Assembly (NCBI RefSeq): GCF_041660805.1
Contig: NZ_JBAZVP010000020.1
Span: 3,681-67,680 of the forward strand
DNA from: Mucilaginibacter sp.
GTDB lineage: Bacteria; Bacteroidota; Bacteroidia; Sphingobacteriales; Sphingobacteriaceae
Direction of reading: 5' to 3'
DNA length: 64,000 nt
A program made the translations under genes and the position numbers. The notes beneath the pieces are model-generated. The model did no database searches, was not told the origin of the DNA, and was given only the letters and a program-made list of their open reading frames with translations. Of the stretch, positions 1-64,000 are shown in pieces; within the stretch, counting starts at the first letter, position 1; the number at the start of each line of letters is the position of its first letter.

Positions 1-648
1 GGCCTCCCTATACAAATCAATAAGTGGGCGAAAACGGTGTGTTTCACCACCAATAATGGCTACCATCAGCGGCAAGCCAAGCACCCCTGCACGTACAAAT
101 GATTCTGGTGTGCCACCCACGCCCAGCCATACAGGTAATGGATTTTGAATAGGTCTGGGATATATACCTTGTCCGGTTAAAGCAGGCCTGAACTTGCCCG
201 TCCAGTGTACGTGTTCATTATTTAAGATCTTTATTAACAGTTCCAGCTTTTCAGAAAAAAGCTGGTCGTAATCATGTAAATTAAAACCAAATAAAGGGAA
301 GGATTCGGTAAAAGATCCCCGGCCAACCACCATTTCGGCGCGGCCGTTAGAGATCAGATCAAGTGTGGCGGCATTTTGGAAGACCCTTACAGGGTCGGCA
401 GCGCTTAATACGGTTACTGCACTTGTAAGGCGTATTTGTTTGGTGCGTGCAGCAGCAGCAGCCAGTATCACAGCAGGAGCAGAGTCTAAAAACTCTTTAC
501 GGTGATGTTCGCCAATGCCAAATATATCAAGGCCTACGCGGTCGGCTTGTTCAATACGGTCAAGCAATTGGCCCATGGCCTCCGCATCAGTAATATTTGG
601 CCCGGTGCCCTTAAATGCGGCTGCAAAACTATCAATTCCAATTTCCAT
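1..648 (-). CDS. LLM-class (luciferase-like) flavin-dependent oxidoreductase, C-terminally truncated by the window edge
   Basis: Hand translation of the minus strand from ATG at 648-646 gives [53 protein letters not shown]..., open to position 1. The N-terminus and the FGxGEHH motif are typical of the luciferase-like monooxygenase family. It is not in the ORF track because no stop lies in the window. Confidence 0.7.
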
Positions 649-855
649 AGGTATATATAATATTTATTGCAAAATACACTTAAATAAAAATAGTTGTGCT
701 TGCCATTTAGCAAAATGACACCGGATAAACTTAGGGAGATAATGTATGCTAATGAGTATGTTAACCCGTAAAGAGCTTATAAAAGTCGAAGAATTTTTAA
801 CCTCAAACTTCGTATTTAATATCGGCGTTTAATATAATAATGTTGTTGTGACTGA

Positions 856-1671
856 TTAATATTCGGCTAAAACATTAAAGCCAATACCGGCAATTCCCAC
901 CTTTTCCCATTTATCCTGGCTTGTATCGCGGGATATAATAGAACCGCTTAATAAACTTGCAGAGAACATAACTCCATGGCCGCGTGCATTTTGGATCCAT
1001 TCAAGGCTTACAAAAAATTTGTCTTCAACTATAATATTATAGGGCTCGAGATTAAGATTTATCTTCTCCTGTCCTTTTCGTATCGTCAAAAAGATGTTTT
1101 GATTCTGTAACAGCTGGTCGGGCATACCGTCCTTCACAGTATAAAAATTAAGGCGAAGCATAACCGAATCAACTATTCCGCTTGCAATAGAGGCGTTAAA
1201 CTGTTTAAGAAAGGTAGGAGATTTTTTTATTTTAATGATGGTTCCTATTTCATTACCAAGCCTGTTGCTCTTAAAACCGGCATTGCCAGATTTTGATTGT
1301 GTGGTATTGCCCAGTATAACTTGCTTCCATTTATGGTTATTTACCTTTACTTCCTTTAACTGGGTAATGGTTGGTTGCAGCAAAAGGGTTTTATATGAAT
1401 CAGCATTTTTAACAAAATCTGCCACCTGATAGGTGAGCGGTTTATAGCCTATCATAGATAGTTTTAAACTATCGGCATCATGGTTAGCTAAATTAAGCTT
1501 ATAACGGCCCGCACTATCGGTAACAGTACCTACACTTTTACCTATAATACCCACATTTACATAGGGCAGGGGCTGGTCGGTTTTAGAATCTTTAACTACA
1601 CCGTCAAAAACCTGTGCATGAGCAAATAATGCCGGGAAAATAAATAAGGCAATAAAATATAAATGTTTCAT
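856..1671 (-). CDS. secreted carboxypeptidase-regulatory-like domain protein
   Basis: 271-aa ORF with an N-terminal signal peptide (MKHLYFIALFIFPALFAHAQ). It is followed by GVVKDSKTDQPLPYVNVGIIGKSVGTVTDSAGRYKL, typical of the CarboxypepD_reg fold. Confidence 0.6.
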   Translation of the reverse strand: MKHLYFIALFIFPALFAHAQVFDGVVKDSKTDQPLPYVNVGIIGKSVGTVTDSAGRYKLNLANHDADSLKLSMIGYKPLTYQVADFVKNADSYKTLLLQPTITQLKEVKVNNHKWKQVILGNTTQSKSGNAGFKSNRLGNEIGTIIKIKKSPTFLKQFNASIASGIVDSVMLRLNFYTVKDGMPDQLLQNQNIFLTIRKGQEKINLNLEPYNIIVEDKFFVSLEWIQNARGHGVMFSASLLSGSIISRDTSQDKWEKVGIAGIGFNVLAEY

Positions 1672-1700
1672 GTAGTTATGACGCGCCGCTATTTGGTTCG

Positions 1701-3371
<1,671 letters not shown>

Positions 3372-3688
3372 TTAATTAAATGGGAGGGTGTTTTACCCGG
3401 GGAATTTTTTATCGGGCTATTATTCTACAATTAGCAACATTTTATCCACATTTATTTAAAAGTTTATTGCAGTATGACTTATTCTACGTATAATTAAGGA
3501 TTATAACGCTCTGGAATAGGATTTGCTAAAATTCTATCAGATAACCAATTTTTTATAAACCAATTATTCTAACACCCCCGAAGTCATGATAATTACTATT
3601 GTAGTTTGCCTGTTCGTAATAAATGCAGTTATTATGATATATGATGTAAAAGTCAATAAAGACATTTAAGCATATATCATACAAACGA

Positions 3689-4084
3689 TTATTTAAACAG
3701 CCCGGATAAGTTCTGCGTCTCCTCGTTAGCAAGTTTTTGTAACGGGCCGGATGCCATCATCCTCATAAGCATATTAAGATCTGCTGTGATGGTAAACTTC
3801 GCCTGCGCGGCTTCGCCGCTTGCAAATAATTCCCATTTAAGCTGCATATCAAATGGCGGCTTTTCGGCAGGGATGATAATTATCTCGCGGTTTGTGATGC
3901 GTCCGCTTATTTTTAAGGAAAGCCTGGTAATATTCTCAATATTAAAGCTGGCTTCATTATTTGTTGATTGCCAGTCAGTTATATTATCCGGCATTAGCTG
4001 CCTGTGATTATTCATATCAGCCAAAAAGGTGTAGATCTGGTCAACAGGCCTGTTAATTGTAACAGTACTTTCAAAAACATTCAT
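3689..4084 (-). CDS. SRPBCC (START/polyketide-cyclase-like) family protein
   Basis: 131 aa. N-terminus FESTVTINRPVDQIYTFLADMNNHRQLMP is typical of the SRPBCC superfamily. Lies 1 nt downstream of pyrE on the same strand. Confidence 0.55.
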   Translation of the reverse strand: MNVFESTVTINRPVDQIYTFLADMNNHRQLMPDNITDWQSTNNEASFNIENITRLSLKISGRITNREIIIIPAEKPPFDMQLKWELFASGEAAQAKFTITADLNMLMRMMASGPLQKLANEETQNLSGLFK

Positions 4085-4085
4085 G

Positions 4086-4727
4086 TTATTGTCCCCAGGT
4101 TGATGGTTGTTCGCGCCATTGTTTAAGCATTTCTACATCGCCGGCAGATATATACTGGTGCGCTTCAGCGTATTTTATTAAAGCGTTGTAGTTAGATAAT
4201 GTAAAAAACGGGCATTTTGCTTCTTTAAAATTCTCGGTTGCAATATCAAATCCATAGCTAAAAATAGCAGCCAGGCCGGCAACCGTATAACCTGCTGCCC
4301 GTAAAGCATCCACCGCTTGCAGGCTGCTCTTACCGGTAGATATCAGATCCTCAATTACTACCACACGTTTTCCCGGAGAAATTTCGCCCTCAATTAAATT
4401 ACCTGTGCCGTGTTCTTTAGGTTTAGCGCGTACATAAATAAATGGTAACCCTAATTCTTGCGCTACCAATGCGCCTTGTGGTATGCCTGCTGTAGCAACA
4501 CCGGCAATACAACCAACAGAACCAAACATTTCTTGTATAGCAGAGGTTAATTGCTGGCGGATATAGGTACGAATAGTAGGGTGCGAAAGAGTGATGCGAT
4601 TATCACAATATATAGGCGATTTCCAGCCCGATGCCCATGTAAAAGGATTATTAGGTTGTAATTTAATTGCTTTAATTTGCAGCAGAAATTCAGCTACTTG
4701 CTCTTCTGTTTCACTATTAATAAACAT
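4086..4727 (-). CDS. pyrE: orotate phosphoribosyltransferase
   Basis: 213 aa. PRPP-binding motif VVVIEDLISTGKS and overall PyrE-like sequence (FTWASGWKSPIYCDNR). Confidence 0.9.
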   Translation of the reverse strand: MFINSETEEQVAEFLLQIKAIKLQPNNPFTWASGWKSPIYCDNRITLSHPTIRTYIRQQLTSAIQEMFGSVGCIAGVATAGIPQGALVAQELGLPFIYVRAKPKEHGTGNLIEGEISPGKRVVVIEDLISTGKSSLQAVDALRAAGYTVAGLAAIFSYGFDIATENFKEAKCPFFTLSNYNALIKYAEAHQYISAGDVEMLKQWREQPSTWGQ

Positions 4728-5364
4728 GGCTCAAAAATACAGAATTTATATTAACGAAAAAGTAATTTTGCTTACTTCAGTACCGCCTGCACACGCTGAT
4801 AGATTTCAATTAATTGATAATGAGTATTTTGATTTGAAACTTATTTATCATTGGGTTGATAAACATGATGCTAAACTTTTTTATGTGCTTTGCGATAATG
4901 CGAAGAAATTGCTCAATAAGGTTATCAAAAACATCACGTTGATTGAGGCCGCCGGCGGACTGGTAAAAAACCAAAAAGGCGAACATCTTTTTATTTATCG
5001 CAATGATAGATGGGATTTGCCAAAAGGGAAAATAGAGAAAAACGAAAAAACAAAAGTTGCTGCTGTACGCGAAGTAGAAGAAGAATGTGGTATAAAGGTA
5101 GACAAGTTGGAAGATAAGATTTGTAAAACCTATCATGCCTATATTTACAAAGGCGAGGTAGTATTAAAAAAATCACATTGGTTTAATATGAAGTATACAG
5201 GTAAAACCAAACTTGTACCGCAAATAGAAGAGGGCATAACCGATGTGCGTTGGTTTAACCACGGGCAGGTAGAAATGATAGTTCAGAATACGTTTCCATC
5301 CATAATGGATGTACTGGAAAAAGCCGAACTAATTAAAGATAAGGCAAGGCTTCTTTTGGAATAA
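4726..5364 (+). CDS. NUDIX hydrolase
   Basis: Nudix box GKIEKNEKTKVAAVREVEEECGI. The ORF track starts at 4591 on an alternative codon inside pyrE; the first ATG (4726) gives MAQKYRIYINEKVILLT. Function beyond the family is unknown. Confidence 0.7.
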   Translation: MAQKYRIYINEKVILLTSVPPAHADRFQLIDNEYFDLKLIYHWVDKHDAKLFYVLCDNAKKLLNKVIKNITLIEAAGGLVKNQKGEHLFIYRNDRWDLPKGKIEKNEKTKVAAVREVEEECGIKVDKLEDKICKTYHAYIYKGEVVLKKSHWFNMKYTGKTKLVPQIEEGITDVRWFNHGQVEMIVQNTFPSIMDVLEKAELIKDKARLLLE

Positions 5365-5794
5365 ACTGTGTTACATCGCCGTTATAACGGATAATTTCAC
5401 GTACTATGCTTGAACTTATGGATGAGTAACCCGGTTTACTTACTATAAAAATGCTTTCAATTTCGGGCTCTAAAGCATGGTTCATTTGGGCAATGGCTTT
5501 TTCATACTCAAAATCTGATACGGTACGTATGCCGCGTATCATATAATCGGCACCAATGCTCTTGCAAAAATTTACGGTTAACCCGTCGTAAGCAACAATA
5601 TGTATCCTGTCGTCATGTGCAAAAACGGCCCGCAGCATATCCTCACGTTTGGCAACAGTAAGTAAGCCCTGTTTGTTGCTGTTAACGCCAATACCAATGT
5701 ATACCTTATCAAACAGGCTTACAGATCGTTTTACAATATCTACATGGGCTTTGGTGACCGGATCAAACGAGCCAGGAAAAAGGGCTATTTTCAT
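5333..5794 (-). CDS. coaD: pantetheine-phosphate adenylyltransferase
   Basis: 153 aa. FPGSFDPVTKAHVDIV (the HxGH-like nucleotidyltransferase motif) and the C-terminal SSSIVRE motif are characteristic of CoaD. Confidence 0.92.
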   Translation of the reverse strand: MKIALFPGSFDPVTKAHVDIVKRSVSLFDKVYIGIGVNSNKQGLLTVAKREDMLRAVFAHDDRIHIVAYDGLTVNFCKSIGADYMIRGIRTVSDFEYEKAIAQMNHALEPEIESIFIVSKPGYSSISSSIVREIIRYNGDVTQFIPKEALPYL

Positions 5795-5862
5795 ATACAG
5801 GATAACAAAATTGCTTTACCAAAAGTAATAATGATTTTTAATGTGTTGCAAAATAAGCAATA

Positions 5863-6231
5863 TTAATTGTTGGCGATAAGTTCTTCCACACTATAATATA
5901 TCTTCAGACCTGCAGCTTTGGCAACCTCTATATCTCCGTCGGCCCCTTTTGATGCACCGGGTATCCTTAAAACCGCGTCGCATTTAGTTAGTAACCGCCT
6001 GGCAATGGGGTATGATATTTCTTCATAAGCCTCATCACCGGGATGTTTTGAACCAGCCTGGTTCAGAAGGGGTAAGGCAAACCATTCGCCTATAACCGGT
6101 ATATGCCCGGCCCTGAAGATTGGGAGAGCAGCTTCTTCCATTCGCCGTAAATTTTGGGCCATAAGTATCGAGTCATCATTTGTGCCCGACCGGTAAGGGC
6201 CTGCTATTAATATGGTCAATATTTTTTTCAT
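5863..6231 (-). CDS. small Rossmann-like protein (DUF4406 / nucleoside 2-deoxyribosyltransferase-like)
   Basis: 122 aa beginning [15 protein letters not shown]. Its start overlaps the nudK stop in an ATGA (6228-6231), implying translational coupling. The family call is tentative. Confidence 0.45.
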
Positions 6232-6806
6232 GCTACCAGTGAGTTTAATTGAGCGTATTGTAAAAGCATTATTGTTTTAGCATCTTTTATTTCGCCGGTT
6301 TTTATTTTATTCAAGGCATCAGCTAACGGCACTTCTAATACCTCTATGTTTTCGTTCTCGCCGGCCGCACCGCCGCCTTCGTTAACTTTCATGTCATTGG
6401 TATACTCTGCTATAAAAAAATGTAATATCTCGGTAACAGACCCCGGCGACATGTAAGCTTCAAACACTTTTTTTACGTCGGTAATTTGGTAACCGGTTTC
6501 TTCTTCAGTTTCTCTTTTAATGCATTCTTCGGGGTTATCATTATCTAATAATCCGGCGCAACATTCTATCAGCATCCCGGTTTCGTTGCCATTAATATAA
6601 GTGGGCAGCCTAAATTGTTTAGTTAATATTACTGATGATTGCTTTTTATTATATAACAAAATTGTTGATCCGTTGCCCCTGTCATAAGCTTCTCGTTCTT
6701 GTGTAATTACAGCACCGGTATTGTCTGTAGCATCAAATGTTACTTTTTTTAGCGTGTACCAGTTGTTTGACAGTATCTCCGTTTTAAGAATATTAATGTT
6801 TTTCAA
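6228..6806 (-). CDS. nudK: GDP-mannose pyrophosphatase-type NUDIX hydrolase
   Basis: 192 aa, near-colinear with E. coli NudK as I remember it ([63 protein letters not shown]). Confidence 0.85.
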
Positions 6807-6859
6807 TTGATTGTTTTTGATTAATAATGATTATTTTTGATCAAAATAAAACTATTAAT

Positions 6860-7612
6860 ATGAACTTTCAAAAAAGAAAGCAGAAAATATTTGATGAGTT
6901 AAATAAACATGGTGAAGTAGACATAAAAAAATTGGCATCGGATTTTAATATTTCAGAGATTACAGCCCGGCGAGACCTTAACCAAATGGCCACAGATGGT
7001 ATGCTTTACCGTACTCACGGTGGAGCAGTAAAAGTAAATCCGCTTGAAAAGCCGCATAGCTTTGCAAATAAAGCCGCTCAAAACTATGAGGTTAAAGATG
7101 CCATTTGCCGTAAAGCAGCTACACAAATAAATGATGGGGATATCATTTTTATGGATTGTGGCAGTACCGTTTTTAGGTTATGCCAGTTCATTAAAAATAA
7201 AAAAATAAAAGTTATAACAAATTCATTACCTGTTATTTATGAACTACAGGATTGTGCTGTAAGCTTAAATGTAATTGGCGGCGAGCTTGATAAAGAGAGG
7301 CAGGCTGTACATGGTACTACCGCAAATGAACATATATTAAAATATAGGGCAAACAAGGCTTTTTTAGGTGTGGATGGGATATCAGAGAATGGGCTTTTTG
7401 CCAATAGTGAAAATGAGGCTGCTATAACTACAGCATATGCATCAAATAGCGCGTACACTTATATATTATGTGATGCTGGCAAAATAGGAAAGGAAACCTA
7501 CTTGAAATTTGCCGGGCTTGATTTAATCAACGCTGTAATTACCAATGCCGATGTAAACGAATTGAAAGGCATTGAAGAACAGGGCGTAGCTATATTAAGC
7601 GTGAAAGTTTAA
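6860..7612 (+). CDS. DeoR/GlpR family transcriptional regulator
   Basis: N-terminal HTH (RKQKIFDELNKHGEVDIKKLASDFNISEITARRDL) plus a C-terminal sugar-phosphate-binding DeoR_C-like region. An upstream ATG at 6827 is also possible. Confidence 0.85.
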   Translation: MNFQKRKQKIFDELNKHGEVDIKKLASDFNISEITARRDLNQMATDGMLYRTHGGAVKVNPLEKPHSFANKAAQNYEVKDAICRKAATQINDGDIIFMDCGSTVFRLCQFIKNKKIKVITNSLPVIYELQDCAVSLNVIGGELDKERQAVHGTTANEHILKYRANKAFLGVDGISENGLFANSENEAAITTAYASNSAYTYILCDAGKIGKETYLKFAGLDLINAVITNADVNELKGIEEQGVAILSVKV

Positions 7613-8148
7613 TTATCCGCTTTAAAAAATGAGAAGGACGAATGCCCGTATTTGCGTTGCTCTGTAAAGGCAGGGTGATTGCTCAAATTTTGCATGGATT
7701 GATGCTCAACTATCAGCATACCATCGGGCTTAAGGAGTTTTTTATCAAATATGATCTTCGGTATCTCGGGTATCTTATTCAGGTCATACGGTGGGTCGGC
7801 AAATATCAGGTCATATTGCTCGGTTTCCATATCCAGGTATTTAAAAACATCGGCCTTAAAAGCTTCAATTTGTGTTAAACCATGCTGGCGAGATGCATCT
7901 TTAAGGTAATGTACACATTGAATGCTGCGGTCAACCCCGGTTACTTTTTCCGCTCCGCGCGATGCAAATTCCATAGCAATGTTACCTGTGCCGCTAAAAA
8001 GATCAAGCACAGTAATGTTATCAAACTCAATTTGATTTTGCAGGATGTTGAACAGCGCTTCTTTTGCAAGATCAGTTGTGGGGCGTACGGGTAGGTTTTT
8101 AGGCGGATTAAGCCTCAGGCCCTTTAGTTTTCCTCCGATGATGCGCAT
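7609..8148 (-). CDS. rsmD: 16S rRNA (guanine966-N2)-methyltransferase
   Basis: 179 aa. MRIIGGKLKG..L......RPT.D..KEALFN, the SAM motif LDLFSGTGN and the DPPY motif (FADPPY) are diagnostic of RsmD. Confidence 0.85.
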   Translation of the reverse strand: MRIIGGKLKGLRLNPPKNLPVRPTTDLAKEALFNILQNQIEFDNITVLDLFSGTGNIAMEFASRGAEKVTGVDRSIQCVHYLKDASRQHGLTQIEAFKADVFKYLDMETEQYDLIFADPPYDLNKIPEIPKIIFDKKLLKPDGMLIVEHQSMQNLSNHPAFTEQRKYGHSSFSFFKADN

Positions 8149-8936
8149 AACGACAGGGCAGCAAGGGTTAATATTTTATGTGGATCAACTTTCTGCGGAA
8201 GTTCTAACAACTCTATAGTATTTAATTTTACCTCATTAAAAAACTCCGCCAGATAGGTAACGCATTTATCGGCCTGGTTAACATCTCCGCTCATAATAAT
8301 GGTTATATTTTGTGCATCTAAATTTAGTTCCTTAGCAACAAAAGCACTATAATAAGCCAGCTCTTCGTGGTTTTTGTATGTAAAGGTGTTATAAAAACGA
8401 AGATTGGTATTAGAGAAATTCAGAAATTCGACAGTACCATCTGCAATATTAACGTACAGGTTTGTATCTGCCGGTTCGCTATTTGCAATAGCGGTTATCC
8501 AGCCTTTAGCTTTATAATTTACAGCCGGGTTATTAAACACAGACAGGTTGGCAGTCAAATTCTGGTTAACCTTATAAATAATTATGTTATCATTATCTAC
8601 CGGCTGAAAATGTACATTTTCATTATCCTGTACATCAAGCAAACGCGCAATATCAGCTACATAATCTTTATCAAACAAGTTATTTGGTAATAAAGTAAAG
8701 CCGGTTGAGGCCAGGCCGATAATTACTTGCTTATAATTTGCTGTTAAAATATCCTGCAAAGCCTGCAGGTCTTTCAGCTCATCTAATGGATAATCTTCTA
8801 CCCATGAAAGCAGCAGTTTATTAAAAGTTATTGCGTAATTAAATGAGTTCGCGTTAATCTGCAGTAACAAATTATAGCTATTTGCCTGGTTAAGGTTTAA
8901 ACTCTCGTCGGTAAAATAATGTCTGTGCTTGCTCAT
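8124..8936 (-). CDS. DUF3822-like conserved Bacteroidota protein
   Basis: About 270 aa, overlapping the rsmD start. The first ATG gives MSKHRHYFTDESL; the ORF track start at 8948 is a TTG. Position upstream of rsmD/coaD matches the conserved Bacteroidota neighbourhood as I recall it. Confidence 0.55.
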   Translation of the reverse strand: MSKHRHYFTDESLNLNQANSYNLLLQINANSFNYAITFNKLLLSWVEDYPLDELKDLQALQDILTANYKQVIIGLASTGFTLLPNNLFDKDYVADIARLLDVQDNENVHFQPVDNDNIIIYKVNQNLTANLSVFNNPAVNYKAKGWITAIANSEPADTNLYVNIADGTVEFLNFSNTNLRFYNTFTYKNHEELAYYSAFVAKELNLDAQNITIIMSGDVNQADKCVTYLAEFFNEVKLNTIELLELPQKVDPHKILTLAALSLCASSEEN

Positions 8937-8994
8937 GCAGTTCAGCAAAAGTAATATTTTTTGAATTACTTAATTAACATACTTATAACCATTT

Positions 8995-10431
8995 TTGCAT
9001 GTGCCTTTAATTGATCATATAAGTAAATCTTTTCCGCATGAGCCAACGCCCCAGCAGCAGGAGTTGTTTGGCAAGTTGCATGCTTTCTTATTAAGTGATG
9101 ATGGCGACGAGTGTTTTATTCTGAAAGGCTATGCCGGTACAGGTAAAACTACCGTGTTAGGCGCATTGGTAAAGGCATTGCCTAATTACAATTTAAAATT
9201 TGTATTGCTGGCACCAACGGGCCGTGCCGCTAAGGTTATTACCAATTACTCGGGCCGTAAGGCGTTTACTATTCACAAACGCATCTATCGTAAAAAATCA
9301 GCCTTAAATGTTGATGAATCTTTTATGATAGCCGATAACTTAAGCACTAATACGTTATTCATAATAGACGAGGCCTCCATGATATCTGACGAACTAACGG
9401 GCAACAACCGCGAAACTTTACTGCATGACCTGGTTAACTACGTTTATAATACTAAAAACTGTAAGCTAATGCTGGTGGGCGATACGGCACAACTGCCACC
9501 TGTAGGAGCAGACGATAGCCCCGCGCTGGATGAAAAATTAATGAAGGATCAGTTTGGATTGACTATACATGCTTACGAACTAACGGATGTATTGCGCCAG
9601 CAAAAGGATTCGGGCATATTATTTAATGTGACCAAGGTGCGCGATATTATTCGTGAGGGTAAAGAAAGCATGCCGCAGATTGTTACCAAAGGTTATAAGG
9701 ATGTGTTTAGAATGGGAAGCGACATGCTGGAAGAGGGATTGAACTATGCTTATAATAAGTATGGTTACGATAGCACACTCATCATTTGCAGATCAAACAA
9801 GAATGCCAACCTATACAACCGGCAGATCCGCGGCAGGATATTAATGCGTGAAGAAGAACTTACCGGTGGCGACCAATTAATGGTGGTGCGTAACAATTAT
9901 TTTTGGCTGCAGGATCAGGAAGAGGGCAGCACCGGTTTTATTGCCAATGGCGATATTGCACGCGTGAAAAAAGTGCGCCGTTTTGAGGAGATGTACGGTT
10001 TTAGATTTGCTGATGTACAACTGGAGTTTATTGATTATGCCGAAGACCCGGTACTGGATTGCAAGATATTACTGGATACGCTTTACTCCGAAGCCCCGGC
10101 CCTGCAATCAACCGACCAGAAAAGATTTTACCTGGAGGCAATGAAAGATTATGACCACATCCCTAATAAGCGGGCCAAACATGAAGAGTTAAAACTAAAC
10201 CCGTATTATAACGCCCTGCAGGTAAAATTTGCCTATGCCATTACCTGCCATAAAGCCCAGGGTGGCCAATGGGGCGCTGTATTTGTTGACCAGGGATATC
10301 TTACAGATGAAATGGTCAACACCGATTTTCTGCGCTGGTTCTATACTGCCTGCACCCGCGCCACTGATGAGCTTTATTTAGTGAACTTTAACAATAAGTT
10401 TTTTAAGGAGGCAGCGAGTGATAAGTTTTAA
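8995..10431 (+). CDS. RecD-like SF1 DNA helicase
   Basis: 478 aa. Walker A GYAGTGKTT, Walker B LFIIDEASMI, GDTAQLPPV, and the C-terminal AITCHKAQGGQW motif. The start codon is TTG (8995) or GTG (9001). Confidence 0.8.
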   Translation: MHVPLIDHISKSFPHEPTPQQQELFGKLHAFLLSDDGDECFILKGYAGTGKTTVLGALVKALPNYNLKFVLLAPTGRAAKVITNYSGRKAFTIHKRIYRKKSALNVDESFMIADNLSTNTLFIIDEASMISDELTGNNRETLLHDLVNYVYNTKNCKLMLVGDTAQLPPVGADDSPALDEKLMKDQFGLTIHAYELTDVLRQQKDSGILFNVTKVRDIIREGKESMPQIVTKGYKDVFRMGSDMLEEGLNYAYNKYGYDSTLIICRSNKNANLYNRQIRGRILMREEELTGGDQLMVVRNNYFWLQDQEEGSTGFIANGDIARVKKVRRFEEMYGFRFADVQLEFIDYAEDPVLDCKILLDTLYSEAPALQSTDQKRFYLEAMKDYDHIPNKRAKHEELKLNPYYNALQVKFAYAITCHKAQGGQWGAVFVDQGYLTDEMVNTDFLRWFYTACTRATDELYLVNFNNKFFKEAASDKF

Positions 10432-10469
10432 TATTGTAGCAAAGCGGTCATATCTTAAAGACTTACCAT

Positions 10470-11807
10470 CTAATTTGCGTTAGGCAGTTCAATAATGAAC
10501 GTGCTGCCCATGCCTTCCTGGCTTTGTACGCTTATTTTACCCTTGTGGCTTTCAATAATTTCCTTTACAATACTTAGGCCAATACCGGTAGACCGTTCGC
10601 CTTTAAGGCCTGTGCGCCCCGCGCCAGAGAAGCGTTCAAACAAGTTAGGTATCATGTGTTGAGGGATACCCAGGCCACGGTCTTTTATTTTTATCATAAC
10701 ATTGCTGTTAACAAGGCTCAGATGTACCTCAACTTTATCATCGTCTTTTGAAAACTTTAACGCGTTACTTAACAAATTATCAATCACTCTCGGGAATTTT
10801 TCATGGTTAATACGGGCATAAGCGGTTTTAGTATTGCTTATAAACGCAATATTCTCTTTGCTGCCTTGTTGTATCTTCCAGGTATCTACAACACCCTGTA
10901 AAAATTTATTCAACTCGGTTTTGGTAGTGTCTATGCTGCCGCCGTTTAAGTTTTCATTCCGGGCAGCTTCTAACAAATCATCAATAATAGTACGTGCCTT
11001 CACACATGATTCACGCATCATAGTTAAATTATCCTGGGTATCTTCGTCAATGTCTTCCATTTCCATCAGCATCGCTAAAGATTCCACTGCTGCAATAGGG
11101 TTTCGCAGGTCATGTGCTACGGTACCCAGCACCTGATTTTTAAATGTATTGGCTTTTTCAATTTCTGTATTTTTTTTGCTGATCTCAATAATTTGCCCGT
11201 AATAGCTTGCCTTATAGGAGAAAAAATAACGCGATGTAAGGTAAAAGCAGCAAAGCAATATGGCAGATATCATTTGGTTATGCGTCATTTCTGTAGGACC
11301 CGCTTGCGCATGGAAAAGCAGCATGGTGAACATCATTTCTATACCCACCAGTAGTACCATAGTTTCATACCATTCAAATATAAATAAGAAGCTTACTATA
11401 CTTAAAGCAATCAGGTAAAGGGTAAGTGCATTGCTGGGGTCTGAGGTAGATATAAAGCTGGAGTACATGCCGCATACAATAATGTACAGTGCAAAAACAA
11501 AAACAAATAAAGCCATCTCTGCCGATGCTTTTTTTGTTTTTTTTAACTGTTGTACAAGCAGGTGACTAAACAGGTAGAAGAAGGGGGTTGCAATTATAAA
11601 TACCCAATTAATGTAGTTAAATTCCGGAAAGTTTCGTGCTTTTGTAAGGCTTTCAGGAAACACATAGTAACATATCCTGATTATTAAATTAAGCGTTAAA
11701 AATATAAAGCTTGCTGTGCGTACACTTAATAAATTTTGATAAGTATAATAGTTGCGAAAGGCTGTACTATATTTATTAGGTAATTTGGTAAAAAAGTGGG
11801 TTTCCAA
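10470..11807 (-). CDS. membrane sensor histidine kinase (multi-TM N-terminus, no adjacent response regulator)
   Basis: 445 aa. About 6-7 hydrophobic helices, H-box VAHDLRNPI, and N/G boxes (DNLLSNALKF, DRGLGIP, GIGLSIVK). The start is a TTG in the ORF track, so the N-terminus is uncertain. Confidence 0.8.
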   Translation of the reverse strand: METHFFTKLPNKYSTAFRNYYTYQNLLSVRTASFIFLTLNLIIRICYYVFPESLTKARNFPEFNYINWVFIIATPFFYLFSHLLVQQLKKTKKASAEMALFVFVFALYIIVCGMYSSFISTSDPSNALTLYLIALSIVSFLFIFEWYETMVLLVGIEMMFTMLLFHAQAGPTEMTHNQMISAILLCCFYLTSRYFFSYKASYYGQIIEISKKNTEIEKANTFKNQVLGTVAHDLRNPIAAVESLAMLMEMEDIDEDTQDNLTMMRESCVKARTIIDDLLEAARNENLNGGSIDTTKTELNKFLQGVVDTWKIQQGSKENIAFISNTKTAYARINHEKFPRVIDNLLSNALKFSKDDDKVEVHLSLVNSNVMIKIKDRGLGIPQHMIPNLFERFSGAGRTGLKGERSTGIGLSIVKEIIESHKGKISVQSQEGMGSTFIIELPNAN

Positions 11808-11989
11808 TGCTTTATTGTGTGGTTTCCAAAAATATTAATTATTTATAAGCCTCTCAAAATTAATATAATTCCTGAAAAGGACTTATGGGGCAAAGCATGA
11901 TTTTGACAAAATGACGGATTGAATACATTTTAAATGCCAATTGTTCAGAAAACAATGTGTGGCAAACGTTTTGAGCGGATATTAGTACT

Positions 11990-14581
11990 ATGAATTTTAA
12001 CAACTTTACCATAAAAGCACAAGAGGCCGTACAAAAGGCATCTGAAATTGCAACCGGTAATCAACAACAAGCCATTGAAACCGCACATTTGCTAAAAGGG
12101 CTGTTACTGGTTGATGAAAATGTTATTACTTACCTACTAAAAAAATTAAACGTTAACCTTAATAGGTTAAATGATATACTGGATACACAGATCTCGTCTT
12201 TCCCAAAAGTTAGCGGAAGCAATGTTTATCTGTCATCAAACGTAAACTCTGTTTTACAGAAAGCAACAGGCTATTTAAAGGAATTTAAAGATGAGTTTGT
12301 ATCTGTAGAGCACATTCTGCTGGGCATTTTATCTGTGAACGATAAAACATCGGAAGCTTTAAAAGACTTTGGAGTGAACGAAAAAGATCTGAAGAAAGCT
12401 ATTGTTAGTTTGCGCGGCGATAACAAGGTAACCGACCAGAATGCCGAAGCTACTTATAACGCGCTAAATAAATACGCACGTAACCTAAACGAGTACGCGG
12501 AATCGGGCAAGCTTGATCCTGTTATTGGTCGTGACGAGGAAATTCGCCGGGTTATACAGATCTTATCGCGCCGTACAAAAAACAACCCTATACTGGTTGG
12601 TGAGCCCGGTGTTGGTAAAACCGCTATTGCCGAAGGTATTGCCTTCAGGATAATAAAAGGTGATGTACCCGAAAGCCTGAAAACCAAAACCGTTTACTCG
12701 CTGGATATGGGCGCGCTTATAGCTGGTGCCAAATACAAAGGCGAATTTGAAGAGCGCCTAAAAGCCGTTATAAAAGAAGTTATACAAAGCGATGGCGAGA
12801 TAATACTGTTTATTGACGAGATACATACCCTGGTTGGTGCAGGAGGTGGCGAAGGTGCTATGGATGCTGCAAACATCCTGAAACCGGCCCTTGCCCGCGG
12901 CGAATTAAGAGCTATAGGTGCAACAACCTTAAATGAATATCAGAAGTACGTTGAGAAAGATAAGGCGCTTGAACGCCGTTTTCAGAAAGTAATGGTTGAT
13001 GAACCTGATACTGCCGATGCTATATCCATTTTGCGGGGATTAAAAGAGCGCTACGAAGCCCATCACAAAGTACGCATTAAAGACGAAGCGATAATTGCTT
13101 CGGTTGAGATGTCACAGCGTTATATATCTGACAGGTTTTTGCCGGATAAGGCCATCGATTTAATGGATGAGGCTGCTTCTAAACTCCGTTTGGAAATGGA
13201 TTCGGTGCCGGAGGCCGTTGACGAACTGGAACGCCGCATTATGCAGCTGGAGATAGAACGTGAGGCTATTAAACGTGAAAAGGATGACAGTAAGGTTAAG
13301 GAACTGAGTGAAGAGATAGCCAACCTATCTGCAGAGCGTGATTCTTTACGCGCCAAATGGAAAGGCGAAAAGGACCTGGTTGATGGCATTAACCAAAAGG
13401 TTGAGCAAATTGAAAATTACAAACTGGAAGCCGAGCAGGCCGAACGTGCGGGTGATTACGGTAAAGTAGCCGAATTACGGTACGGAACCATTGTGGAAGC
13501 ACAGCAGGAGGTTGAAAAATTAAAAGCCGCTTTACTGGAAAATCAGCAGGATAGCCGCATGCTGAAAGAAGAGGTTACTGCCGATGACATTGCCGGTGTG
13601 GTTTCCCGCTGGACAGGCATCCCGGTTAGTAAAATGATACAAAGCGAGCGCGAAAAGCTGCTGAGCCTTGAAGATGAGCTGCACAAACGGGTAGCAGGGC
13701 AGGAGGAAGCGATTGAAGCTATTAGCGATGCGATACGCCGCAGCCGTGCCGGTTTACAGGATAAACGCAAACCAATTGGTTCGTTTATATTTTTGGGCAC
13801 TACAGGTGTTGGTAAAACAGAGCTGGCTAAAGCACTGGCTGAATACCTGTTCAATGATGAAAATTCATTGGTGCGTATTGATATGAGTGAATACCAGGAA
13901 CGTCATTCTGTTTCAAGGCTGATAGGCGCCCCTCCGGGATATGTGGGTTACGACGAAGGCGGACAGTTAACTGAAGCCGTTAGGCGCAAACCATACAGCG
14001 TAGTATTGTTGGATGAGATAGAAAAAGCGCATCCGGATGTGTTTAATATCCTGTTACAGGTATTAGATGATGGCCACCTTACCGATAATAAGGGCAGGGT
14101 GGTGAATTTTAAGAATACAATCATCATCATGACATCTAATATCGGCTCACATATCATTCAGGAAAACTTCCAGGAGTTAGAAGATGATAATAGGGAAGAG
14201 GTGATAGCTAAAACAAAAAATGAATTGTTTAACCTGTTAAGGGCAACCATCCGTCCGGAGTTTTTGAACAGGATAGATGAAATTATTATGTTCACCCCGC
14301 TGAGCCGTGATGAGATCACAGACATTGTTAAGCTTCAGTTTAAACAGGTGCAGCAAACCCTTGCCGAAATGGGAGTGACCATTGAAGCATCAGATGAGGC
14401 GCTGGATTGGCTTGCACAACTAGGGTACGACCCGCAATTTGGTGCAAGGCCGCTTAAACGTGTTATACAAAAGAAAATTCTGAACGAGCTATCAAAACAA
14501 ATACTGGCCGGTAAGGTAGATAGGGACAGCAAGATAAAGCTGGATATGTTTGATAATAACTTTGTGTTTCTAAACTCTTGA
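11990..14581 (+). CDS. clpB: ATP-dependent chaperone/disaggregase ClpB
   Basis: 863 aa. Clp N domain, two AAA+ modules (GEPGVGKTA, GTTGVGKTE), a long coiled-coil M-domain between them and a C-terminal GARPLKR motif. Confidence 0.97.
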   Translation: MNFNNFTIKAQEAVQKASEIATGNQQQAIETAHLLKGLLLVDENVITYLLKKLNVNLNRLNDILDTQISSFPKVSGSNVYLSSNVNSVLQKATGYLKEFKDEFVSVEHILLGILSVNDKTSEALKDFGVNEKDLKKAIVSLRGDNKVTDQNAEATYNALNKYARNLNEYAESGKLDPVIGRDEEIRRVIQILSRRTKNNPILVGEPGVGKTAIAEGIAFRIIKGDVPESLKTKTVYSLDMGALIAGAKYKGEFEERLKAVIKEVIQSDGEIILFIDEIHTLVGAGGGEGAMDAANILKPALARGELRAIGATTLNEYQKYVEKDKALERRFQKVMVDEPDTADAISILRGLKERYEAHHKVRIKDEAIIASVEMSQRYISDRFLPDKAIDLMDEAASKLRLEMDSVPEAVDELERRIMQLEIEREAIKREKDDSKVKELSEEIANLSAERDSLRAKWKGEKDLVDGINQKVEQIENYKLEAEQAERAGDYGKVAELRYGTIVEAQQEVEKLKAALLENQQDSRMLKEEVTADDIAGVVSRWTGIPVSKMIQSEREKLLSLEDELHKRVAGQEEAIEAISDAIRRSRAGLQDKRKPIGSFIFLGTTGVGKTELAKALAEYLFNDENSLVRIDMSEYQERHSVSRLIGAPPGYVGYDEGGQLTEAVRRKPYSVVLLDEIEKAHPDVFNILLQVLDDGHLTDNKGRVVNFKNTIIIMTSNIGSHIIQENFQELEDDNREEVIAKTKNELFNLLRATIRPEFLNRIDEIIMFTPLSRDEITDIVKLQFKQVQQTLAEMGVTIEASDEALDWLAQLGYDPQFGARPLKRVIQKKILNELSKQILAGKVDRDSKIKLDMFDNNFVFLNS

Positions 14582-14638
14582 TAATAACCAGGGTTTGGCC
14601 CATGGAGAGTGAAAATTATAACGCTATCATATATTAAA

Positions 14639-14675
14639 GGAGTTGCCCCGGAACGGGCAACTCCTTTTTTGTTTT
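14639..14675 (+). terminator. rho-independent terminator of clpB
   Basis: A perfect 10-bp stem GGAGTTGCCC/GGGCAACTCC (14639-14648 / 14655-14664) with a 6-nt loop, followed by TTTTTTGTTTT. Confidence 0.85.
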
Positions 14676-14837
14676 AGGTAATATTTTGATTGTTTTTTTA
14701 ATTAATAGTGTAAAAAATTAAAATCACAAAAACTTAACAATAAGTTAATCACATTCAACCGGTTAACTGTAACTTTTTTGTGGGTTTTAAACGTATAATT
14801 AAAAGTTAACTAAAACACACTCTCACAAAAAACATTT

Positions 14838-16445
14838 ATGAATTACTTTACTAAAATTAAATTTTCTGCGCTTGCTTTTATGGTGACCGGATTATTGATC
14901 ACAGGCTGCCAAAAATCTGAAGGTGTTAAAACTTCAGAACCGGTTTCTGTATTATCAGCTAATAGTACAGTTAGCATTCAGGCTGTATCATTAACTCAGG
15001 GATTTGAGGTTGGTGCAACCAGCCCCAAAACAGCTTATGATGTTTCGCCAAGCGGCTCATCAAGTGGAGACAACGTTACAATTTCAGGGAATTCATGGAA
15101 CATGTATGAGGCTTTGATAGGCAACTTAGCTGCTGATCAAAAAGCAGGCTCATGGTCGGCGCGTATGCGTAACAGCGGAAAAATTACAATGCTTTTTGAT
15201 GTAACTACCGGTATCAGCACAGTAACTTTAAAATCTGCAACTTACAGCGGTGATGTGGCAAGTACCTGGGGATTATTCTACTCGATAAACGGTGGCAGCA
15301 GCTGGACACAATCCGGCGCCGCAGTTACTACAACATCAACCCTAACATTAAAAACTTTTACCATTACCCAAACCGGTAACGTTAGGTTAGAGATCCGCAA
15401 ATTGAGCGGTGGCACAAACCGTATCAATATTGATGATATTACCATTAATGATAATGGTGGCGGTAGCGGTGGTACAGTACTTACCGGCAAAAAGTTTCTG
15501 TTTGATGCCAGTCACTTAGAAAATGCAGGCAGCGCCGATTGGCAAATTGATGCAGACGGTACCGAAAATGTTCCGATGTATACGGGCGGCACAACTGTTG
15601 AAACCAAAGCACAACGTTTTCCTACACCATCATATACTGGTATAACTTCAACTACTGCAGAGAATTACTGGAAAGGTGCTATGTCTGCATGGGCGGTTGA
15701 ACTGGTTAAAAAAGGTGAGTTAGTTGAATCATTACCTGTAGGTATAGCTATTACTTATGGCAATGCCTCAAACGTACAGGATTTGAGTAATTATGATGTA
15801 TTTGTAGTTGTTGAACCTAACCGTTTATTTACAGCTGCCGAAAAAACCGCTATTATGAACTTTGTATCGAACGGCGGCGGGCTGGTTATGATAGCTGACC
15901 ATACCGCAGCAACAACAGCAGGTACCGATGCTAATGGCTACAACCCATCAGATCGGGATGGTGATGGCTTTGATTCGCCCCGTGTTTGGAATGATCTGAT
16001 GACCAACAATGGCATCAACAATAATAATCCGTTCGGCTTCACCATAAATTATGTTGATATAAGCGAAGGCCCATCAACCAATGTTTACACAGGCGCCAAT
16101 GCCAATGCAGCAAAAGTATTGAACGGTGCGGCTGGCACAGCTTCAAAACTGGCTTTCTATAATGGAGCTGTTGCAACATTAACACCGGCAACAAATGCCA
16201 ACGTACAGGGCTTGTTTTGGCGTAATAGTGCTACCAATGGCGGTAACACTGGTGTTATGTCATTATTAGCAACGTATGGTACAGGCAGGGTATTCTTTGT
16301 TGGTGATAGCTCACCATCTGATGATGGTACCGGCGATACCGGCGACAACTTGTTTAACGGTTGGTCTGGCGATTCACCTTCAGGCTTTACCTCGCACCCG
16401 GCATTGCATTTAAACGGAGCGCTATGGGCTGCCAAGGCACAATAA
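14838..16445 (+). CDS. two-domain surface lipoprotein of unknown function
   Basis: 535 aa. Signal peptide with lipobox LITGC. A beta-rich N-terminal domain ends in NRINIDDITIN, followed by a GGGSGG linker. The C-terminal domain carries VVVEPNRLFTAAEKTAIMNFVSNGGGLVMIADH, a class-I amidotransferase-like/ThuA-like signature; that assignment is tentative. Confidence 0.55.
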   Translation: MNYFTKIKFSALAFMVTGLLITGCQKSEGVKTSEPVSVLSANSTVSIQAVSLTQGFEVGATSPKTAYDVSPSGSSSGDNVTISGNSWNMYEALIGNLAADQKAGSWSARMRNSGKITMLFDVTTGISTVTLKSATYSGDVASTWGLFYSINGGSSWTQSGAAVTTTSTLTLKTFTITQTGNVRLEIRKLSGGTNRINIDDITINDNGGGSGGTVLTGKKFLFDASHLENAGSADWQIDADGTENVPMYTGGTTVETKAQRFPTPSYTGITSTTAENYWKGAMSAWAVELVKKGELVESLPVGIAITYGNASNVQDLSNYDVFVVVEPNRLFTAAEKTAIMNFVSNGGGLVMIADHTAATTAGTDANGYNPSDRDGDGFDSPRVWNDLMTNNGINNNNPFGFTINYVDISEGPSTNVYTGANANAAKVLNGAAGTASKLAFYNGAVATLTPATNANVQGLFWRNSATNGGNTGVMSLLATYGTGRVFFVGDSSPSDDGTGDTGDNLFNGWSGDSPSGFTSHPALHLNGALWAAKAQ

Positions 16446-16486
16446 GTAAGAATTTTTTAGTTTCAGTTTTCGTTAAATAGTGTGAG

Positions 16487-16516
16487 CGGTGAGGGTAAAA
16501 CCTCACCGTTTTTTTT
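16487..16516 (+). terminator. rho-independent terminator
   Basis: An 8-bp stem CGGTGAGG/CCTCACCG with a 6-nt loop, followed by T8. Confidence 0.8.
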
Positions 16517-16553
16517 ATCGCTCTTCTCTGCAACCTATGATTTACCGTGCTTG

Positions 16554-17387
16554 TTATTTTGCATCTATATATTTGTACACGTATTTAGTATCAGAAATGG
16601 GGCCACCATCTGTCGATGATTTGATAAGTTGTGTAATTGGATATCCTTGCTTGTTGTAAGTATATGTAGAGGTTCTAATTGTAGTGCCGGGAATGCCTAC
16701 ACTGGTTTCTTTTAATTGATCATTTTTATTTGCAAAAGTGATGCCTGGTAATCTCCACTTATATCCTGTGTAAATGAATGGGTTTTTATTTATGCCATAC
16801 TCAGTGTTTGTGGTATTACTTACTTTTCCTCCAGATTCCGGAGGGAATAACATTATCTGTGATGTTGAATTTTGATTTTCATAAATGTATTTTGATGTTG
16901 TTCCTTCTTTTTCAGGAAGTGTCGCTGAAGAAAATTCTGTCCAGTCTGTTATTTGTGAACCGTTGTTCTTTAATTTTATAATCAAGTTGTTTTTTGGATT
17001 TGATGCATCAGCGTAGGTGACTAATACCGGTATTTTGTTCTCATAAGAGAAGTCGTATGTTGCTATTGTACGATCTGTGGTGACGACAGATCTAATTAGT
17101 TTATTTTCATCGTCGTAGGTGTAAAGATAGTCGGCATCGGTAATGGTACTTCCACTTGCTCTTAAATGCAGATCAATAAGCCTGTTTTTATTATCGTAAT
17201 TGTAGTCGAATTTATTTACCCCGGTACCAATATAAAGAGTTACGCTATCGATAAGCTGTTTGTCAGATATTGGTTCCATATCATCCTTCGTAGTGACTGG
17301 TATTATAGTGTGCTCAAATGTAGGCGTGTCTTTTGAGCAAGATATTAGTAATATTAATGTCGTTGTAAGAAGGAATAGCTTTTTCAT
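16554..17387 (-). CDS. lipoprotein of unknown function
   Basis: 277 aa. Signal peptide with lipobox (LLISCS). Repetitive Y/T/N-rich beta-like sequence with no recognisable catalytic motif. Confidence 0.55.
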   Translation of the reverse strand: MKKLFLLTTTLILLISCSKDTPTFEHTIIPVTTKDDMEPISDKQLIDSVTLYIGTGVNKFDYNYDNKNRLIDLHLRASGSTITDADYLYTYDDENKLIRSVVTTDRTIATYDFSYENKIPVLVTYADASNPKNNLIIKLKNNGSQITDWTEFSSATLPEKEGTTSKYIYENQNSTSQIMLFPPESGGKVSNTTNTEYGINKNPFIYTGYKWRLPGITFANKNDQLKETSVGIPGTTIRTSTYTYNKQGYPITQLIKSSTDGGPISDTKYVYKYIDAK

Positions 17388-17539
17388 ATAGATAGTGCTG
17401 GTTTAGTGTTCAGGGTTTAGATCAAAAGTTTTGAATATATAATAAATAGCTATCATCAACAAACTAACTAAAACAACCTTTCTGCTTTGGGGTTTAAAAG
17501 GATATAATCCAGATCACAATAAAATTAAACATCTGAAAC

Positions 17540-17884
17540 ATGAAAAATTTTGAAACCTTAGTGGATGCCACTAACGACTTAACCAAAAGAGGATATACGG
17601 CTAATTTAAGCCTTGAAGGCGATACCATAGATGATAAATCACAGGATGTTCATATGACCGCTGACGATTTTGAAATAGATGAATTTTACCGTTTCGAGGG
17701 TCAAAGCAACCCCGATGACATGGCCATAGTTTACGGTATCAGTTCATCTAAATACAACTTAAAAGGGATACTTGTAAATGCCTATGGTGCGTATGCTAAT
17801 GACAGTTCATCAGCTATACAAGCCAAATTACACCATAATCAGGTTAGTGATAACCTGCATGGCAGCGACAGGCCAACTCAATAA
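17540..17884 (+). CDS. small conserved hypothetical protein
   Basis: 114-aa ORF with an ATG start in an otherwise empty interval. No motif recognised. Confidence 0.45.
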   Translation: MKNFETLVDATNDLTKRGYTANLSLEGDTIDDKSQDVHMTADDFEIDEFYRFEGQSNPDDMAIVYGISSSKYNLKGILVNAYGAYANDSSSAIQAKLHHNQVSDNLHGSDRPTQ

Positions 17885-17896
17885 ACTTGCAGTTAC

Positions 17897-17927
17897 CAGT
17901 GGGCAGTTTTATGCATGCTGCCCACTG
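17897..17927. terminator. hairpin between convergent genes (possible bidirectional terminator)
   Basis: A perfect 10-bp stem CAGTGGGCAG/CTGCCCACTG with an 11-nt loop. There is no clear U-tract on either strand. Confidence 0.35.
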
Positions 17928-17935
17928 CAAACTGC

Positions 17936-18499
17936 TTACTGCAAACGTGCTAAAAGATCTCTTCCTTTTGATTGTATTGCCGGGCTTCCGGTGCGCATCA
18001 TAAATTGTATCTGATTGGCCAGTTCTTCGGCTATCCAGTTGTAGCGTGGGCTTAAATTAAACAAGGTATCCGCAGCAAAAGCCTTAACTGCTACTTTTAC
18101 TTTCGGATCTATTATCCAGTCGAAAAACTGTTCTACAACATCTTCCAGATCAAGCGATTGTAGCTTTAATTTTATGGATTCGGATGCATTGGGTGCTGTT
18201 AAGTGCATCATTATGCGCGCGTATTGCCTTTTGCAGCTTTCATTACTTACATCTTTTATCCGTTTAACTAAATATTCTAAATTTTGTATGTATAACTCAG
18301 GATTATATAAAATAGTAACATCCAATAACCATGCAGCCCTAAAGGCAGTTTGTTTATCGGGATGAAAGGTAATATCTATCATTTCATTCAAATCAAAATC
18401 CTGTGCTCTCAGTGTGGCAGATAGCCTTTCAATATACCCCCTGGTAGGGTCTGCCTTTAGTTGTTTTATCAACTCTTCCTTTGTGAATTTGCTATTCAT
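17936..18499 (-). CDS. helical-repeat (HEAT-like) hypothetical protein
   Basis: 187-aa ORF with an ATG start and all-helical-looking sequence. No catalytic motif. Confidence 0.5.
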   Translation of the reverse strand: MNSKFTKEELIKQLKADPTRGYIERLSATLRAQDFDLNEMIDITFHPDKQTAFRAAWLLDVTILYNPELYIQNLEYLVKRIKDVSNESCKRQYARIMMHLTAPNASESIKLKLQSLDLEDVVEQFFDWIIDPKVKVAVKAFAADTLFNLSPRYNWIAEELANQIQFMMRTGSPAIQSKGRDLLARLQ

Positions 18500-18570
18500 T
18501 TATAAAATAAATTTATAAAAACTTTCTTTTATCTCATTGGCTTATAATTAATACCAATATAAACTATGTC

Positions 18571-18876
18571 ATGTCAGTAAAGCAAAAAGCAAAAAAGAGT
18601 GTAAAAAAATGGTCGGCCCGCGTAACCGATACAAGTAATGCGCTTGATCTTGAAAATAATGTATTCAAATCAAAAGATCCTGAAGAAATAGCCGAATCAT
18701 TAAAAGAATCGGCCGATAATAGTCATCGACGTAAGGGTTCGCCTTTCCAAAGTGCTATGTCCATGCTTAACTTTTACATTAACAGGGCGGGCAAAAACCT
18801 TACAAAAACACAAAAAAAGCCATTAGAGCGGGCAAAGAATAAATTGCGCAAACTGTATGGCCGGGAAGAAAAATAG
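18571..18876 (+). CDS. DUF3175-like small basic protein
   Basis: 101 aa. The lysine-rich termini and central SAMSMLNFYINRAGKNL resemble DUF3175 as I recall it. Confidence 0.55.
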   Translation: MSVKQKAKKSVKKWSARVTDTSNALDLENNVFKSKDPEEIAESLKESADNSHRRKGSPFQSAMSMLNFYINRAGKNLTKTQKKPLERAKNKLRKLYGREEK

Positions 18877-18963
18877 CGTCAGTAAATTGCAACATTGCTA
18901 AGCCTTTTGGCGTCTTTAACCTTTATAACAGTAAGAATAATTATATCCTTTAAACAAAAATTA

Positions 18964-18971
18964 TACATTTG
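18964..18971 (+). promoter_or_regulatory. candidate -7 promoter box TACATTTG for the M16 peptidase operon
   Basis: Matches TAnnTTTG, 26 nt upstream of the ATG at 18997. Confidence 0.35.
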
Positions 18972-18996
18972 CTGACCGTAAATTAATCGTAAATAA

Positions 18997-20265
18997 ATGG
19001 TTAAATTCAATAGATTTAAGTTAGACAATGGCCTGCGCGTTATTGTTCACGAAGATAATACTACCCCAATGGCAGTGCTAAACATTTTATACGATGTTGG
19101 CGCCAGGGATGAGGACCCTGAGCAAACCGGCTTTGCTCATTTATTTGAGCACCTCATGTTTGGCGGCTCTGTAAATATTCCAAACTACGATGGCCCGTTG
19201 CAGCGGGTAGGTGGCGAAAATAACGCCTTTACCAGCAATGATATTACCAACTATTATATCACCCTGCCATCGGCCAATTTAGAAACTGCTTTTTGGCTGG
19301 AAAGTGACCGTATGCTAAGCCTTGCGTTTAGTGAGAAAAGCCTTGAGGTACAGCGTAATGTGGTTATAGAAGAGTTTAAACAACGCTACCTTAATCAGCC
19401 TTACGGCGATGTTTGGTTAAAGCTAAGGCCAATGGTATATAAAAGCCATCCGTACCAATGGGCTACAATTGGTAAAACCATCAAGCATATTGAGGATGCT
19501 AAAATAGAGGATGTAAGAGCCTTCTTTAAAAAGCATTACAACCCGCAAAATGCTATTATGGTAGTTGGCGGTGATGTAAAAACAGAGGACGTTAAAAGAC
19601 TGGCCGAAAAATGGTTCGGGCCAATACCTGCAGGCGAGAAGTATAACCGCGATTTACCGCAGGAAGCACCCCAACAGGAAGAGCGCCGCCAAACAGTTAC
19701 GGCCAAGGTGCCTTTAAATGATGTTTACATAGCCTTCCAGATGGAAGGACGTATGGATAAAAGTTATTATGTTATTGAACTGATGTCTGACATCCTTTCG
19801 CGCGGTAACTCATCACGTTTATACAAAAGTTTGGTTAAGGATAAGCAATTGTTTAGCGAAGTGCATGCCTACATTACGGGCAGTATGGATAGAGGGATGT
19901 TTGTGCTGGAAGGTAAACCATTAGAAGGCATAAGCATTGAACAGGCCGAAGCTTCGTTATGGCAGGAGTTGGAAAAGATCAAAGCTGAAGAAGTACCTGC
20001 GGATGAACTGACTAAGGTGAAGAACAAAACAGAATCGACCATGGTGTTCTCAGAAATGTCACTATTAGATAAGGCCATGAATCTGGCACATTATGAACTG
20101 ATGGGTGATGCCGAAGAATTTAACCATGAAACAGAAAAGTTTTTGGCTGTAACATCAGCGCAGATCAAAGAGCAGGCCAATAAATTATTCAGAAAGGAAA
20201 ATTCCTCCACACTGATCTATTTGGCCGAAGGCGTAGAAGAACCTACGGAAGTTGTTAACGAATAA
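18997..20265 (+). CDS. M16 (pitrilysin) family zinc peptidase, catalytic subunit
   Basis: 422 aa with the inverted zinc motif HxxEH present (HLFEHLMF). Confidence 0.9.
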   Translation: MVKFNRFKLDNGLRVIVHEDNTTPMAVLNILYDVGARDEDPEQTGFAHLFEHLMFGGSVNIPNYDGPLQRVGGENNAFTSNDITNYYITLPSANLETAFWLESDRMLSLAFSEKSLEVQRNVVIEEFKQRYLNQPYGDVWLKLRPMVYKSHPYQWATIGKTIKHIEDAKIEDVRAFFKKHYNPQNAIMVVGGDVKTEDVKRLAEKWFGPIPAGEKYNRDLPQEAPQQEERRQTVTAKVPLNDVYIAFQMEGRMDKSYYVIELMSDILSRGNSSRLYKSLVKDKQLFSEVHAYITGSMDRGMFVLEGKPLEGISIEQAEASLWQELEKIKAEEVPADELTKVKNKTESTMVFSEMSLLDKAMNLAHYELMGDAEEFNHETEKFLAVTSAQIKEQANKLFRKENSSTLIYLAEGVEEPTEVVNE

Positions 20266-20283
20266 TGCATCAAAATATATAAC

Positions 20284-21567
20284 ATGAGCATTTTAGATAG
20301 AAGAACAGCACCAGAATTTAACGGTGTAGATAATATAAACCTGATACGGCCACTGCAAACCAGGTTAACCAACGGATGTAATGTTTTTACATTTGATTCC
20401 GGCGACCAGGACCTGGTACGTATTGAATGGGTGTTTGGCAATTTGCGTTTCAACCCCAAAAAACCACTGCTGAACGTAGCTGTTAATACCATGCTTACCG
20501 ATGGTACAAGCAAATTAAATGCAGCACAAATTGCAGATAAGATAGACTTTTACGGTGCCTTTTTGCAGGTAGATTACAGCTACGATAATTCGCAGATAAC
20601 ACTTTATACATTAACAAAGCATCTTAAAACAACTTTAGATGTTATAAAAGATATCGTTACTGACTCCATATTTCCTGAAAAGGAACTGGAAACATTTGTA
20701 CGTAACCAGCAGCAAAAGCTGCAGGTAAGTATGCAAAAAAACGATTTTGTTGCCCGCCGTATTTTTAACAAAGCTTTATATGGCGAAACCATTTACGGTT
20801 TAGGTGCCGAGCCGGAAGACTTTAAATCGCTAACAAGGGAAGATTTGCTGGCTCATTTCAAACAAATGTACCAGCCATCTAACTGTACCATCATTATTGC
20901 TGGCAAGGCTGATCCTGAGATACTGGAAGCTGTAAACCAGGCTTTTGAAGGTGCCTGGGGCGATGTTACATTACCTGCTGATATTTCACAGCCCGATCTG
21001 GAACCATCTGCAGAGCGTTTCTTTTATTCGGAAAAGGCGGATGCCTTACAATCTGCTATTCGCATAGGTACGCCGTTTGTAAACCGTATACATCCGGATT
21101 TTCCGGCATTACAAGTTTTAAATACTGTTTTAGGCGGATATTTTGGTTCAAGGCTAATGGCCAACATCCGCGAGGATAAGGGTTATACTTATGGTATTGG
21201 ATCGGGCATGACTTCATTTAAACAAACCGGCGCGTTCTTTATCGCATCAGAGGTAGGTGCTGATGTTTGTAAATCTGCAGTAGAAGAAATAGAAAAGGAG
21301 ATTAATCTATTAAAAGAAAATTTAATAGATGAGAAAGAACTTTCTTTAGTAAGGAATTACATGCTGGGTGCTTTATTAGGTAGCCTGGAGAATGTTTTTT
21401 CGCATGCAGATAAATTTAAGAACCTGTATTTTGCTGGTTTAGATTACGATTATTATGATCGTTACACTCAAACCGTAAAAACCATCACCGCTGAAGAATT
21501 GCAAATTTTAGCAAATAAATACTGGAATTTTGCAGATTTCTACAAAGTTATAGTAGGTAAATATTAA
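20284..21567 (+). CDS. M16 family peptidase, non-catalytic partner subunit
   Basis: 427 aa with an M16-like fold sequence and no HxxEH motif. Lies 18 nt downstream of the catalytic subunit. Confidence 0.8.
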   Translation: MSILDRRTAPEFNGVDNINLIRPLQTRLTNGCNVFTFDSGDQDLVRIEWVFGNLRFNPKKPLLNVAVNTMLTDGTSKLNAAQIADKIDFYGAFLQVDYSYDNSQITLYTLTKHLKTTLDVIKDIVTDSIFPEKELETFVRNQQQKLQVSMQKNDFVARRIFNKALYGETIYGLGAEPEDFKSLTREDLLAHFKQMYQPSNCTIIIAGKADPEILEAVNQAFEGAWGDVTLPADISQPDLEPSAERFFYSEKADALQSAIRIGTPFVNRIHPDFPALQVLNTVLGGYFGSRLMANIREDKGYTYGIGSGMTSFKQTGAFFIASEVGADVCKSAVEEIEKEINLLKENLIDEKELSLVRNYMLGALLGSLENVFSHADKFKNLYFAGLDYDYYDRYTQTVKTITAEELQILANKYWNFADFYKVIVGKY

Positions 21568-21584
21568 AAGGGTTTATTATTGTT

Positions 21585-21640
21585 GAATTACGATTTTAGA
21601 GAGTTATACAAAGAAATCTCCTTATCTAAAATCGTAATTC
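21585..21640. repeat. 16-bp perfect inverted repeat GAATTACGATTTTAGA / TCTAAAATCGTAATTC (24-nt spacer)
   Basis: The arms are at 21585-21600 and 21625-21640. A third partial copy AAATCGTAATTCTA lies at 21673-21686, flanked by a duplicated AAATCCGAAAT. Confidence 0.8.
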
Positions 21641-21704
21641 TATCAACCAATTGTAATCATTATAAAAATCCGAAATCGTAATTCTAAAATCCGAAATAAA
21701 AATC

Positions 21705-21712
21705 TATCTTTG
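21705..21712 (+). promoter_or_regulatory. candidate -7 promoter box TATCTTTG for guaB
   Basis: Matches TAnnTTTG, 35 nt upstream of the guaB ATG. Confidence 0.4.
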
Positions 21713-21737
21713 CCCGGCAAATAATAACTCCAAATAA

Positions 21738-23216
<1,479 letters not shown>

Positions 23217-23246
23217 TTGATGTAGTTTAAATAATAATATTTTAGG

Positions 23247-23280
23247 CAGGTGGTTTAATGTTAAGCCACCTGTTTTATTT
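23247..23280 (+). terminator. rho-independent terminator of guaB
   Basis: Stem CAGGTGG/CCACCTG (extendable), followed by TTTTATTT. Confidence 0.7.
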
Positions 23281-23287
23281 TAAGGAT

Positions 23288-23575
23288 ATGATATTAATAG
23301 ATTTCTTAAATCGCCTTAAACAGGAATACGGTACTTTAGATTACCTGAACCAGGAGACTTATTATGGCCGCCTGTCCAGCTTGTTTGTATTGCTGGAATT
23401 GGATGGTGCACGCCTGGATGCCGAATATGAACTGGGCCTTTCCAAACTACTGGATAGGATGGGCGATATCAACGAGGAGGAACTGGAAATTGACCTTTCG
23501 CCAGATGAACTGAAACCGCTTATCCATAAAATAAAGTTGGGCCTGGCGCTTATCATCAATACAATAGAAGAATAA
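23288..23575 (+). CDS. small acidic hypothetical protein
   Basis: About 95 aa from the ATG at 23288. The ORF-track start at 23258 lies inside the guaB terminator hairpin. Confidence 0.4.
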   Translation: MILIDFLNRLKQEYGTLDYLNQETYYGRLSSLFVLLELDGARLDAEYELGLSKLLDRMGDINEEELEIDLSPDELKPLIHKIKLGLALIINTIEE

Positions 23576-23607
23576 TTCATTTTATATTTAGCGCTTAATA
23601 ATTTTGT

Positions 23608-24192
23608 ATGAAATCTATCTGTGTATTCTGCGGAGCTAATTTTAACGGCGATCCGGTACTTAAGCAAGCTGTTGAGCAACTGGCACAGGTAATGGTTGCT
23701 AAAGACATCAGCCTGATATATGGCGGCGGCAAGGTAGGGGTAATGGGCCTGCTGGCAGATGCGTTTTTGAGCAAAGGCGGCAAAGCTATCGGTATTATCC
23801 CACAGTTTTTAATAGATAAGGAAGTTGGCCATACGGGGTTAACCCAGCTGCATATCGTTGAAAATATGCACCAGCGTAAGCAAATGATGAATGACCTATG
23901 CGACGGGATCATTATGCTGCCCGGCGGTTTTGGTACACTCGAAGAATTTTTTGAAGTGCTAACCTGGTTGCAATTGGGCTTGCATAGCCATCCGGTGGGC
24001 GTGTTAAACGTAAACGGTTTTTACGATCATTTGCTATTGCAGATGGATGTAATGGTTGAGCAGCGTTTTTTAAAACAAACCAACCGCGATTTGGTGCTTA
24101 CATCTGCCGATGCCATTGAACTGGTAAACCTGATGGAAAACATCGACATTAAACCCGATGAAGTTTGGTTCAGGGATAGGAATTTGACGTAG
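23608..24192 (+). CDS. LOG family protein (TIGR00730-type nucleotide 5'-monophosphate phosphoribohydrolase)
   Basis: 194 aa. The YGGGKVGVMG and PGGFGTLEE motifs are diagnostic of the LOG/lysine-decarboxylase-like family. Confidence 0.85.
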   Translation: MKSICVFCGANFNGDPVLKQAVEQLAQVMVAKDISLIYGGGKVGVMGLLADAFLSKGGKAIGIIPQFLIDKEVGHTGLTQLHIVENMHQRKQMMNDLCDGIIMLPGGFGTLEEFFEVLTWLQLGLHSHPVGVLNVNGFYDHLLLQMDVMVEQRFLKQTNRDLVLTSADAIELVNLMENIDIKPDEVWFRDRNLT

Positions 24193-24294
24193 CTTTCGTT
24201 TTGTGGAAACCTTTATTTGTAATTGTTGCGGTATATGTCAATATCCGCCCAACAGCACAAGGATAATTAAAGTTTTTTAACACCGAATGGTTAA

Positions 24295-24314
24295 TTATTA
24301 TGCATGCATAATAA
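24295..24314. promoter_or_regulatory. 20-bp perfect palindrome TTATTATGCATGCATAATAA (candidate operator)
   Basis: The sequence equals its own reverse complement. It lies 66 nt upstream of the carboxyltransferase ATG at 24380. Confidence 0.4.
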
Positions 24315-24379
24315 ATCGGCTAATCTTAGGTTATTTCTGTTTAATTTTCCTAAAATTACACAACCTATTATAAATACGT

Positions 24380-26008
24380 ATGGATCTGGAATTCAATAAA
24401 AATGAGGATGTTAACAAACAACTTGTTTACGAATTTAATACCAAGCTTAAAAAAATATACTTAGGTGGCGGTGAAAAAGCTGCTGCCAAACAAAAGGAAA
24501 AAGGCAAAATGCTTGCCCGCGAGCGCATTGCCTACCTGTTGGATGAAGATAAACCCTGGCTGGAAGTTGGTGCTTTTACTGCCGATGGCATGTATGCCGA
24601 GCATGGCGGCTGCCCAAGTGGCGGCGTAGTTTGCGGAATTGGTTATGTGAGCGGCAGGCAATGTGTGGTAGTGGCTAATGATGCCACCGTTAAAGCTGGT
24701 GCATGGTTCCCTATAACAGCCAAGAAAAACCTGCGCGCTCAGGAAATTGCAATGGAAAACCGCCTGCCCATCATATATTTAGTGGATTCTGCAGGGGTGT
24801 ACCTGCCTTTGCAAGACGAGATCTTCCCCGATAAAGAACATTTTGGCCGCATCTTTCGCAATAACGCCATAATGAGCAGCATGGGTATCATCCAGATAGC
24901 TGCAATTATGGGTTCGTGCGTTGCCGGCGGCGCTTATTTGCCTATTATGAGTGATGAGGCCATGATTGTGGAAGGCACTGGTTCTGTTTTTTTAGCAGGA
25001 TCATACCTGGTTAAATCGGCCATAGGCGAGGATGTAGATAATGAAACATTGGGCGGCGCAACCACGCAATGTGAAATATCAGGCGTTACCGATTACAAGC
25101 ATCCAAACGATAAAGCCTGCCTTGATTCTATCCGCAATATCATGAACAAGGTTGGTGATTATAATAAAGCCGGGTTTGACAGGATCAAATCATCAGCCCC
25201 AAAACTAAAAGAAAAAGATATTTACGGCATATTGCCGGATGCACGGGATAAGGCCTATGATATGTATGAGATCATAAAGCGTTTACTTGATGATTCGGAA
25301 TTTGAAGAGTACAAAGCCGGTTACGGGCAATCTATCATCTGTGCGTTAGGCCGTGTTGATGGTTGGGCAGTAGGTATTGTTGCTAACCAGCGCAAGGTTA
25401 TCAAATCCAAAAAAGGAGAAATGCAGTTTGGCGGGGTCATCTATTCCGATTCGGCAGATAAAGCCACCCGCTTTATCATGAACTGTAATCAAAAGAAAAT
25501 ACCGTTGGTTTTTTTGCAGGATGTTACCGGATTTATGGTTGGCAGCCGGTCAGAGCATGGCGGCATTATAAAAGATGGCGCCAAAATGGTGAATGCTGTA
25601 GCTAATTCGGTAGTGCCAAAATTTACCATCATTATAGGTAATTCCTACGGAGCGGGTAACTATGCCATGTGTGGTAAAGCGTATGATCCAAGACTAATTT
25701 ATGCCTGGCCATCGGCAAAAATTGCGGTGATGGGCGGCGCGCAGGCAGCTAAAGTACTTGTACAAATGCAGGCCGCCGGGTTAAAAGCCAATGGCGAAGA
25801 AGTAGACGATGTAAAAGAAGCCGAACTGCTTAAACAAACTACCGACCGGTATAATGCCCAAACCACACCATACTATGCAGCGGCAAGGCTTTGGGTTGAT
25901 GGTATAATAGACCCGCTGGAAACGCGTAATGTGATATCAATGGGGATAGAAGCCGCTAACCATGCACCGATAGACAAGGCATTTAATGTGGGGATTATAC
26001 AAACGTAG
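24380..26008 (+). CDS. acyl-CoA carboxylase carboxyltransferase (beta) subunit, methylcrotonyl/propionyl-CoA type
   Basis: 542 aa with two crotonase-like CT halves. The motifs RERIAYLLD, DSAG, GSCVAGGAY and ITRKAYGGA-like (NSYGAGNYAM) are present. Confidence 0.9.
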   Translation: MDLEFNKNEDVNKQLVYEFNTKLKKIYLGGGEKAAAKQKEKGKMLARERIAYLLDEDKPWLEVGAFTADGMYAEHGGCPSGGVVCGIGYVSGRQCVVVANDATVKAGAWFPITAKKNLRAQEIAMENRLPIIYLVDSAGVYLPLQDEIFPDKEHFGRIFRNNAIMSSMGIIQIAAIMGSCVAGGAYLPIMSDEAMIVEGTGSVFLAGSYLVKSAIGEDVDNETLGGATTQCEISGVTDYKHPNDKACLDSIRNIMNKVGDYNKAGFDRIKSSAPKLKEKDIYGILPDARDKAYDMYEIIKRLLDDSEFEEYKAGYGQSIICALGRVDGWAVGIVANQRKVIKSKKGEMQFGGVIYSDSADKATRFIMNCNQKKIPLVFLQDVTGFMVGSRSEHGGIIKDGAKMVNAVANSVVPKFTIIIGNSYGAGNYAMCGKAYDPRLIYAWPSAKIAVMGGAQAAKVLVQMQAAGLKANGEEVDDVKEAELLKQTTDRYNAQTTPYYAAARLWVDGIIDPLETRNVISMGIEAANHAPIDKAFNVGIIQT

Positions 26009-26009
26009 G

Positions 26010-27164
26010 TCAACCCATTACGCTTAGCATAAAGCCAATAGCATACGGCGAGTGTAATGCCTCCGTAGCTTGCATGGTTTGTTCTGCTGTTTCAGAGGCC
26101 CTTGTACGCATTTGTCTTTCGTAAATGGCAATTGCCGATTTGGTACCTGTAAACTCATCATTCAACAAGCATTTACTTAACTCTAATGCATCCAGCATAG
26201 CCATATTTACACCTTCGCCGGCGTATGGCGGCATCAAATGCGCGGCGTCGCCCAGTAGGGTTAAGTTAGGTAAAGCTTCCCAGTTTTGGTCAAGCGGCAT
26301 GCAATATTGCGGCCGCGGTATAAAAGCGGTATTTGCATTCTCAAATAATTCTTGCCAAATTTCGTCCCAGTCGGCAAATTCCTGTTTAAACCAGGCAAGT
26401 ACCTGTGCTTTGTTTTTAAAGTCTATTCCACTTTCCTGCACCCAATTTTCCTGAGTTTTGCAACTTGTATAAAACACCAGGCTACCATCGCCCTTAGAGC
26501 TTACTATAAAACATTTATTATTGCCAAAAGCAAATATTTTACCTCCATTTAATAGCTTGTGTATTTTTGGACTGCCTGTTTCAGAATTATATATGGCACC
26601 TTCAATTGCAGTTACTCCGGCATAAAAGGGTTTGATGGATGTAACATATGGGCGAATTTTTGAATTTGCACCGTCAGCACCTATTACAATATCGGCAGTG
26701 GCCGAAAGCCCGTTTTTAAAGTTTAATTGCCAGCCATCAGCGGATGCTTCCATATTTAAGAATTGGCTATCCCATACAACTGTCTCTGTGTTTAAAGACT
26801 CCAGCAAGATGTTTTGCAAAGGTCCCCGATCAATTTCGGGTCGCGAACGGTCATTTTGAGCATTAGCATGATCATCAAATACGATCACCGCATTTTCATC
26901 GGTAATGCGCATTTGATCGGCACCCGGCCTGTAGTTTGCCATAAAAGCACTCATCAAACCGGCTTCTTTTAACGCTAATAATCCTGATTCTTCATGAAGG
27001 TCGAGCGTTGCGCCTTTAGCACGGGCATCTTTATGTGCATCGCGCTCATAAACTTTTACAGCTGCTCCATTCATTTGTAAAAGCCTGGCAAGGGTTAAGC
27101 CACCCGGTCCGCCGCCTATTATCGCTATATTTTTATTTTCGATGATATTCATACTTGTATGCAT
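26010..27164 (-). CDS. FAD-dependent aromatic monooxygenase, Tet(X)/tetracycline-destructase-like
   Basis: 384 aa. GxGxxG [14 protein letters not shown] and [22 protein letters not shown], near-colinear with my recollection of Tet(X) ([22 protein letters not shown]). An alternative ATG lies at 27152. Confidence 0.75.
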   Translation of the reverse strand: [384 protein letters not shown]

Positions 27165-27269
27165 TTAATAAGGGAGACGATTATGCTTCAATAATATTTG
27201 AAATAAAAAGCAAATGGCAATTTTTACACTCGTTTAATTTTTTTTGCGTGAAATTTTATATCTTCCAAA

Positions 27270-28445
27270 ATGAAATATCTTTTGCTTCCTGCATTGTTCC
27301 TGCTTACTTTATCTGTTTCCGCGCAAAACGTTCAGAAAATTCATCAAAAAGCTATTTTGGTTGATACCCATAACGATGCGATATCTAACCAATTGATAAC
27401 AAAAACTGATTTGGGGAAACTTCAAACCACTGGTAATTTTGATTTAATACGTGCAGAACAGGCCGGGTTAGATGCGCAGGTTTTTTCTATTTGGTGCAGT
27501 GGTCAATATGGAAACGGTACGGCCTATGCCTTTGCCAATCGCGAAATTGATTCATTATATGCATTGATAAACCGTAACCCGGATAAAATTGCGTTGGTAC
27601 GAACCGCATCTCAGCTGAAAAAAACAGTCAAACATAAAAAGTTAGCCGCCATGATAGGGGTGGAAGGCGGCCACATGATAGAGAGCAGGCTTGATTATAT
27701 TGATAGCCTGGCCAAACGCGGCATGACTTATCTTACCCTAACCTGGAATAATAGTACCCCATGGGCAACATCTGCCAAAGACGAAGAACTGCACGGAGAT
27801 ACTTTAAAGCATAAAGGTTTAACAGAATTTGGCAAACAGGTAATTAAGCGTCTAAATGACCTGGGAGTGATGATAGATCTGTCGCACCCCGGCGAAAAAA
27901 CCTTTTATGATGTAATGGCCACTACTACCAAGCCGGTAATTGCGTCGCATAGTTGTGCTTATGCCCTGGCTCCGCACCGGCGTAATTTAAAAGACGATCA
28001 GCTTAAAGCTATTGCTGAAAACGGGGGAGTGGTATTTGTGAACTTTTACAGCGGCTTTGTAGATACTGCTTATACAGAAAAGCACGAAGCTTATCTGGCT
28101 AAGCATAAACCAGAACTGGATTCGCTTATCAAAATTTATAACGATTATGATTTGGCAAGTATCCGTCTGAATGTCATTCATAAAACCGAAGCCGACCAGT
28201 TTCGGCCCCCATTGAGCATGCTGATCAAACATATCGATTACATGGTAAAACTAATGGGTGTTGACCATGTAGGCATAGGTTCTGATTTTGACGGTGCCGA
28301 GTCCTATCCGCTTGGGTTGGATAGTGTAACCGACTACTATAAGATCACTGATGAATTGTTGAAATTGCACTATAAAAAAAAGGATATCAATAAAATATTG
28401 GGTGGGAATTTTATTAGGGTATTAAAGGCAAATGTGGGTAAGTAA
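27270..28445 (+). CDS. membrane dipeptidase (peptidase family M19)
   Basis: 391 aa with a signal peptide. The motifs VDTHND, DLSH and GIGSDFDG are typical of renal-dipeptidase-like enzymes. Confidence 0.85.
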   Translation: MKYLLLPALFLLTLSVSAQNVQKIHQKAILVDTHNDAISNQLITKTDLGKLQTTGNFDLIRAEQAGLDAQVFSIWCSGQYGNGTAYAFANREIDSLYALINRNPDKIALVRTASQLKKTVKHKKLAAMIGVEGGHMIESRLDYIDSLAKRGMTYLTLTWNNSTPWATSAKDEELHGDTLKHKGLTEFGKQVIKRLNDLGVMIDLSHPGEKTFYDVMATTTKPVIASHSCAYALAPHRRNLKDDQLKAIAENGGVVFVNFYSGFVDTAYTEKHEAYLAKHKPELDSLIKIYNDYDLASIRLNVIHKTEADQFRPPLSMLIKHIDYMVKLMGVDHVGIGSDFDGAESYPLGLDSVTDYYKITDELLKLHYKKKDINKILGGNFIRVLKANVGK

Positions 28446-28525
28446 GCAACGTTGATAAGTTTTACTGATAGCTGACCAACGTCTTTCTTCTTTTTATTAA
28501 ATTCGCACCATAATTTAAGAATTAA

Positions 28526-29482
28526 ATGTCACAAGATATTGAACATGTTAAATGCCTTATCATAGGTTCTGGTCCGGCGGGTTATACAGCTGCAATTTAT
28601 GCATCAAGAGCTGATCTTCACCCTGTTATGTATACAGGCATGCTTGCCGGCGGGCAGCTTACCCAAACTACTGATGTTGAAAATTTCCCCGGTTACCCTG
28701 ATGGTGTCATGGGGCCCGAAATGATGGAAGATTTTCGTAAACAGGCAGAACGTTTAGGTACCGATATCCGTTTTGGCTATGTAAGTTCAGTTGATTTTTC
28801 ATCATTGCCGCATAAAGTAGTAGTTGACGAAAGCAAAACCATACTGGCAGATACAGTTATTATATCAACAGGTGCATCAGCCAAATGGCTTGGTTTAGAG
28901 TCTGAGCAAAAATACAGTGGTTTTGGTGTTTCGGCATGTGCTGTGTGTGATGGTTTCTTTTTTAAAGGACAGGATGTAGCTATAGTAGGTGCCGGTGATA
29001 CCGCTGCAGAAGAAGCAACTTACCTGGCCAAATTAGCCCGTAAGGTATATATGATCGTTCGCCGTGATGAGTTCCGTGCATCAAAAGCAATGGTTCACCG
29101 GGTATTGAATACGGCCAACATCGAGATATTATATAATACCGAAACCCTTGAAATAATGGGCGACGGGCAAAGCGTAAATGGAGTAAAGGTTTTAAATAAC
29201 CAAACCCAGGAAGAAAGAAACCTGGATGTTACCGGTTTCTTTGTTGCTATTGGTCATAAACCCAATACTGATATTTTTGAAGGCTGGTTGCATATGGACG
29301 CAACAGGCTATATTGTTACCAGGCCGGGTTCAACAGAAACTAATGTTGAAGGTGTTTTTTGCTGTGGCGATGCTCAGGATCATATTTACCGCCAGGCGGT
29401 TACAGCAGCAGGTACAGGTTGTATGGCGGCTATTGATGCCGAGCGTTATCTGGCAGCTAAAGAACATATAGTTACTGCTTAA
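28526..29482 (+). CDS. trxB: thioredoxin-disulfide reductase
   Basis: 318 aa. GSGPAGYTAA, the redox-active CAVCDG motif and NADPH motif GAGDTAAEEA. Confidence 0.95.
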   Translation: MSQDIEHVKCLIIGSGPAGYTAAIYASRADLHPVMYTGMLAGGQLTQTTDVENFPGYPDGVMGPEMMEDFRKQAERLGTDIRFGYVSSVDFSSLPHKVVVDESKTILADTVIISTGASAKWLGLESEQKYSGFGVSACAVCDGFFFKGQDVAIVGAGDTAAEEATYLAKLARKVYMIVRRDEFRASKAMVHRVLNTANIEILYNTETLEIMGDGQSVNGVKVLNNQTQEERNLDVTGFFVAIGHKPNTDIFEGWLHMDATGYIVTRPGSTETNVEGVFCCGDAQDHIYRQAVTAAGTGCMAAIDAERYLAAKEHIVTA

Positions 29483-29520
29483 GAAAAAAAGCAGCAGTTA
29501 AGATACAAACCAAGATATTA

Positions 29521-29551
29521 AGCCGTTTCCTTAAAAGGAAGCGGCTTTTTT
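29521..29551 (+). terminator. rho-independent terminator of trxB
   Basis: A 10-bp stem AGCCGTTTCC/GGAAGCGGCT (one G-U pair) followed by TTTTTT. Confidence 0.8.
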
Positions 29552-29645
29552 GCTGTTTGAATTGTATTTTTTGCGATATAGTAATGCATTTTTTTTAAAA
29601 TATGCTAAATTCACCACCTCATTATAACCTGGTTAACTTTCTGCT

Positions 29646-31961
29646 ATGAATAAAAAGATCTTTGTTGTGCTTTTTACTGTACTAACCCTTGCTTCAGTTA
29701 TTGTAAATGCACAAGATGCAAATCCTAACCTGGGTATTATTCCTGCGCCGGTATCTGTAAAAAAATCGGCCGGTCAGTTCATATTAAGCCAGCAAACTAT
29801 AGTACAGGCTGATACGCCCAATAATAAAGCGGTTTTATTTTTCTCATCATTCCTGGCAAATAATATGGCTTATAACAGGCAGGTGGGTTTAAGAAATGCA
29901 ACCGCGGAATCAAACGTTATTTATTTAACATCAGCAGGTACAGAAAACTTACCTGCCGAAGGTTACCGTTTAACCATTACACCACAGCAAATAACCGTTG
30001 CCGGTAAAGGAGCAGGTTTGTTTTATGGTATACAGACCCTTATCCAGCTAATGCCTGCAGAAAGAGCCGCGACTGCCAGGTTCCCTTGTGCTGTAATTGA
30101 AGATTATCCGCGTTTTGGTTACCGTGGATTGATGCTTGATGTTTGCCGTCACTTCTTTTCTGTAGAGTTTGTTAAAAAGTATATTGATCTGATGGCTGCG
30201 TACAAACTGAATACATTTCACTGGCATTTAACAGACGACCAGGGCTGGCGTATCGAAATAAAAAAATATCCTAAATTAACTCAAATAGCCAGTCAGCGTG
30301 CGCAAACTGTAATAGGTAATTACCGTGATCGTAACCCGCAGCAATTTGATAATACCCCTTACGGTGGCTATTACACACAAGACCAGATCCGTGATGTGGT
30401 TAAATATGCGGCAGACCGTTATATTACTGTGGTGCCAGAAATTGAAATGCCGGGCCACTCACAAGCTGCACTGGCCGCTTATCCCGAATTAAGTTGCGAC
30501 CCCGGCCTTACCTATAAAACAGCCGAAACATGGGGCGTTTTTAATAATATCTATTGCCCTTCAGAAAAAACATTCAGCTTTTTGCAGGATGTATTGACAG
30601 AGGTGATAGACCTTTTTCCAAGTAAATACATCCACATTGGTGGCGACGAAGCACCCAAGACGGTTTGGAAAGATTCCAAATTTTGTCAGGATCTCATTAA
30701 AAATTTAAAACTAAAAGATGAGCACGGTTTGCAAAGTTATTTTATCCACAGGATGGAAAAGTTTGTGAACTCAAAAGGGCGCAGTATTATTGGCTGGGAT
30801 GAGATTTTAGAAGGCGGGCTTGCACCCAATGCCACTGTAATGAGCTGGAGAGGCGAAGAAGGTGGTATTGCCGCAGCAAAACAGAACCATGATGTAATAA
30901 TGACACCCGGCAATGCTGGGTTATACATAGACCATAGCCAGGGCAAACTAAACCAGGAACCATTGAGCATTGGTGGTAACGAGCCGGTTTCAAAGATTTA
31001 TAGCTATAACCCAACCCCGGCCGCTTTAGATGCCGAACAGCAAAAACATATTTTAGGTGTGCAAGCCAACTTGTGGACGGAGTACGTAACTACAGATAAC
31101 AAAGTGCAATACATGCTGCTGCCACGCATGCTCGGCTTATCTGAAGTTGCATGGACACCGTTAGCTAACAAAAACTTTAAAGACTTTTCTGAAACCCGCC
31201 TGCCTGCTCATTTTGCATGGCTGGATAAAAACGATTTTAACTACCGTGTTCCGCAGGCTATTGGTGCTGTGGACACTACTATGATAGGTTCACAATTAAA
31301 AGTGAATTTAAAGTCGCCGGTTTTGGGCGCAAAAATTTATTATACTATTGATGGTTACACACCGCGCGAAACCGACAATGAATACACCATACCTATGACG
31401 TATATGGTACCTATTGACCAGTACCGCGAGTTGCAGACCATTGTTATTACCCCCTCAGGTAAACGCAGTGCTGTAACAAAAACAGTTATGTATAATAAGG
31501 CGCCAATGGCTCCGGTAATTTATACCGGTACAGCAACCGGGTTAAAATATCAGGTATCTGCAGGTACTTATGTGAACACCACACAGATCAACCCTGCCGC
31601 AGTAATTGATACAGGTATAGCAAAAAGCTTTAGCACTGCAACATCGGCCTTTAAAAAAGCGTTTGGTAAATATGGCGTTGTATTTAATGGTTATATAAAG
31701 ATTGATACTGATGGTAATTATGGTTTTTCAACCCAGTCAACCAATGGTTCGGTATTATTAATTGATGATGTACCGGTTGTTGATAATGACGGTAAGCATG
31801 GCGCTTATGAACAGGGTGGTGCTGTACCATTGTTAAAAGGTTATCACCGCATTACTATAAAATATGTAGATGCAGCGCTTACAAACAGTACTTTACGTTT
31901 ATATATGACTATACCGGGTAAGCCAAAAGGCGAACTATCGCCGGATATGATGTTTAACTGA
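29646..31961 (+). CDS. GH20 beta-N-acetylhexosaminidase with C-terminal PA14-like domain
   Basis: 771 aa with a signal peptide. GH20 motifs HWHLTDDQGWR and the HIGGDE catalytic pair. The C-terminal GYIKIDTDGNYGF...LLIDD resembles PA14. Confidence 0.9.
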   Translation: MNKKIFVVLFTVLTLASVIVNAQDANPNLGIIPAPVSVKKSAGQFILSQQTIVQADTPNNKAVLFFSSFLANNMAYNRQVGLRNATAESNVIYLTSAGTENLPAEGYRLTITPQQITVAGKGAGLFYGIQTLIQLMPAERAATARFPCAVIEDYPRFGYRGLMLDVCRHFFSVEFVKKYIDLMAAYKLNTFHWHLTDDQGWRIEIKKYPKLTQIASQRAQTVIGNYRDRNPQQFDNTPYGGYYTQDQIRDVVKYAADRYITVVPEIEMPGHSQAALAAYPELSCDPGLTYKTAETWGVFNNIYCPSEKTFSFLQDVLTEVIDLFPSKYIHIGGDEAPKTVWKDSKFCQDLIKNLKLKDEHGLQSYFIHRMEKFVNSKGRSIIGWDEILEGGLAPNATVMSWRGEEGGIAAAKQNHDVIMTPGNAGLYIDHSQGKLNQEPLSIGGNEPVSKIYSYNPTPAALDAEQQKHILGVQANLWTEYVTTDNKVQYMLLPRMLGLSEVAWTPLANKNFKDFSETRLPAHFAWLDKNDFNYRVPQAIGAVDTTMIGSQLKVNLKSPVLGAKIYYTIDGYTPRETDNEYTIPMTYMVPIDQYRELQTIVITPSGKRSAVTKTVMYNKAPMAPVIYTGTATGLKYQVSAGTYVNTTQINPAAVIDTGIAKSFSTATSAFKKAFGKYGVVFNGYIKIDTDGNYGFSTQSTNGSVLLIDDVPVVDNDGKHGAYEQGGAVPLLKGYHRITIKYVDAALTNSTLRLYMTIPGKPKGELSPDMMFN

Positions 31962-31976
31962 TCAATTATAATTTAA

Positions 31977-32681
31977 ATGGATTTAAGACATTGTTTATTG
32001 GTATCGGCGGTTTGCATTGTTTTGGCAAGCTGCAGCAACGATGATAAAAAACCGGCTGCAAATACTGCCGCTGCTGCTAAAGCTGCCGTTATGCCGCCTT
32101 TTCGTTTTCATAAAGCAATAGAAGTATCTCCGGGGCAAACTTATGATGTAGTAAGCTGGGGCAGGGGATCAACCGCTGTAGGGTCATTCGCCATATTACA
32201 CTCTGATTCTGCCGGGATGAAGTATACCACTACCACCGGCGACCTGGACGGCACCATCACCGACGCGTACAACGCCGATATGGATACGGACGGTAATCCC
32301 GAGATACTGATCCAGTCGAAGGGAAAAGACACGGTAAACTATGCAAAAGTGTATGCTTTTGAGTTTAATAATAGTGGAGTTAATAAGCTTGATTTCCCCA
32401 GGCTAACCAACTCGCAAAAGAAGGGTTATCGGGGCGATGATAACTTTTATATAAAGGAGGGAAAGCTTATCCGGGAGTTTCCTATATATGATAGTAACGA
32501 TAAGACTGCCAAACCAACAGGTGCAAAACGCCAGTTAGAGTATAGTTTGCGTAGTAATGATTTTACTGTTAAGCAGTTAAGTAAAGATTCAACCACTGTA
32601 AGCAGCGGTAAATCCGGTGTGAACGAGGAACCTAAAAAGACAGAAAAACAAAAAAAGAAAAAGCGTAATCGCAGAGGGTAG
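31977..32681 (+). CDS. lipoprotein with FG-GAP/VCBS-like motif and lysine-rich tail
   Basis: 234 aa. Lipobox VLASCS, DMDTDGNPEILI, and C-terminal KKTEKQKKKKRNRRG. Confidence 0.5.
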   Translation: MDLRHCLLVSAVCIVLASCSNDDKKPAANTAAAAKAAVMPPFRFHKAIEVSPGQTYDVVSWGRGSTAVGSFAILHSDSAGMKYTTTTGDLDGTITDAYNADMDTDGNPEILIQSKGKDTVNYAKVYAFEFNNSGVNKLDFPRLTNSQKKGYRGDDNFYIKEGKLIREFPIYDSNDKTAKPTGAKRQLEYSLRSNDFTVKQLSKDSTTVSSGKSGVNEEPKKTEKQKKKKRNRRG

Positions 32682-32686
32682 ATCAT

Positions 32687-32745
32687 TCTGTTCCGCTGTT
32701 CCGTTCCGTTAAAAGCGGAACAAAACGGAACAACAGCGGAACAGA
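32687..32745. repeat. compound inverted repeat built from TGTTCC/GGAACA units
   Basis: The outer 14-bp perfect arms are TCTGTTCCGCTGTT (32687-32700) and AACAGCGGAACAGA (32732-32745). The 31-nt interior holds further GTTCCG/CGGAAC pairs. There is no U-tract. Confidence 0.8.
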
Positions 32746-33015
32746 GCACCAAATTCTTCTAAAAATCTCTAATTATCTCTAATTACCATTGCTATATTTC
32801 TTCTGCATTGCTTATGGCGCATGTTTCCACATCATTATTAAAATAAAACCAGCCCTGGCCGGTTTTTTTGATTTTAGATATCCTGGTACATTAAGTTGAG
32901 GTAAAAAATAATTTTCATGCAAATACGCAAAGTGTCTTTCGCGTCTTTGCGTGATGCAGCTTGCCTGGTTAACAATTGATCTGTATTGTTAAAACCCACC
33001 CTGAAAATCTCCACA

Positions 33016-33023
33016 TAAATTTG
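33016..33023 (+). promoter_or_regulatory. candidate -7 promoter box TAAATTTG
   Basis: Matches TAnnTTTG, 36 nt upstream of the ATG at 33059. Confidence 0.35.
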
Positions 33024-33058
33024 CAAATTTGCAGTATATCCAATCGGCATAAATATTA

Positions 33059-35113
33059 ATGCACTTTTTATATCCAACTTTCCTGTTTGCATTATTAACA
33101 CTGGCCATACCCGTACTGGTGCACCTGTTTAATTTTAGGCGGTATAAAAAAGTGCTGTTCAGTAATGTGCAGTTTTTGAAAGAAGTACAGGAGCAACAGG
33201 CAAGCCGTAGAAATTTAAAAGAAAGATTGATCCTTGCGGCACGTATGCTGGCACTGTTATTTTTGGTGTTTGCTTTTGCAAGGCCTTATATATCATCCCA
33301 AAAGGATGATGCGAATACCGGCAAACAGCAGGTGGTAAGCATTTTTGTAGATAATTCTTACTCTATGCAAACCCTTAACCGCGAGGGCAGCCTCCTTGAT
33401 GAGGCAAAGCAAAAGGCCAAACAAATAGCTTCGGCCTATTCCATAAATGATCGTTTCCAGTTACTAACACAAGATTTTGAAGGCAAGCATCAGCGATTAT
33501 TAAACCGCGATGAGTTTAATGATGCGGTAGACGCGGTAAAAATTAGTCCGCAAAGCAGGAGTATCAGTCAAATAACGGCAAGGCAGCAAAGCTTGCTTAA
33601 TATGCAGCCCGGAGCAGTTAAAAGCAGTTATATCATATCAGATTTTCAGAAAAACATCACTGGTAAATTAGCCGGCAAGGTAAACGATAACATTCCGGTT
33701 AACCTGGTACAGCTCAAAGCAAGTACGTTGCCCAATGTGGCTGTTGATTCGGTTGAATTGCTAAATGCTACCCACCGGCCGGGTGAAAGTGAAAAGCTGA
33801 TAGTAAGGCTTCGTAATTATGCAGATAAACCGGCAGAGCAAATACCATTAAAGCTAATCATAAATGGTGTGCAAAAAGCCATTGGCAGTTTTACGGTGAA
33901 CGCACGTTCGGCTCAAACAGATACGCTTACCTTTTCGGGTTTGCAGGCAGGCTGGCAGCGCGGCGAGATACAACTGCAGGATAACCCGGTAACGTTTGAT
34001 AATAAATTTTACTTCGCCTTTAATATTAACAAGCAATTGCCCATTCTTTTAATTGATGGCGGCATACCCAATAAATACCTCAACGCCGTTTTTGCCACAG
34101 ATCCGTTTTTTATTGCCAAACGTGTACAGGATGGCAATGTAGATTATGCCGGCTTAAATACATATCCGCTTATAATTGTAAGCGATATTAAAGTTATTTC
34201 GGCAGGGTTGGCACAACAGTTAAAAAGCTATGTAAGCAAAGGTGGCACACTAATGGTATTCCCTTCGGCAGAGGCGGATATAAGTAGTTACCGGGCCTTA
34301 TTGCAGCCCATGGGGGCAGCCTATCCTGAAAAGATAGTGACCGAAGCTACCAGGGTATCGTCAATTAACCTGCAGAGCCCGGTGTTTAAAAACACTTTCG
34401 AGGCGTTTCCTCAAAACCCTGATCTGCCCCAGGTAAAAAAATATTATAGTTTAAGTCCATCAGCCAGGTCTGGTAATTATTTGATGCGGTTACAAACCGG
34501 GCAGCCGGTATGGGAAGGGTATAACAGCGGGAAAGGCACTGTATATTTATCTGCTTTACCGTTAGATGAAACTTTTAGTAACCTGCCTGTACATGCTCTT
34601 TTTGTACCGGTAATGTTTAGGATAGCTATACTGAGCGGGCACTATCAGCCTTTGTTTTATACATTAGGTAATAACCAGGCAATTGAAACCGCAACGCTGC
34701 AATCCACAGAAAATCAATTATTAAAAATGGTTAAAGGTTCGCAAACCATTATTCCTGATGTACAGCAACAGGAGGGAAGTACACTTCTTTACCTGCCAGA
34801 TCAATTGAAGGAGACCGGTATTTACGATCTGAAAAAACAGGATAGTACAGCAGCAATACTGGCTTTTAATGATAACAGGAGCGAATCTGACCTGAGTTAT
34901 TTGAACAATAGCGAACTTGGAAATTTATTTGCCCAACAAACAACCTTGCTACAGGGAAACAAGCTAAATACAAATAGTATTAACGGCGCGGCAAATTCAG
35001 GGCTGCAATTATGGAAACTTTGTATAATTTTGGCACTGTTATTTCTGGCTGCCGAAACATTGCTGATACGGTTTTACAAAACCGATAAAAGCAAGGCCAC
35101 GCAACCCGTTTAA
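33059..35113 (+). CDS. BatA-N-terminal-domain membrane protein with vWA-like segment
   Basis: 684 aa. The N-terminal double-TM motif FLYPTFLFALLTLAIPVLVHLFNFRR matches the aerotolerance BatA N domain. A DxSxS MIDAS-like motif (VDNSYSM) and a C-terminal TM helix are present. Confidence 0.7.
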   Translation: MHFLYPTFLFALLTLAIPVLVHLFNFRRYKKVLFSNVQFLKEVQEQQASRRNLKERLILAARMLALLFLVFAFARPYISSQKDDANTGKQQVVSIFVDNSYSMQTLNREGSLLDEAKQKAKQIASAYSINDRFQLLTQDFEGKHQRLLNRDEFNDAVDAVKISPQSRSISQITARQQSLLNMQPGAVKSSYIISDFQKNITGKLAGKVNDNIPVNLVQLKASTLPNVAVDSVELLNATHRPGESEKLIVRLRNYADKPAEQIPLKLIINGVQKAIGSFTVNARSAQTDTLTFSGLQAGWQRGEIQLQDNPVTFDNKFYFAFNINKQLPILLIDGGIPNKYLNAVFATDPFFIAKRVQDGNVDYAGLNTYPLIIVSDIKVISAGLAQQLKSYVSKGGTLMVFPSAEADISSYRALLQPMGAAYPEKIVTEATRVSSINLQSPVFKNTFEAFPQNPDLPQVKKYYSLSPSARSGNYLMRLQTGQPVWEGYNSGKGTVYLSALPLDETFSNLPVHALFVPVMFRIAILSGHYQPLFYTLGNNQAIETATLQSTENQLLKMVKGSQTIIPDVQQQEGSTLLYLPDQLKETGIYDLKKQDSTAAILAFNDNRSESDLSYLNNSELGNLFAQQTTLLQGNKLNTNSINGAANSGLQLWKLCIILALLFLAAETLLIRFYKTDKSKATQPV

Positions 35114-35141
35114 CAATATAAACCCACCTTAAACAGCGATA

Positions 35142-36395
35142 ATGAATTTGCTTATCAAATCCGCTACTGTTATTGATCCTGCATCGCCTTTTAATAAACA
35201 GGTAACTGATATCTTAATTAAAGATGGCGTAATTACTGAAATTGGTGCATCGCTAACCGCCGATGCCGAAACCATTGATGCAAAAGGCAAATACCTGGCC
35301 CCCGGTTTTTTTGATTTGAACTGTAACATAGGCGAACTTGGTTTAGAAACCAAGGAAGACCTGCAAACCGGTACGGCAGCAGCAGCAGCAGGCGGCTTTA
35401 CAGGCATTGCGCTTACTCCTAATACCCATCCGCCGGTACATTCAAAAGCCGAAGTAGAATATTTGCTTAATCGCGCCAGCAACAACCTGGTTGATATTTA
35501 TCCGCTGGGAACGATATCCAATAAGCGCGAAGGTAAGGATATGGCCGAAATGTATGATATGTATAAAAGCGGTGCAAAGGCATTTACTGACGGTAACCGC
35601 CCGGTACAGGATGCAGGCTTAATGGAGCGCGCTATGCTTTATGTACAGGGTTTTGGCGCTAAAGTAATATCCTATCCGGAAGATACTTCTATTGCAGGTA
35701 AAGCCAAAGTACACGAAGGAGTGGTAAGCACTATGCTGGGCATGAAAGGCATCCCCTCACTGGCCGAAGAATTAATGATTGCCCGCGACCTTTACCTTGC
35801 AGAAGATACCGGTTCTGAAATACACTTTACCACTATATCAACAGAACGTTCTGTTGAACTGATAAGGGAGGCAAAACGGAAAGGGTTAAAAGTAACCTGC
35901 GATGTTGCCGTGCATAATTTGATACTTACTGATCAGGCCCTGATGGGCTTTGATAGCCTGTATAAGGTTAAACCCCCGCTGCGTACGCAGCGCGATGCTG
36001 ATGCGCTGATAAACGGTTTAAAAGATGGCACTATTGATGCTATTGTATCGCAACACACCCCGCATGAGATAGAATTTAAAGATGTGGAATTTGAAGTGGC
36101 CGAATATGGTATAATTGGCCTGCAAACGGCATTTTCATTAGCTATAAAAGCCGGTTTACCGCTTGAACTGATAGTAGAGAAGCTGTCTGTAAATCCGCGT
36201 AAAATATTAAACATTGAGGTGCCTGTAATTGCCAAAGGGCAACAGGCTAATTTTGTACTGTTAGATACCGAAGCCGAATGGGAATATACCCGCGGTGTAA
36301 ACCGGTCTAAAAGTTATAATTCTCCTTTTATGGGACAGAACTTAAAAGGTAAAGTTTTATTCACCTGTAATAACGATCAACTATCTAAATTTTAA
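35142..36395 (+). CDS. dihydroorotase-like protein, predicted non-catalytic (PyrC-prime type)
   Basis: 417 aa, colinear with type-I DHOases, but ligand positions are substituted: DLHVH is DLNCN, AHCED is SYPED, CHIST is TTIST, and TDHAPH is SQHTPH. Confidence 0.8.
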   Translation: MNLLIKSATVIDPASPFNKQVTDILIKDGVITEIGASLTADAETIDAKGKYLAPGFFDLNCNIGELGLETKEDLQTGTAAAAAGGFTGIALTPNTHPPVHSKAEVEYLLNRASNNLVDIYPLGTISNKREGKDMAEMYDMYKSGAKAFTDGNRPVQDAGLMERAMLYVQGFGAKVISYPEDTSIAGKAKVHEGVVSTMLGMKGIPSLAEELMIARDLYLAEDTGSEIHFTTISTERSVELIREAKRKGLKVTCDVAVHNLILTDQALMGFDSLYKVKPPLRTQRDADALINGLKDGTIDAIVSQHTPHEIEFKDVEFEVAEYGIIGLQTAFSLAIKAGLPLELIVEKLSVNPRKILNIEVPVIAKGQQANFVLLDTEAEWEYTRGVNRSKSYNSPFMGQNLKGKVLFTCNNDQLSKF

Positions 36396-36401
36396 GAAAC
36401 T

Positions 36402-37070
36402 ATGACTGACCAAAAAGTAACATCAGCTATTGCAAGTTCATTACAAGCATATTCAAAATATGGGAGCTTTAACGCGGCAGTGCTTACCGCGCAATTTGAA
36501 GAGGTGTTTTCATCTGATGACGATTTTTTAACCAAGGTAGATTCGCTTGATGAATTGTTTGATAATAACCCTCAGGTTGAGGAATTGCGCGAAGTGTTTT
36601 TTGATTTGCTGATGATTAATTTTTTTAGCGAAGATGTAAAAAAGCTTGAAGACGATTACCTGGAAACCCCTGAGTGGGAAGGTATTGAGGAACAAACCCT
36701 TGACCGTGGTACCGAATTATTAAACCTGTTATTGTACCTTAACGAGTGCGAGGATGAAGATATTGATCCTGAACTGGAAGATTACCTGAAAGAATTTTTA
36801 TTGGTTGATGAAGATGAGTTCCAGGATGAGTACCGCATATATGAGCCGGTTATTGCCAACCAGATATTGATTGAGAGCCCCGCGGCTGAGATAAAAAAGG
36901 TAGCAGCAACCGTTGCTGATGATTCAGAACTTAAGGAATTGTTTTACCCAATGATGTGTTTTTTCCAAAATCCCGAACTAGCTGAACAAGATAAAGAAGT
37001 AATTGCAGCCAACGCTGTAAATAAATCATTTGATATGGCAGTTTTAGAAATATTAGTTAGCTTTAAATAA
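36402..37070 (+). CDS. highly acidic hypothetical protein
   Basis: 222-aa ORF starting 6 nt after the DHOase-like gene. D/E-rich with no recognisable motif. Confidence 0.5.
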   Translation: MTDQKVTSAIASSLQAYSKYGSFNAAVLTAQFEEVFSSDDDFLTKVDSLDELFDNNPQVEELREVFFDLLMINFFSEDVKKLEDDYLETPEWEGIEEQTLDRGTELLNLLLYLNECEDEDIDPELEDYLKEFLLVDEDEFQDEYRIYEPVIANQILIESPAAEIKKVAATVADDSELKELFYPMMCFFQNPELAEQDKEVIAANAVNKSFDMAVLEILVSFK

Positions 37071-37101
37071 TTAATTTTAAACCTTAACTAATTAAAATAA
37101 A

Positions 37102-37647
37102 ATGGAAAATCTTGCGATTAACCCTACAAAAATTGCCACTAAGTGGGCTTTGTTTTATGTAGTAGTCTCTATTGTACTTACTTACACTTTTCAACTCCTC
37201 AATATTGATCCAAACTCTGCCGTAAAATATGTAGGTTACATACCTTTTATAGCATTTTGCGTACTGGCTCAAAAGGAATTCAAAGATGCATCTGGTGGCT
37301 TTATGACTTTTGGAAAAGGGTTTTCTGTTGGGTTTAGATATTCCCTTTTTTCGGGCATAATATTGGCCGTATTTGTTTTTATATATCTTAAATTTTTAAG
37401 TCCGGATGTTTTGGTAAAATCTATGGAGGAGCAGCAAACTGTGATGGCCGATAAAGGAATGTCACAAGAGCAAATTGATAAAGCTTTGGAAATGGGAACC
37501 AAATACGGAGCCATTTTTGGTGCAGTTGCTACAGCTATTGGTTCGTTAATATTTGGAGCAATAGTAGCTTTAATAGGTGCTGCCATACTTAAAAAAGAGC
37601 GCACAGCCTATGATATAGTGGATTCGGCAGAAGACCCGGCTGTATAA
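37102..37647 (+). CDS. DUF4199-like membrane protein
   Basis: 181 aa with about 4 TM helices and a central amphipathic segment. This pattern is typical of Bacteroidota DUF4199 as I recall it. Confidence 0.55.
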   Translation: MENLAINPTKIATKWALFYVVVSIVLTYTFQLLNIDPNSAVKYVGYIPFIAFCVLAQKEFKDASGGFMTFGKGFSVGFRYSLFSGIILAVFVFIYLKFLSPDVLVKSMEEQQTVMADKGMSQEQIDKALEMGTKYGAIFGAVATAIGSLIFGAIVALIGAAILKKERTAYDIVDSAEDPAV

Positions 37648-37668
37648 TCAGATCTTATCTTAACACAA

Positions 37669-37707
37669 TAAAAACAGGCCGCCCAATTTTGAGCGGCCTG
37701 TTTTGTT
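37669..37707. terminator. bidirectional rho-independent terminator
   Basis: A 10-bp stem AACAGGCCGC/GCGGCCTGTT flanked by AATAAAA upstream and TTTTGTT downstream, located between convergent genes. Confidence 0.8.
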
Positions 37708-37722
37708 AAAATGCTTTTTGCC

Positions 37723-38715
37723 TTAATCCCATTTATCCAACCCTAAAAGCTTTCTGCCTAAAGAAGATAGTTCGGCAACCGGGTTTTTCTTTTCGCGCTC
37801 CAAAGGGTCACCAGGGAAAGCATAACCTTGCATAGCCTCACGATTCTTCCAGCTGTTTACGCGCCATTGTCTTAATTCTTCATTGTCGTCCTGAGCAGGC
37901 ATCATGCTTACATATTGTGCTATACGTACCTTATTGCCGCTGTTATTTGGCCGTATGCCATGTGGCTGCGAGCTATTAAATATCAGCAGGTCACCGGCTT
38001 CCATTTTTACTTTTACAATATTAAAGCCCGTTGTATTTGGTTTAAAATGATCACGGTCTGCAGGTTGGGTTAGTTTCCAGGTGTCATAAGTCTTAAACAG
38101 ATCTGGGATGCATTGAAAACCGCCCATGGTTTCATCAGTTTGGTCGGCCAATGCCAAAACACCCTGTACGTTCTGTGGCTTGGTTTCCGGGTCGTAATCC
38201 CAATGGATAAAACCTTTGTATTCAAAACCCGGCCGTAAGGGGAAATTCAGGTTTGCCCTGTCAATATTTGCCCAAAGTTTTTCTGTGCCCCAAATATCAG
38301 CAAAGGCGGCATGCACTTTTGGATATTGCCTGTTATCCCACAGGTATTGGTGATTGTATATTTCAACCATGCCGGTATTATTAAGTTCGGCCATTTGCAT
38401 TTGGGCATTGGGTTTTTTATACCAGGTATCCATATCGTTTTGGTCTTTGCCCTCGTATTCCCAAAGGTAATCGGCCAGTTTTTTTACCTGTTCTTTTGGT
38501 ACGGCATTTTTAATGATCACGTAACCATTGGTTATCCAAAAATTCCAGTCGGCTTCGCTTAACACACGCAGCGGTTCGCCGTTGCTGCGGTCGTTCAGGC
38601 GGATAGCGCTTGATGTTGCTACTGATGGGTTGCCCGGTATTTCGTTATGGGCCTCGTTTGCTTTCATGTTAACAGCCGTTGTCATTGTGGCGGTAGTTTC
38701 GGGTTCCATTTTCAT
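37723..38715 (-). CDS. phytanoyl-CoA dioxygenase (PhyH) family Fe(II)/2-oxoglutarate oxygenase
   Basis: 330 aa with PhyH-like sequence: GYVIIKNAVP, a H.D motif region (IHWDYD) and a distal His (QPHGIRPN). Confidence 0.75.
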   Translation of the reverse strand: MKMEPETTATMTTAVNMKANEAHNEIPGNPSVATSSAIRLNDRSNGEPLRVLSEADWNFWITNGYVIIKNAVPKEQVKKLADYLWEYEGKDQNDMDTWYKKPNAQMQMAELNNTGMVEIYNHQYLWDNRQYPKVHAAFADIWGTEKLWANIDRANLNFPLRPGFEYKGFIHWDYDPETKPQNVQGVLALADQTDETMGGFQCIPDLFKTYDTWKLTQPADRDHFKPNTTGFNIVKVKMEAGDLLIFNSSQPHGIRPNNSGNKVRIAQYVSMMPAQDDNEELRQWRVNSWKNREAMQGYAFPGDPLEREKKNPVAELSSLGRKLLGLDKWD

Positions 38716-38842
38716 ACTATTATTGGTTTTAATAGTTCAAAGGTAGGGTGGTATTTAGGCCTGTTTATACTTTGTAATGACCAGTATTTGCTCTGTATTG
38801 ATTTATTGGATATATTTAAATAGATTTTTAGTGCAATGCAGG

Positions 38843-39697
38843 ATGAATGAGATACAACTGGAACGGGTGGAGTTTGAACCGGGCAAATCTTTTAAGCTAT
38901 TTTCGCCACGGTTACGTAATACCTTTTTATGGCATTATCATCCGGAAGTGGAGCTGGTTTATGTTGAGGCTGATGCCGGTATCCGCCATGTGGGCTCGCA
39001 TATATCGGGTTATACCCAAAGCGACCTGGTATTTATTGGCGGTAACCTGCCTCATTTGAATTTTGATTACCGCTTACGCAGCGATTATCATCAGATAGTG
39101 ATACAGCTCCGTACCGATTTTATGGGCGCGGCCATCAGCACATCACCGGAATTTGCGGCAATTAACCGCCTGTTTAAAAAAGCCGGGTTGGGCATTGCTT
39201 TTAATGGCGAAACAAAAGCAATAGTTGCTGAAAAGCTAAAAACTTTGTCTGGCATGAACTCATTTGAACAATTGATAGCACTGATGGATATTTTTCAGAT
39301 ACTGGCGGCATCGAATGAAATGGTTATTTTAAATAACGATGAGACCAGTAAGGAGTTTATTCTGAAAGACAAGATAAGAATGGGGGCCATCTATGAATAC
39401 ATTGATGCTAATTATCATCAAAAGCCGGATGTTAATGTTGTAGCCGGTAAAGTTCATTTAACAACGGCTGCGTTTTGCAGATATTTTAAGCGCCAAACCA
39501 ACATAACCTTTACCGATTTTGTGAATCAATACCGCATTGAGCGCGCCAAGAACCTGCTAATGCAAGGCAAAAACATTACTGAAACCTGTTACGCCATCGG
39601 CTTTGAAAGCCTCTCGTATTTTAACAAGCTGTTCAACAAAATAGTGGGACAGAACCCCTCTGATTTTAAACGGAATTGGTTAAACGATAAAAAGTAA
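38843..39697 (+). CDS. AraC family transcriptional regulator (cupin N-domain)
   Basis: The C-terminal double HTH (FCRYFKRQTNITFTDFVNQYRIERAKNLL...GFESLSYFNKLFNKIVGQNPSDF) is present. It is divergent from the PhyH gene. The ATG at 38843 is preferred over the ORF-track start at 38777. Confidence 0.85.
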   Translation: MNEIQLERVEFEPGKSFKLFSPRLRNTFLWHYHPEVELVYVEADAGIRHVGSHISGYTQSDLVFIGGNLPHLNFDYRLRSDYHQIVIQLRTDFMGAAISTSPEFAAINRLFKKAGLGIAFNGETKAIVAEKLKTLSGMNSFEQLIALMDIFQILAASNEMVILNNDETSKEFILKDKIRMGAIYEYIDANYHQKPDVNVVAGKVHLTTAAFCRYFKRQTNITFTDFVNQYRIERAKNLLMQGKNITETCYAIGFESLSYFNKLFNKIVGQNPSDFKRNWLNDKK

Positions 39698-39881
39698 ACG
39701 CCCATTCCTTTTCAATCACCGGAGGATAAAGTTTTCACTCGGGTTATAAGAGGTGAAAGTGATTGATCGTCAAATAAAATATCAGCAGTAAAACATTAAC
39801 AGGTTGTTACCGTTAACATGCCAATTATATTGTTTAAACAGCTCAATAATTAGTTGTTTATTACACATTATATATAAAGTA

Positions 39882-39889
39882 TATATTTG
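39882..39889 (+). promoter_or_regulatory. candidate -7 promoter box TATATTTG at the head of the polysaccharide locus
   Basis: Matches TAnnTTTG, 27 nt upstream of the ATG at 39916. Confidence 0.4.
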
Positions 39890-39915
39890 CAACTTGTTGT
39901 GATACTATCTTAAAA

Positions 39916-41247
39916 ATGCCTGATCAAATACCACTAAATACCTTTAACTTATTAACGCCGGATAATATAAATATAGCTGTTATAGGCTTAGGTTATGTTG
40001 GTTTACCGCTTGCCGTTGAATTCTCAAAAAAATATTCGGTAGTTGGTTTTGATAAAAAACAGGCTCGGATTGATGAGTTAAACGCCGGCAACGACCGTAC
40101 GCTGGAGATTGATAGCAATGAATTAAAGAAAGTTAAGCGTGCTTCGGGCAGCAATAATGGATTGCTTTTTACATCGGATGTAGGTGATATAAAAAATTGC
40201 AATATCTATATCATATCGGTACCAACACCTACCGACAAGCATAACCGCCCCGACATGCATATGCTTAAAAATGCCTGTGAACTAATAGGATCGGTCATTT
40301 CTAAAGGCGATATTTTCATATTGGAATCAACCGTATACCCGGGTGTGACAGAAGAAATTTGTGTGCCGATCATTGAAAAGATATCAGGTCTTAAACTAAA
40401 CGAAGGTTTTTATGCAGGTTATTCTCCGGAACGGATAAACCCGGGAGATAAGGTGCATACGTTAACCAATATTTTAAAAGTAACATCGGGTTCAACACCT
40501 GAGGCGGCCAATTTTATAAATAACCTGTACGGCACTATTATTACAGCCGGCACGCATAAGGCGCCAACTATAAAAGTAGCCGAGGCCTGTAAGGTTATTG
40601 AGAACTCCCAGCGCGATATTAATATTGCATTTGTTAATGAGCTTTCAAAAATTTTTAACCTGATGCAAATTGATACCCAGGCAGTTTTAAAAGCGGCAGG
40701 TACTAAATGGAACTTTTTAAATTTTAAACCCGGTTTAGTAGGAGGGCACTGTACGGGCGTTGATCCGTACTATCTGGCACAGCGGGCGCAAGAAGTAGGA
40801 TATCACCCGGAAATTATTTTAGCAGGCCGAAGACTTAATGATGGCATGGGTACTTATGTTGCCATGGAAGTTATAAGGCTTATGATTAAGAAGGATATTG
40901 TTGTAAAAAATGCCAATGTTTTAGTATTGGGCTTTACTTTTAAGGAGAACTGCCCGGATGTACGTAACACACGGGTAATTGATATTATTAAAGTTTTAAA
41001 TGATTTTGAAATTATTTGTGACATTTATGATCCATGGGCAAACCCTAAAGAGGTAGCTGATGAGTACCAAATAAATACCATCAATATGTTTGAAAATGTA
41101 AGGGCTAATTATGATGCAATTATATTAGCTGTTGCCCATGATGAGTTTTTGAAAATAGACATCAGCAGTCTAAAAAAGGCACATTCATCAGTAATTTACG
41201 ATATAAAAGCGGTGCTGGATGAGGGTATAATAGATGGGCGTTTATAA
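39916..41247 (+). CDS. UDP-N-acetyl-hexosamine 6-dehydrogenase (TviB/WbpO/CapL type nucleotide-sugar dehydrogenase)
   Basis: 443 aa. NAD motif VIGLGYVGLPLA, catalytic GLVGGHC, and overall TviB-like length and order. Confidence 0.88.
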   Translation: MPDQIPLNTFNLLTPDNINIAVIGLGYVGLPLAVEFSKKYSVVGFDKKQARIDELNAGNDRTLEIDSNELKKVKRASGSNNGLLFTSDVGDIKNCNIYIISVPTPTDKHNRPDMHMLKNACELIGSVISKGDIFILESTVYPGVTEEICVPIIEKISGLKLNEGFYAGYSPERINPGDKVHTLTNILKVTSGSTPEAANFINNLYGTIITAGTHKAPTIKVAEACKVIENSQRDINIAFVNELSKIFNLMQIDTQAVLKAAGTKWNFLNFKPGLVGGHCTGVDPYYLAQRAQEVGYHPEIILAGRRLNDGMGTYVAMEVIRLMIKKDIVVKNANVLVLGFTFKENCPDVRNTRVIDIIKVLNDFEIICDIYDPWANPKEVADEYQINTINMFENVRANYDAIILAVAHDEFLKIDISSLKKAHSSVIYDIKAVLDEGIIDGRL

Positions 41248-41273
41248 GTACATTAATGTTTAAACCTGCAAAA
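41131..41273 (+). repeat. direct repeat copy A (last ~115 bp of the dehydrogenase CDS plus 26 bp of 3' flank)
   Basis: Aligns with 52499-52640. By-eye count: 9 substitutions and one 1-nt indel over about 143 bp. Confidence 0.9.
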
Positions 41274-41367
41274 GTCAGAAGGTTATAATACCTGGTGTGG
41301 TTTTATTTTATTTTTAACTGATTTTTTAATTGTTTCTCAATATTTTTAAAAAAAATAATGGCTTAAG

Positions 41368-42411
41368 ATGCAAGTTTTTACTTTAAAGGTCATAAATCTG
41401 CGTTTTGAAACAAGGGATACACTCACGGTTTCATTCAAGCAACCAGCTTTAAAGAAAATTAAATATCTGGCTGGGCAGTACCTGACCCTTATTTTTCGTA
41501 TCAACGGCCGAAGATATATCCGGCCATACTCGTTTTCATCAGCCCCTGGTGTTGATGCCAATCTTGAGGTTACCATTAAAAGAGTACCGGGAGGAGTTGT
41601 TTCAAACCATATTATAGATCAATTAAAGGTTGATGATCTGGTTGAAGTTATGGAACCTATGGGAGATTTTGTTTTAACTGAAAACAATCTTTTACCTAAA
41701 ACACATATTGTATTATGGGGAGCAGGTAGTGGTATAACTCCGCTCATGTCAATTGCAAAATACGCATTACATAAAAATTTGGCAAATCATGTTACACTTG
41801 TGTTTGGCAACCGTAATGAAGAAGACGTAATTTTTAGCAGTAAAATTGTAGAACTAAAAGAACAATATAAAAACCAATTTTCGGCCATACATTTTTTAAC
41901 ACAAGCTGTAATAGCAAGTAACAATCCTTACGTTGTTCAAGGTCGTATAAACCCGGATAATGTTTTGTCTGTGATGCAGAGCGAGGGTGATATTTATGAC
42001 ACGATACATTATATTTGTGGCCCTGCAGGCTTAAAAGAATCTGTGAAAGCAACATTATCAGAATTGAATATTGCGCCTGAAAAAATATATTCAGAAGATT
42101 TTGAAATATTGCGTGATCCTGCAGAATTTGAAAATATAGTTACAAGGATAGTAACGATTAAAAAGGATGGTTTACGTTTACCCGTTGAGGTAGTTAAAGG
42201 TAAAAGTATTCTTGAGGCTGGTTTAGATGCCATGATTGATATGTCGTACTCTTGCCAAACCGGGAATTGCCTGGTTTGTAAAGGACGTTTAATAAATGGG
42301 CAGGTGAAAATGATAGGTATTGAAAAATTACCTGAAGGTTTGCAGCAACAGGAATGCTTGTTATGCAGCAGTTTCCCGCTTACAGATAATGTTGAAATAG
42401 AAGTTGATTAG
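41368..42411 (+). CDS. FNR-type flavin reductase with C-terminal plant-type 2Fe-2S ferredoxin domain (candidate E3 / CDP-6-deoxy-delta-3,4-glucoseen reductase role)
   Basis: 347 aa. FAD motif RPYSFSS (RxYS), NAD(P) motif GAGSGITP and C-terminal C-x4-C-x2-C...C (SCQTGNCLVCKG...ECLLC). It is the first gene of the CDP-sugar cassette. Confidence 0.75.
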   Translation: MQVFTLKVINLRFETRDTLTVSFKQPALKKIKYLAGQYLTLIFRINGRRYIRPYSFSSAPGVDANLEVTIKRVPGGVVSNHIIDQLKVDDLVEVMEPMGDFVLTENNLLPKTHIVLWGAGSGITPLMSIAKYALHKNLANHVTLVFGNRNEEDVIFSSKIVELKEQYKNQFSAIHFLTQAVIASNNPYVVQGRINPDNVLSVMQSEGDIYDTIHYICGPAGLKESVKATLSELNIAPEKIYSEDFEILRDPAEFENIVTRIVTIKKDGLRLPVEVVKGKSILEAGLDAMIDMSYSCQTGNCLVCKGRLINGQVKMIGIEKLPEGLQQQECLLCSSFPLTDNVEIEVD

Positions 42412-42419
42412 ATTAGAAT

Positions 42420-43193
42420 ATGAAAGTTGTACTATTAGCGGGCGGATTAGGTACCAGACTATCTGAAGAAACTACACTGAAACCAAAACCAATGGTTGAA
42501 ATTGGTGGTATGCCCATATTATGGCATATAATGAAAATTTATTCAACATACGGTTATAATGACTTTATTGTTTGCCTGGGCTATAAGGGGTATGTTATAA
42601 AGGAATACTTTGCCAACTATTTTCTGCATAAATCTGATATAACAATTGATTTAAAAGACAACTCCATAAAGGTGCATGATTCACAGGCCGAACCATGGAC
42701 AATTACCCTTGTAGATACAGGGAATGAGTCCATGACGGGCGGTAGGATAAAAAGAATTAAGCCACACGTAAACAACGAGCCCTTTATGCTAACATACGGT
42801 GACGGCGTTAGTGATGTAAACATTGCCGAACTGGTTAAATACCATAAAAGCCATGGTAAGATGTGTACAGTAACTTCGGTACAGCCATCCGGCCGTTTTG
42901 GTGCATTAGATTTAAATGAAGATATGTCTGTGAAATCATTTTTAGAGAAACCTAAGGGTGATGGTTCATGGATAAATGGAGGTTATTTTGTATGCCAGCC
43001 AGAAATTTTTGATTACATAAAAGACGGTGACAGTACCGTTTGGGAACAAAAACCTATGGAAGAAATAGCCAGTGACGGCCAGATGAAAGCTTACAAGCAC
43101 GATGGTTTTTGGCGCCCAATGGATACGCTGAAAGACAAGCACGATTTAAATGAAATGTGGGATGTTGATAAAGCTTCCTGGAAAATCTGGTAA
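42420..43193 (+). CDS. rfbF: glucose-1-phosphate cytidylyltransferase
   Basis: 257 aa. The N-terminus LLAGGLGTRLSEETTLKPKPMVEIGGMPILWHIMKIY...GYKGYVIKEYFANYFLH is nearly identical in pattern to enterobacterial RfbF/DdhA. Confidence 0.92.
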   Translation: MKVVLLAGGLGTRLSEETTLKPKPMVEIGGMPILWHIMKIYSTYGYNDFIVCLGYKGYVIKEYFANYFLHKSDITIDLKDNSIKVHDSQAEPWTITLVDTGNESMTGGRIKRIKPHVNNEPFMLTYGDGVSDVNIAELVKYHKSHGKMCTVTSVQPSGRFGALDLNEDMSVKSFLEKPKGDGSWINGGYFVCQPEIFDYIKDGDSTVWEQKPMEEIASDGQMKAYKHDGFWRPMDTLKDKHDLNEMWDVDKASWKIW

Positions 43194-43196
43194 TCT

Positions 43197-44291
43197 ATGA
43201 TACAGGATTTAAAAGATGTTTATAAAGGAAAAAAAGTTTTTTTAACCGGGCACACTGGTTTTAAAGGCTCGTGGCTGGTTAAAATATTTAGTTTACTTGG
43301 CGCCGAGGTTAAAGGTTATGCCTTAGCACCAGAGAATGAACTGAACCTTTATAGCATTATAAAAGGTGATGAACTTTGTGACTCGGTAATTGCTGACCTG
43401 CGCGATAGAGCGAAACTAAATGAAGCTGTAGGCAGCTTTCAGCCCGATTTTATATTTCATTTAGCCGCACAGCCCCTGGTAAGGCTTTCTTATCAGATCC
43501 CGTCCGAAACGTTTGAGGTAAACGCTATTGGTACTGCAAATGTGCTTGATGCCATGAGGCTGTTAAACAAGCCTTGTAATGCTGTTTTAATTACTACAGA
43601 CAAAGTTTACCACAATAACGAATGGATTTACCCATATCGTGAAACAGACCGCCTTGGTGGCTACGATCCATATAGTGCGAGTAAGGCCTGTACAGAACTG
43701 GTTATTGACTCGTACCGTAATTCCTTTTTTAATACCAATACTTATAGCACTCATCAAAAAGCAATAGCCGTAGGGCGTGCAGGCAATGTAATAGGTGGTG
43801 GCGATTGGTCTAAAGACAGGTTGATACCCGATATTGTAAAGGCTTTGGCAGCTAATGAAGATATAGAGGTAAGAAATCCAAATTCAATAAGGCCATGGCA
43901 GCACGTACTGGAGCCCTTATTTGGTTATTTATTATTAGGAGCAAAGTTAGCCGGTGATCCAATACATTATTCACAAGCCTATAATTTTGGCCCCGATGCA
44001 AATGACACTTTACCGGTAAAAAAAATGGTTGAACTGGCTATTGCAAAATGGGGTAGTGGCCAGTATTTTACCAATATAAAGGATACCCAGCTGCATGAAG
44101 CCGGTTTATTGAAACTGGATATAAGTAAGGCTATTGATGAATTAAAATGGAAACCTTTATTTAACGCTGAAAAAGCAGTTGAATACACAATTAAATGGTA
44201 CAAGATCTTTTATTCCAATAAAGATATGGCCAGTGAATACACCAAAGAACAGATACTTGCATTTTTAAATAATTTTAATGACAACCAATAA
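43197..44291 (+). CDS. rfbG: CDP-glucose 4,6-dehydratase
   Basis: 364 aa. KKVFLTGHTGFKGSWL, YSASK (YxxxK) and a RfbG/DdhB-like C-terminus. Confidence 0.92.
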   Translation: MIQDLKDVYKGKKVFLTGHTGFKGSWLVKIFSLLGAEVKGYALAPENELNLYSIIKGDELCDSVIADLRDRAKLNEAVGSFQPDFIFHLAAQPLVRLSYQIPSETFEVNAIGTANVLDAMRLLNKPCNAVLITTDKVYHNNEWIYPYRETDRLGGYDPYSASKACTELVIDSYRNSFFNTNTYSTHQKAIAVGRAGNVIGGGDWSKDRLIPDIVKALAANEDIEVRNPNSIRPWQHVLEPLFGYLLLGAKLAGDPIHYSQAYNFGPDANDTLPVKKMVELAIAKWGSGQYFTNIKDTQLHEAGLLKLDISKAIDELKWKPLFNAEKAVEYTIKWYKIFYSNKDMASEYTKEQILAFLNNFNDNQ

Positions 44292-45333
44292 AATTGTTTT
44301 AGAAGATCTGGAGGCAATACGTAATTCAACTATTGATTGGCAGCGCTTTGCTGGTAAAACGGTATTAATTACAGGGGCCAATGGTTTTTTGCCGGCATAT
44401 ATGGTAGAAACCTTACTTTATATTAATGCAAAAATAGGTATTGATGTTAAAGTGATTGGGTTGGTGCGGAGCATAGAAAGAGCTAAAAAGCGGTTTATTG
44501 AGTATGCCGGAGATAAAAATCTTACATTTATTGAGCAGGATGTAAGTAAGCCTGTTAAAATTGATGAAAATCAAACAATAGATTTTATAGTACACGCTGC
44601 AAGCCAGGCAAGCCCTAAGTACTATGGCACTGACCCGGTTGGTACCTTAAGCGCTAACGTGCTTGGTACGCTAAACCTAATGACCCTTGCGCGCGAAAAA
44701 AATATAGAATCGTTCTTGTACTTTAGTTCGGGAGAAGTTTATGGGCAAATTGATAACGAACATAACCCTGTTAAGGAAGACTATTATGGATACCTTGATC
44801 CTATGCAGGTACGTTCCTGCTATGGTGAGAGTAAAAGGATGGGAGAGAACATTTGCGTAAGTTATTATAAGCAGTACAACATAAGCGCTAAAGTTGTACG
44901 CCCCTTCCATACCTATGGGCCTGGCATGCAATTGGATGATGGCCGGGTATACGCCGATTTTGTTGCAGATATTTTGAATGAACGCAACATTGAAATGAAA
45001 AGTGACGGATCTGCAAAACGGTCATTTTGTTATTTAAAAGATGCTACTATTGGTTTTTTTATAGTTTTATTGAACGGTACCCCGGGCGAAGCTTATAATG
45101 TAGGCAACCCTAATGAAGAACATAGTATTTTAGAACTTGCAGAAGCCATAATTAAATTAGGCAATGCTAGTTTAAAGGTTATAAAAGTTGATATTACTGC
45201 TGATAACCAGTATTTGAAAAGCCCTTTATTACGTAATACCCCTAATATTGATAAACTGCTGGTTTTAGGATGGAGCCCGCAAACCGATATTATGACCGGG
45301 TTTGAAAGGACCATTAAAAGTTACCTTGTATAA
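44278..45333 (+). CDS. extended SDR (NAD-dependent epimerase/dehydratase/reductase) acting on a nucleotide sugar
   Basis: 351 aa. GANGFLPAY glycine motif and YGESK catalytic YxxxK. Overlaps the rfbG stop by 14 nt. Confidence 0.8.
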   Translation: MTTNKIVLEDLEAIRNSTIDWQRFAGKTVLITGANGFLPAYMVETLLYINAKIGIDVKVIGLVRSIERAKKRFIEYAGDKNLTFIEQDVSKPVKIDENQTIDFIVHAASQASPKYYGTDPVGTLSANVLGTLNLMTLAREKNIESFLYFSSGEVYGQIDNEHNPVKEDYYGYLDPMQVRSCYGESKRMGENICVSYYKQYNISAKVVRPFHTYGPGMQLDDGRVYADFVADILNERNIEMKSDGSAKRSFCYLKDATIGFFIVLLNGTPGEAYNVGNPNEEHSILELAEAIIKLGNASLKVIKVDITADNQYLKSPLLRNTPNIDKLLVLGWSPQTDIMTGFERTIKSYLV

Positions 45334-45352
45334 ATAAGATTTAATACTACCA

Positions 45353-47170
45353 ATGAAAATAAGTGATGCTATAGCCGACTTTTTAGAAGAAAAAGAGATA
45401 AGGCATGTTTTTGGAATTATTGGCGCAGGCAATGCACATATATTCGATTCGATATACAGTAAAGGTTATACTGAAATAGTTTGTGTGCATCATGAACAGG
45501 CTGCCTGTATGGCTATGCAAACTTATTATCGTATTACCGGTAAAGTTACTGCAGTGCTTTTAACAACAGGTGCAGGTTCTACAAATGGTGTAACCGGTGT
45601 AGTTAGCGCCTGGGCCGATTCAATACCCGGCCTGATCATTTCAGGAAATGAGAACTCTAAATTTATCGATCTGCATAAAGATTTGCGTATGTGGGGTGTT
45701 CAGGGATATGACAGTTCGCTAATGGTTGATAAAGTGACCAAATATGCAGGCCGCGTTTTAGATCCTAAAGATATTACCAGGGAATTAAACAAAGCTTACG
45801 ATATTACTACAGAAGGCCGCCCGGGCCCGGTTTGGCTGGATATTCCTATGAATATCCAATCGTCGGTAATTGATGAAACTGCTATTTTGCCCTATGAAAA
45901 ACCAGAAGCTATTAATAATACTAATGACACTTTAAGCAATCAGGTTGGTGAAATTGTAGCTGATCTTAAAAAAGCTAAGCGCCCGCTGTTATGGCTTGGC
46001 CATGGTATTAGGCTGGCCAATGCAGTTGATTTGTTAGAACCTCTGTTAGATCAGTTAAAAATACCTGCACTGGTAACCTGGGCTGGTATAGATATGGTAG
46101 ATTCATACCACCCGCTTGTATATGGCAGGGCGGGCACGTATGGGCAAAGGTGCGCTAATTTTGTACTGCAAAATTGTGATTACTTATTATGCATAGGCAC
46201 ACGCATGGCTATACCACAAATTGGTTATGAAATAAACGAGCTTGCACGCGATGCACAAATTGCAGTGGTAGATATTGATGAACACGAACTGTTAAAATAC
46301 AAAGCAAGGTACAAGCATAGTGTAGCCGCCGATGCAAATTTGTTTTTAACCGAATTGTTGGAACAAACAACAAATTTTAAAACAGATATAAGTCAATGGG
46401 TAACTATATGCGATAAATACAGAACAGAATATCCATGGGTAAATTCATCTGACCATCCGGATAAAGAAGGTTTTATTAATTCATATCCATTTATGGATAA
46501 ATTAAATGCCCATTTAAAGGATGATCAAATTATAGTTACTGATATGGGTACTGCTTTACTGAGTGGCCATCAGGCATTAAAATTAAAAAAAGGCCAGCGC
46601 TTAATGACATCTACAGGTTTAGGTGAAATGGGATATGGCCTGCCGGCTGCTTTAGGTGCATCATTTGCTACAAATAAAGGTGAAGTAATTTGTCTCAATT
46701 GCGATGGTGGTATGATGATGAACCTGCAGGAACTACAAACTATGGCACATCATCAGTTACCAATTAAGCTGTTTATATTTAATAACGATGGTTATTTAAT
46801 GATAAAGCATACGCAGAAAGCATTGTTTAAGGGCAGGGCTGCCGGTACAGACCAAAAATCGGGAGTAAGCTGCCCGGATTTTACTGCTTTGGCAGAGGCG
46901 TTTAAATTTAAAAGTTTCCAGATAAGAACCTGGGAAGATTTTGATGCATATATCCCTCAGATACAGGCCCATAATGGCCCTGTAATATGCGAAGTATTTA
47001 TGCATCCGCAGCAAACATTTGTGCCAAAATTATCTTTAGCAATTCAAAAAGATGGAACATTAATATCTCCGCCACTTGAAGACCTTTCACCATTTATCTC
47101 AAGAAAAGAACTTAAAGCAAATATGCTGAGTGGTTTACACTCAAAATCACTTGAAATTGAGGTGCAATAA
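45353..47170 (+). CDS. thiamine-diphosphate enzyme of the acetolactate-synthase large-subunit fold (YerE-like sugar C-branching candidate)
   Basis: 605 aa with three-domain AHAS-like architecture. The N-terminal Pyr domain carries the catalytic Glu (VCVHHEQAA). The C-terminal ThDP motif is CDGGMMMNLQEL...NNDGY. Confidence 0.8.
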   Translation: MKISDAIADFLEEKEIRHVFGIIGAGNAHIFDSIYSKGYTEIVCVHHEQAACMAMQTYYRITGKVTAVLLTTGAGSTNGVTGVVSAWADSIPGLIISGNENSKFIDLHKDLRMWGVQGYDSSLMVDKVTKYAGRVLDPKDITRELNKAYDITTEGRPGPVWLDIPMNIQSSVIDETAILPYEKPEAINNTNDTLSNQVGEIVADLKKAKRPLLWLGHGIRLANAVDLLEPLLDQLKIPALVTWAGIDMVDSYHPLVYGRAGTYGQRCANFVLQNCDYLLCIGTRMAIPQIGYEINELARDAQIAVVDIDEHELLKYKARYKHSVAADANLFLTELLEQTTNFKTDISQWVTICDKYRTEYPWVNSSDHPDKEGFINSYPFMDKLNAHLKDDQIIVTDMGTALLSGHQALKLKKGQRLMTSTGLGEMGYGLPAALGASFATNKGEVICLNCDGGMMMNLQELQTMAHHQLPIKLFIFNNDGYLMIKHTQKALFKGRAAGTDQKSGVSCPDFTALAEAFKFKSFQIRTWEDFDAYIPQIQAHNGPVICEVFMHPQQTFVPKLSLAIQKDGTLISPPLEDLSPFISRKELKANMLSGLHSKSLEIEVQ

Positions 47171-47179
47171 TTATTCGAA

Positions 47180-48064
47180 ATGAGTAAATTAAAAGTAGCC
47201 ATATTAGGCAGTGGAAACATCGGGACAGACCTGCTGATTAAAATTCAACGTTCTGAACATCTTGATTGTGTACTTTTTATAGGCAGGAATCTTTCTTCTC
47301 CAGGTATGGCAAAAGCTATCAGCCTGGGCGTAAAGGTATCCGACCAAAGTATAAATGCTATTTTAAAAGATCCTGATTGTTGCGATTTAATATTTGACGC
47401 TACATCGGCTAAAGATGCACAGCACCATTGGAACATACTTGAAAAGCTGGGAAAAATAGTAGTAGACATGACCCCTGCAAAAATAGGCCGCCTTTGTATC
47501 CCGGCTGTAAACCTGAACGATGCCATCGCGCTGCGAAATGTAAATATGGTAACATGCGGCGGGCAGGCATCTATACCCATCGCTTACCTTATTGGCCAAA
47601 CACACCCCGAAGTGGAATATATAGAGGTGGTATCCAGCATTGCATCGCGCAGTGCCGGGCCGGCTACACGGTTAAATTTGGATGAGTACATTGAAACTAC
47701 AGAAGAAGGCATACGCATGTTCTCTGGCGCTAAGAAGGCCAAGGCTATTTTAAATTTGAACCCGGCTAACCCCTGCATTGACATGCAGACTACTATTTTT
47801 GCAAAAGTATCCAATCCAAATATCGAGGCATTGACACTTGCTGTTGAAAACATGATAAAAAGCATTAATACATACGTACCAGGTTACCAGTTGCTGGTAG
47901 CACCAATATATGAAAATGGCCGTATAGTAGTAATGGTAAAAGCACAGGGGCTAGGCGATTATCTGCCTAAATATGCAGGCAACCTGGATATTATCAATTG
48001 CGCGGCTATTGCTGTGGCAGAGGAGTATGCAAAAAAACAACAGGAAGGTAACTTAATAAACTAA
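47180..48064 (+). CDS. acetaldehyde dehydrogenase (CoA-acylating), DmpF/MhpF/BphJ family
   Basis: 294 aa. LKVAILGSGNIGTDLLIK, the catalytic-Cys motif NMVTCGGQA and YLPKYAGNLDI are colinear with DmpF as I recall it. Confidence 0.88.
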   Translation: MSKLKVAILGSGNIGTDLLIKIQRSEHLDCVLFIGRNLSSPGMAKAISLGVKVSDQSINAILKDPDCCDLIFDATSAKDAQHHWNILEKLGKIVVDMTPAKIGRLCIPAVNLNDAIALRNVNMVTCGGQASIPIAYLIGQTHPEVEYIEVVSSIASRSAGPATRLNLDEYIETTEEGIRMFSGAKKAKAILNLNPANPCIDMQTTIFAKVSNPNIEALTLAVENMIKSINTYVPGYQLLVAPIYENGRIVVMVKAQGLGDYLPKYAGNLDIINCAAIAVAEEYAKKQQEGNLIN

Positions 48065-48066
48065 TA

Positions 48067-49008
48067 ATGAAATTGACTGAGTTGAAAGAGCTATTTTCAA
48101 ACGGAGAGATTAGCAAAATGGATTATATTGATAATATGCATAGCCTGCATTTATTACTGTTTGACTATACAGAATTCTTAAAAAAATCTGACATTTCTAA
48201 AATAACTATTCAGGACGATTTATTAATAATGACCTCCCGTGAAACTGATTATCATAAAGGTGGGTTGAGTTTTTATTGTGACTTATTGGATAAAAGGAAT
48301 ACGCCTATAGAGGTTCTGAATTTTGGCACCTATGAACCGGAAGAATCGGCTATGCTATACCGCATTATTGAAGAAAATTACACCGTATTTGATATAGGCG
48401 GCAATTTAGGCTGGTATACTAATCATATCGCTCCTTTATTAACAGAAGGAGAAATATATGCTTTTGAGCCCATACCAGAAACTTTTGAAAAGCTCGTTAA
48501 AAATGTTCAGCTAAATGGCTTTGATAACATTACATTAGAAAACTTCGCTTTTTCAGATAAGCAGGATAAAATTAAGTTTTTCTATTCTCCGGCTATGCCC
48601 GGTGCATCTTCGTCACAGAATATAACAGGTGGCAATAATATGCAAGAATTGGAATGTATTACAAATACGGTTGATAATTATGTCGCAGATAATAAAATCA
48701 GCAAATTAGATTTTATTAAATGTGATGTTGAGGGAGCAGAGTTTATGGTGTTTAAAGGCGCTAAAAATACTATTCAAAAATACCATCCTATTGTTTTTTC
48801 AGAAATGCTGCGAAAATGGTCGGCTAAATTTAACTATCATCCCAACGATATAATTAACTTTTTCCGTGAGTTAGGTTATGAATGTTATACTGCCAATCAA
48901 AAAGGTTTGGTTGCTTTTGATATTGTGGATGAAAACACAATAGAAACAAATTTTTTCTTTTTACATACTGATATTCATAAAGAAAAAATTAAACAATTGT
49001 TAGCATAA
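48067..49008 (+). CDS. FkbM family SAM-dependent methyltransferase
   Basis: 313 aa. SAM motif VFDIGGNLGWYT, plus YAFEP and IKCDVEGAE typical of FkbM. Inserted between the DmpF-like and DmpG-like genes. Confidence 0.8.
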   Translation: MKLTELKELFSNGEISKMDYIDNMHSLHLLLFDYTEFLKKSDISKITIQDDLLIMTSRETDYHKGGLSFYCDLLDKRNTPIEVLNFGTYEPEESAMLYRIIEENYTVFDIGGNLGWYTNHIAPLLTEGEIYAFEPIPETFEKLVKNVQLNGFDNITLENFAFSDKQDKIKFFYSPAMPGASSSQNITGGNNMQELECITNTVDNYVADNKISKLDFIKCDVEGAEFMVFKGAKNTIQKYHPIVFSEMLRKWSAKFNYHPNDIINFFRELGYECYTANQKGLVAFDIVDENTIETNFFFLHTDIHKEKIKQLLA

Positions 49009-49053
49009 TACTGAAAATATCAAATGATAATCAGTTAATGAACCGTGCATTAA

Positions 49054-50061
49054 ATGAAACATATACTTATAAGTGACCCTACATTAAGAGATGGTAACCA
49101 CGCCGTTTCGCATCAGTTATCAGCTAAACAAATAGCTGTATACTGCGAAGCTGCGAACAAAGCGGGGGTACCAATTGTTGAAGTTGGGCATGGCAATGGT
49201 TTGGGGGCATCTTCATTACAGGTAGGCGAAAGCCTGGAAACTGATGAGGTATTGCTAACTACCGCACGCAAATATCTTACTGAAAGCAAGTTAGGTATAC
49301 ATGTAATACCCGGTTTTGCTACCATTCAGCGCGATTTAAAAAAAGCAATTGAATGGGGGGTTGATGTTATACGTGTAGCATCGCACTGTACAGAAGCAGA
49401 TATTACGCAGAGGCATATTGGTTACTCGCGCGAAAAGGGTAAAGAAACCTATGGGGTATTGATGATGACCCACATGGCGTCGCCTGAACTTTTAGTAGAA
49501 GAGGCTCATAAAATGGAGCTTTACGGCGCCGAAGGGATCATTATAATGGATTCTGCAGGTGCATATTTACCACTGGATGTTACAGAACGCATAACCGCTT
49601 TGGTTGATGGACTGGCTATTCCGGTTGGTTTTCATGGTCACAATAATTTGGGCATGGGCATAGCTAATAGCATTGCTGCTATTCAGGCTGGCGCTACTAT
49701 GTTGGATGGTACCGCACGGGGCTTTGGCGCAGGTGCTGGTAACGCTCAGTTAGAAGTATTGATAGCCGTTTTAAACAAAATGGGTTATACAACGGGAGTA
49801 GACCTGTATAAAATCCTGGATGCGGCAGATATTGCCGAGAAAGAAATTATGCCGTTGGTACCGGTAATTAAATCGGAAAGTGTAGTGAGTGGATTAGCAG
49901 GCGTGTTCTCGGGCTTTTCAAAACATGTTAACCGGATATCTAAAGAATATAATGTTGACCAGCGCGATGTTTACTTTGAACTGGGTAAGCGTAAGGTAAT
50001 AGCAGGGCAGGAAGATCTGATAATAGAGGTTGTTTTAGATATTGTTAAACGCCAGAATTAA
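49054..50061 (+). CDS. 4-hydroxy-2-oxovalerate aldolase family (DmpG/MhpE/BphI class II pyruvate aldolase)
   Basis: 335 aa. ISDPTLRDGNHA (Asp and His equivalents of DmpG D18/H21), HGHNN (H200/H202), GAGAGNA and GQEDLI are colinear with DmpG. Confidence 0.88.
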   Translation: MKHILISDPTLRDGNHAVSHQLSAKQIAVYCEAANKAGVPIVEVGHGNGLGASSLQVGESLETDEVLLTTARKYLTESKLGIHVIPGFATIQRDLKKAIEWGVDVIRVASHCTEADITQRHIGYSREKGKETYGVLMMTHMASPELLVEEAHKMELYGAEGIIIMDSAGAYLPLDVTERITALVDGLAIPVGFHGHNNLGMGIANSIAAIQAGATMLDGTARGFGAGAGNAQLEVLIAVLNKMGYTTGVDLYKILDAADIAEKEIMPLVPVIKSESVVSGLAGVFSGFSKHVNRISKEYNVDQRDVYFELGKRKVIAGQEDLIIEVVLDIVKRQN

Positions 50062-50062
50062 A

Positions 50063-51115
50063 ATGAAGAAAGAAGCTATAAACGATATAAAGGCCGATTG
50101 CAGGCAATCTTTAGCCGGATACACCAGTTCGCTGGAATGCCTGCGCGATCAAAGCATTTTAGTTACAGGTGGCACCGGCTTTATTGGTAAATGGATAACT
50201 GAAGTGGTTTCTGTATTAAACGATGAAGAAGGCTTTAATATAAAGCTCTATCTTTTGGCCCGCGATATGGAAGATTACCGCGCAGAGGTGCCGCATTTGG
50301 CCGCTTTAAAGTACGTTACATTAATAGAACAGGATATTAGAAATGTAAGTGTATTACCGGAGGATGTACGCTGGATAATCCATGCTGCAGGTTCGCCTGA
50401 TAACCGCACCCATGTAAGCAATCCGCTTAAAACCATCGAAACTTTTTACAGGGGTACACAAGCCTTGTTAGATGCCTGCCTGCGTTTACAGGGGCTAAAC
50501 AAATTTGTGCATTTAAGTTCAAATACAGTATATGGCCATCCTTTAAAATCGTCAGAATTTGGTATTAAAGAAAACGAGATAGGGGTGTCTGACTGTAATA
50601 CTGTAAATGCAACATACAGCGAAGCCAAACGTATGGCCGAGACGATATGTGCGGTATACCGCAATCAGCAAAAGCTACCAATAGTTATAACTCGTCCGTT
50701 CTCATTCATTGGCCCTTACCAGGATCTTGAAAAACCGTGGGCTATTAATAATTTCATCAGAGACAGTATTTTAAACGGCCCTATCAGAATATTAGGTAAC
50801 GAGAATACTGTACGCAGCTATATGTATGGCAGTGATATTGCCTGTTGGTTACTAATGGCGCTTGCCAAAGGTAAAACCGCGGCCACATATAACATAGGCG
50901 GAGATCAGCCTATATCATTGAAAGACCTTACCGGTAAAATCACCTCCAATTTTTCTAATAAAATTGATGTGCTTTTTAAATATTCCAAAGCTTATCCGGC
51001 GCAATCATCTATATCCATACCAGATACTTCGGCTATAAAAAACGACCTTGGCGTTAAGCAACAAATCAGCTTTGAATCGGCGCTAAAAAGAACAATTGAC
51101 TGGTATAAAAAATAA
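50063..51115 (+). CDS. extended SDR (NAD-dependent reductase/epimerase; YerF-like ketoreductase candidate)
   Basis: About 350 aa from the ATG at 50063. The ORF-track start at 50042 overlaps the aldolase gene. GGTGFIGKW and YSEAK (YxxxK) are present. Confidence 0.8.
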   Translation: MKKEAINDIKADCRQSLAGYTSSLECLRDQSILVTGGTGFIGKWITEVVSVLNDEEGFNIKLYLLARDMEDYRAEVPHLAALKYVTLIEQDIRNVSVLPEDVRWIIHAAGSPDNRTHVSNPLKTIETFYRGTQALLDACLRLQGLNKFVHLSSNTVYGHPLKSSEFGIKENEIGVSDCNTVNATYSEAKRMAETICAVYRNQQKLPIVITRPFSFIGPYQDLEKPWAINNFIRDSILNGPIRILGNENTVRSYMYGSDIACWLLMALAKGKTAATYNIGGDQPISLKDLTGKITSNFSNKIDVLFKYSKAYPAQSSISIPDTSAIKNDLGVKQQISFESALKRTIDWYKK

Positions 51116-51156
51116 GGCAGGAACTAAACCTGTGTTACATAAACTAAAATATTACA

Positions 51157-52464
51157 ATGCAACCTTTTAAAAATATCGACTCAAATATTAAAGATCAGTT
51201 ATCTGCTATCATTAAAAAGAACACCACTAAGGAAATCATTGCGGGTAAAAATTATATACCGGTAACCGGTAAAATAGTGGATGAAGAAGATATTTTATAT
51301 GGAGTTGATGCCGCATTAGATGGCTGGTTGACCGCTGGCCGTTTTGCTAATTCTTTTGAATACGATTTTGCCAAATACTTTGGAGCACCCAAAGCATTAC
51401 TGGTGAACTCTGGCTCATCTGCCAATTTGGTAGCCTTTTACGCACTTACTTCTACAAAATTGGGCGACCGTGCAGTAAAACCGGGTGATGAGGTGATTAC
51501 GGTTGCCGCGGGTTTCCCAACTACTGTAAACCCAATGATCCAGTTTGGTGCTATCCCGGTGTTTGTTGACGTTGATATTGCAACACATAACGTAAAAGCC
51601 GAAGATATTGAGGCGGCTGTATCACCCAAAACAAAAGCAATAATGATTGCGCACTCCCTGGGCAACCCATTTAACCTGGATGAGGTGATGCGTGTAGCAA
51701 AAAAATATAACCTTTGGGTAGTTGAGGATGACTGTGATTCGTTAGGTGCAACTTACAGAGGGCAGAAAACCGGTACGTTTGGTGACATATCTACTTTCTC
51801 TTTCTATCCGGCCCATCACATTACTATGGGCGAGGGCGGTGCCGTTTTAATAAATAATCCTGAGCTGGCCAAAGTTGCCGAAAGTTTTAGGGATTGGGGC
51901 CGCGATTGTTATTGCGAACCCGGAAAGGATAATACCTGCGGATGCCGTTTTTCTCAACAATTAGGATCATTGCCTTATGGGTACGATCATAAATATACTT
52001 ACTCGCATATTGGGTTTAACTTAAAAGTTACTGATATGCAGGCGGCATTTGGTGTATCACAATTAAAGAAAATTGATTATTTCGTACAGCGTAGAAGGGA
52101 AAATTTCAAGGCCCTTTATGAACGTATGAAAGAATTGGAAGAGATATTTATCCTACCTGAGCCAACTTTGCATAGCGATCCATCATGGTTTGGCTTTCTT
52201 TTAACCTTACGGGAAGGAGATGCCGCTGACAGGCATATGTTAGTGCAACATTTAGAAGAAAAGATGATTGGTACCCGCTTATTGTTTGGGGGTAACTTAT
52301 TACGTCAGCCTGCTTATGCCAACATAAATCATCGTACAATTGGTAACCTTGAAAATACTGATATTATTATGAATCAGTCTTTTTGGCTGGGGGTTTGGCC
52401 AGGGTTAAATGAGAGCCACTACGATTATATGTTGGACGTTATTAAGGCTTATATTAATAATTAA
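51157..52464 (+). CDS. rfbH: CDP-6-deoxy-L-threo-D-glycero-4-hexulose-3-dehydrase (E1; PMP/2Fe-2S DegT-family enzyme)
   Basis: 435 aa with a DegT/DnrJ/EryC1 fold. His replaces the Schiff-base Lys (SFYPAHHIT). Cys spacing is exactly C-X57-C-X1-C-X7-C (DDC...[12 protein letters not shown]). Confidence 0.92.
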
Positions 52465-52498
52465 GTGAGTATTAGAAGGTGAAGATTATTGAAAACTT

Positions 52499-52640
52499 GT
52501 TGCCCATGATGATTTTAAAAAATAAACATCAGCAGTCTAAAAAAGGCACATTCATCAGTAATTTACGATATAAAAACGATGTTAGATGAGGGTATAATAG
52601 ATAGGCGTTTATAAGTACTTTAATGTTTAAACCTGCAAAA
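52499..52640 (+). pseudogene. direct repeat copy B: degenerate 3' fragment of the UDP-HexNAc dehydrogenase gene
   Basis: About 93 percent identical (by eye) to 41131-41273. The reading frame equivalent to the parental gene hits TAA after VAHDDFKK, so it is not coding. Confidence 0.85.
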
Positions 52641-52646
52641 TTATCT

Positions 52647-52654
52647 TAACTTTG
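52647..52654 (+). promoter_or_regulatory. candidate -7 promoter box TAACTTTG for the export genes
   Basis: Matches TAnnTTTG immediately after repeat copy B, 53 nt upstream of the ATG at 52707. Confidence 0.4.
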
Positions 52655-52706
52655 CCCAAATTTAAATAAAGCTATCTTTATAAGATAATAGATTTAAAAA
52701 CCAAGT

Positions 52707-55226
52707 ATGAGACTACTGTACAAAGCCAATTTTAAATATAAATATTTCCTTTTATCGGTTTTATGTTGTTTTGCAATGTTGCTTGTAAGGCCGGCATTCG
52801 CCCAAACTATTCCTTCTAACCTGTCTAATGTAAATGTTAACGAGTTATCTGATGCTCAGATAAGGCAAATAATGCAGCAGGCGCAAACAAATGGCTTAAC
52901 CGATGACCAGTTAATGCAAACTTTAGAAGATCGTGGCCTGTCATCAGAACAATCAAAAATACTGCAAAACCGTATTAACGGTATTAAAAAGGCTAATGGT
53001 GCAACCAATGATAAACCCTTAAAATCAAAGCAGGAGGACAATGAATTTCAATCACAAAGCAGGGGGTTGAATTATAAACCTGATACCCTTATTGATACAC
53101 AAAGAACCCAAAAGATAGTGAACATGTTTCAACCAAAAATATTTGGTGCTGATATGTTTAAAAATACTAATTTAAAGTTTGAGCCTAATCTAAAAATAGC
53201 CACACCTGTAAATTACATTGTGGGCCCCGAAGATCAATTAAATATCAGCGTTTATGGTAACTCTTTAGTAAACTGGAAGCTTGATGTATCGCCGGAAGGT
53301 AATGTTAATATACCCGGCGCTGGTATATTGAATGTTGCAGGTAAAACTATTGAACAGGCTACCGCATCAATAAAAAGTAAATTAATTGCAAATAATTATG
53401 CAATTGGCAGGGGTACAGACGTGCAGGTCAGTTTGGGTAATATCCGGAGTATAAAAGTAATAATGGTAGGAGAGCTTGTAAAGCCTGGTACTTATACACT
53501 ACCATCATTGGCAACGGCATTTAATGCTTTGTCTTCTGCAGGCGGGCCAAATGATATAGGTTCATACAGAAAAATAGAAATAATAAGAAATAATAGGGTT
53601 ATAAGAACTTTAGATATTTATGATTTCCTGGTTAAGGGCAGTCAGAAAGATAATATTTCATTACAGGATCAGGATGTAATACGTGTGCCATCTTACCGTA
53701 TCCGTGTTGATTTAAGAGGCGAAGTAAAAACGCCCGCACTATTTGAGGTTTTACCCGGCGAAAATTTAGATGATGTTATCAGATTTTCCGGAGGTTTTTC
53801 TGACCAGGCGTACACTGCACGCATAAAGGTTACACAAGTGAGTGATCAGCAACGCCGTATCACCGATGTTTTTGAAAACGACTATAAAAACTACATCCCG
53901 CTGCGCGGTGATAAATATGTAGTTGACAGGATACTAGACAGATATACTAATCGTGTAACTATTTTAGGCGCAGTTTTCAGACCCGGTGAATTTGAATTGC
54001 AAAACGGATTAACTGTATCACAATTAATTAAAAACGCAGGTGGTTTAAAAGAGGATGCCTTTACGGGGCGGGGAAGTATTATCAGATTAAATACTGATAA
54101 TTCAACACAGCAGCTTTCATTTAATGTAAATGATGTGTTAAATAAGGCTTCGGCAGATATACGTTTGCAAAGAGAAGATAGTGTAACCATATCATCAAAA
54201 TTTGATCTGCGTAATCAATACAAGATCACTATTAAAGGTGAAGTAAGAAAGCCCGGTGATTTTAATTATGCCGATAGCATGAAAGTTGCCGATCTTATAA
54301 TCAGGGCCGGAGGCTTTACAGAAGGAGCAAGTGCAAAACGTATTGAAGTATCGCGCAGAGTATTTGACAGTGATCCAAGAGCGATAAACACTAAAGTTGC
54401 ACAAGTTTATACCGTTAATGTTAGTGCCGATCTTAAAACGGAGGATACAAATTTTTCATTGGAGCCTTATGATATAGTTTCTGTTTACAGTTTACCGGGA
54501 TATGAAACACAAAAAACGGTTAAAGTTGAGGGTGAGGTGATATATCCGGGTTGGTATACGATACAAAAGAAAAATGAAAAAATTTCTGATGTGATTGCAC
54601 GTGCGGGTGGCTTAACACAATCGGCAGATGTTGAAGGCGGTAGCCTTAAACGTGATAATGCAGCAGTATTAGGTATAGATAAAACTAAAATTGATACAAA
54701 CGCACTAAACAAAGAGCGTACTGACCGTTTAAGAAGGCTTCAACGAACTTATAAAGATTCAACAACTACTGATACAACCCAATTAAGAAATAATTATGTA
54801 GGTATTGATCTTAAAAATATATTACTTAAACCCGGTGCAAATCAAGATCTTATTTTAGAGAATGGAGATGTCTTAAGGGTACCTAAACAACAGCAAACAG
54901 TTAGAGTGAACGGCGAAGTGCTTTACCCAAGTGCAGTAGTTTATACTAAAGGGAAAAGTTTTAGAGGTTTTGTTCTGAATGCCGGTGGGTTCTCACCCAA
55001 TGCTTTAAAAAGCGGAGCATATGTTGTTTATCCTAATGGAACGGTTAAGGGTACAAGAAAATTCTTATTTTTTAATAGTCATCCCAGTGTTAAACCCGGC
55101 AGTGAAATTTATGTTCCTAAGAAGCCTGAAAAGAAAGGAAACACTACTCAGGAAATTTTAGCTTTTACAACAGGTTTAGCTTCATTAGGAGCGATTATAT
55201 TAGGAATATTAAACTTATCAAAGTAA
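52707..55226 (+). CDS. wza: outer-membrane polysaccharide export protein (Wza-like, multiple SLBB domains)
   Basis: 839 aa with a signal peptide. Poly_export motif YIVGPEDQLNISVYGN, then several repeats of the SLBB pattern (G.V..PG.Y.......L.D.I..AGG), and a C-terminal hydrophobic helix. Confidence 0.85.
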   Translation: MRLLYKANFKYKYFLLSVLCCFAMLLVRPAFAQTIPSNLSNVNVNELSDAQIRQIMQQAQTNGLTDDQLMQTLEDRGLSSEQSKILQNRINGIKKANGATNDKPLKSKQEDNEFQSQSRGLNYKPDTLIDTQRTQKIVNMFQPKIFGADMFKNTNLKFEPNLKIATPVNYIVGPEDQLNISVYGNSLVNWKLDVSPEGNVNIPGAGILNVAGKTIEQATASIKSKLIANNYAIGRGTDVQVSLGNIRSIKVIMVGELVKPGTYTLPSLATAFNALSSAGGPNDIGSYRKIEIIRNNRVIRTLDIYDFLVKGSQKDNISLQDQDVIRVPSYRIRVDLRGEVKTPALFEVLPGENLDDVIRFSGGFSDQAYTARIKVTQVSDQQRRITDVFENDYKNYIPLRGDKYVVDRILDRYTNRVTILGAVFRPGEFELQNGLTVSQLIKNAGGLKEDAFTGRGSIIRLNTDNSTQQLSFNVNDVLNKASADIRLQREDSVTISSKFDLRNQYKITIKGEVRKPGDFNYADSMKVADLIIRAGGFTEGASAKRIEVSRRVFDSDPRAINTKVAQVYTVNVSADLKTEDTNFSLEPYDIVSVYSLPGYETQKTVKVEGEVIYPGWYTIQKKNEKISDVIARAGGLTQSADVEGGSLKRDNAAVLGIDKTKIDTNALNKERTDRLRRLQRTYKDSTTTDTTQLRNNYVGIDLKNILLKPGANQDLILENGDVLRVPKQQQTVRVNGEVLYPSAVVYTKGKSFRGFVLNAGGFSPNALKSGAYVVYPNGTVKGTRKFLFFNSHPSVKPGSEIYVPKKPEKKGNTTQEILAFTTGLASLGAIILGILNLSK

Positions 55227-55234
55227 GTTAACTA

Positions 55235-56317
55235 ATGAATAATCAAGAAAATATTAAGACAGATTTTGATGGTATTACTTTAAGAGATTGGCTTTATAAA
55301 TTACGCAATCTTTGGATTTATCTGTGTACTAAATGGCTTTTACTTTTTACTGCATGTATTTTAGGAGGCATTTTAGGCTTTACCTATGCTTTGTTTGAGA
55401 AGCCGATTTACAAAGCAGAACTTAGTTTTGCACTTGAAGATGAGAAATCGTCAGGCGGAGGAATTGGTGCTGCCTTAGGTTTAGCTAGCCAATTTGGAAT
55501 TGATTTGGGTGGAAGTGGGGGTGGGGCGTTTTCAGGTGATAACTTGTTAATGCTAATGAAATCTCGTTCAATGGTGGAGAGTGCATTATTAAGCCCTGTG
55601 TACGTTAATAAAAAGCAACAAACATTATTAGAGCTTTATATATCATATAATAATCTTCGGAAAGGTTGGAAAAATAATGTCCAATTGAAAAACATCCAAT
55701 TTTTATTACGCACCGAACGTTCCAAATTTACCATACAACAAGACAGTGTTATGGGCAGCATTTACAATAAAATAGTTTCATCAAATTTATCTGTAGATAA
55801 GTTTGACAAAAAATTAACTATAATTACGGTTGCTGTTAAGTCTGAGAATGAGTTATTTTCAAAACAATTCACAGAGGCCTTAGTGAAGACAGTATCCAAC
55901 TTTTATATAGAAACTAAAACAAAAAAATCTACACAGAATGTTCTAATACTACAACGTCAAACAGACTCGGTAAGGCGTGAGTTGAATGGAGCAATTAATG
56001 GTGTTGCAACATCAGTAGATGTTAACCCAAATGCAAACCCAACATTACAGATTTTAAGGGTTCCATCCCAACGACATCAAGTTGATGTTCAGGCAAACCA
56101 AGCTATTTTAACTGAATTAGTTAAAAATCTTGAGATTTCTAAAGTTTCTTTGAGACGTGAAACACCTTTAATACAAATAATTGATAAACCAATATTGCCG
56201 CTTGAAAAAAATAGACTTGGAATAGTTAAGGGAATTATTTTGGGTGGGTTCTTATTTGGATTTTTATTTACATTGTATCTGGTCATTTCTAAAGCAATCA
56301 AAGATGTTATGATTTAA
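55235..56317 (+). CDS. Wzz-like polysaccharide chain-length determinant (no kinase domain)
   Basis: 360 aa. N-terminal TM followed by PIYKAELSF, a long periplasmic helical region and a C-terminal TM (GGFLFGFLFTLYLVI). Confidence 0.75.
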   Translation: MNNQENIKTDFDGITLRDWLYKLRNLWIYLCTKWLLLFTACILGGILGFTYALFEKPIYKAELSFALEDEKSSGGGIGAALGLASQFGIDLGGSGGGAFSGDNLLMLMKSRSMVESALLSPVYVNKKQQTLLELYISYNNLRKGWKNNVQLKNIQFLLRTERSKFTIQQDSVMGSIYNKIVSSNLSVDKFDKKLTIITVAVKSENELFSKQFTEALVKTVSNFYIETKTKKSTQNVLILQRQTDSVRRELNGAINGVATSVDVNPNANPTLQILRVPSQRHQVDVQANQAILTELVKNLEISKVSLRRETPLIQIIDKPILPLEKNRLGIVKGIILGGFLFGFLFTLYLVISKAIKDVMI

Positions 56318-56631
56318 ATACAATTAAATGTAGTAGGTCGTTTATAAATGAAACAATCGTTAATAGTCGTGTTTTTGTTCTACTTTTTACTTTGTTAACT
56401 TAGCTACAGTGGGCATGTAAAAGCATTATTAAAATCCTATTAAAATAGCACCGCGTTGGTTGTATTTATGATGTATTCACGCCTAATGCCCAATTCTTAG
56501 TTAAATCTTACTAAGGTCTTCACCCTGAATGCAATGTCAGGAAAAAATAATGGACAGCTATATAATTGGTTGATTATTTGAATAAATTAATAAATGTACA
56601 ACAAGAAGAATCAACAAAACAACATTTGAAT

Positions 56632-57420
56632 ATGGGAATCAAAGTATCAGCAATGGTTGTTGGAAGGAATGAGGCAAATAAATTGGACGCATGCTTAAAA
56701 TCCTTGTCCTTTTGCGATGAAATCTTATATGGTGATTTAAATTCGAGCGATAATTCAATATCGATTGCTTCAAAGCACAATTGTAAAATATTTGAGTTTA
56801 AAACTTTTGGGCCGGCTGGAGAATATACACATTCGGAACTGATAAAATACATATCAAATGATTGGGTAATATTTATTGATCCGGATGAAGTGATCGATAA
56901 TGCGTTGGCTATTGAGTTACAATGTCTATTACCAGTAATAGATAATGATCAGAAAATAGGGTCTGTGAGCGTACCATGGCAGTTTTATTTTGGTAAGTTG
57001 AGGCTTAAGGGTACAGTTTGGGGTTACAATAAATTTAAGGAGGTTATTGCAAACAAAAAAAAGTTTGATTTTTTTCCTATCACTCATTATGGCCGAAGGC
57101 TTAAACCGGGCTTTCAAACATATACCGTTATAAATACAAGCAATAATGTACTACATCATTATTGGATGGACGATATAAAAAGTTTTATCAAAAAACATAA
57201 GAAGTATTTGAAAGACGAGGGAAAAGATAAATATAATTTAGGGCAACGTACTAGCATAATACGTATTTTATTAAGTTTTTTTTATCAATTTTTTTTCTGT
57301 TTTATTATGAAAAAGGGATACAGGGACGGTTTCGTCGGGTTTTTTTTGAGTGTTTTTTGGACATGGTACACCACCAGTAGTTATATTTCTTTATACCAGA
57401 CAACATTAAAGGCTAAATGA
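56632..57420 (+). CDS. family 2 glycosyltransferase with C-terminal membrane segment
   Basis: VSAMVVGRNEANKLDACLKSL and the DxD-like IFIDPDE motif. The ATG at 56632 is preferred; the ORF-track start at 56566 is a TTG. Confidence 0.7.
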   Translation: MGIKVSAMVVGRNEANKLDACLKSLSFCDEILYGDLNSSDNSISIASKHNCKIFEFKTFGPAGEYTHSELIKYISNDWVIFIDPDEVIDNALAIELQCLLPVIDNDQKIGSVSVPWQFYFGKLRLKGTVWGYNKFKEVIANKKKFDFFPITHYGRRLKPGFQTYTVINTSNNVLHHYWMDDIKSFIKKHKKYLKDEGKDKYNLGQRTSIIRILLSFFYQFFFCFIMKKGYRDGFVGFFLSVFWTWYTTSSYISLYQTTLKAK

Positions 57421-57474
57421 TATTGAATTAGATTTTGAACGAATTAGTTATCAAAAGTTAAGTATATACATTCG

Positions 57475-58920
57475 ATGAAGTCGGTTAAAAAGAATTTTTT
57501 TTATAATTTAATGCTTACAGTAAGTAATATTCTTTTTCCGGCTATTACTTTTCCTTATGCATCTCGAGTTCTTGGCCCGGAGGGGATAGGCAAAGTTCAA
57601 TTTGTAAGTAGTTTTGTTCAGTATTTTATTTTTTTAGCAGCTTTAGGAATTCCTGTTTACGGTATAAGAGAAGTGGCTAAAGTGAAAAACCAGCCTATTG
57701 AATTACGGAAGTTGTTCACAACCTTGCTAATTTTAAATTTATGCACTAGCGTTCTATTTTGCATAATTTATGGCTGTGGCATAATCGTAATACCTATGTT
57801 GTATGCCGATAAGGCGTTTTATGCGGTCGCCATATTGATGCTTGCATTAAGTTTTTGTAATATTGATTGGTTTTTTTCGGGATTAGAGCAATTTAAGTTT
57901 ATAGCAATTCGATCATTAATTGTCAAAATTCTATTTTTGGTTGTATTGCTGTTTTTGGTTAAGAATAAATCAGACGCTATTTATTACTTGTGGGTAACTG
58001 TTGGAGCTTCTATTTTGAATAATATTTGGAATATATTTTCAGCCAAAAGTTATTTTGATCCCCAACTATTTAATTGGACATATATAAAACCACATCTAAA
58101 ACCTCTTTTTTATATATTTAGTACGGTAATAGCAGCAAGTATTTATGCGTCATTAGATACAATTTTTTTAGGTTTTTATAAAGGATTTAAAGATGTAGGT
58201 TATTATTCTTCGGCATCTAGAATCAATAAAATAACTATACCCTTTCTAACATCGTTGAGCACTGTAATGATGCCTCAAATTGCTCATGCTTTTAAAGAGA
58301 ACGATTTTGAACAAGTTAAAAGTTTGTCAAAAAAAAGCTTTGATTTTATTTTTTTGCTTGGCATACCGATGACAGTAGGTTTAATAGTTCTAGCGCCCGA
58401 ACTAATAATTTTATTTTCAGGCCATGAGTTTACTCCGGCAATAATATCCATGCAAATTATGGCTCCGGTGGTGCTAATTATAGGGTTAAGCACAATTTGG
58501 GCTGTACAAATACTTACGCCTGCATCACGGGATAAAGAAAATTCCATATCTGTTGTTATCGGACTTGGTTTAAGCTTAATATTGAATTTTTCGTTAATTC
58601 CTAAATTTGGGTATATTGGAGCTACTATATCTAATTTGCTTGCCGAATTTTGTGTAATGTGTGGTTTTGCATACTTTGCGTCTAAAGTTGTTAAGATTGA
58701 TTTTAATTATAAACTTATAATTAAAACATTGATAATATCGTTGCTATTTATACCAGTTATTTACTTTTTAAGATCCTTCTTAAAAAACCAAGAAATCAAA
58801 GTATGCTTAATAGGAGTACCTATTTGTAGTATATTATATCTTTCAATACAAATGTTTGTATTGAAAAATGCTTTATTAGTTAATCATTTACAAACCTTTA
58901 AAAAAAGAGTTAATTTATAA
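57475..58920 (+). CDS. wzx: Wzx-type oligosaccharide flippase (MOP superfamily)
   Basis: 481 aa with about 12-14 TM helices. The N-terminus SNILFPAITFPYASRVLGPEGIGKV is typical of polysaccharide biosynthesis flippases. Confidence 0.85.
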   Translation: MKSVKKNFFYNLMLTVSNILFPAITFPYASRVLGPEGIGKVQFVSSFVQYFIFLAALGIPVYGIREVAKVKNQPIELRKLFTTLLILNLCTSVLFCIIYGCGIIVIPMLYADKAFYAVAILMLALSFCNIDWFFSGLEQFKFIAIRSLIVKILFLVVLLFLVKNKSDAIYYLWVTVGASILNNIWNIFSAKSYFDPQLFNWTYIKPHLKPLFYIFSTVIAASIYASLDTIFLGFYKGFKDVGYYSSASRINKITIPFLTSLSTVMMPQIAHAFKENDFEQVKSLSKKSFDFIFLLGIPMTVGLIVLAPELIILFSGHEFTPAIISMQIMAPVVLIIGLSTIWAVQILTPASRDKENSISVVIGLGLSLILNFSLIPKFGYIGATISNLLAEFCVMCGFAYFASKVVKIDFNYKLIIKTLIISLLFIPVIYFLRSFLKNQEIKVCLIGVPICSILYLSIQMFVLKNALLVNHLQTFKKRVNL

Positions 58921-59693
58921 TGACTGGTGAATGTCCATTAATCTCGATAGTTACGGTAGTTTATAATGCTGTAAAAACCATAGAGCAAACCATTCAAAGT
59001 GTTTTACAACAATCTTATAATAATATTGAATATATTATTATTGATGGCGGATCAACGGATGGTACAGTAAAACTTGTTAAAGAATATAAACAGCTTTTTG
59101 CTCAAAAGGGGAGAAAATATAAATTTGTTTCCGAATCTGATAATGGTATATATGATGCCATGAATAAAGGTATCGCATTAAGTACAGGAGACTGGATCGG
59201 AATAATTAATAGTGATGATTTTTATGAAAAAAATGCAATACAATATGTCGTAAATACAATAGCGTCTAATCCAAGTGCAGAATTGATACATGGGAATTTG
59301 AATTTCATTGATGAGGTAGGTAACGTCAAATTTGAAATACCAAAAGAAGATTTAAATTTATTGACAAATACCATGACGATATTTCACCCGACAATTTTTA
59401 TAAAGAAACAGGTGTACGAAAAATTCGGCTTATTTAATTTAAAATATAAACTTTGCGCAGATTGGGATCTGGTTTTAAGATTGTATATGGAGCGAATTAA
59501 TTTTTGCTATTTAAATGAACTACTAGCTAATTTTAAGAATGGTGGTGCGGGTTCCGGGTTTAAGTTAATTCATTTAACGGAAAGATACAAAATTAGGCAT
59601 ACCTATAAAAATAAAAGTAGATTGCGGTTTGACCTTAAGGATATTTTAGTCTATCTATATTTTAGAATACACTATAATAAAACTTCAATGTAA
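58920..59693 (+). CDS. family 2 glycosyltransferase
   Basis: 257 aa. ISIVTVVYNAVKTIEQTIQSV, IIIDGGSTDGT and the NSDD (DxD) motif. The start overlaps the wzx stop by 1 nt. Confidence 0.85.
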   Translation: MTGECPLISIVTVVYNAVKTIEQTIQSVLQQSYNNIEYIIIDGGSTDGTVKLVKEYKQLFAQKGRKYKFVSESDNGIYDAMNKGIALSTGDWIGIINSDDFYEKNAIQYVVNTIASNPSAELIHGNLNFIDEVGNVKFEIPKEDLNLLTNTMTIFHPTIFIKKQVYEKFGLFNLKYKLCADWDLVLRLYMERINFCYLNELLANFKNGGAGSGFKLIHLTERYKIRHTYKNKSRLRFDLKDILVYLYFRIHYNKTSM

Positions 59694-59814
59694 TTAGATT
59701 ACAATCTCTTCATTATAATAGCTTGAAAAATCATTTTTTTATAAAAAATATAGCCATTATACACGTAGATGCCGCTCTTCTAGCATGTTTTATTGAACAT
59801 AGCTAAACATAAAT

Positions 59815-60891
59815 ATGGTATATTTTTTAATATTTATATTTTTTTCTTTATTAAGTTTGGTAAACGTTGCCAAGTTACCTGCAAATATTTCTCTGCTCAT
59901 TTTTTTTCTATCAGCATTAATATTAGTAAGTTTTGCCGGTTTTAGAGGAGATATAGAAGGTGACTATGCAAGTTATAAGGATGTTTTTCAACAAACATTA
60001 GGCAAATATACCCCTAGTTCTAACATTGAGCCAGGGTATTATTATTTTAATCATCTAATAATTACGTTAGGGTTACCCTTTCAAATAGTCATTATTTTTA
60101 TGGCTATTTTTTCTATAGTACCTAAGCTGTATTTTTTTAATAAATATTCCTATAATTTCGCTCTTTCAGTATTAATTTATTATTGCACCACATTCTTTAT
60201 TTTCGATTTTATTCAAATAAGACAGGCCGTAGCTATCGCGATTTTTATGATATCGCTGAAGTTTATAAGGGACAAAAAAATTTGGTTTTATTTATTTTGC
60301 ATAGTTTTAGCTGCACAAATACACATATCAGCAATTATACTAATTCCTGGATATTATTTCTTCAACCGTACGTATTCAAAAAAAATATTATATGGTTTAA
60401 TTGGGATTTGTAGTGTAATAAGCATTCTGCATATTACGGTTCCTTTGGTGACATTTCTTTTAAGTATCATACCTATACCGGGCTTTACAGAAACAAAATT
60501 AACATTTTATCAAAATTCTACTGATTTTTCAGGCGTGTCAATCAAACAATTGCTTTTAGCGATTTTATTTGTATTTATCAGAGATAAATACAGTTCAAAC
60601 GATAGAATGATTAATATATTTATTAATCTGTTTGTTATAGGACTCGTGCTGGCAACATTATTTAACGGTATATCTGAATTATCGTTTAGAATTAAATGGT
60701 ATTTTCTTTGGACAGAATCACTATTGATGGTGTATGTTGTTCGTTATATATCAAAATACAATTTAACAATAATTTATACAGCCTATCTTTTTATATTTAT
60801 TTTATATGGATATAGCTTAATCTCTTTACTAAATGAATTAGCCTCTAGAAGCGGTACCTATATATTTCCTTACAAATTCTTTTCCCAATAG
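59815..60891 (+). CDS. EpsG family membrane protein (Wzy-like repeat-unit polymerase candidate)
   Basis: 358 aa with about 10 TM helices. Contains DYASYKDVF and the QIRQAVAIAIF motif characteristic of EpsG. Confidence 0.7.
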   Translation: MVYFLIFIFFSLLSLVNVAKLPANISLLIFFLSALILVSFAGFRGDIEGDYASYKDVFQQTLGKYTPSSNIEPGYYYFNHLIITLGLPFQIVIIFMAIFSIVPKLYFFNKYSYNFALSVLIYYCTTFFIFDFIQIRQAVAIAIFMISLKFIRDKKIWFYLFCIVLAAQIHISAIILIPGYYFFNRTYSKKILYGLIGICSVISILHITVPLVTFLLSIIPIPGFTETKLTFYQNSTDFSGVSIKQLLLAILFVFIRDKYSSNDRMINIFINLFVIGLVLATLFNGISELSFRIKWYFLWTESLLMVYVVRYISKYNLTIIYTAYLFIFILYGYSLISLLNELASRSGTYIFPYKFFSQ

Positions 60892-60898
60892 CACATTC

Positions 60899-61984
60899 AT
60901 GAAACGAATATTATTTTATTTAAATAGCATGCAACCATCTGGAGGCATAGAGCGTGTAGTAGCAACTTTGACTAACAAATTATCAAATAATTTTGAGATT
61001 ACTATTCTTGTAAAGGATGAAGCAATCTCTTTTTATAAACTTAATAATTCTGTAAAGTTTGCTAGCATTAATAATAAGGTGTATTTTAATATGCATAACA
61101 GGTTTAGCAGGATGTATTACGTTGTGTCTACAATAGTTACTACACGCAAGCTTTTAGCTTCTTACTTGGAAATCAATGATTTTGATTATTATTATGTTAC
61201 TCATCCTATAAATGCATTAGAATTTAACTTAGCAGGAGCAAATACAAATAAATTAATAATATCCGAGCATGCTGCAAGGTCACATTACAACATTGTATAC
61301 AAAACTTTGAAAAAACTGTTATATAAAAACTGTTATAAATATGTCGTCCCTACTAAAAAAGATGCTATAACTTATTATCAGGAAGACCATTTTCCGGCGG
61401 TGAACATTCCACATTTTCGATCTGAATTACTATATACGCTTGCGAAGAAACAAGATAAGATAGTTTTAAATGTTGGCCGTTTTACAAACGATAAGCAACA
61501 GCTGTTACTTTTGAAAATATGGGAAAAGATTAAGCTGAATGAAAATTACCGTAATTGGGTATTGCATATTGTTGGTTCTGGCGAATTGGATAATGAGTTG
61601 CGAAACTTCGTAAAAACTTACAATCTTGAAAACTCGGTTGAATTTTTACCACCTATATCGCAAGTTGAAAGGTATTATTCTCAAGCATCTATTTTTGTGC
61701 TTACGTCGAAAAGCGAAGGATACGGAATGGTATTATTAGAGGCAATTTCATTTGGATTACCATGTGTTAGTTTTGATTGCCCAGCTGGCCCACGTGATAT
61801 TATTGAAAACGGATATAATGGGTATTTAGTGAATTTGGATGATGAAAACGAATTTCAAGTTGGTTTAATGAAGCTTATGAACGATGAAAAGTTTTTAGAT
61901 GAAATGGGGAATAATGCCTATAAAAGCAGTGATAAATGGTCAGATAACGCCATACTTGAAAAATGGCTTAAAATATTAAACTAG
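60899..61984 (+). CDS. family 4 (GT-B) glycosyltransferase
   Basis: 361 aa. The C-terminal EGYGMVLLEAISFGLPCVSFD motif (E-x7-E) is typical of GT4. Confidence 0.85.
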   Translation: MKRILFYLNSMQPSGGIERVVATLTNKLSNNFEITILVKDEAISFYKLNNSVKFASINNKVYFNMHNRFSRMYYVVSTIVTTRKLLASYLEINDFDYYYVTHPINALEFNLAGANTNKLIISEHAARSHYNIVYKTLKKLLYKNCYKYVVPTKKDAITYYQEDHFPAVNIPHFRSELLYTLAKKQDKIVLNVGRFTNDKQQLLLLKIWEKIKLNENYRNWVLHIVGSGELDNELRNFVKTYNLENSVEFLPPISQVERYYSQASIFVLTSKSEGYGMVLLEAISFGLPCVSFDCPAGPRDIIENGYNGYLVNLDDENEFQVGLMKLMNDEKFLDEMGNNAYKSSDKWSDNAILEKWLKILN

Positions 61985-61989
61985 ATTCG

Positions 61990-62772
61990 ATGAATATTTC
62001 AGTTATAATTCCTCTTTACAATTCTGAGGACACAATTATTCAAGCGATAAATTCTATATTAAAGCAAACTTATGAAACACAATTAGAAATCATTATTGTA
62101 AATGATGGTTCAAAAGACAATTCATTACAAGTAGTGACCGATTTTTGTCGAGATTTGCCAAATGTTATAATTATTGACCAAGCTAACGGTGGAGCCCAGA
62201 TGGCCCGAAATGCAGGGCTAAGAATAGCGAAGGGAGATTGGATTGCACTTTTAGATGCTGACGATTGTTGGTTGCCTAATAAATTAGAAAAGCAATTTGA
62301 AATATTAAATGATAATATTCACATTGATTTTTTAGGATGCAACAGAAACGACGAAGTTATAAAAGTGCTATGGTCTAAAAAAGATAAACTATCCAAAATA
62401 GAATTTAAAGATTTATTGGTTAAAATGTATCCACAAACATCAACTGTAGTTTTTAAGAGAAATGTGTTAAATGATGTAGGTTTATATGATGAAACATTAA
62501 GGTACGGCGAGGATGGTGATTATTGGCTTAGAATAAGTTTGAAAAAGCAGATGTATTTCATGCCCGACAGTTTGGTTATTACCGGTAATGGTAAACCTAG
62601 TTTTGGTTTTAGTGGAATGACTGCCAACCTTGCCAAAATGGAAAAAGGGAATAATTATGTTTTATACAAAAATTTAATGTTAAAAAATATCAACATAATG
62701 GATTTTGCTTTATTAAAAGGATTTTACTTTATAAAATATCTAAGAAGATTGTTGATTACAAAAATTAGATAA
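61990..62772 (+). CDS. family 2 glycosyltransferase
   Basis: 260 aa. ISVIIPLYNSEDTIIQAINSIL, IIIVNDGSKD and LDADD. Confidence 0.85.
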   Translation: MNISVIIPLYNSEDTIIQAINSILKQTYETQLEIIIVNDGSKDNSLQVVTDFCRDLPNVIIIDQANGGAQMARNAGLRIAKGDWIALLDADDCWLPNKLEKQFEILNDNIHIDFLGCNRNDEVIKVLWSKKDKLSKIEFKDLLVKMYPQTSTVVFKRNVLNDVGLYDETLRYGEDGDYWLRISLKKQMYFMPDSLVITGNGKPSFGFSGMTANLAKMEKGNNYVLYKNLMLKNINIMDFALLKGFYFIKYLRRLLITKIR

Positions 62773-62773
62773 T

Positions 62774-63346
62774 ATGATTTATAAATTATATTGGGGAGTG
62801 ATAACACTTTGTTACGCAATTTTCTTTAAAAAAATTAGATTTCCTTCGCATATCGGAGTTCCCATATTTACACATGGCCTAAAAAGGGTAACCATAGGGA
62901 ATAGAGTACGAATTTTACCGGGCGTTCGAATAGAAACTCACTATGAAGGAACAATTACTTTTGAAGACAATATTTCAATTGGACAAAATTTTCATATTAC
63001 TTCTGCAGGTGATCTTATAATTGGATCTAATACCACTATTTCTGGAAATGTCTTTGTGACCAATATAGATCATGATTATCAGGAAATTGGTAAACTTATT
63101 CTGGATCAAAAAATGATTGTAAATGAGACAAGGATTGGGAGCAACTGTTTCATAGGTTATGGAGTTGCCATACAAGCAGGAACGGTTTTGGGAAAGCAAT
63201 GCATAGTTGGTGCAGGAGCTGTAGTGCGAGGTCATTTTCCAGATTATTGTGTAATAGTAGGTATTCCTGGTAAGATCGTAAAAAGATATAATATTAAAAC
63301 TAATACTTGGGAGAAGACCAACTCAGACGGTACATTTAAATCTTAA
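62774..63346 (+). CDS. hexapeptide-repeat (LbH) O-acetyltransferase
   Basis: 190 aa with left-handed beta-helix repeats (IGSNCFIGYGVAIQAGTVLGKQCIVGAGAVV...VGIPGKIVKRY). Confidence 0.8.
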   Translation: MIYKLYWGVITLCYAIFFKKIRFPSHIGVPIFTHGLKRVTIGNRVRILPGVRIETHYEGTITFEDNISIGQNFHITSAGDLIIGSNTTISGNVFVTNIDHDYQEIGKLILDQKMIVNETRIGSNCFIGYGVAIQAGTVLGKQCIVGAGAVVRGHFPDYCVIVGIPGKIVKRYNIKTNTWEKTNSDGTFKS

Positions 63347-63355
63347 TTACTTACT

Positions 63356-64000
63356 TTGAAAAATATATTAATAACAGGCGGAGCAGGCTTTATCGGTAGT
63401 AATCTGGCTCTGAAATTAATCAAATTGGGATATAAAATAACAATTTTAGATTGTCTATCATCTCAAATCCATGGGTCGGATCCGGAGAATACATCTGAAC
63501 TTTATTTAAGTGTAAAAGACGTAACCAGGTTCATTAAAGGCAATGTTGTTTCGCAAAATGACTGGTACGATGCAATACAGGGCCAGGATATAATAATTCA
63601 CCTGGCAGCTGAAACAGGCACTGGACAGTCCATGTACGAGATAAAGAAATATGTAGAGGTGAATGTTTCAGGAACGAGTATAATGCTGGACATCTTGGCA
63701 AATTCTCCTCATACAATTACAAAAGTGATAATTGCATCTTCTCGATCTATCTATGGAGAGGGAAAGTATATAGCCTTAAACAATGAAATAGTTTATCCTG
63801 CGCATCGTACAAGTGAGTACATGGATAAAGGAGATTTTGAAGTTAAATATGGCCATCATGAACAGCTTATAGCATTACCAACAGATGAAGAATCTAAAAT
63901 TCACCCATCATCTGTTTACGGAATTACAAAACAGAATCAAGAGCAAATGGTAATGACAGTTTGCAAATCTTTGGGCATTGATTCCGTTTCCTTTAGGTAT
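63356..64000 (+). CDS. NAD-dependent epimerase/dehydratase (extended SDR), truncated by the window end
   Basis: Hand translation from TTG at 63356 gives MKNILITGGAGFIGSNLALKL...HLAAETG...SSVYGITK (YxxxK), open to position 64000. It is not in the ORF track because no stop is reached. Confidence 0.75.
   Translation, partial: MKNILITGGAGFIGSNLALKLIKLGYKITILDCLSSQIHGSDPENTSELYLSVKDVTRFIKGNVVSQNDWYDAIQGQDIIIHLAAETGTGQSMYEIKKYVEVNVSGTSIMLDILANSPHTITKVIIASSRSIYGEGKYIALNNEIVYPAHRTSEYMDKGDFEVKYGHHEQLIALPTDEESKIHPSSVYGITKQNQEQMVMTVCKSLGIDSVSFRY

Follow-up and report, generated by a model that had tools for sequence, protein, structure and literature searches.

The closest described systems are the O-antigen clusters of Salmonella enterica, in which wzy remnants are found in B1 and D1, a partial duplication of wzy is found in D3, and a remnant of an H-repeat lies at the D1/E junction in D2 (PMC3715488). 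The polysaccharide locus of Mucilaginibacter sp. considered here was analysed in a window of 64,000 nt, the whole stretch to which all coordinates refer and on whose + strand all features given below lie. As in Salmonella, non-functional fragments of polysaccharide genes border blocks of differing history, dideoxyhexose (ddh) blocks among them, and record the reshuffling of sugar-pathway and processing genes. Unlike in Salmonella, there is no IS element or H-repeat at the joints, the remnant being a direct repeat of the end of the adjacent intact gene, and it is the order of a sugar module and of wza-wzz that appears to have been swapped within one locus, in a soil genus of the Bacteroidota.

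The sugar module has its own counterpart in the erwiniose cluster of Pectobacterium atrosepticum, which encodes a ThDP enzyme (ErwE), a reductase (ErwF), a BphI-like aldolase (ErwI) and a BphJ-like acetaldehyde dehydrogenase (ErwJ), and in which the Erw genes adjoin those for CDP-3,6-dideoxy-4-keto-hexose (PMC9306805). By domain content the same enzyme set is present in the Mucilaginibacter module: a TPP enzyme, a DmpG-like aldolase, a DmpF-like acetaldehyde dehydrogenase, SDR reductases and ddhA-D-like genes. The likeness is one of domains only, and the module differs in its Bacteroidota context and in an extra FkbM-type methyltransferase.

Two recombination models bear on the swap. Tandem duplication-random loss is a model of gene-order change best known from mitochondrial genomes, and is formally equivalent to the Campbell-type re-integration of an excised circle. 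It would explain the exchanged positions of wza-wzz and the module, the pseudogene leftovers at the sites of loss and the duplicated boundary segment. It is nevertheless insufficient by itself, and allele replacement from another strain must be added, because the wzz remnant described below is unlike the resident wzz and there is no trace of a second module. In homology-facilitated illegitimate recombination, which accompanies natural transformation, one end is anchored by homology and the other is joined illegitimately, and the process does without recombinase genes. The anchor in this locus would be the dehydrogenase gene with the DNA upstream of it, and an overlapping duplication of recipient DNA is possible; documented events, however, typically delete recipient DNA without duplicating it, and the donor would already need a deletion from the spacer to the wzz end.

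The direct repeats

Copy A of the repeat (41130-41273) comprises the last 117 nt of an intact dehydrogenase coding sequence, stop codon included, and continues for 26 nt into the spacer that ancestrally separated this gene from wza. Copy B (52498-52640), identified by sequence comparison and tblastn, is a pseudogene remnant of the same gene end, again with 26 nt of spacer. The two differ by nine substitutions and a 1-nt indel (93% identity), in agreement with the first-pass annotation, which had described direct repeats of ~143 bp. Their ungapped core of 128 nt (41146-41273 and 52513-52640) is likewise 93% identical, and the indel lets the repeat reach 5' to 41130/41131 and 52498/52499, giving lengths of 143 and 142 nt. 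The runs of identity measure 14, 4, 0, 6, 50, 2, 2, 1, 18, 15 and 21 nt. Since the whole window has no other repeat, direct or inverted, of at least 45 nt, a chance origin of the similarity is excluded. At the joints, no inverted repeats, terminator or Rfam family was found.

The gene to which copy A belongs (39916..41247) encodes a UDP-N-acetyl-hexosamine (TviB-like) dehydrogenase of 443 aa with the N, central and C domains of UDPG_MGDP_dh (Pfam). It is 100% identical to Mucilaginibacter sp. MFA6086642.1 and shares ~90% aa identity with syntenic relatives. A pattern scan places a -7 box of the Bacteroidota type (TAnnTTTG) upstream of the gene, at 39882..39889, and finds none within 41248-41367.

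Copy B and the ancestral gene order

Apart from the gene itself, tblastn finds no dehydrogenase fragment in the window but copy B. Although homologous to an intact gene of its own locus, it has lost its coding capacity: it carries a frameshift at 52512, an in-frame TAA directly after VAHDDFKK and four G-to-A non-synonymous changes. It leads into the rest of the ancestral dehydrogenase-wza spacer and the wza leader (52641..52706), which are conserved base for base in the relatives L002-L006. Within this spacer, 6 nt beyond the repeat, the pattern scan finds the -7 box TAACTTTG (52647-52654), also conserved in L002-L006, and wza begins at 52707. In L002-L006 and L169, six relatives in which the genes upstream are arranged as they are here, the dehydrogenase gene is followed by a ~95-nt spacer with TAACTTTG and then by wza; copy B, the spacer and wza are colinear with this segment of L002-L006 and align with it base for base, and the homology of copy A with the relatives' spacer ends after CTGCAAAA (41273). 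Because the six relatives have the order dehydrogenase-TAACTTTG-wza, copy B is seen to be the decayed original gene end beside its old neighbour. The first-pass annotation had called copy B non-coding, had placed a promoter box and wza directly after it, and had proposed dehydrogenase-promoter-wza as the ancestral order, and in all of this it was right.

Each copy also has lineage-specific changes. Copy A has four, three synonymous and one non-coding; copy B has six, one indel and five substitutions, all damaging and none silent (the counts are small). Changes per neutral site do not differ between A and B (Fisher p = 0.29). From these polarised changes, four silent in A and six damaging in B, it follows that the copies have long coexisted. 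The signature is one of purifying selection in the intact copy and of relaxed selection in the remnant, again on small counts, and the pattern fits copies that would have been identical at the event, after which A stayed on a selected path and B evolved neutrally.

The module and its flanks

Between the copies lie ten intact genes, which form a CDP-3,6-dideoxyhexose module of the erwiniose (acyl-branched sugar) type (41368..52464). Genes 1-5 encode an ascD/ddhD-like reductase, a glucose-1-P cytidylyltransferase, a CDP-glucose 4,6-dehydratase, an SDR and a ThDP enzyme; genes 6-10 encode an acetaldehyde dehydrogenase, an FkbM methyltransferase, a DmpG/BphI-like aldolase, an SDR and an rfbH/ddhC-like dehydrase. 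The Pfam domains are TPP_enzyme N/M/C, HMGL-like with DmpG_comm, AcetDehyd-dimer and two SDRs, and ascD-, rfbF-, rfbG- and rfbH-like genes are also present. All ten ORFs are sugar-nucleotide enzymes and none is an integrase or transposase (Pfam), an absence already recorded in the first-pass annotation. With a ThDP carboligase, a BphI-like aldolase, a BphJ-like acylating acetaldehyde dehydrogenase and a reductase beside genes for CDP-4-keto-3,6-dideoxyhexose, the module matches the erwiniose type by domain content, and its predicted product is a C4-acyl-branched 3,6-dideoxy sugar. The identical ten-gene order is found in M. agri (L010) and in several metagenome loci, and the module follows wza-wzz in L006, L097 and ~20 other Sphingobacteriaceae/Flavobacterium genomes.

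The 11.2-kb module is not foreign, since its composition and the divergence of its end genes match the genome and the backbone. Its GC3 is 0.34, against 0.38 +/- 0.05 for the genome; codon usage is also within the background, and the tetranucleotide distance is 0.15-0.19, against a background of 0.13-0.18. With respect to L006 the dS values are 0.59 (ascD), 0.94 (rfbF) and 1.40 (rfbH), and those of the backbone span 0.51-1.29; a dS at backbone level does not distinguish intragenomic origin from within-clade transfer. A contrast in composition between the module and its flanks, which the first-pass annotation had suggested looking for, is seen in the downstream flank at 52-64 kb, the module itself being native. 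There, wza (839 aa; Poly_export and SLBB) and a divergent wzz allele (360 aa), both identified by Pfam and together occupying 52707..56317, deviate from the genome with a GC3 of 0.26, as does the block of glycosyltransferase genes that follows them, its GC3 also being 0.26; over 52-64 kb the tetranucleotide distance is 0.24-0.38. Compared with L006, wza has 89% aa identity and a dS of 0.95, and the resident wzz has 68% identity and a saturated dS. No wzz allele more than 71% identical to the resident one was found among 5.8 billion proteins.

A wzz remnant and two illegitimate joints

The DNA between copy A and the module (41274..41366) is a decayed wzz 3' remnant, identified by an anchored comparison with 26 wzz 3' ends and extending over the 81 nt immediately 5' of ascD. 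It contains stops and a frameshift, and it ends ...ATAATGGCTTAA, one base short of the ascD ATG. In the anchored comparison the remnant scores 133, against 164 for the genuine wzz end of the window; shuffled controls average -160 +/- 69 and 0 of 1000 reach 133 (z = 4.25), as do 0 of 383 GC-matched real windows. The remnant abuts ascD, in the position that wzz has in ~20 genomes, and marks the earlier place of the module directly after wzz. It is closest to wzz of the L006 type, with 72% identity to the wzz end of L006 and 57% to that of the resident gene. Being unlike the resident wzz, it implies that another strain, a close relative, contributed DNA at some step.

At the other end, the rfbH stop is followed by a 33-nt spacer (52465..52497), for which no homologue was found downstream of rfbH in 40 relatives and whose 3' end is the right joint. 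Both outer joints, 41273/41274 and 52497/52498, are illegitimate. This, together with a left edge formed by a decayed wzz 3' end, does not support the entry of a cassette through homology at the gene end, as the first-pass annotation had pictured it; and the idea of an incoming cassette as such is at odds with the native composition, the backbone-level dS to L006 and the position of the module after wzz in relatives.

Proposed rearrangement

The repeats are probably the passive scar of an old, multi-step rearrangement in a Wzx/Wzy-type polysaccharide (capsule/EPS) locus of Mucilaginibacter. The starting order, that of the clade, would have been dehydrogenase, spacer with promoter, wza, wzz, CDP-sugar module and glycosyltransferases. 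A block that begins ~93 nt before the end of wzz, takes in the ten-gene module and stops 33 nt after it would then have come to lie between the dehydrogenase gene and wza, where the order is now dehydrogenase, wzz remnant and module, and dehydrogenase remnant, promoter, wza and wzz. Spacer position 26 would have been fused at the left joint to a wzz gene ~93 nt short of its end; the right joint would have brought the DNA 33 nt past rfbH up against the dehydrogenase gene, 117 nt from its 3' end. The right segment begins 143 nt upstream of the end of the left segment, and those 143 nt are therefore present twice. Copy A would have been kept by selection as the working gene end, with copy B and the wzz remnant left to decay.

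Two routes to this arrangement are the simplest. In one, a tandem duplication (equivalent to a re-integrated excised circle) would have extended from the dehydrogenase 3' end to rfbH, after which the first wza-wzz pair and the second copy of the module would have been lost; as no scar of such a copy was found after wzz, this route requires that wzz and the block downstream of it were replaced at a later time. In the other, one-sided, homology-anchored illegitimate recombination would have taken place with DNA of a close relative. Neither a genome that shares the rearrangement nor one in the state immediately before it was found, so that the order of the steps, like their mechanism, is a reconstruction. 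The canonical locus was probably rearranged, with DNA of a close relative, rather than joined by an arriving foreign cassette; Campbell-like integration of a circle, formally a tandem duplication, may still have been one of the steps. As a consequence the module would have left the wza operon, wza keeping its own promoter. No terminator-like site was found between the dehydrogenase gene and ascD, and transcripts that start at the promoter of this gene (39882..39889) probably now extend into the relocated module.

Alternative explanations

A single crossover of a circle sharing 143 bp of homology with the chromosome would give exactly the observed topology, the 7% divergence of A and B could be that of donor and recipient alleles, and a remnant unlike the resident wzz would come from another strain's DNA. 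A foreign cassette acquired by horizontal transfer, whether by such a Campbell-type crossover of a circle with the dehydrogenase gene end or as a site-specific integrative element, is nonetheless unlikely, for the composition and dS of the module are those of the clade's own genes, there is no recombinase, tRNA target or att-like inverted repeat, and the changes in copy B are all damaging, as if it had been a pseudogene throughout the divergence (the probability of 0 of 5 being silent is ~0.24 in this small sample). Such a history is also no simpler, because the circle would need two prior illegitimate joints, of the spacer to the wzz end and of post-rfbH DNA to the inside of the dehydrogenase gene. 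A prophage, ICE or genomic island with att repeats was rejected, there being no integrase or recombinase inside and no foreign composition or divergence, as was a transposon or IS with target-site duplication, there being no transposase, no terminal inverted repeats, and a duplication of 143 bp rather than 2-15 bp. An assembly artefact, in which the repeat would have led a metagenome-derived assembly to fuse contigs of two strains, real genomes having the dehydrogenase gene directly followed by wza or the module elsewhere, is highly improbable. An independent assembly of SRR18595301 (k = 31) was compared contig by contig with the window: contig L007 equals 41222-52555 with 0 mismatches, the left joint and wzz remnant lying inside it, and contig L001 equals 52589-59043 with one mismatch, so that both novel junctions are present. 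This assembly is itself fragmented, and the end of contig L170 at 37929 is not explained by any repeat of the window; but L007 joins copy B to rfbH, covering the joint and the B-specific sites 52512-52525, L001 joins copy B to wza with the B-specific T at 52619, and a chimeric join would not make a frameshifted, independently mutated second copy.

The first-pass annotation had further proposed RecA-mediated loss of the module as an on/off switch. Deletion is physically possible; a switch is unsupported, the event being irreversible, the copies having long coexisted with ten differences, and no deletion-junction contig being seen among the assembled SRR18595301 contigs. The repeats are direct and share a 50-nt perfect block, and a crossover 3' of the frameshift would give an intact hybrid dehydrogenase, changed only from A to T, V to M and G to R, which regains the native promoter context. 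Over 22.7 kb, moreover, the sole difference between the window and the SRR18595301 contigs falls at 52603, one of the ten A/B-diagnostic sites, where SRR18595301 has the copy-A base, G, as would fit gene conversion; yet G is also the ancestral state, and may simply be the unmutated allele. We consider it quite unlikely, somewhat more so than a foreign cassette, that an A x B crossover excises the 11.4-kb module at an appreciable rate, restoring dehydrogenase-promoter-wza and giving rise to cells that lack the branched dideoxy sugar epitope, with the repeats kept since such heterogeneity is useful. RecA acts poorly on a repeat of 143 bp with 93% identity, and mismatch repair adds a further penalty; the 7% divergence and its decay pattern indicate a structure long-lived without homogenisation or loss; the downstream glycosyltransferases would lose their donor sugar; and L007 and L001 end, at 52555 and from 52589, exactly at the k = 31 boundaries expected with both copies and the module in place. 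Excision would be one-way, because the excised circle carries no functions for replicating or integrating, and with no dedicated recombinase among the ten ORFs of the excisable segment (Pfam) the loss would be permanent. It is equally doubtful that the copies still exchange sequence, 52603 lying in a tract of gene conversion or in a hybrid junction, and that, with crossover, cells losing the module are continuously shed. The repeats would then not be purely passive and, given crossover too, would amount to a recombinase-free, one-way device of surface-antigen diversification, born of a rearrangement scar.

Implications

Read as the passive scar of an old rearrangement, the locus adds a new case to a known and ordinary class of evolutionary scars, and calls for no new mechanism; it would be more interesting only if read-level data gave frequent excision. 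For annotation it means that short remnants are not to be called genes and that module order is not fixed. The branched-sugar pathway would have shifted from the wza operon into the dehydrogenase transcript. Two gene-end pseudogenes fix both breakpoints to the base. The locus is also useful for inferring serotype evolution, and is a clean, doubly marked example of how polysaccharide loci of the Bacteroidota can reorder their modules without mobile-element machinery.

The repeat pair and the ancestral gene order

The direct repeats that the first-pass annotation derived from the 3' end of the TviB-like dehydrogenase gene are present as claimed, at 93% identity with nine substitutions and one indel. 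A repeat search of the window returns an ungapped pair of 128 nt at that identity (41146-41273 and 52513-52640), and MAFFT alignment with a base-by-base listing extends it 5' over the 1-nt indel to 41130/41131 and 52498/52499, giving copies of 143 and 142 nt whose longest perfect block is 50 nt. A longer 5' reach of copy B (52470-52497 vs 41100-41129) was rejected, as similarity there is at chance level. The pair is the sole direct or inverted repeat of at least 45 nt in the 64-kb window. Copy A comprises the last 117 nt, including the stop codon, of the gene for a 443-aa UDP-sugar dehydrogenase with three UDPG_MGDP_dh domains (39916-41247), plus 26 nt of flank, and ends at 41273. Copy B, which reads VAHDDFKK-TAA, has TAACTTTG (52647-52654) downstream of it and then wza at 52707. 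Between the copies lie ten ORFs (41368-52464, ascD to rfbH), all encoding sugar-nucleotide enzymes, and the accessions of the dehydrogenase (MFA6086642.1) and wza (MFA6086653.1) are eleven apart.

Exact-protein look-ups of the nearest dehydrogenases (88-92% amino acid identity) led to six related loci (L002-L006 and L169). The window and all six have the upstream order GH20, PliI, DUF72, BatA, DHOase, hypothetical, DUF4199, PhyH, AraC, dehydrogenase, and in each of the six the dehydrogenase is followed by a spacer of about 95 nt and wza. When the spacers are aligned, copy B and all DNA rightward of it are colinear with the relatives' dehydrogenase end, spacer and wza, with an invariant CTGCAAAATTATCTTAACTTTGCC within the spacers, whereas the homology of copy A to the relatives' spacer stops at CTGCAAAA (41273). 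The suggestion that the ancestral order was dehydrogenase, promoter, wza is borne out by the six relatives and by the colinear copy B side, and on this alignment copy B is evidently the original dehydrogenase end, still joined to its original neighbour. Two of the relatives have peculiarities of their own. L006 carries a GH127 (beta-L-arabinofuranosidase-like) gene on the minus strand (7757-9784) between the AraC regulator and the dehydrogenase, an insertion absent from the window and the other relatives. In L169, the closest dehydrogenase relative (92%), wza is broken into three ORFs of 130, 325 and 233 aa (11482-13535), reflecting either a decaying export gene or frameshift errors of metagenome assembly.

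The wzz remnant

The 94-nt spacer before ascD resembled the L006 wzz end in a first blastn match, and it ends in ATAATGGCTTAA-G-ATG, like the ...IMA* and ...IMN* Wzz ends that adjoin ascD in relatives. An nhmmer profile built from three wzz 3' ends missed this segment in a scan of the window; a profile of 26 sequences placed it colinearly, with model positions 16-98 on 41285-41365 (E = 6.3), and unanchored local-alignment shuffles gave p of about 0.003-0.04. In place of these weaker tests, an anchored comparison aligned the 81 nt that finish with the TAA (41364-41366) end-to-end with the 26 wzz 3' ends. This gave a summed score of 133, vs 164 for the genuine wzz end of the window; for dinucleotide shuffles the mean was -160 +/- 69 and the highest score 63, none of 1000 reaching 133, and none of 383 GC-matched real windows reached the score of the remnant. 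The segment is 72% identical to the L006 wzz end and 57% identical to the resident one, true wzz ends being 55-71% identical among themselves. These identities argue that it is the decayed end of an L006-like wzz allele rather than a recent copy of the resident wzz. Two remnants delimit the scar: copy B, which has lost its coding function, and the decayed wzz end at the left edge of the module.

Origin and probable product of the module

In L006 the genes ascD-rfbF-rfbG-SDR-TPP-rfbH directly follow wza-wzz, and a scan of species-representative genomes with rfbH, followed by mapping of the window proteins onto its 80 loci, places the module after wza-wzz in about 20 genomes of Sphingobacteriaceae and Flavobacterium. 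A metagenome locus (L097) displays the full canonical order dehydrogenase-wza-wzz-module, including the aldolase and acetaldehyde-dehydrogenase genes. Identity to L006 is 85% for ascD, 91% for rfbF and 91% for rfbH, as against 90% for the dehydrogenase and 89% for wza; the dS values (ascD 0.59, rfbF 0.94, rfbH 1.40) compare with a backbone range of 0.51-1.29. The GC3 of the module (0.34), its codon usage and its tetranucleotide distance lie inside the window background; wza-wzz deviate in composition, and the downstream glycosyltransferase/wzx block does so especially. The idea of a foreign cassette is not supported by the composition contrast; composition, identity and dS at backbone level indicate that the module comes from the gene pool of the clade itself, and by composition it is no foreign island. 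A search of metagenomes with the ThDP enzyme for a closer strain gave 82% as its best match and no strain with an earlier arrangement, and an exact scan of metagenome contigs with a lineage-specific 31-nt core of the repeat gave 0 matches.

Three further loci (L040, L041 and L042, about 4500-15100) have a short ascD-rfbF-rfbG-rfbH module before wza, in the order rpoC, glf, DUF3467, wzc, module, wza, wzz, so that there too the module comes after a Wzz-domain gene. They were rejected as instances of the same event, as their context is rpoC-glf-wzc-module and a dehydrogenase remnant is absent. L041 is labelled a Janthinobacterium lividum MAG but its locus is Sphingobacteriaceae-like, and the contig is therefore probably mis-binned.

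The module encodes a TPP enzyme, a DmpG/BphI-like aldolase, a DmpF/BphJ-like acetaldehyde dehydrogenase, SDR reductases and ddhA-D-like functions; the stretch 45353-51115 holds the ThDP enzyme, the DmpF-like acetaldehyde dehydrogenase, an FkbM methyltransferase, the DmpG-like aldolase and two SDRs. The same enzyme set is found in the pathway (ErwE/F/I/J) proposed, and partly demonstrated, for erwiniose, a C4-acyl-branched 3,6-dideoxy sugar (PMC9306805), to which the module adds the FkbM methyltransferase. Judged by this erwiniose-type set, the product is probably an O-methylated C4-branched 3,6-dideoxyhexose, not a simple abequose- or tyvelose-type sugar. M. agri (L010) and several Bacteroidota metagenome loci share the ten-gene layout.

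Age of the rearrangement and transcription

The locus now runs from the dehydrogenase, ending in copy A, across a joint to the wzz remnant, the ten-gene module and 33 nt, then across a second joint to copy B, the promoter, wza, the resident wzz and the glycosyltransferases. The two joints, 41273/41274 and 52497/52498, are illegitimate, and the repeat exists because the wza-bearing segment starts 143 nt upstream of where the dehydrogenase-bearing segment ends. Each difference between the copies was polarised with the six relatives as outgroups. Copy A has four changes, all silent (TTA to TTG, TTA to CTG, which counts as two, and a non-coding T to A); copy B has six, none silent (a 1-nt deletion, one T to A and four G to A at first codon positions). 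Per neutral site the rates do not differ (4/~51 for A vs 6/143 for B, Fisher p = 0.29), which fits copies that started out identical or almost so, after which purifying selection maintained A while B decayed neutrally. Each copy has diverged at neutral sites by about 0.04-0.08, compared with a dS near 1 to the closest relatives known, which points to an event confined to this lineage but by no means recent. All ten genes of the module have remained intact since.

Intergenic TAnnTTTG boxes occur in the region only at 39882 (dehydrogenase) and 52647 (wza); a pattern scan found none before ascD, and a scan for terminator-like sites found none after the dehydrogenase or after rfbH. Sigma-70 promoter scans are uninformative for Bacteroidota. 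From the placement of these elements, the module is now probably read through from the dehydrogenase promoter, with wza keeping its own.

Possible routes to the present arrangement

The joints carry no recombinase, transposase, tRNA, terminal inverted repeats or terminator, and an Rfam scan of them gave no match. The statement that integrase and transposase are absent holds, the ten intervening ORFs all being sugar-nucleotide enzymes, and insertion of an integrative element or transposon, whose defining features were sought and not found, was rejected. Two routes take the fewest steps, and we rank neither over the other. In one, a tandem duplication from the dehydrogenase 3' end to just past rfbH, equivalent to re-integration of an excised circle and in that sense Campbell-like, would make the right joint; deletion of the first wza-wzz would make the left joint and leave the wzz remnant; and the second copy of the module would then be lost. 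In the other, the DNA would be imported from a close relative already carrying the spacer-to-wzz-end deletion, with a homology anchor in or upstream of the dehydrogenase and an illegitimate join inside the resident gene end.

The duplication route needs a later replacement of wzz and the DNA downstream of it, because remnant and resident wzz do not match and the 248-nt gap after wzz (56318-56565), which has no homologue in any fetched locus, holds no scar of a second module copy. Such a replacement is plausible, since wzz is hypervariable in the clade (for the resident allele, 55235-56317, 5.8 billion proteins include no relative above 71% identity) and the downstream block is deviant in composition. 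Both routes would entail two illegitimate joints and DNA of a second strain. Unlike the resident wzz, the neighbouring wza and dehydrogenase have relatives at about 90%. The DNA after wzz (56318-64000) encodes glycosyltransferases, wzx and an EpsG-type polymerase at a GC of 0.28-0.32, a GC3 of about 0.25 and a tetranucleotide distance 2-3x background, a composition typical of serotype-specific regions that have been exchanged. The 33-nt stretch that follows rfbH has no homologue in 40 relatives.

Stability of the module

The repeats had also been proposed to serve as an on/off switch of a surface epitope. A crossover within the 50-nt block would re-create the ancestral junction and leave an intact hybrid dehydrogenase that carries three changes (A to T, V to M, G to R), so that deletion between the copies is physically possible. 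That part of the proposal stands. There is no evidence of action as a switch; the loss would be irreversible, and the repeat is a short substrate with 7% divergence between its copies. In an independent k = 31 assembly of SRR18595301 the locus is covered by three contigs (L170, 32995-37929; L007, 41222-52555; L001, 52589-59043). The ends of L007 and L001 fall exactly where 31-mers become common to both copies (41252-30, 52525+30 and 52619-30), as predicted for a genome with both copies and the module, and no deletion-junction contig was retrieved among the assembled contigs. That the copies still recombine, and that part of the population loses the module in this way, is quite improbable. The window and the three contigs differ at a single position in 22.7 kb, 52603 (L001 position 15), where the window has A and L001 has G, the copy-A and ancestral state. 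This difference could be gene conversion between the copies, could equally be the newest G to A change in the decay of copy B, in the window's strain, or could be a strain polymorphism. L170 ends at 37929 inside the PhyH-like gene, where no repeat in the window accounts for the break, which may stem from heterogeneity between strains, low coverage or a genomic repeat outside the window; exact-protein look-ups found no record of the exact PhyH, AraC and dehydrogenase products for SRR18595301.

Relation to known block borders

In Salmonella O-antigen clusters, block borders with gene remnants and partial duplications are well documented (PMC3715488). The present locus resembles these in having gene remnants at block borders, and is distinguished by two remnants, no IS element and a Bacteroidota host. 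It is a new and unusually well-delimited example of a remnant-marked block border in Bacteroidota.

Follow-up and report, generated by a model that had tools for sequence, protein, structure and literature searches.

A Mucilaginibacter polysaccharide locus with a cassette predicted to make an erwiniose-type C4-branched 3,6-dideoxyhexose

Organization of the locus

The window (the whole stretch of Mucilaginibacter sp. DNA analysed here, 64,000 nucleotides) contains ten same-strand open reading frames that fill positions 41368-52464 with intergenic gaps of -14 to +45 bp. A protein with 100% identity to its ThDP enzyme confirms Mucilaginibacter sp. as the source. The first-pass annotation, made from the sequence alone, had reported eleven same-strand, nearly gap-free genes. 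The common strand and the tight packing stand, but its own list named only ten genes. The eleventh same-strand neighbour encodes a UDP-glucose/ManNAc dehydrogenase; it lies upstream within the polysaccharide locus and does not belong to the branched-sugar cassette. All ten listed functions were upheld by Pfam and NCBIfam searches. The proposed polysaccharide-locus setting is likewise borne out by the flanks: the assembly/export stretch, across which the GC content drops to 0.28-0.33, has Pfam matches to a Wza-like SLBB exporter, a chain-length-determinant-like protein, a Wzx flippase, EpsG (Wzy-like), three glycosyltransferases (GT2, GT4 and GT2) and a hexapeptide acyltransferase. The branched sugar is presumably transferred by one of the glycosyltransferases of the locus.

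Table 1. Features of the cassette and its flanks in window coordinates, with the evidence for each assignment
Feature	Coordinates	Strand	Evidence
UDP-glucose/UDP-ManNAc dehydrogenase	39916..41247	+	Pfam UDPG_MGDP_dh N-terminal, central and C-terminal domains
FNR-family reductase with C-terminal [2Fe-2S] ferredoxin domain	41368..42411	+	Pfam FAD_binding_6, NAD_binding_1, Fer2, in that order
RfbF/DdhA, glucose-1-phosphate cytidylyltransferase	42420..43193	+	TIGR02623, 429 bits (cut-off 300)
RfbG/DdhB, CDP-glucose 4,6-dehydratase	43197..44291	+	TIGR02622, 474 bits (cut-off 278)
SDR1, extended SDR, variable slot adjoining the ThDP gene	44278..45333	+	PDB matches; Ser/Tyr/Lys triad
JanthE-type ThDP-dependent carboligase, three-domain	45353..47170	+	853 bits to JanthE (8rph)
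DmpF/BphJ-like acylating acetaldehyde dehydrogenase	47180..48064	+	TIGR03215, 383 bits (cut-off 282)
FkbM-family SAM methyltransferase	48067..49008	+	Pfam Methyltransf_21, 80 bits; TIGR01444, 109 bits
DmpG/BphI-like class II pyruvate aldolase (4-hydroxy-2-oxovalerate aldolase)	49054..50061	+	TIGR03217, 391 bits (cut-off 286)
SDR2, extended SDR after the aldolase gene	50063..51115	+	Ser/Tyr/Lys triad
RfbH/DdhC (E1), PMP- and [2Fe-2S]-dependent CDP-4-keto-6-deoxyglucose 3-dehydrase	51157..52464	+	NF011936, 700 bits (cut-off 423)
Assembly/export genes of the locus	52707..63346	+	Pfam matches

Route to the acceptor sugar

RfbF, RfbG and RfbH share 61%, 47% and 57% identity with DdhA, DdhB and DdhC of Yersinia bercovieri, respectively. 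E1 scores 578 bits against the Yersinia enzyme (PDB 3bcx), and the alignment keeps His220 and four cysteines (193, 251, 253 and 261) in a C-X57-C-X1-C-X7-C motif. With all three proteins above their NCBIfam cut-offs, the CDP-4-keto-3,6-dideoxyhexose route recognized in the first-pass annotation is complete. The reductase that opens the cassette is the candidate electron donor to E1 (the E3 role). Its top NCBIfam match is PaaE-like, under the cut-off of that model, and the same reductase type is the first cassette gene in 17 Bacteroidota loci. Orthology to AscD was rejected on account of the domain order, which is reversed relative to AscD/DdhD, and of the identity to a Yersinia AscD-like protein, which is only 27% and spans the FNR part; this counts against the pathway that we favour below.

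A carboligase of the JanthE type

The ThDP-dependent enzyme has JanthE as by far its best structural relative, with 62% identity over the full length. Both proteins contain an unusual CDG motif instead of GDG, as well as Y297, M406 and K567. By sequence, the window enzyme is a JanthE orthologue, and it is probably also FAD-dependent. It is not the YerE orthologue implied by the earlier proposal of yersiniose-type chemistry: identity to YerE-type proteins, which carry GDG, is 30-32% (32% to PpYerE; the other protein compared was the YerE-like protein of Y. bercovieri). Nor does it group with bona fide IlvB, since it scores 350 bits on the NCBIfam model for acetolactate synthase (AHAS), whose cut-off is 538, and its nearest structure is the 'YerE-like' JanthE. 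The automatic annotation of the protein reads 'acetolactate synthase large subunit'.

JanthE joins ketones with 2-keto acids, 4-hydroxy-2-oxovalerate among them; it is promiscuous in vitro, also taking pyruvate, 2-oxobutyrate and 2-oxovalerate (PMC12188165). We propose that the window enzyme catalyses C-branching at C4 of the keto sugar. Because a complete CDP-4-keto-3,6-dideoxyhexose route is joined in one cassette to a ThDP-dependent carboligase that accepts ketones, a C4-branched 3,6-dideoxyhexose, the product class originally suggested, remains the best reading.

Donor supply and stereochemistry

The DmpF-like protein, which keeps the catalytic cysteine motif VTCGGQASIP, scores 289 bits against 7z3s and 220 bits against DmpF (1nvm_B). 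The aldolase shares 40-41% identity with DmpG and HsaF and retains D18, H21, H200 and H202, the residues for metal binding and catalysis. In BphI, 4S specificity is enforced by Leu87 and Tyr290; the two positions are Leu and Tyr in the catabolic DmpG and HsaF, but His and Phe in the window aldolase and in 78/78 cluster-linked aldolases. The engineered BphI variant L87N/Y290F is 4R-specific (PMC3962088). By analogy with these mutants of a different aldolase, the His/Phe signature points to (4R)-4-hydroxy-2-oxopentanoate as the product. At the position of Leu89, which limits aldehyde length in BphI (PMC3962088), the side chain is bulky, Ile or Met, in every one of the 78 cluster-linked aldolases, consistent with a short aldehyde such as acetaldehyde.

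Of 80 loci with this type of ThDP enzyme, 78 also have DmpF and DmpG genes, which are adjacent in most but split by the FkbM gene in the window. This frequency, together with the use of the pair for donor supply in the erwiniose pathway (PMC9306805), makes the two enzymes core partners of the carboligase rather than the agents of a later modification that they had been taken for. The pyruvate-derived two-carbon branch assumed at the same time is also superseded: the branch most likely has four carbons, because the aldolase pair of the published erwiniose pathway supplies 4-hydroxy-2-oxopentanoate as the donor (PMC9306805). One locus (L053) lacks DmpF and DmpG although it has the ThDP enzyme together with SDR1 and FkbM, and an alternative donor is therefore possible. 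Like the promiscuity of JanthE, this counts against the pathway favoured below.

Tailoring enzymes

In the PDB, SDR1 best matches UDP-xylose synthase (173 bits), followed by the Campylobacter jejuni CDP-6-fructose reductase 8v4g (135 bits), and its cofactor motif is TGANGF. SDR1-type proteins occur in 34 loci, nearly exclusive with the YerF and SDR3 types; the slot is filled by YerF-type reductases in 18 other loci, and in two loci (L053 and L084) the sole SDR is of the SDR1 type. SDR1 is most likely the reductase of the branch C1' ketone, taking the role of YerF without being its homologue. SDR2, only 27% identical to SDR1, has weak PDB matches (84 bits) and carries Asn-Thr in place of the Asp-Glu of 4,6-dehydratases. 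Counting a divergent variant family (F5), 73 of these 80 loci have it, and its gene always follows that of the aldolase. The YerF-like protein of Y. bercovieri, used as a query, matched neither SDR, so that the YerF identity considered for them in the first-pass annotation does not hold.

FkbM genes were found in 19 of 33 SDR1-type loci and in 0 of 47 others (p=7e-10). The window copy has a GC content of 0.318, compared with 0.42-0.44 in the flanking genes, and the gene is missing from the three closest relatives (L001-L003). SDR1 and FkbM form an optional tailoring pair, in which FkbM probably O-methylates the branched sugar.

Distribution

The cluster type is present in 197 species-level genomes, and the 80 related loci span at least 14 phyla. 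Across these loci, the ThDP enzyme is nearly always accompanied by DmpF-like, DmpG-like and SDR2 genes and usually by RfbF, RfbG and RfbH. The type was described in 2022 (Steitz et al. 2022, PMC9306805), and more than 200 such clusters were catalogued in 2024, as cited in PMC12247030. The Mucilaginibacter cassette is a further example of it, and the novelty claimed for it earlier shrinks to the organism: in the literature searched, no branched sugar of this kind has been reported from Bacteroidota.

Proposed pathway and alternatives

The likely product of the cassette is a CDP-activated 3,6-dideoxyhexose with a four-carbon, acyl-derived branch at C4, erwiniose-type and probably O-methylated, for a Wzx/Wzy-dependent surface polysaccharide. 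RfbF and RfbG would convert glucose-1-phosphate to CDP-4-keto-6-deoxyglucose, from which E1 would strip the 3-hydroxyl to yield CDP-4-keto-3,6-dideoxy-D-glucose, with electrons from the FNR/2Fe-2S reductase; for the three Rfb enzymes, this assignment is based on homology at the equivalog level and on the conservation of catalytic residues. Alongside this, the DmpF-like enzyme would turn acetyl-CoA into acetaldehyde, and the aldolase would couple this to pyruvate, giving (4R)-4-hydroxy-2-oxopentanoate. The JanthE-type enzyme would decarboxylate this keto acid and add the resulting 3-hydroxybutanoyl unit to the C4 ketone, forming a tertiary alcohol, as suggested by its orthology to JanthE, which has been characterised both biochemically and structurally. 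SDR1 would most likely reduce the branch C1' ketone, SDR2 could perform a second NAD(P)-dependent step, a redox reaction or an epimerisation, and FkbM would add the methyl group. The donor-forming steps, the donor identity and the tailoring are deduced from the co-occurrence of the genes, from the erwiniose pathway as published and from the stereochemical residue signature. In its final form, the sugar is probably related to erwiniose and O-methylated.

A pyruvate-derived acetyl branch of two carbons, reduced in YerF-like fashion by an SDR while DmpF and DmpG act elsewhere or modify the sugar later, would be in line with the acceptance of pyruvate by JanthE in vitro and with the gene content of L053, but appears unlikely. 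Class II pyruvate aldolases such as BphI and DmpG couple pyruvate to an aldehyde, and an acetyl-branched sugar offers them no obvious substrate, yet the pair stands beside this ThDP enzyme in nearly every locus. Neither a YerE nor a YerF orthologue was found in the window. Moreover, ErwE, from a functionally matching gene set, rejected pyruvate, and its authors excluded the order 'branch first, aldol later' (PMC9306805). Little probability also attaches to the same chemistry with another donor, be it 4-hydroxy-2-oxohexanoate made from propionyl-CoA via propionaldehyde (a five-carbon branch) or a keto acid of general metabolism such as 2-oxobutyrate. Propionaldehyde is also a substrate of DmpF/BphJ-type enzymes, and JanthE favours 2-oxobutyrate and 2-oxovalerate with model acceptors; but acetyl-CoA far exceeds propionyl-CoA in abundance, and the length-limiting site of the aldolase is bulky throughout the cluster-linked set. 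ErwE turns over 4-hydroxy-2-oxohexanoate better than the pentanoate in vitro (PMC9306805, Table 1), whereas the natural Pectobacterium product, erwiniose, bears a four-carbon branch (PMC9306805).

That the ThDP enzyme and the DmpF/DmpG pair are ordinary metabolic genes (an acetolactate synthase and a remnant of aromatic meta-cleavage), located among polysaccharide genes by chance and without a role in sugar synthesis, is hardly credible. The automatic annotation of the carboligase and the scores of the pair above the NCBIfam equivalog cut-offs speak for it. However, the carboligase falls short of the AHAS cut-off, no ilvN, ilvC or meta-cleavage genes were found near these genes, and both stereocontrol residues differ from those of catabolic aldolases in 78/78 cases. 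The co-occurrence data, with the module linked to RfbF, RfbG and RfbH in at least 14 phyla, already contradict it.

Comparison with known systems

The four-carbon, erwiniose-type pathway that we favour has its closest known counterpart in the erwiniose cluster of Pectobacterium atrosepticum SCRI1043 (ErwE, ErwF, ErwI and ErwJ; PMC9306805). Matched by gene function, the two share a ThDP carboligase, a BphI/DmpG-like aldolase, a BphJ/DmpF-like dehydrogenase, NAD(P)H oxidoreductase(s) and genes for the CDP-3,6-dideoxy-4-keto sugar. In the Pectobacterium scheme, the aldolase pair makes (R)-4-hydroxy-2-oxopentanoate, which ErwE uses and adds to CDP-4-keto-3,6-dideoxyglucose (PMC9306805); an aldolase-made keto acid thus serves as the donor for C4 branching there and, as proposed, in the window. 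That scheme needs one reductase, and ErwF was discovered starting from YerF (PMC9306805), whereas two SDRs are encoded in the window and both fall outside the YerF type; this counts against our preferred explanation. The window differs further in its FkbM methyltransferase and its domain-permuted E3 candidate, and the hosts differ, a Bacteroidota soil bacterium as opposed to an enterobacterial plant pathogen.

JanthE of Janthinobacterium sp. HH01, which has been crystallised (PDB 8rph, 8rpi, 8rpj; Lanza et al. 2024, 2025) and studied as a biocatalyst, is itself encoded in a cluster of the same type (RfbF-RfbG-RfbH-JanthE-SDR-DmpF-DmpG-SDR). In contrast to the window, a YerF-type SDR of 313 aa adjoins the ThDP gene, FkbM is missing, and the stretch examined contains no E3 gene. 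The yersiniose A pathway of Yersinia pseudotuberculosis O:6 (DdhA-D, YerE and YerF), for which locus L083 of Y. bercovieri and PpYerE, the YerE homologue of Pseudomonas protegens (PDB 5ahk), served as proxies, is alike in its acceptor route and in the ThDP-dependent acyl-anion addition at the C4 ketone of the CDP-sugar. Aldolase and dehydrogenase genes are lacking in Yersinia, and the two-carbon branch comes from pyruvate, whereas the window has the DmpF/DmpG-like pair and no YerF-type reductase.

The catabolic complexes DmpG-DmpF, BphI-BphJ and HsaF-HsaG belong to the same two families as the window pair and have its metal and catalytic residues in common, but the window enzymes are encoded among polysaccharide genes and would work in the direction of synthesis. 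Finally, the putative 'ropiose' cluster of Rhodopseudomonas palustris CGA009 (PMC9306805 Scheme 4, PMC12247030), likened here by gene content, is an acyl-branched-sugar cluster with a SAM-dependent methyltransferase beside a ThDP enzyme, an aldolase and an oxidoreductase. It has another type of aldolase and a longer, C6 branch on a methylated sugar, compared with the four-carbon branch predicted for the window.

Cassette content and locus

The cassette at 41368-52464 comprises ten open reading frames, all on the + strand, with intergenic gaps of -14 to +45 bp. The first-pass annotation had spoken of eleven genes while itself listing ten; each gene function it named is confirmed by Pfam and NCBIfam. 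The flanks encode a UDP-sugar dehydrogenase, a Wza-like exporter, Wzx, an EpsG/Wzy-like protein, three glycosyltransferases and an acetyltransferase, which identifies the surroundings as a Wzx/Wzy-type polysaccharide locus and agrees with the setting proposed earlier. Between 56500 and 63346, GC content is 0.28-0.33 across the Wzx, GT2, EpsG, GT4, GT2 and acetyltransferase genes. Low GC of this kind is typical of the horizontally exchanged, serotype-specific portion of a polysaccharide locus. The open reading frames at 55235-56317 and 56566-57420 gave no match in a Pfam search. Directly upstream of the polysaccharide locus (37723-39697) a PhyH-family dioxygenase is encoded on the - strand, with an AraC-type regulator gene running divergently. 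Promoter and terminator scans returned no more sites than shuffled sequence, and an Rfam search of the window returned no matches.

Genes of the cassette, in order, with the family models that support each assignment
Product	Coordinates	Strand	Support
FNR-type reductase with 2Fe-2S domain (E3-like), first gene	41368-42411	+	Pfam/NCBIfam
RfbF		+	TIGR02623, 429 bits (cut-off 300)
RfbG		+	TIGR02622, 474 bits (cut-off 278)
SDR1, extended SDR	44278-45333	+	Pfam/NCBIfam
ThDP enzyme, three domains	45353-47170	+	Pfam/NCBIfam
Acylating acetaldehyde dehydrogenase (DmpF-like)	47180-48064	+	TIGR03215, 383 bits (cut-off 282)
FkbM methyltransferase	48067-49008	+	Pfam/NCBIfam
4-hydroxy-2-oxovalerate aldolase (DmpG-like)	49054-50061	+	TIGR03217, 391 bits (cut-off 286)
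SDR2, extended SDR	50063-51115	+	Pfam/NCBIfam
RfbH/E1	51157-52464	+	NF011936, 700 bits (cut-off 423)

The ThDP enzyme is related to JanthE

A Mucilaginibacter sp. protein in the database is 100% identical to the ThDP enzyme. In the PDB, the best match of the enzyme is JanthE, the ThDP carboligase of Janthinobacterium sp. HH01 (8rph, 853 bits), far ahead of all other entries: the next are the Pseudomonas protegens YerE homologue PpYerE (5ahk) with 267 bits and AHAS I of E. coli with 227 bits. Identity to JanthE is 62% over the full length (residues 2-600 aligned). The window enzyme carries LNCDGGMMMNLQE, where CDG places a cysteine at the first glycine of the GDG(X)nN ThDP motif. M406 is kept, as are the JanthE hotspot residues Y297 and K567. 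CDG and M406 recur in 80/80 related loci, with the caveat that the search which gave this set used six patterns, NCDGGMMM among them. YerE and YerF were represented by PpYerE, rebuilt from its PDB alignment, and by the ddh-yerE-yerF locus of Yersinia bercovieri. Identity to PpYerE is 32% and to the Y. bercovieri YerE-like protein 30%, and both have GDG rather than CDG. By full-length identity and the CDG motif the ThDP enzyme is thus an orthologue of JanthE and only distantly related to YerE.

An acetolactate synthase (IlvB/IlvI/IlvG) was considered and rejected: TIGR00118 scores 350 bits, below its cut-off of 538, and the other AHAS models also fall far short. By these cut-offs the enzyme is no bona fide IlvB, one of the identities that the first-pass annotation had held against its own proposal. 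The ThDP gene has no ilvN, ilvC or other ilv neighbours.

JanthE joins 2-keto acids, 4-hydroxy-2-oxovalerate among them, both to aldehydes and to non-activated ketones (PMC12188165, PMC12247030); ketone carboligation was demonstrated for JanthE itself (PMC12188165). It has been termed 'YerE-like', with CDG replacing GDG at the ThDP site, and its natural substrates were described as not identified (PMC12188165, PMC12247030).

Acceptor pathway

By family model, RfbF is a glucose-1-phosphate cytidylyltransferase and RfbG a CDP-glucose 4,6-dehydratase. RfbF, RfbG and RfbH are 61%, 47% and 57% identical to DdhA, DdhB and DdhC of Y. bercovieri. The RfbH/E1 protein, a 3-dehydrase, aligns to the Yersinia E1 structure 3bcx with 578 bits, keeping His220 in place of the usual PLP lysine and the [2Fe-2S] motif C-X57-C-X1-C-X7-C (Cys193, Cys251, Cys253 and Cys261). 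By these residues and identities, the pathway to the acceptor CDP-4-keto-3,6-dideoxyglucose is genuine, with the reductase as its one exception.

The E3-like reductase has the Pfam domain order FAD-NAD-Fer2, the reverse of the Fer2-FAD-NAD order in the AscD/DdhD E3 proteins of Yersinia and Pseudomonas; those set beside it are encoded at 4785-5774 of the Y. bercovieri locus (L083) and at 5796-6785 of the locus of Pseudomonas sp. P7548 (L084). Its identity to the Yersinia E3 is 27%, confined to the FNR part. It is thus not an E3 of the AscD/DdhD type, but its cofactor domains and gene position suit the same job. Because the permuted reductase heads the cassette in 17 of 80 related loci, all of them from Bacteroidota, it is plausibly a functional, perhaps non-orthologous, replacement of E3.

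The aldolase-dehydrogenase pair and the donor

In Pectobacterium atrosepticum, the cluster for erwiniose, a sugar with a four-carbon branch, consists of ErwE, ErwF, ErwI and ErwJ together with the genes for CDP-4-keto-3,6-dideoxyglucose (Steitz 2022, PMC9306805). ErwE is the ThDP enzyme, ErwF a reductase, ErwI a BphI-like pyruvate aldolase and ErwJ a BphJ-like acetaldehyde dehydrogenase. ErwE takes (R)-4-hydroxy-2-oxopentanoate and refuses pyruvate; in the proposed scheme the aldolase pair supplies this donor and the four-carbon branch results (PMC9306805). The same gene set (ThDP enzyme, BphI-like and BphJ-like proteins, oxidoreductase and CDP-sugar genes) is complete within 41368-52464. This match argues that DmpF and DmpG are donor makers, and not, as first suggested, an add-on that modifies a yersiniose-type sugar at a later stage. 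DmpF and DmpG products normally form a channelling complex.

Aligned to DmpG (1nvm), the window aldolase keeps D18, H21, H200 and H202, which serve in metal binding and catalysis, and the DmpF-like protein keeps its catalytic cysteine motif. The aldolase has His at DmpG Leu88 (BphI Leu87) and Phe at DmpG Tyr291 (BphI Tyr290). This His/Phe pair is found in 78/78 aldolases of the related loci; the catabolic enzymes DmpG and HsaF carry Leu/Tyr instead. By fold, metal ligands and NCBIfam cut-off the protein belongs to the DmpG/BphI family but lies outside its catabolic subtype, which was rejected on the replacement of Leu87/Tyr290, the residues that enforce 4S specificity. Wild-type BphI is strictly 4S; Y290F loses stereocontrol, and L87N/Y290F or L87W/Y290F is 4R-specific (PMC3962088). 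Judged by these mutants of another aldolase, the natural His/Phe pair fits formation of the 4R acid, the enantiomer used by ErwE. BphI Leu89 restricts aldehyde length (PMC3962088), and the equivalent position is bulky in the cluster-linked aldolases (Ile in 66, Met in 12), which would fit acetaldehyde as the short donor aldehyde.

Short-chain dehydrogenases and methyltransferase

Neither SDR is of the YerF type: the Y. bercovieri YerF-like protein matched neither SDR1 nor SDR2. Its match, at up to 50% identity, is to an SDR family of 313 aa that 18 other JanthE-type loci carry, HH01 among them. The window thus has no YerF-type reductase of about 310 aa beside its ThDP gene. When all SDRs of the loci were clustered into types, SDR2 emerged as the constant SDR, invariably following the aldolase gene; SDR2 or a divergent variant family, F5, occurs in 73/80 loci. 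The slot beside the ThDP gene is variable, being filled by the SDR1 type in 34 loci (window counted), by SDR3, a paralogue of SDR2, in 21 and by the YerF type in 18, and these types are nearly mutually exclusive.

PDB sequence searches with SDR1 and SDR2 returned generic extended-SDR relatives only. The closest structures to SDR1 are UDP-xylose synthase and then the CDP-6-fructose ketoreductase of Campylobacter jejuni (8v4g, 135 bits; PMC10918830). An SDR1-type protein is the sole SDR in a Sphingomonas locus (L053) that lacks DmpFG and SDR2, and in the Pseudomonas locus L084, which has DmpFG. On this distribution and the kinship to 8v4g, SDR1 probably reduces the C1' ketone of the branch. SDR2 has the Ser/Tyr/Lys triad and Asn-Thr at the Asp-Glu site of 4,6-dehydratases; it is predicted to be a reductase or an epimerase. 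Two other roles were rejected for the SDRs: that of a dehydratase, since SDR2 lacks the Asp-Glu pair, and an RfbE-like one, for which the first-pass annotation had wanted a comparison, since CDP-tyvelose 2-epimerase is not among the PDB matches.

The FkbM gene interrupts the DmpF/DmpG pair. Its GC content is 0.318 against 0.42-0.44 in the flanking genes, it is absent from the closest relatives (L001-L003), and it looks like a recent insertion. FkbM genes occur in 19/33 SDR1-type loci and 0/47 others (p = 7e-10), the pattern of what looks like an optional tailoring gene. O-methylation is the usual activity of the family, and the product, which has a weak Pfam match to the RfbT family of Vibrio cholerae, is most likely an O-methyltransferase.

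Conservation across genomes

A scan with one genome per species found relatives of the ThDP enzyme in 197 species, and the best 80 loci (61-85% identity) were examined. These best 80 of 197 span at least 14 phyla, including Bacteroidota, Pseudomonadota, Verrucomicrobiota, Armatimonadota, Acidobacteriota and Spirochaetota. ORF-level mapping placed DmpF-like and DmpG-like genes in 78/80, and RfbF/G/H are present in most. One exception (L074) ends about 3.5 kb past the YerF-type SDR that follows its ThDP gene; the other, L053, genuinely lacks DmpFG. This Sphingomonas MAG encodes at 7500-16300 a JanthE-type enzyme, an SDR1-type protein, a GT2, FkbM and RfbF/G/H. The aldolase, the dehydrogenase and SDR2 are all missing there, which makes it a natural 'minimal' variant that must draw on another donor. 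Mucilaginibacter agri R11 has a ten-gene order identical to that of the window. Gene linkage conserved across the 80 loci makes the window one instance of a widespread module.

JanthE itself sits in such a cluster. In HH01 (L081, 6805-15782), the order is RfbF-RfbG-RfbH-JanthE-SDR(313 aa)-DmpF-DmpG-SDR(351 aa)-glycosyltransferase, a context that points to a branched-sugar role. In Pseudomonas sp. P7548 (L084, 10001-17554), a YerE-type ThDP gene (70% identity to PpYerE) stands in tandem with a JanthE-type one, followed by an SDR1-type gene, FkbM, DmpF and DmpG; the tandem arrangement, in an O-antigen-like cluster, recurs in two further loci (L078 and L080). The L084 tandem suggests two distinct branching enzymes within one locus.

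Proposed pathway and alternatives

In the proposed pathway, glucose-1-phosphate would be converted to CDP-glucose and then to CDP-4-keto-6-deoxyglucose, from which E1 and the reductase would form CDP-4-keto-3,6-dideoxyglucose. These acceptor steps are predicted from equivalog-level homology and catalytic residues. In parallel, acetyl-CoA would yield acetaldehyde, and acetaldehyde plus pyruvate (4R)-4-hydroxy-2-oxopentanoate. The ThDP enzyme would decarboxylate this acid and add the 3-hydroxybutanoyl unit to C4, a step proposed from orthology to a characterised enzyme. C1' reduction by SDR1, further redox chemistry or epimerisation by SDR2 and methylation by FkbM would follow; the identity of the donor and these tailoring steps we infer. 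Once a glycosyltransferase of the locus had transferred the sugar, assembly and export of the polymer would fall to Wzx, EpsG and Wza.

Different donors would change the branch. Yersiniose, the Yersinia sugar with a two-carbon branch, is a possible product, since pyruvate serves JanthE as a substrate in vitro and L053 does without DmpFG, but the near-universal DmpFG linkage speaks against it. A donor longer than 4-hydroxy-2-oxopentanoate is likewise possible; the bulky residue at the BphI Leu89 position, which fits a short aldehyde, speaks against it. Co-occurrence and the His/Phe signature of the aldolase contradict a reading of the ThDP enzyme and DmpFG as stray metabolic genes. We hold the following reading, taken as a whole, to be evenly balanced: the product would be a chemically undescribed sugar, 3,6-dideoxy-4-C-(1,3-dihydroxybutyl)hexose with an O-methyl group, or a form of it that differs in stereochemistry or oxidation state through the action of SDR2, and the pathway would differ from those of Yersinia and Pectobacterium in pairing a non-YerF ketoreductase, SDR1, with an FkbM methyltransferase, in using a naturally 4R-selective DmpG-type aldolase and in having a domain-permuted reductase in place of AscD/E3. 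The earlier idea of a C4-branched 3,6-dideoxyhexose stands in general form, without its YerE/YerF-type details.

Branched-chain sugars of bacterial surfaces are rare, chemically hard to detect and often shape immune and phage recognition. The JanthE family of biocatalysts has a consistent natural context, which suggests that its physiological substrates are 4-hydroxy-2-oxopentanoate and CDP-4-keto-3,6-dideoxyglucose; the product reading given above, if true, would also give the whole CDG-motif family a physiological role. The two-residue signature sets biosynthetic, presumably 4R-selective, aldolases apart from catabolic 4S ones, and the reductase and methyltransferase slots are modular and should predict sugar variants.

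Comparison with known systems

The likeness to the erwiniose cluster is one of gene set: ErwE, ErwF, ErwI and ErwJ (accessions WP_011093010 to WP_011093013) were represented in the comparisons by PpYerE and the Y. bercovieri proteins, and Pectobacterium is absent among the matches listed in the genome scan and three protein searches. Unlike the window, the erwiniose scheme has no step corresponding to SDR2. Literature searches for this gene combination, and for yersiniose-type sugars in Flavobacteria or Bacteroidota, gave nothing relevant; in the literature searched, no such sugar has been characterised from Bacteroidota, in keeping with the earlier statement that none had been described for Sphingobacteriia-type organisms.

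The kind of cluster is already published and widespread: a later survey by the Pectobacterium group counted more than 200, as cited in PMC12247030. Our results leave the general understanding of the pathway unchanged, and the window is a clean Bacteroidota case of a cluster type earlier worked out in Pectobacterium and mycobacteria. New here are its occurrence in Mucilaginibacter and some variant features: two reductases unrelated to YerF, the presence of FkbM, and a candidate E3 with permuted domains.

Follow-up and report, generated by a model that had tools for sequence, protein, structure and literature searches.

An ErwI/ErwJ-like aldolase and dehydrogenase pair in a Mucilaginibacter CDP-3,6-dideoxyhexose operon: a probable donor-supply module for an erwiniose-type branched sugar

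Described routes to the four-carbon branch

Steitz et al. 2022 proposed, and in part tested, a scheme for erwiniose built on ErwE, ErwF, ErwI and ErwJ of Pectobacterium atrosepticum (PMC9306805). The keto acid used in that work was prepared with HpaI rather than with ErwI and ErwJ, whose roles are proposed. Erwiniose needs the (R) acid. ErwE favors the (4R) form and rejects pyruvate as a donor (PMC9306805), so the aldol step comes first. 4-Hydroxy-2-oxopentanoate (4-hydroxy-2-oxovalerate) is accepted by ErwE (PMC9306805) and by JanthE, a promiscuous enzyme that accepts pyruvate as a donor too (PMC12188165). The stereochemistry of the aldolase family has been studied in BphI. Its product is exclusively (4S), stereocontrol is lost in Y290F, and L87N/Y290F uses exclusively the (4R) form (PMC3962088).

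The window considered here is a stretch of 64,000 nucleotides from Mucilaginibacter sp. The sequence-only reading of it proposed that a DmpF/DmpG-like pair runs biosynthetically to feed a neighboring ThDP enzyme, and knew of no precedent for this. Its mechanism holds up well given the coupling of the genes in the locus, the 65% identity to ErwI and the biochemistry of ErwE and JanthE. Its novelty does not, since Steitz et al. proposed the exact scheme for erwiniose (PMC9306805).

The gene pair and its operon

The first gene of the pair (47180..48064, + strand, as are all genes below) encodes a 294-aa ErwJ-like CoA-acylating acetaldehyde dehydrogenase of the DmpF/BphJ family. It scores 382.6 bits against TIGR03215, acetaldehyde dehydrogenase (acetylating), where the cutoff is 282. 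It has the AcetDehyd-dimer domain, the Rossmann GxGxxG and the catalytic Cys, and is 63% identical to a Pectobacterium ErwJ-like protein and 44% to HsaG. The second gene (49054..50061) encodes a 335-aa ErwI-like class II pyruvate aldolase of the DmpG/BphI family with a His83/Phe285 pocket. It scores 390.6 bits against TIGR03217, 4-hydroxy-2-oxovalerate aldolase (cutoff 286), and consists of an HMGL-like TIM barrel (PF00682, 142 bits) and a C-terminal DmpG_comm domain (PF07836, 89 bits). Its identity reaches 65% with ErwI of P. atrosepticum SCRI1043, compared with 40-41% with DmpG and with HsaF. Between the two lies a gene for a 313-aa FkbM-family SAM methyltransferase (48067..49008; Pfam and NCBIfam). 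The two ORFs of the pair lie exactly where the sequence-only reading had put them, both proteins score above the family cutoffs, and every motif it quoted is present in the translations (GSGNIGTDL and NMVTCGGQA in the dehydrogenase; LRDGNHA, HGHNN, HVIPG and GVFSGF in the aldolase). Full DmpF-like and DmpG-like proteins are encoded inside a CDP-3,6-dideoxyhexose operon. The DmpG_comm domain and the adjacency of the two genes in 72 of 79 loci are indirect signs that the aldolase and dehydrogenase may form a physical complex that channels the aldehyde.

The pair, the ThDP gene and the genes for CDP-4-keto-3,6-dideoxyhexose form a single co-directional string (41368-52464). It begins with an E3-type NAD(P)H:flavin/2Fe-2S reductase (41368..42411; Pfam), which works with RfbH in C-3 deoxygenation. 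Its domain order is FAD_binding_6, NAD_binding_1 and C-terminal Fer2, and orthologues at 48-71% identity occupy the equivalent position in Bacteroidota loci. RfbF, glucose-1-phosphate cytidylyltransferase (42420..43193; TIGR02623, 429 bits, cutoff 300), and RfbG, CDP-glucose 4,6-dehydratase (43197..44291; TIGR02622, 474 bits, cutoff 278), follow. Next are SDR1, a UDP-glucuronate decarboxylase-like extended SDR (44278..45333), and the ThDP carboligase (45353..47170). Beyond the pair are SDR2, an extended SDR (50042..51115; Pfam Epimerase) with a likely alternative ATG start at 50063, and RfbH (E1), CDP-6-deoxy-4-keto-hexose 3-dehydrase (51157..52464; NF011936, 699.9 bits, cutoff 423). Polysaccharide export and assembly genes occupy 52707..63346 of the same locus (Pfam, ORF list). 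They encode a Wza-like exporter, a Wzz-like protein, a Wzx flippase, an EpsG/Wzy-like polymerase, GT2 and GT4 transferases and a hexapeptide acyltransferase. The first gene of the locus encodes a nucleotide-sugar dehydrogenase of the UDP-Glc/GDP-Man dehydrogenase family (39916..41247; Pfam). None of the 80 related loci has this gene, and it is outside the branched-sugar cassette. The Pfam scan of the window covered 61 ORFs, that is each listed ORF of at least 150 aa save 37102-37647 and none shorter. Just as the sequence-only reading had said of the window, no hydratase, extradiol dioxygenase or meta-cleavage hydrolase is found among these 61.

The 605-aa ThDP enzyme is YerE-like and belongs to the JanthE subgroup. 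It has the three ThDP domains (PF02776, PF00205, PF02775), matches PDB 8rph (JanthE) with an E-value of 7.8e-256, and has an NCDGG motif in common with it. The identity to JanthE is 61.8% over the full length, and that to ErwE (WP_011093010) is 33%. By sequence it is a JanthE orthologue with the CDG motif. Proteins 96-99% identical to JanthE itself are encoded directly upstream of ErwJ/ErwI-like pairs.

A genome scan gave 80 loci at 64-94% identity, and 59 of these have enough flank for neighbor counts. The 80 loci span Bacteroidota, Burkholderiales, Pseudomonas, Pectobacterium, Photobacterium, Leptospira, cyanobacteria, Planctomycetota, Omnitrophota and Acidobacteriota. The catalytic Cys motif of the dehydrogenase is kept in 79 of the 80, and in the last one a contig end cuts the gene. 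The aldolase motifs are kept as well (LRDGNHA in 79-80 of 80, FHGHNN in 75-80 of 80). Every one of the 59 flanked loci has the DmpF-like gene adjoining the aldolase gene, and 58 have a YerE-like ThDP gene, plus one divergent copy. RfbH is found in 54, RfbF in 55 and RfbG in 52. A pair that is only sporadic and never linked to rfbH or ThDP genes would have spoken against the sequence-only reading, which had called for a survey of this co-occurrence. Linkage is found in nearly all related loci. The erwiniose-type cassette reaches far beyond the single studied Pectobacterium example, with 80 loci in at least ten bacterial lineages.

Pocket residues, proposed route and alternatives

The aldolase pocket was compared residue by residue in an HMMER alignment to DmpG (1nvm_A), which is gap-free at the sites concerned. 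DmpG L88-L89-L90 corresponds to H83-V84-I85 and Y291 to F285, with no change at Arg17, at His21 or in the H-x-H metal motif. In BphI numbering the catalytic Arg16/His20 are present together with the Asp and His-x-His metal ligands, and the Tyr290 and Leu87 that enforce (4S) in the catabolic enzymes are both replaced. Three pocket changes had been announced from the sequence alone. The two that were named, Tyr291 to Phe and LLLPG to HVIPG, hold on the alignment, and a third site was never given. The possibility that Tyr291 and the Leu pocket are actually conserved, which had been raised against the idea, does not hold on the same alignment. The position of BphI Leu87 is His in 79 of the 80 loci and that of Tyr290 is Phe in all 80. 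ErwI shares both residues (motifs IHLIPGF and GVFSGF). These pocket changes form a clade signature, common to ErwI, that mirrors the engineered BphI L87N/Y290F.

Because His replaces BphI Leu87 and Phe replaces Tyr290, the product of the window aldolase is predicted to be (4R), opposite to that of the catabolic BphI and DmpG. It must be noted that the argument from His87 is an analogy with Asn or Trp at this position, not His. By analogy with the BphI L87N/Y290F data, the His87/Phe290 pair would give (R)-4-hydroxy-2-oxopentanoate from acetyl-CoA and pyruvate. A two-residue signature would then rationalize how a catabolic (4S) aldolase family was retuned to a (4R) product for branched sugars.

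We argue that the pair is, with good probability, the donor-supply module of an erwiniose-type pathway, in which a deoxysugar of the cell surface gains a four-carbon branch. The ErwJ-like enzyme would reduce acetyl-CoA to acetaldehyde with NAD(P)H. The acetaldehyde would pass to the ErwI-like aldolase and add to the metal-bound pyruvate enolate, which would yield 4-hydroxy-2-oxopentanoate, predicted from the His/Phe pocket to be the (4R) enantiomer. RfbF, RfbG, RfbH and the E3 reductase would supply CDP-4-keto-3,6-dideoxy-D-glucose. The JanthE-type enzyme, by analogy with its characterized relatives, would decarboxylate the keto acid and join the 3-hydroxybutanoyl unit to C-4 of this sugar. 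SDR1, in the role of ErwF or YerF, would reduce the C-1' ketone, FkbM would O-methylate a hydroxyl and SDR2 would carry out a further step. The CDP-sugar would then enter a Wzx/Wzy-type polysaccharide. Gene identities, residue signatures and genomic coupling are the basis of this scheme within our analysis, and from them we infer the direction of the window enzymes, the stereochemistry, the reductase assignment and the site of methylation.

This route predicts an O-methylated, erwiniose-like sugar as its product. A more specific version is that this sugar is a so far undescribed stereo-variant of erwiniose, an O-methylated 3,6-dideoxy-4-C-(1,3-dihydroxybutyl)hexose, and that a JanthE-type carboligase makes it together with a UXS-like reductase and FkbM. 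In this version the pocket would be a natural counterpart of the BphI stereo-inversion, the whole clade would be (4R)-specific, and the substrates of JanthE would be identified. We give this full version an even chance. If it is true, the His87/Phe290 pocket marks out a large clade of biosynthetic aldolases that is (4R)-specific and has been transferred widely, and (4R)-4-hydroxy-2-oxopentanoate and CDP-4-keto-3,6-dideoxyglucose are the physiological substrates of JanthE.

In one alternative the keto acid has a longer chain, for instance 4-hydroxy-2-oxohexanoate made by the pair from propionyl-CoA via propanal, and the branch would be C5 instead of the C4 branch of erwiniose. BphI/BphJ-type enzymes do take both C2 and C3 aldehydes (PMC3962088), and ErwE in vitro converts 4-hydroxy-2-oxohexanoate better than the pentanoate, 76% against 49% (PMC9306805). 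However, aldehyde length is limited by the residue at the position of BphI Leu89, and a bulky side chain is kept there (Ile85 in the window; 79 of 80 loci have Ile or Met). Erwiniose, the sole solved product of this cassette type, has a C4 branch (PMC9306805). We consider the longer acid unlikely.

The tailoring genes bear on another alternative. The best solved-structure match of SDR1 is human UXS1 (E 7.5e-50), but it falls far under the NCBIfam UXS cutoff. The window has no ErwF homologue, SDR1 and ErwF-like genes are mutually exclusive across loci, and SDR1 orthologues (59-61% identity) accompany FkbM in other branched-sugar cassettes. SDR1 is probably the ketoreductase for C-1' of the branch, a functional replacement of ErwF/YerF. 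Since it is UXS-like and the locus opens with a nucleotide-sugar dehydrogenase, it could also serve a different sugar pathway. The FkbM protein has the Methyltransf_21 domain (PF05050, 79.9 bits) and matches TIGR01444 (108.7 bits); no solved-structure homologue of it was found. Its place between the dmpF-like and dmpG-like genes might be meaningful, in that the enzyme could have the keto acid as its substrate and O-methylate, for instance, the 4-OH before ThDP transfer. The same arrangement does occur in 6 other Bacteroidota loci, but that is only 6 of 79 related loci, so the split by FkbM that the sequence-only reading noted does not characterize the system. In 9 other loci the orthologue is beside SDR1-like genes and outside the pair, and the closest relatives (L001 and L007) have no FkbM gene at all. 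Orthologues at 53-56% identity also occur with SDR1 orthologues in cassettes that obtain their donor through a transketolase or an HpcH-type aldolase. This distribution points to a substrate feature that all the branched sugars share. We consider methylation of the keto acid unlikely as well. FkbM is better seen as a putative accessory tailoring enzyme that O-methylates the branched sugar, and the SDR1-like reductase and FkbM are, judging by their distribution, a mobile tailoring pair. Since in Bacteroidota this pair goes with several donor-supply modules, a family of undescribed branched surface sugars is predicted. A gene similar to SDR2 is present in 54 of the 59 fully flanked loci, nearly always after the aldolase gene, and none occurs in FkbM/SDR1 cassettes without the DmpFG-like pair. 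In Pectobacterium, the product of the gene downstream of erwI shows 37% identity to SDR2. Its candidate roles are those of a second reductase or of an epimerase on the CDP-sugar.

Another scenario is that the ThDP enzyme uses pyruvate to make a yersiniose-type acetyl branch and the pair acts later or elsewhere, for example with a sugar carbonyl or the acetyl branch as the target of the aldolase. An aldolase acting directly on a sugar carbonyl had been offered as an alternative from the sequence alone. We find no support for it, as the aldolase retains a complete class II binding site for the metal and the 2-oxoacid (pyruvate). To our knowledge no DmpG-type enzyme that acts on nucleotide sugars has been described. 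Nearly every locus couples the pair to a ThDP gene, which also argues against this scenario. JanthE, the closest characterized homologue, does take pyruvate (PMC12188165), but ErwE rejects it, which puts the aldol step first (PMC9306805). We regard a pyruvate donor as very improbable.

In favor of an ordinary catabolic meta-cleavage DmpFG/MhpEF pair that sits in a glycan locus by chance, both proteins pass the NCBIfam equivalog models of the catabolic enzymes, but this reading is effectively refuted by the lack of a hydratase, dioxygenase or hydrolase among the 61 scanned window ORFs, by an aldolase identity of 40-41% to DmpG/HsaF against 65% to ErwI, by the clade-wide replacement of the stereo-determining Tyr and Leu, and by a sugar-gene context kept in about 80 loci from many phyla.

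Comparison with known systems

The catabolic complexes DmpFG, BphIJ, HsaFG and MhpEF share the fold, catalytic residues, communication domain, gene pairing and probable aldehyde channeling with the window pair. They differ in identity (40-44%) and in the Tyr290 to Phe and Leu87 to His changes. The window pair is tied to sugar genes rather than ring-cleavage genes, would run in the opposite direction, and is predicted to give (4R) instead of (4S).

Yersiniose A synthesis by YerE/YerF of Yersinia pseudotuberculosis uses the same acceptor, CDP-4-keto-3,6-dideoxy-D-glucose, with ThDP-dependent C-4 branching and then ketoreduction (PMC9306805). However, YerE takes pyruvate directly and makes a C2 branch, so it does not need an aldolase/dehydrogenase supply module. 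The caryophyllose and gastriose clusters of Mycobacterium marinum and M. gastri (MMAR_2331/2332, MygI/MygE; PMC9306805) combine an aldolase-made hydroxy-keto acid with a YerE-like ThDP enzyme and a reductase, as in the scheme for the window. Their aldolase is of the HpcH/citrate-lyase type with no acylating dehydrogenase, and they make longer, polyhydroxylated branches.

JanthE of Janthinobacterium sp. HH01 (PDB 8rph/8rpi/8rpj; Lanza et al. 2024; PMC12188165) has the same unusual CDG ThDP-binding motif. Its near-identical orthologues have an ErwJ/ErwI-like pair immediately downstream, as in the window. The difference is that JanthE is known as a biocatalyst (PMC12188165), and that Oxalobacteraceae clusters carry either ErwF-like or SDR1 plus FkbM tailoring. 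This biocatalytically interesting enzyme gains a probable physiological role from the comparison.

The erwiniose cluster of P. atrosepticum SCRI1043 (PMC9306805) shares the core of rfbF/G/H and E3, a YerE-like ThDP enzyme, an acetaldehyde dehydrogenase and a DmpG-type aldolase. The two aldolases have the same His/Phe pocket, and an SDR2-like gene is downstream of the aldolase gene in both. The window ThDP enzyme is of another lineage (33% identity, CDG against GDG in ErwE), a UXS-like SDR1 stands in place of ErwF, and there is an additional FkbM. The window lacks the HpcH-type aldolase gene found ahead of erwE-type genes, the E3 is only 25% identical to that of Pectobacterium and has Fer2 at the C-terminus rather than the N-terminus, and the host is a Bacteroidota species. 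With neither an ErwE-type ThDP enzyme nor an ErwF-type reductase, the window does not hold an erwiniose cluster in the strict sense. It does hold a supply pair of the ErwI/ErwJ type by close homology, pocket signature, and linkage to ThDP and CDP-sugar genes. What had seemed to be new biochemistry belongs to a published pathway type, found here in a Mucilaginibacter version with an extra methyltransferase.

Gene identity and genomic coupling of the pair

The identity of the three central genes is clear. A DmpF-like acetylating acetaldehyde dehydrogenase (47180-48064; NCBIfam equivalog TIGR03215, 382.6 bits, cutoff 282), an FkbM-family methyltransferase (48067-49008; Pfam/NCBIfam) and a DmpG-like 4-hydroxy-2-oxovalerate aldolase (49054-50061; TIGR03217, 390.6 bits, cutoff 286, with the DmpG communication domain) follow each other on the + strand. 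The ORF positions and strand are exactly those of the sequence-only reading, and every motif it quoted is found in the translations. The genes sit in a co-directional, tightly spaced run: E3-type reductase, RfbF, RfbG, SDR1 (a UXS-like extended SDR, 44278-45333), a ThDP enzyme (605 aa, 45353-47170), the dehydrogenase, FkbM, the aldolase, SDR2 (another extended SDR, 50042-51115) and RfbH. Pfam was run on 61 window ORFs, which are all those listed of at least 150 aa except 37102-37647. Only housekeeping genes (ClpB, IMPDH, peptidases, others) lie upstream of the locus, and Wza/Wzz-like, Wzx, Wzy-like and glycosyltransferase genes lie 3' of RfbH.

SDR2 is listed with a TTG start that gives a 20-nt overlap with the aldolase stop. 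Its start is more likely the in-frame ATG at 50063, two bases past that stop codon. The top solved-structure match of the dehydrogenase is PDB 7z3s_A, a single-chain, 298-aa "acetaldehyde dehydrogenase" (289 bits versus 244 for HsaG). The E3 reductase (41368-42411) has a C-terminal 2Fe-2S domain (PaaE-like order) and shares only 25% identity with the Pectobacterium E3, where the ferredoxin domain is N-terminal. G+C is 0.29-0.33 in the Wzx/Wzy-like/glycosyltransferase part (56000-64000) versus about 0.38-0.41 in the nucleotide-sugar genes, a fall usually seen in serotype-specific regions that are exchanged laterally.

Related loci were collected with the window aldolase as the query and one genome per species. 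This gave 80 loci (64-94% identity), which were searched with all window proteins using tblastn. Their hosts are Bacteroidota, Oxalobacteraceae and other Burkholderiales, Pseudomonas, Pectobacterium, Photobacterium, Leptospira, cyanobacteria, Planctomycetota, Omnitrophota, Bdellovibrionia and Terriglobus. A DmpF-like gene stands beside the aldolase gene in 79 of the 80, and the remaining locus ends at a contig edge. Flanks of at least 7 kb upstream and at least 3 kb downstream are available for 59 loci. Within this subset a YerE-like ThDP gene is found in 58 (plus one divergent copy), RfbF in 55, RfbH and an SDR2-like gene in 54 each, and RfbG in 52. The sequence-only reading had called for such a co-occurrence survey, and it links the pair to ThDP and RfbH genes across lineages. 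It also rules out a chance juxtaposition of the pair with sugar genes. No E3 was seen within 10 kb in most of the non-Bacteroidota loci among the 80.

Erwiniose and the aldolase pocket

The sequence-only reading knew of no described precedent, but one is published. Steitz et al. 2022 (PMC9306805) describe a putative erwiniose cluster in Pectobacterium atrosepticum SCRI1043. It has the YerE-like ThDP enzyme ErwE (WP_011093010) and the reductase ErwF beside ErwJ, an acetaldehyde dehydrogenase, and ErwI, a BphI-like pyruvate aldolase. In the proposed route acetyl-CoA gives acetaldehyde and then (R)-4-hydroxy-2-oxopentanoate, which undergoes ThDP-dependent addition to CDP-4-keto-3,6-dideoxy-D-glucose, followed by reduction (PMC9306805). 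The keto acid for the ErwE tests was made with HpaI, and the roles of ErwI and ErwJ are proposed there (PMC9306805). Erwiniose is a C4-branched homologue of yersiniose, which matches the longer hydroxyalkyl branch that had been suggested for this locus. The ErwI and ErwE sequences were identified through L067, the locus of Pectobacterium versatile, and through a cluster look-up by exact sequence that includes WP_011093010 and CAG74339. The L067 ThDP protein shares a 90% cluster with ErwE. The L067 aldolase clusters with CAG74339, the SCRI1043 protein that gene order identifies as ErwI. Identity of the window aldolase to ErwI is 65%, compared with only 40-41% to DmpG and HsaF. For the dehydrogenase the values are 63% (Pectobacterium ErwJ-like protein) and 44% (HsaG).

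We argue that the pair most likely supplies (4R)-4-hydroxy-2-oxopentanoate for a C4 branch on a CDP-3,6-dideoxyhexose. The dehydrogenase would run from acetyl-CoA to acetaldehyde, presumably with channelling to the aldolase. The branched sugar would then be reduced, O-methylated and built into a Wzx/Wzy-dependent polysaccharide.

The pocket of the aldolase bears on the stereochemistry. HMMER alignments to solved structures are gap-free at the disputed positions, and they uphold the substitutions first seen by eye: DmpG Leu88-Leu89-Leu90 is His83-Val84-Ile85 in the window, and DmpG Tyr291 is Phe285. The metal site (His-x-His) is retained, as are Arg17 and His21. In BphI numbering (DmpG minus one) the changes are L87H, L88V, L89I and Y290F. 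The Leu87 position holds His in 79/80 loci, the Tyr290 position holds Phe in 80/80, and ErwI has both. BphI makes and uses only (4S)-4-hydroxy-2-oxopentanoate, its Y290F or Y290S variants lose stereocontrol, and the L87N/Y290F and L87W/Y290F double variants use only the (4R) enantiomer (PMC3962088, a review by the originating group). Since His87 and Phe290 are common to the clade and the double variants use only (4R), we infer by analogy with this relative that polar His87 plus Phe290 may be the clade's natural counterpart of the engineered inversion. Erwiniose requires, and ErwE prefers, the (4R) acid (PMC9306805).

Leu89 sets the aldehyde length limit in BphI (PMC3962088). Position 89 is still bulky (Ile or Met) across the related loci, which is consistent with a short aldehyde; use of a longer aldehyde by the pair is unlikely. 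In the literature searched, which covered neither Krug et al. 2024 nor Lanza et al. 2024 (the latter reportedly a study of JanthE), we found no prior statement that the His/Phe state is a natural stereo-inversion.

When 1.84 billion cluster representatives were searched exhaustively, 502 proteins scored E <= 1e-30. Among the best 150 of the 502, His/Phe is found in 15 full-length representatives (and 5 truncated ones) and the canonical Leu/Tyr in 15, while 67 are from a different family of 650-700 aa with Phe/His. Thus the His/Phe state marks a sizeable group that reaches past the 80 loci. The large separate family (P0161-P0270) has Tyr at the His20 position. Of the distant DmpG-like proteins, and judged by eye, one His/Phe-type protein (P0128, 587 aa) has a long, methyltransferase-like C-terminal extension, and one Phe/Phe protein (P0122, 419 aa) has a carrier-protein-like tail with a DSL motif.

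The tailoring genes

The splitting of the pair by FkbM, which the sequence-only reading took as notable, is found in only 6/79 loci, all Bacteroidota. The pair abuts in 72, and we reject the split as a defining feature. The pair is 91-94% identical in M. pedocola (L001) and in M. pankratovii (L007), the closest relatives, and neither has an FkbM gene within 10 kb. M. agri (L006) shares the window's arrangement. The other loci with FkbM have it beside an SDR1 orthologue, either ahead of the ThDP gene or after SDR2. ErwF-like genes are found in 27/59 well-flanked loci and SDR1-like genes in 16/59, never together, and FkbM occurs there almost exclusively with SDR1. Bacteroidota cassettes with a different donor module likewise carry orthologues of FkbM (53-56% identity) and SDR1 (59-61%) together. 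The donor modules concerned are a split transketolase (L081:4156-7945), a combination of ThDP enzyme, HpcH-type aldolase, Ldh_2 and HAD (L082-L084; L082:1-7939, L084:1-7939), and a ThDP enzyme accompanied by an HpcH-like aldolase, a short-chain dehydrogenase and a DHQ-synthase-like protein (L085:1361-7939). None of these cassettes has SDR2. They probably make further undescribed branched sugars. Several of them adjoin a YfhO-family gene.

From the exclusivity of ErwF and SDR1, and the pairing of SDR1 with FkbM across donor modules that lack SDR2, we infer that SDR1 would be a generic branch C-1' ketoreductase in the ErwF/YerF role. On the same grounds FkbM would methylate a hydroxyl common to such branched sugars, and SDR2 would have a role tied to the ErwIJ-type branch. 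Action of FkbM on the free keto acid is less probable still than a longer aldehyde. A PDB sequence search found no solved-structure relative of the FkbM protein. SDR1 may instead be a plain UDP-xylose synthase, since its nearest solved relative is a UDP-glucuronate decarboxylase and the first gene of the locus codes for a nucleotide-sugar dehydrogenase. That role is the less likely one, given that SDR1 and ErwF exclude each other and that SDR1 accompanies FkbM and ThDP or transketolase genes.

The ThDP enzyme and comparison with known systems

Identity between the window ThDP enzyme and ErwE reaches only 33%. Against PDB 8rph the window enzyme gives a match of E 7.8e-256 that extends to the unusual NCDGG motif. 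This structure is JanthE (61.8% identity), a YerE-like enzyme with a CDG motif from Janthinobacterium sp. HH01, which accepts donors from pyruvate through to 4-hydroxy-2-oxovalerate (PMC12188165). A search for "CDG motif" gave no match. Across the 80 loci the ThDP gene is JanthE-type in 61 and ErwE-type in 16. Proteins 98.7%, 98.2% and 96% identical to JanthE are found in L056 (7232-9064), L036 (6282-8114) and L043 (about 6300-8105), all in rfbF-rfbG-rfbH-ThDP-...-erwJ-erwI arrangements. Because these near-identical orthologues sit in such arrangements, the natural substrates of JanthE-type enzymes are probably 4-hydroxy-2-oxopentanoate and CDP-4-keto-3,6-dideoxyhexose. The 2025 literature lists the physiological substrates of JanthE as unidentified (PMC12188165), and these cassettes suggest what they are. 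The orthologues pair with either reductase module, ErwF in L036 and SDR1 plus FkbM in L056.

By analogy with its relatives, the window enzyme would accept 4-hydroxy-2-oxopentanoate, as ErwE and JanthE do. Pyruvate could be the donor, as it can for JanthE, with the aldolase acting elsewhere; ErwE takes 4-hydroxy-2-oxopentanoate and refuses pyruvate (PMC9306805), and we consider this scenario very improbable. A catabolic role deserves almost no credence and is rejected because the pathway partners are missing (Pfam finds no hydratase, extradiol dioxygenase or meta-cleavage hydrolase among the 61 window ORFs, in agreement with the sequence-only reading) and the sugar-gene context is conserved across related loci.

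Some related loci have a second aldolase gene, of the HpcH/HpaI type. It is found in L067 (5539-6315) and in L005, L021, L025, L027, L031, L035, L051, L052, L055, L061, L062, L065 and L078. It adjoins the ThDP gene in 14/14 of these loci and is directly upstream of an ErwE-type gene in 12/14; the exceptions, L031 and L078, have a more divergent ThDP gene at a greater distance. It never occurs with a JanthE-type gene in the 80 loci. In its main text, the published account of the erwiniose scheme makes no mention of it (PMC9306805). In Pseudomonas sp. P7548 (L076:3449-7062) two tandem ThDP genes, with 31% and 61% identity to the window ThDP enzyme, stand upstream of SDR1-FkbM-erwJ-erwI. This locus has no SDR2-like gene, and neither do the Pseudomonas loci L077 and L079.

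The kind of system found here is already known. According to a review, Krug et al. 2024 reportedly carried out an in silico survey that took in more than 200 YerE-like clusters. A literature search on known 3,6-dideoxy-4-C sugars found neither a structure from Mucilaginibacter nor a methylated erwiniose. A specialist could use the pocket rationale, the context of JanthE and the modular SDR1/FkbM tailoring pair, though none of them would come as a surprise. Compared with the known kind, the window locus is a variant with a JanthE-type enzyme, SDR1 replacing ErwF, an FkbM methyltransferase and a differently arranged E3.
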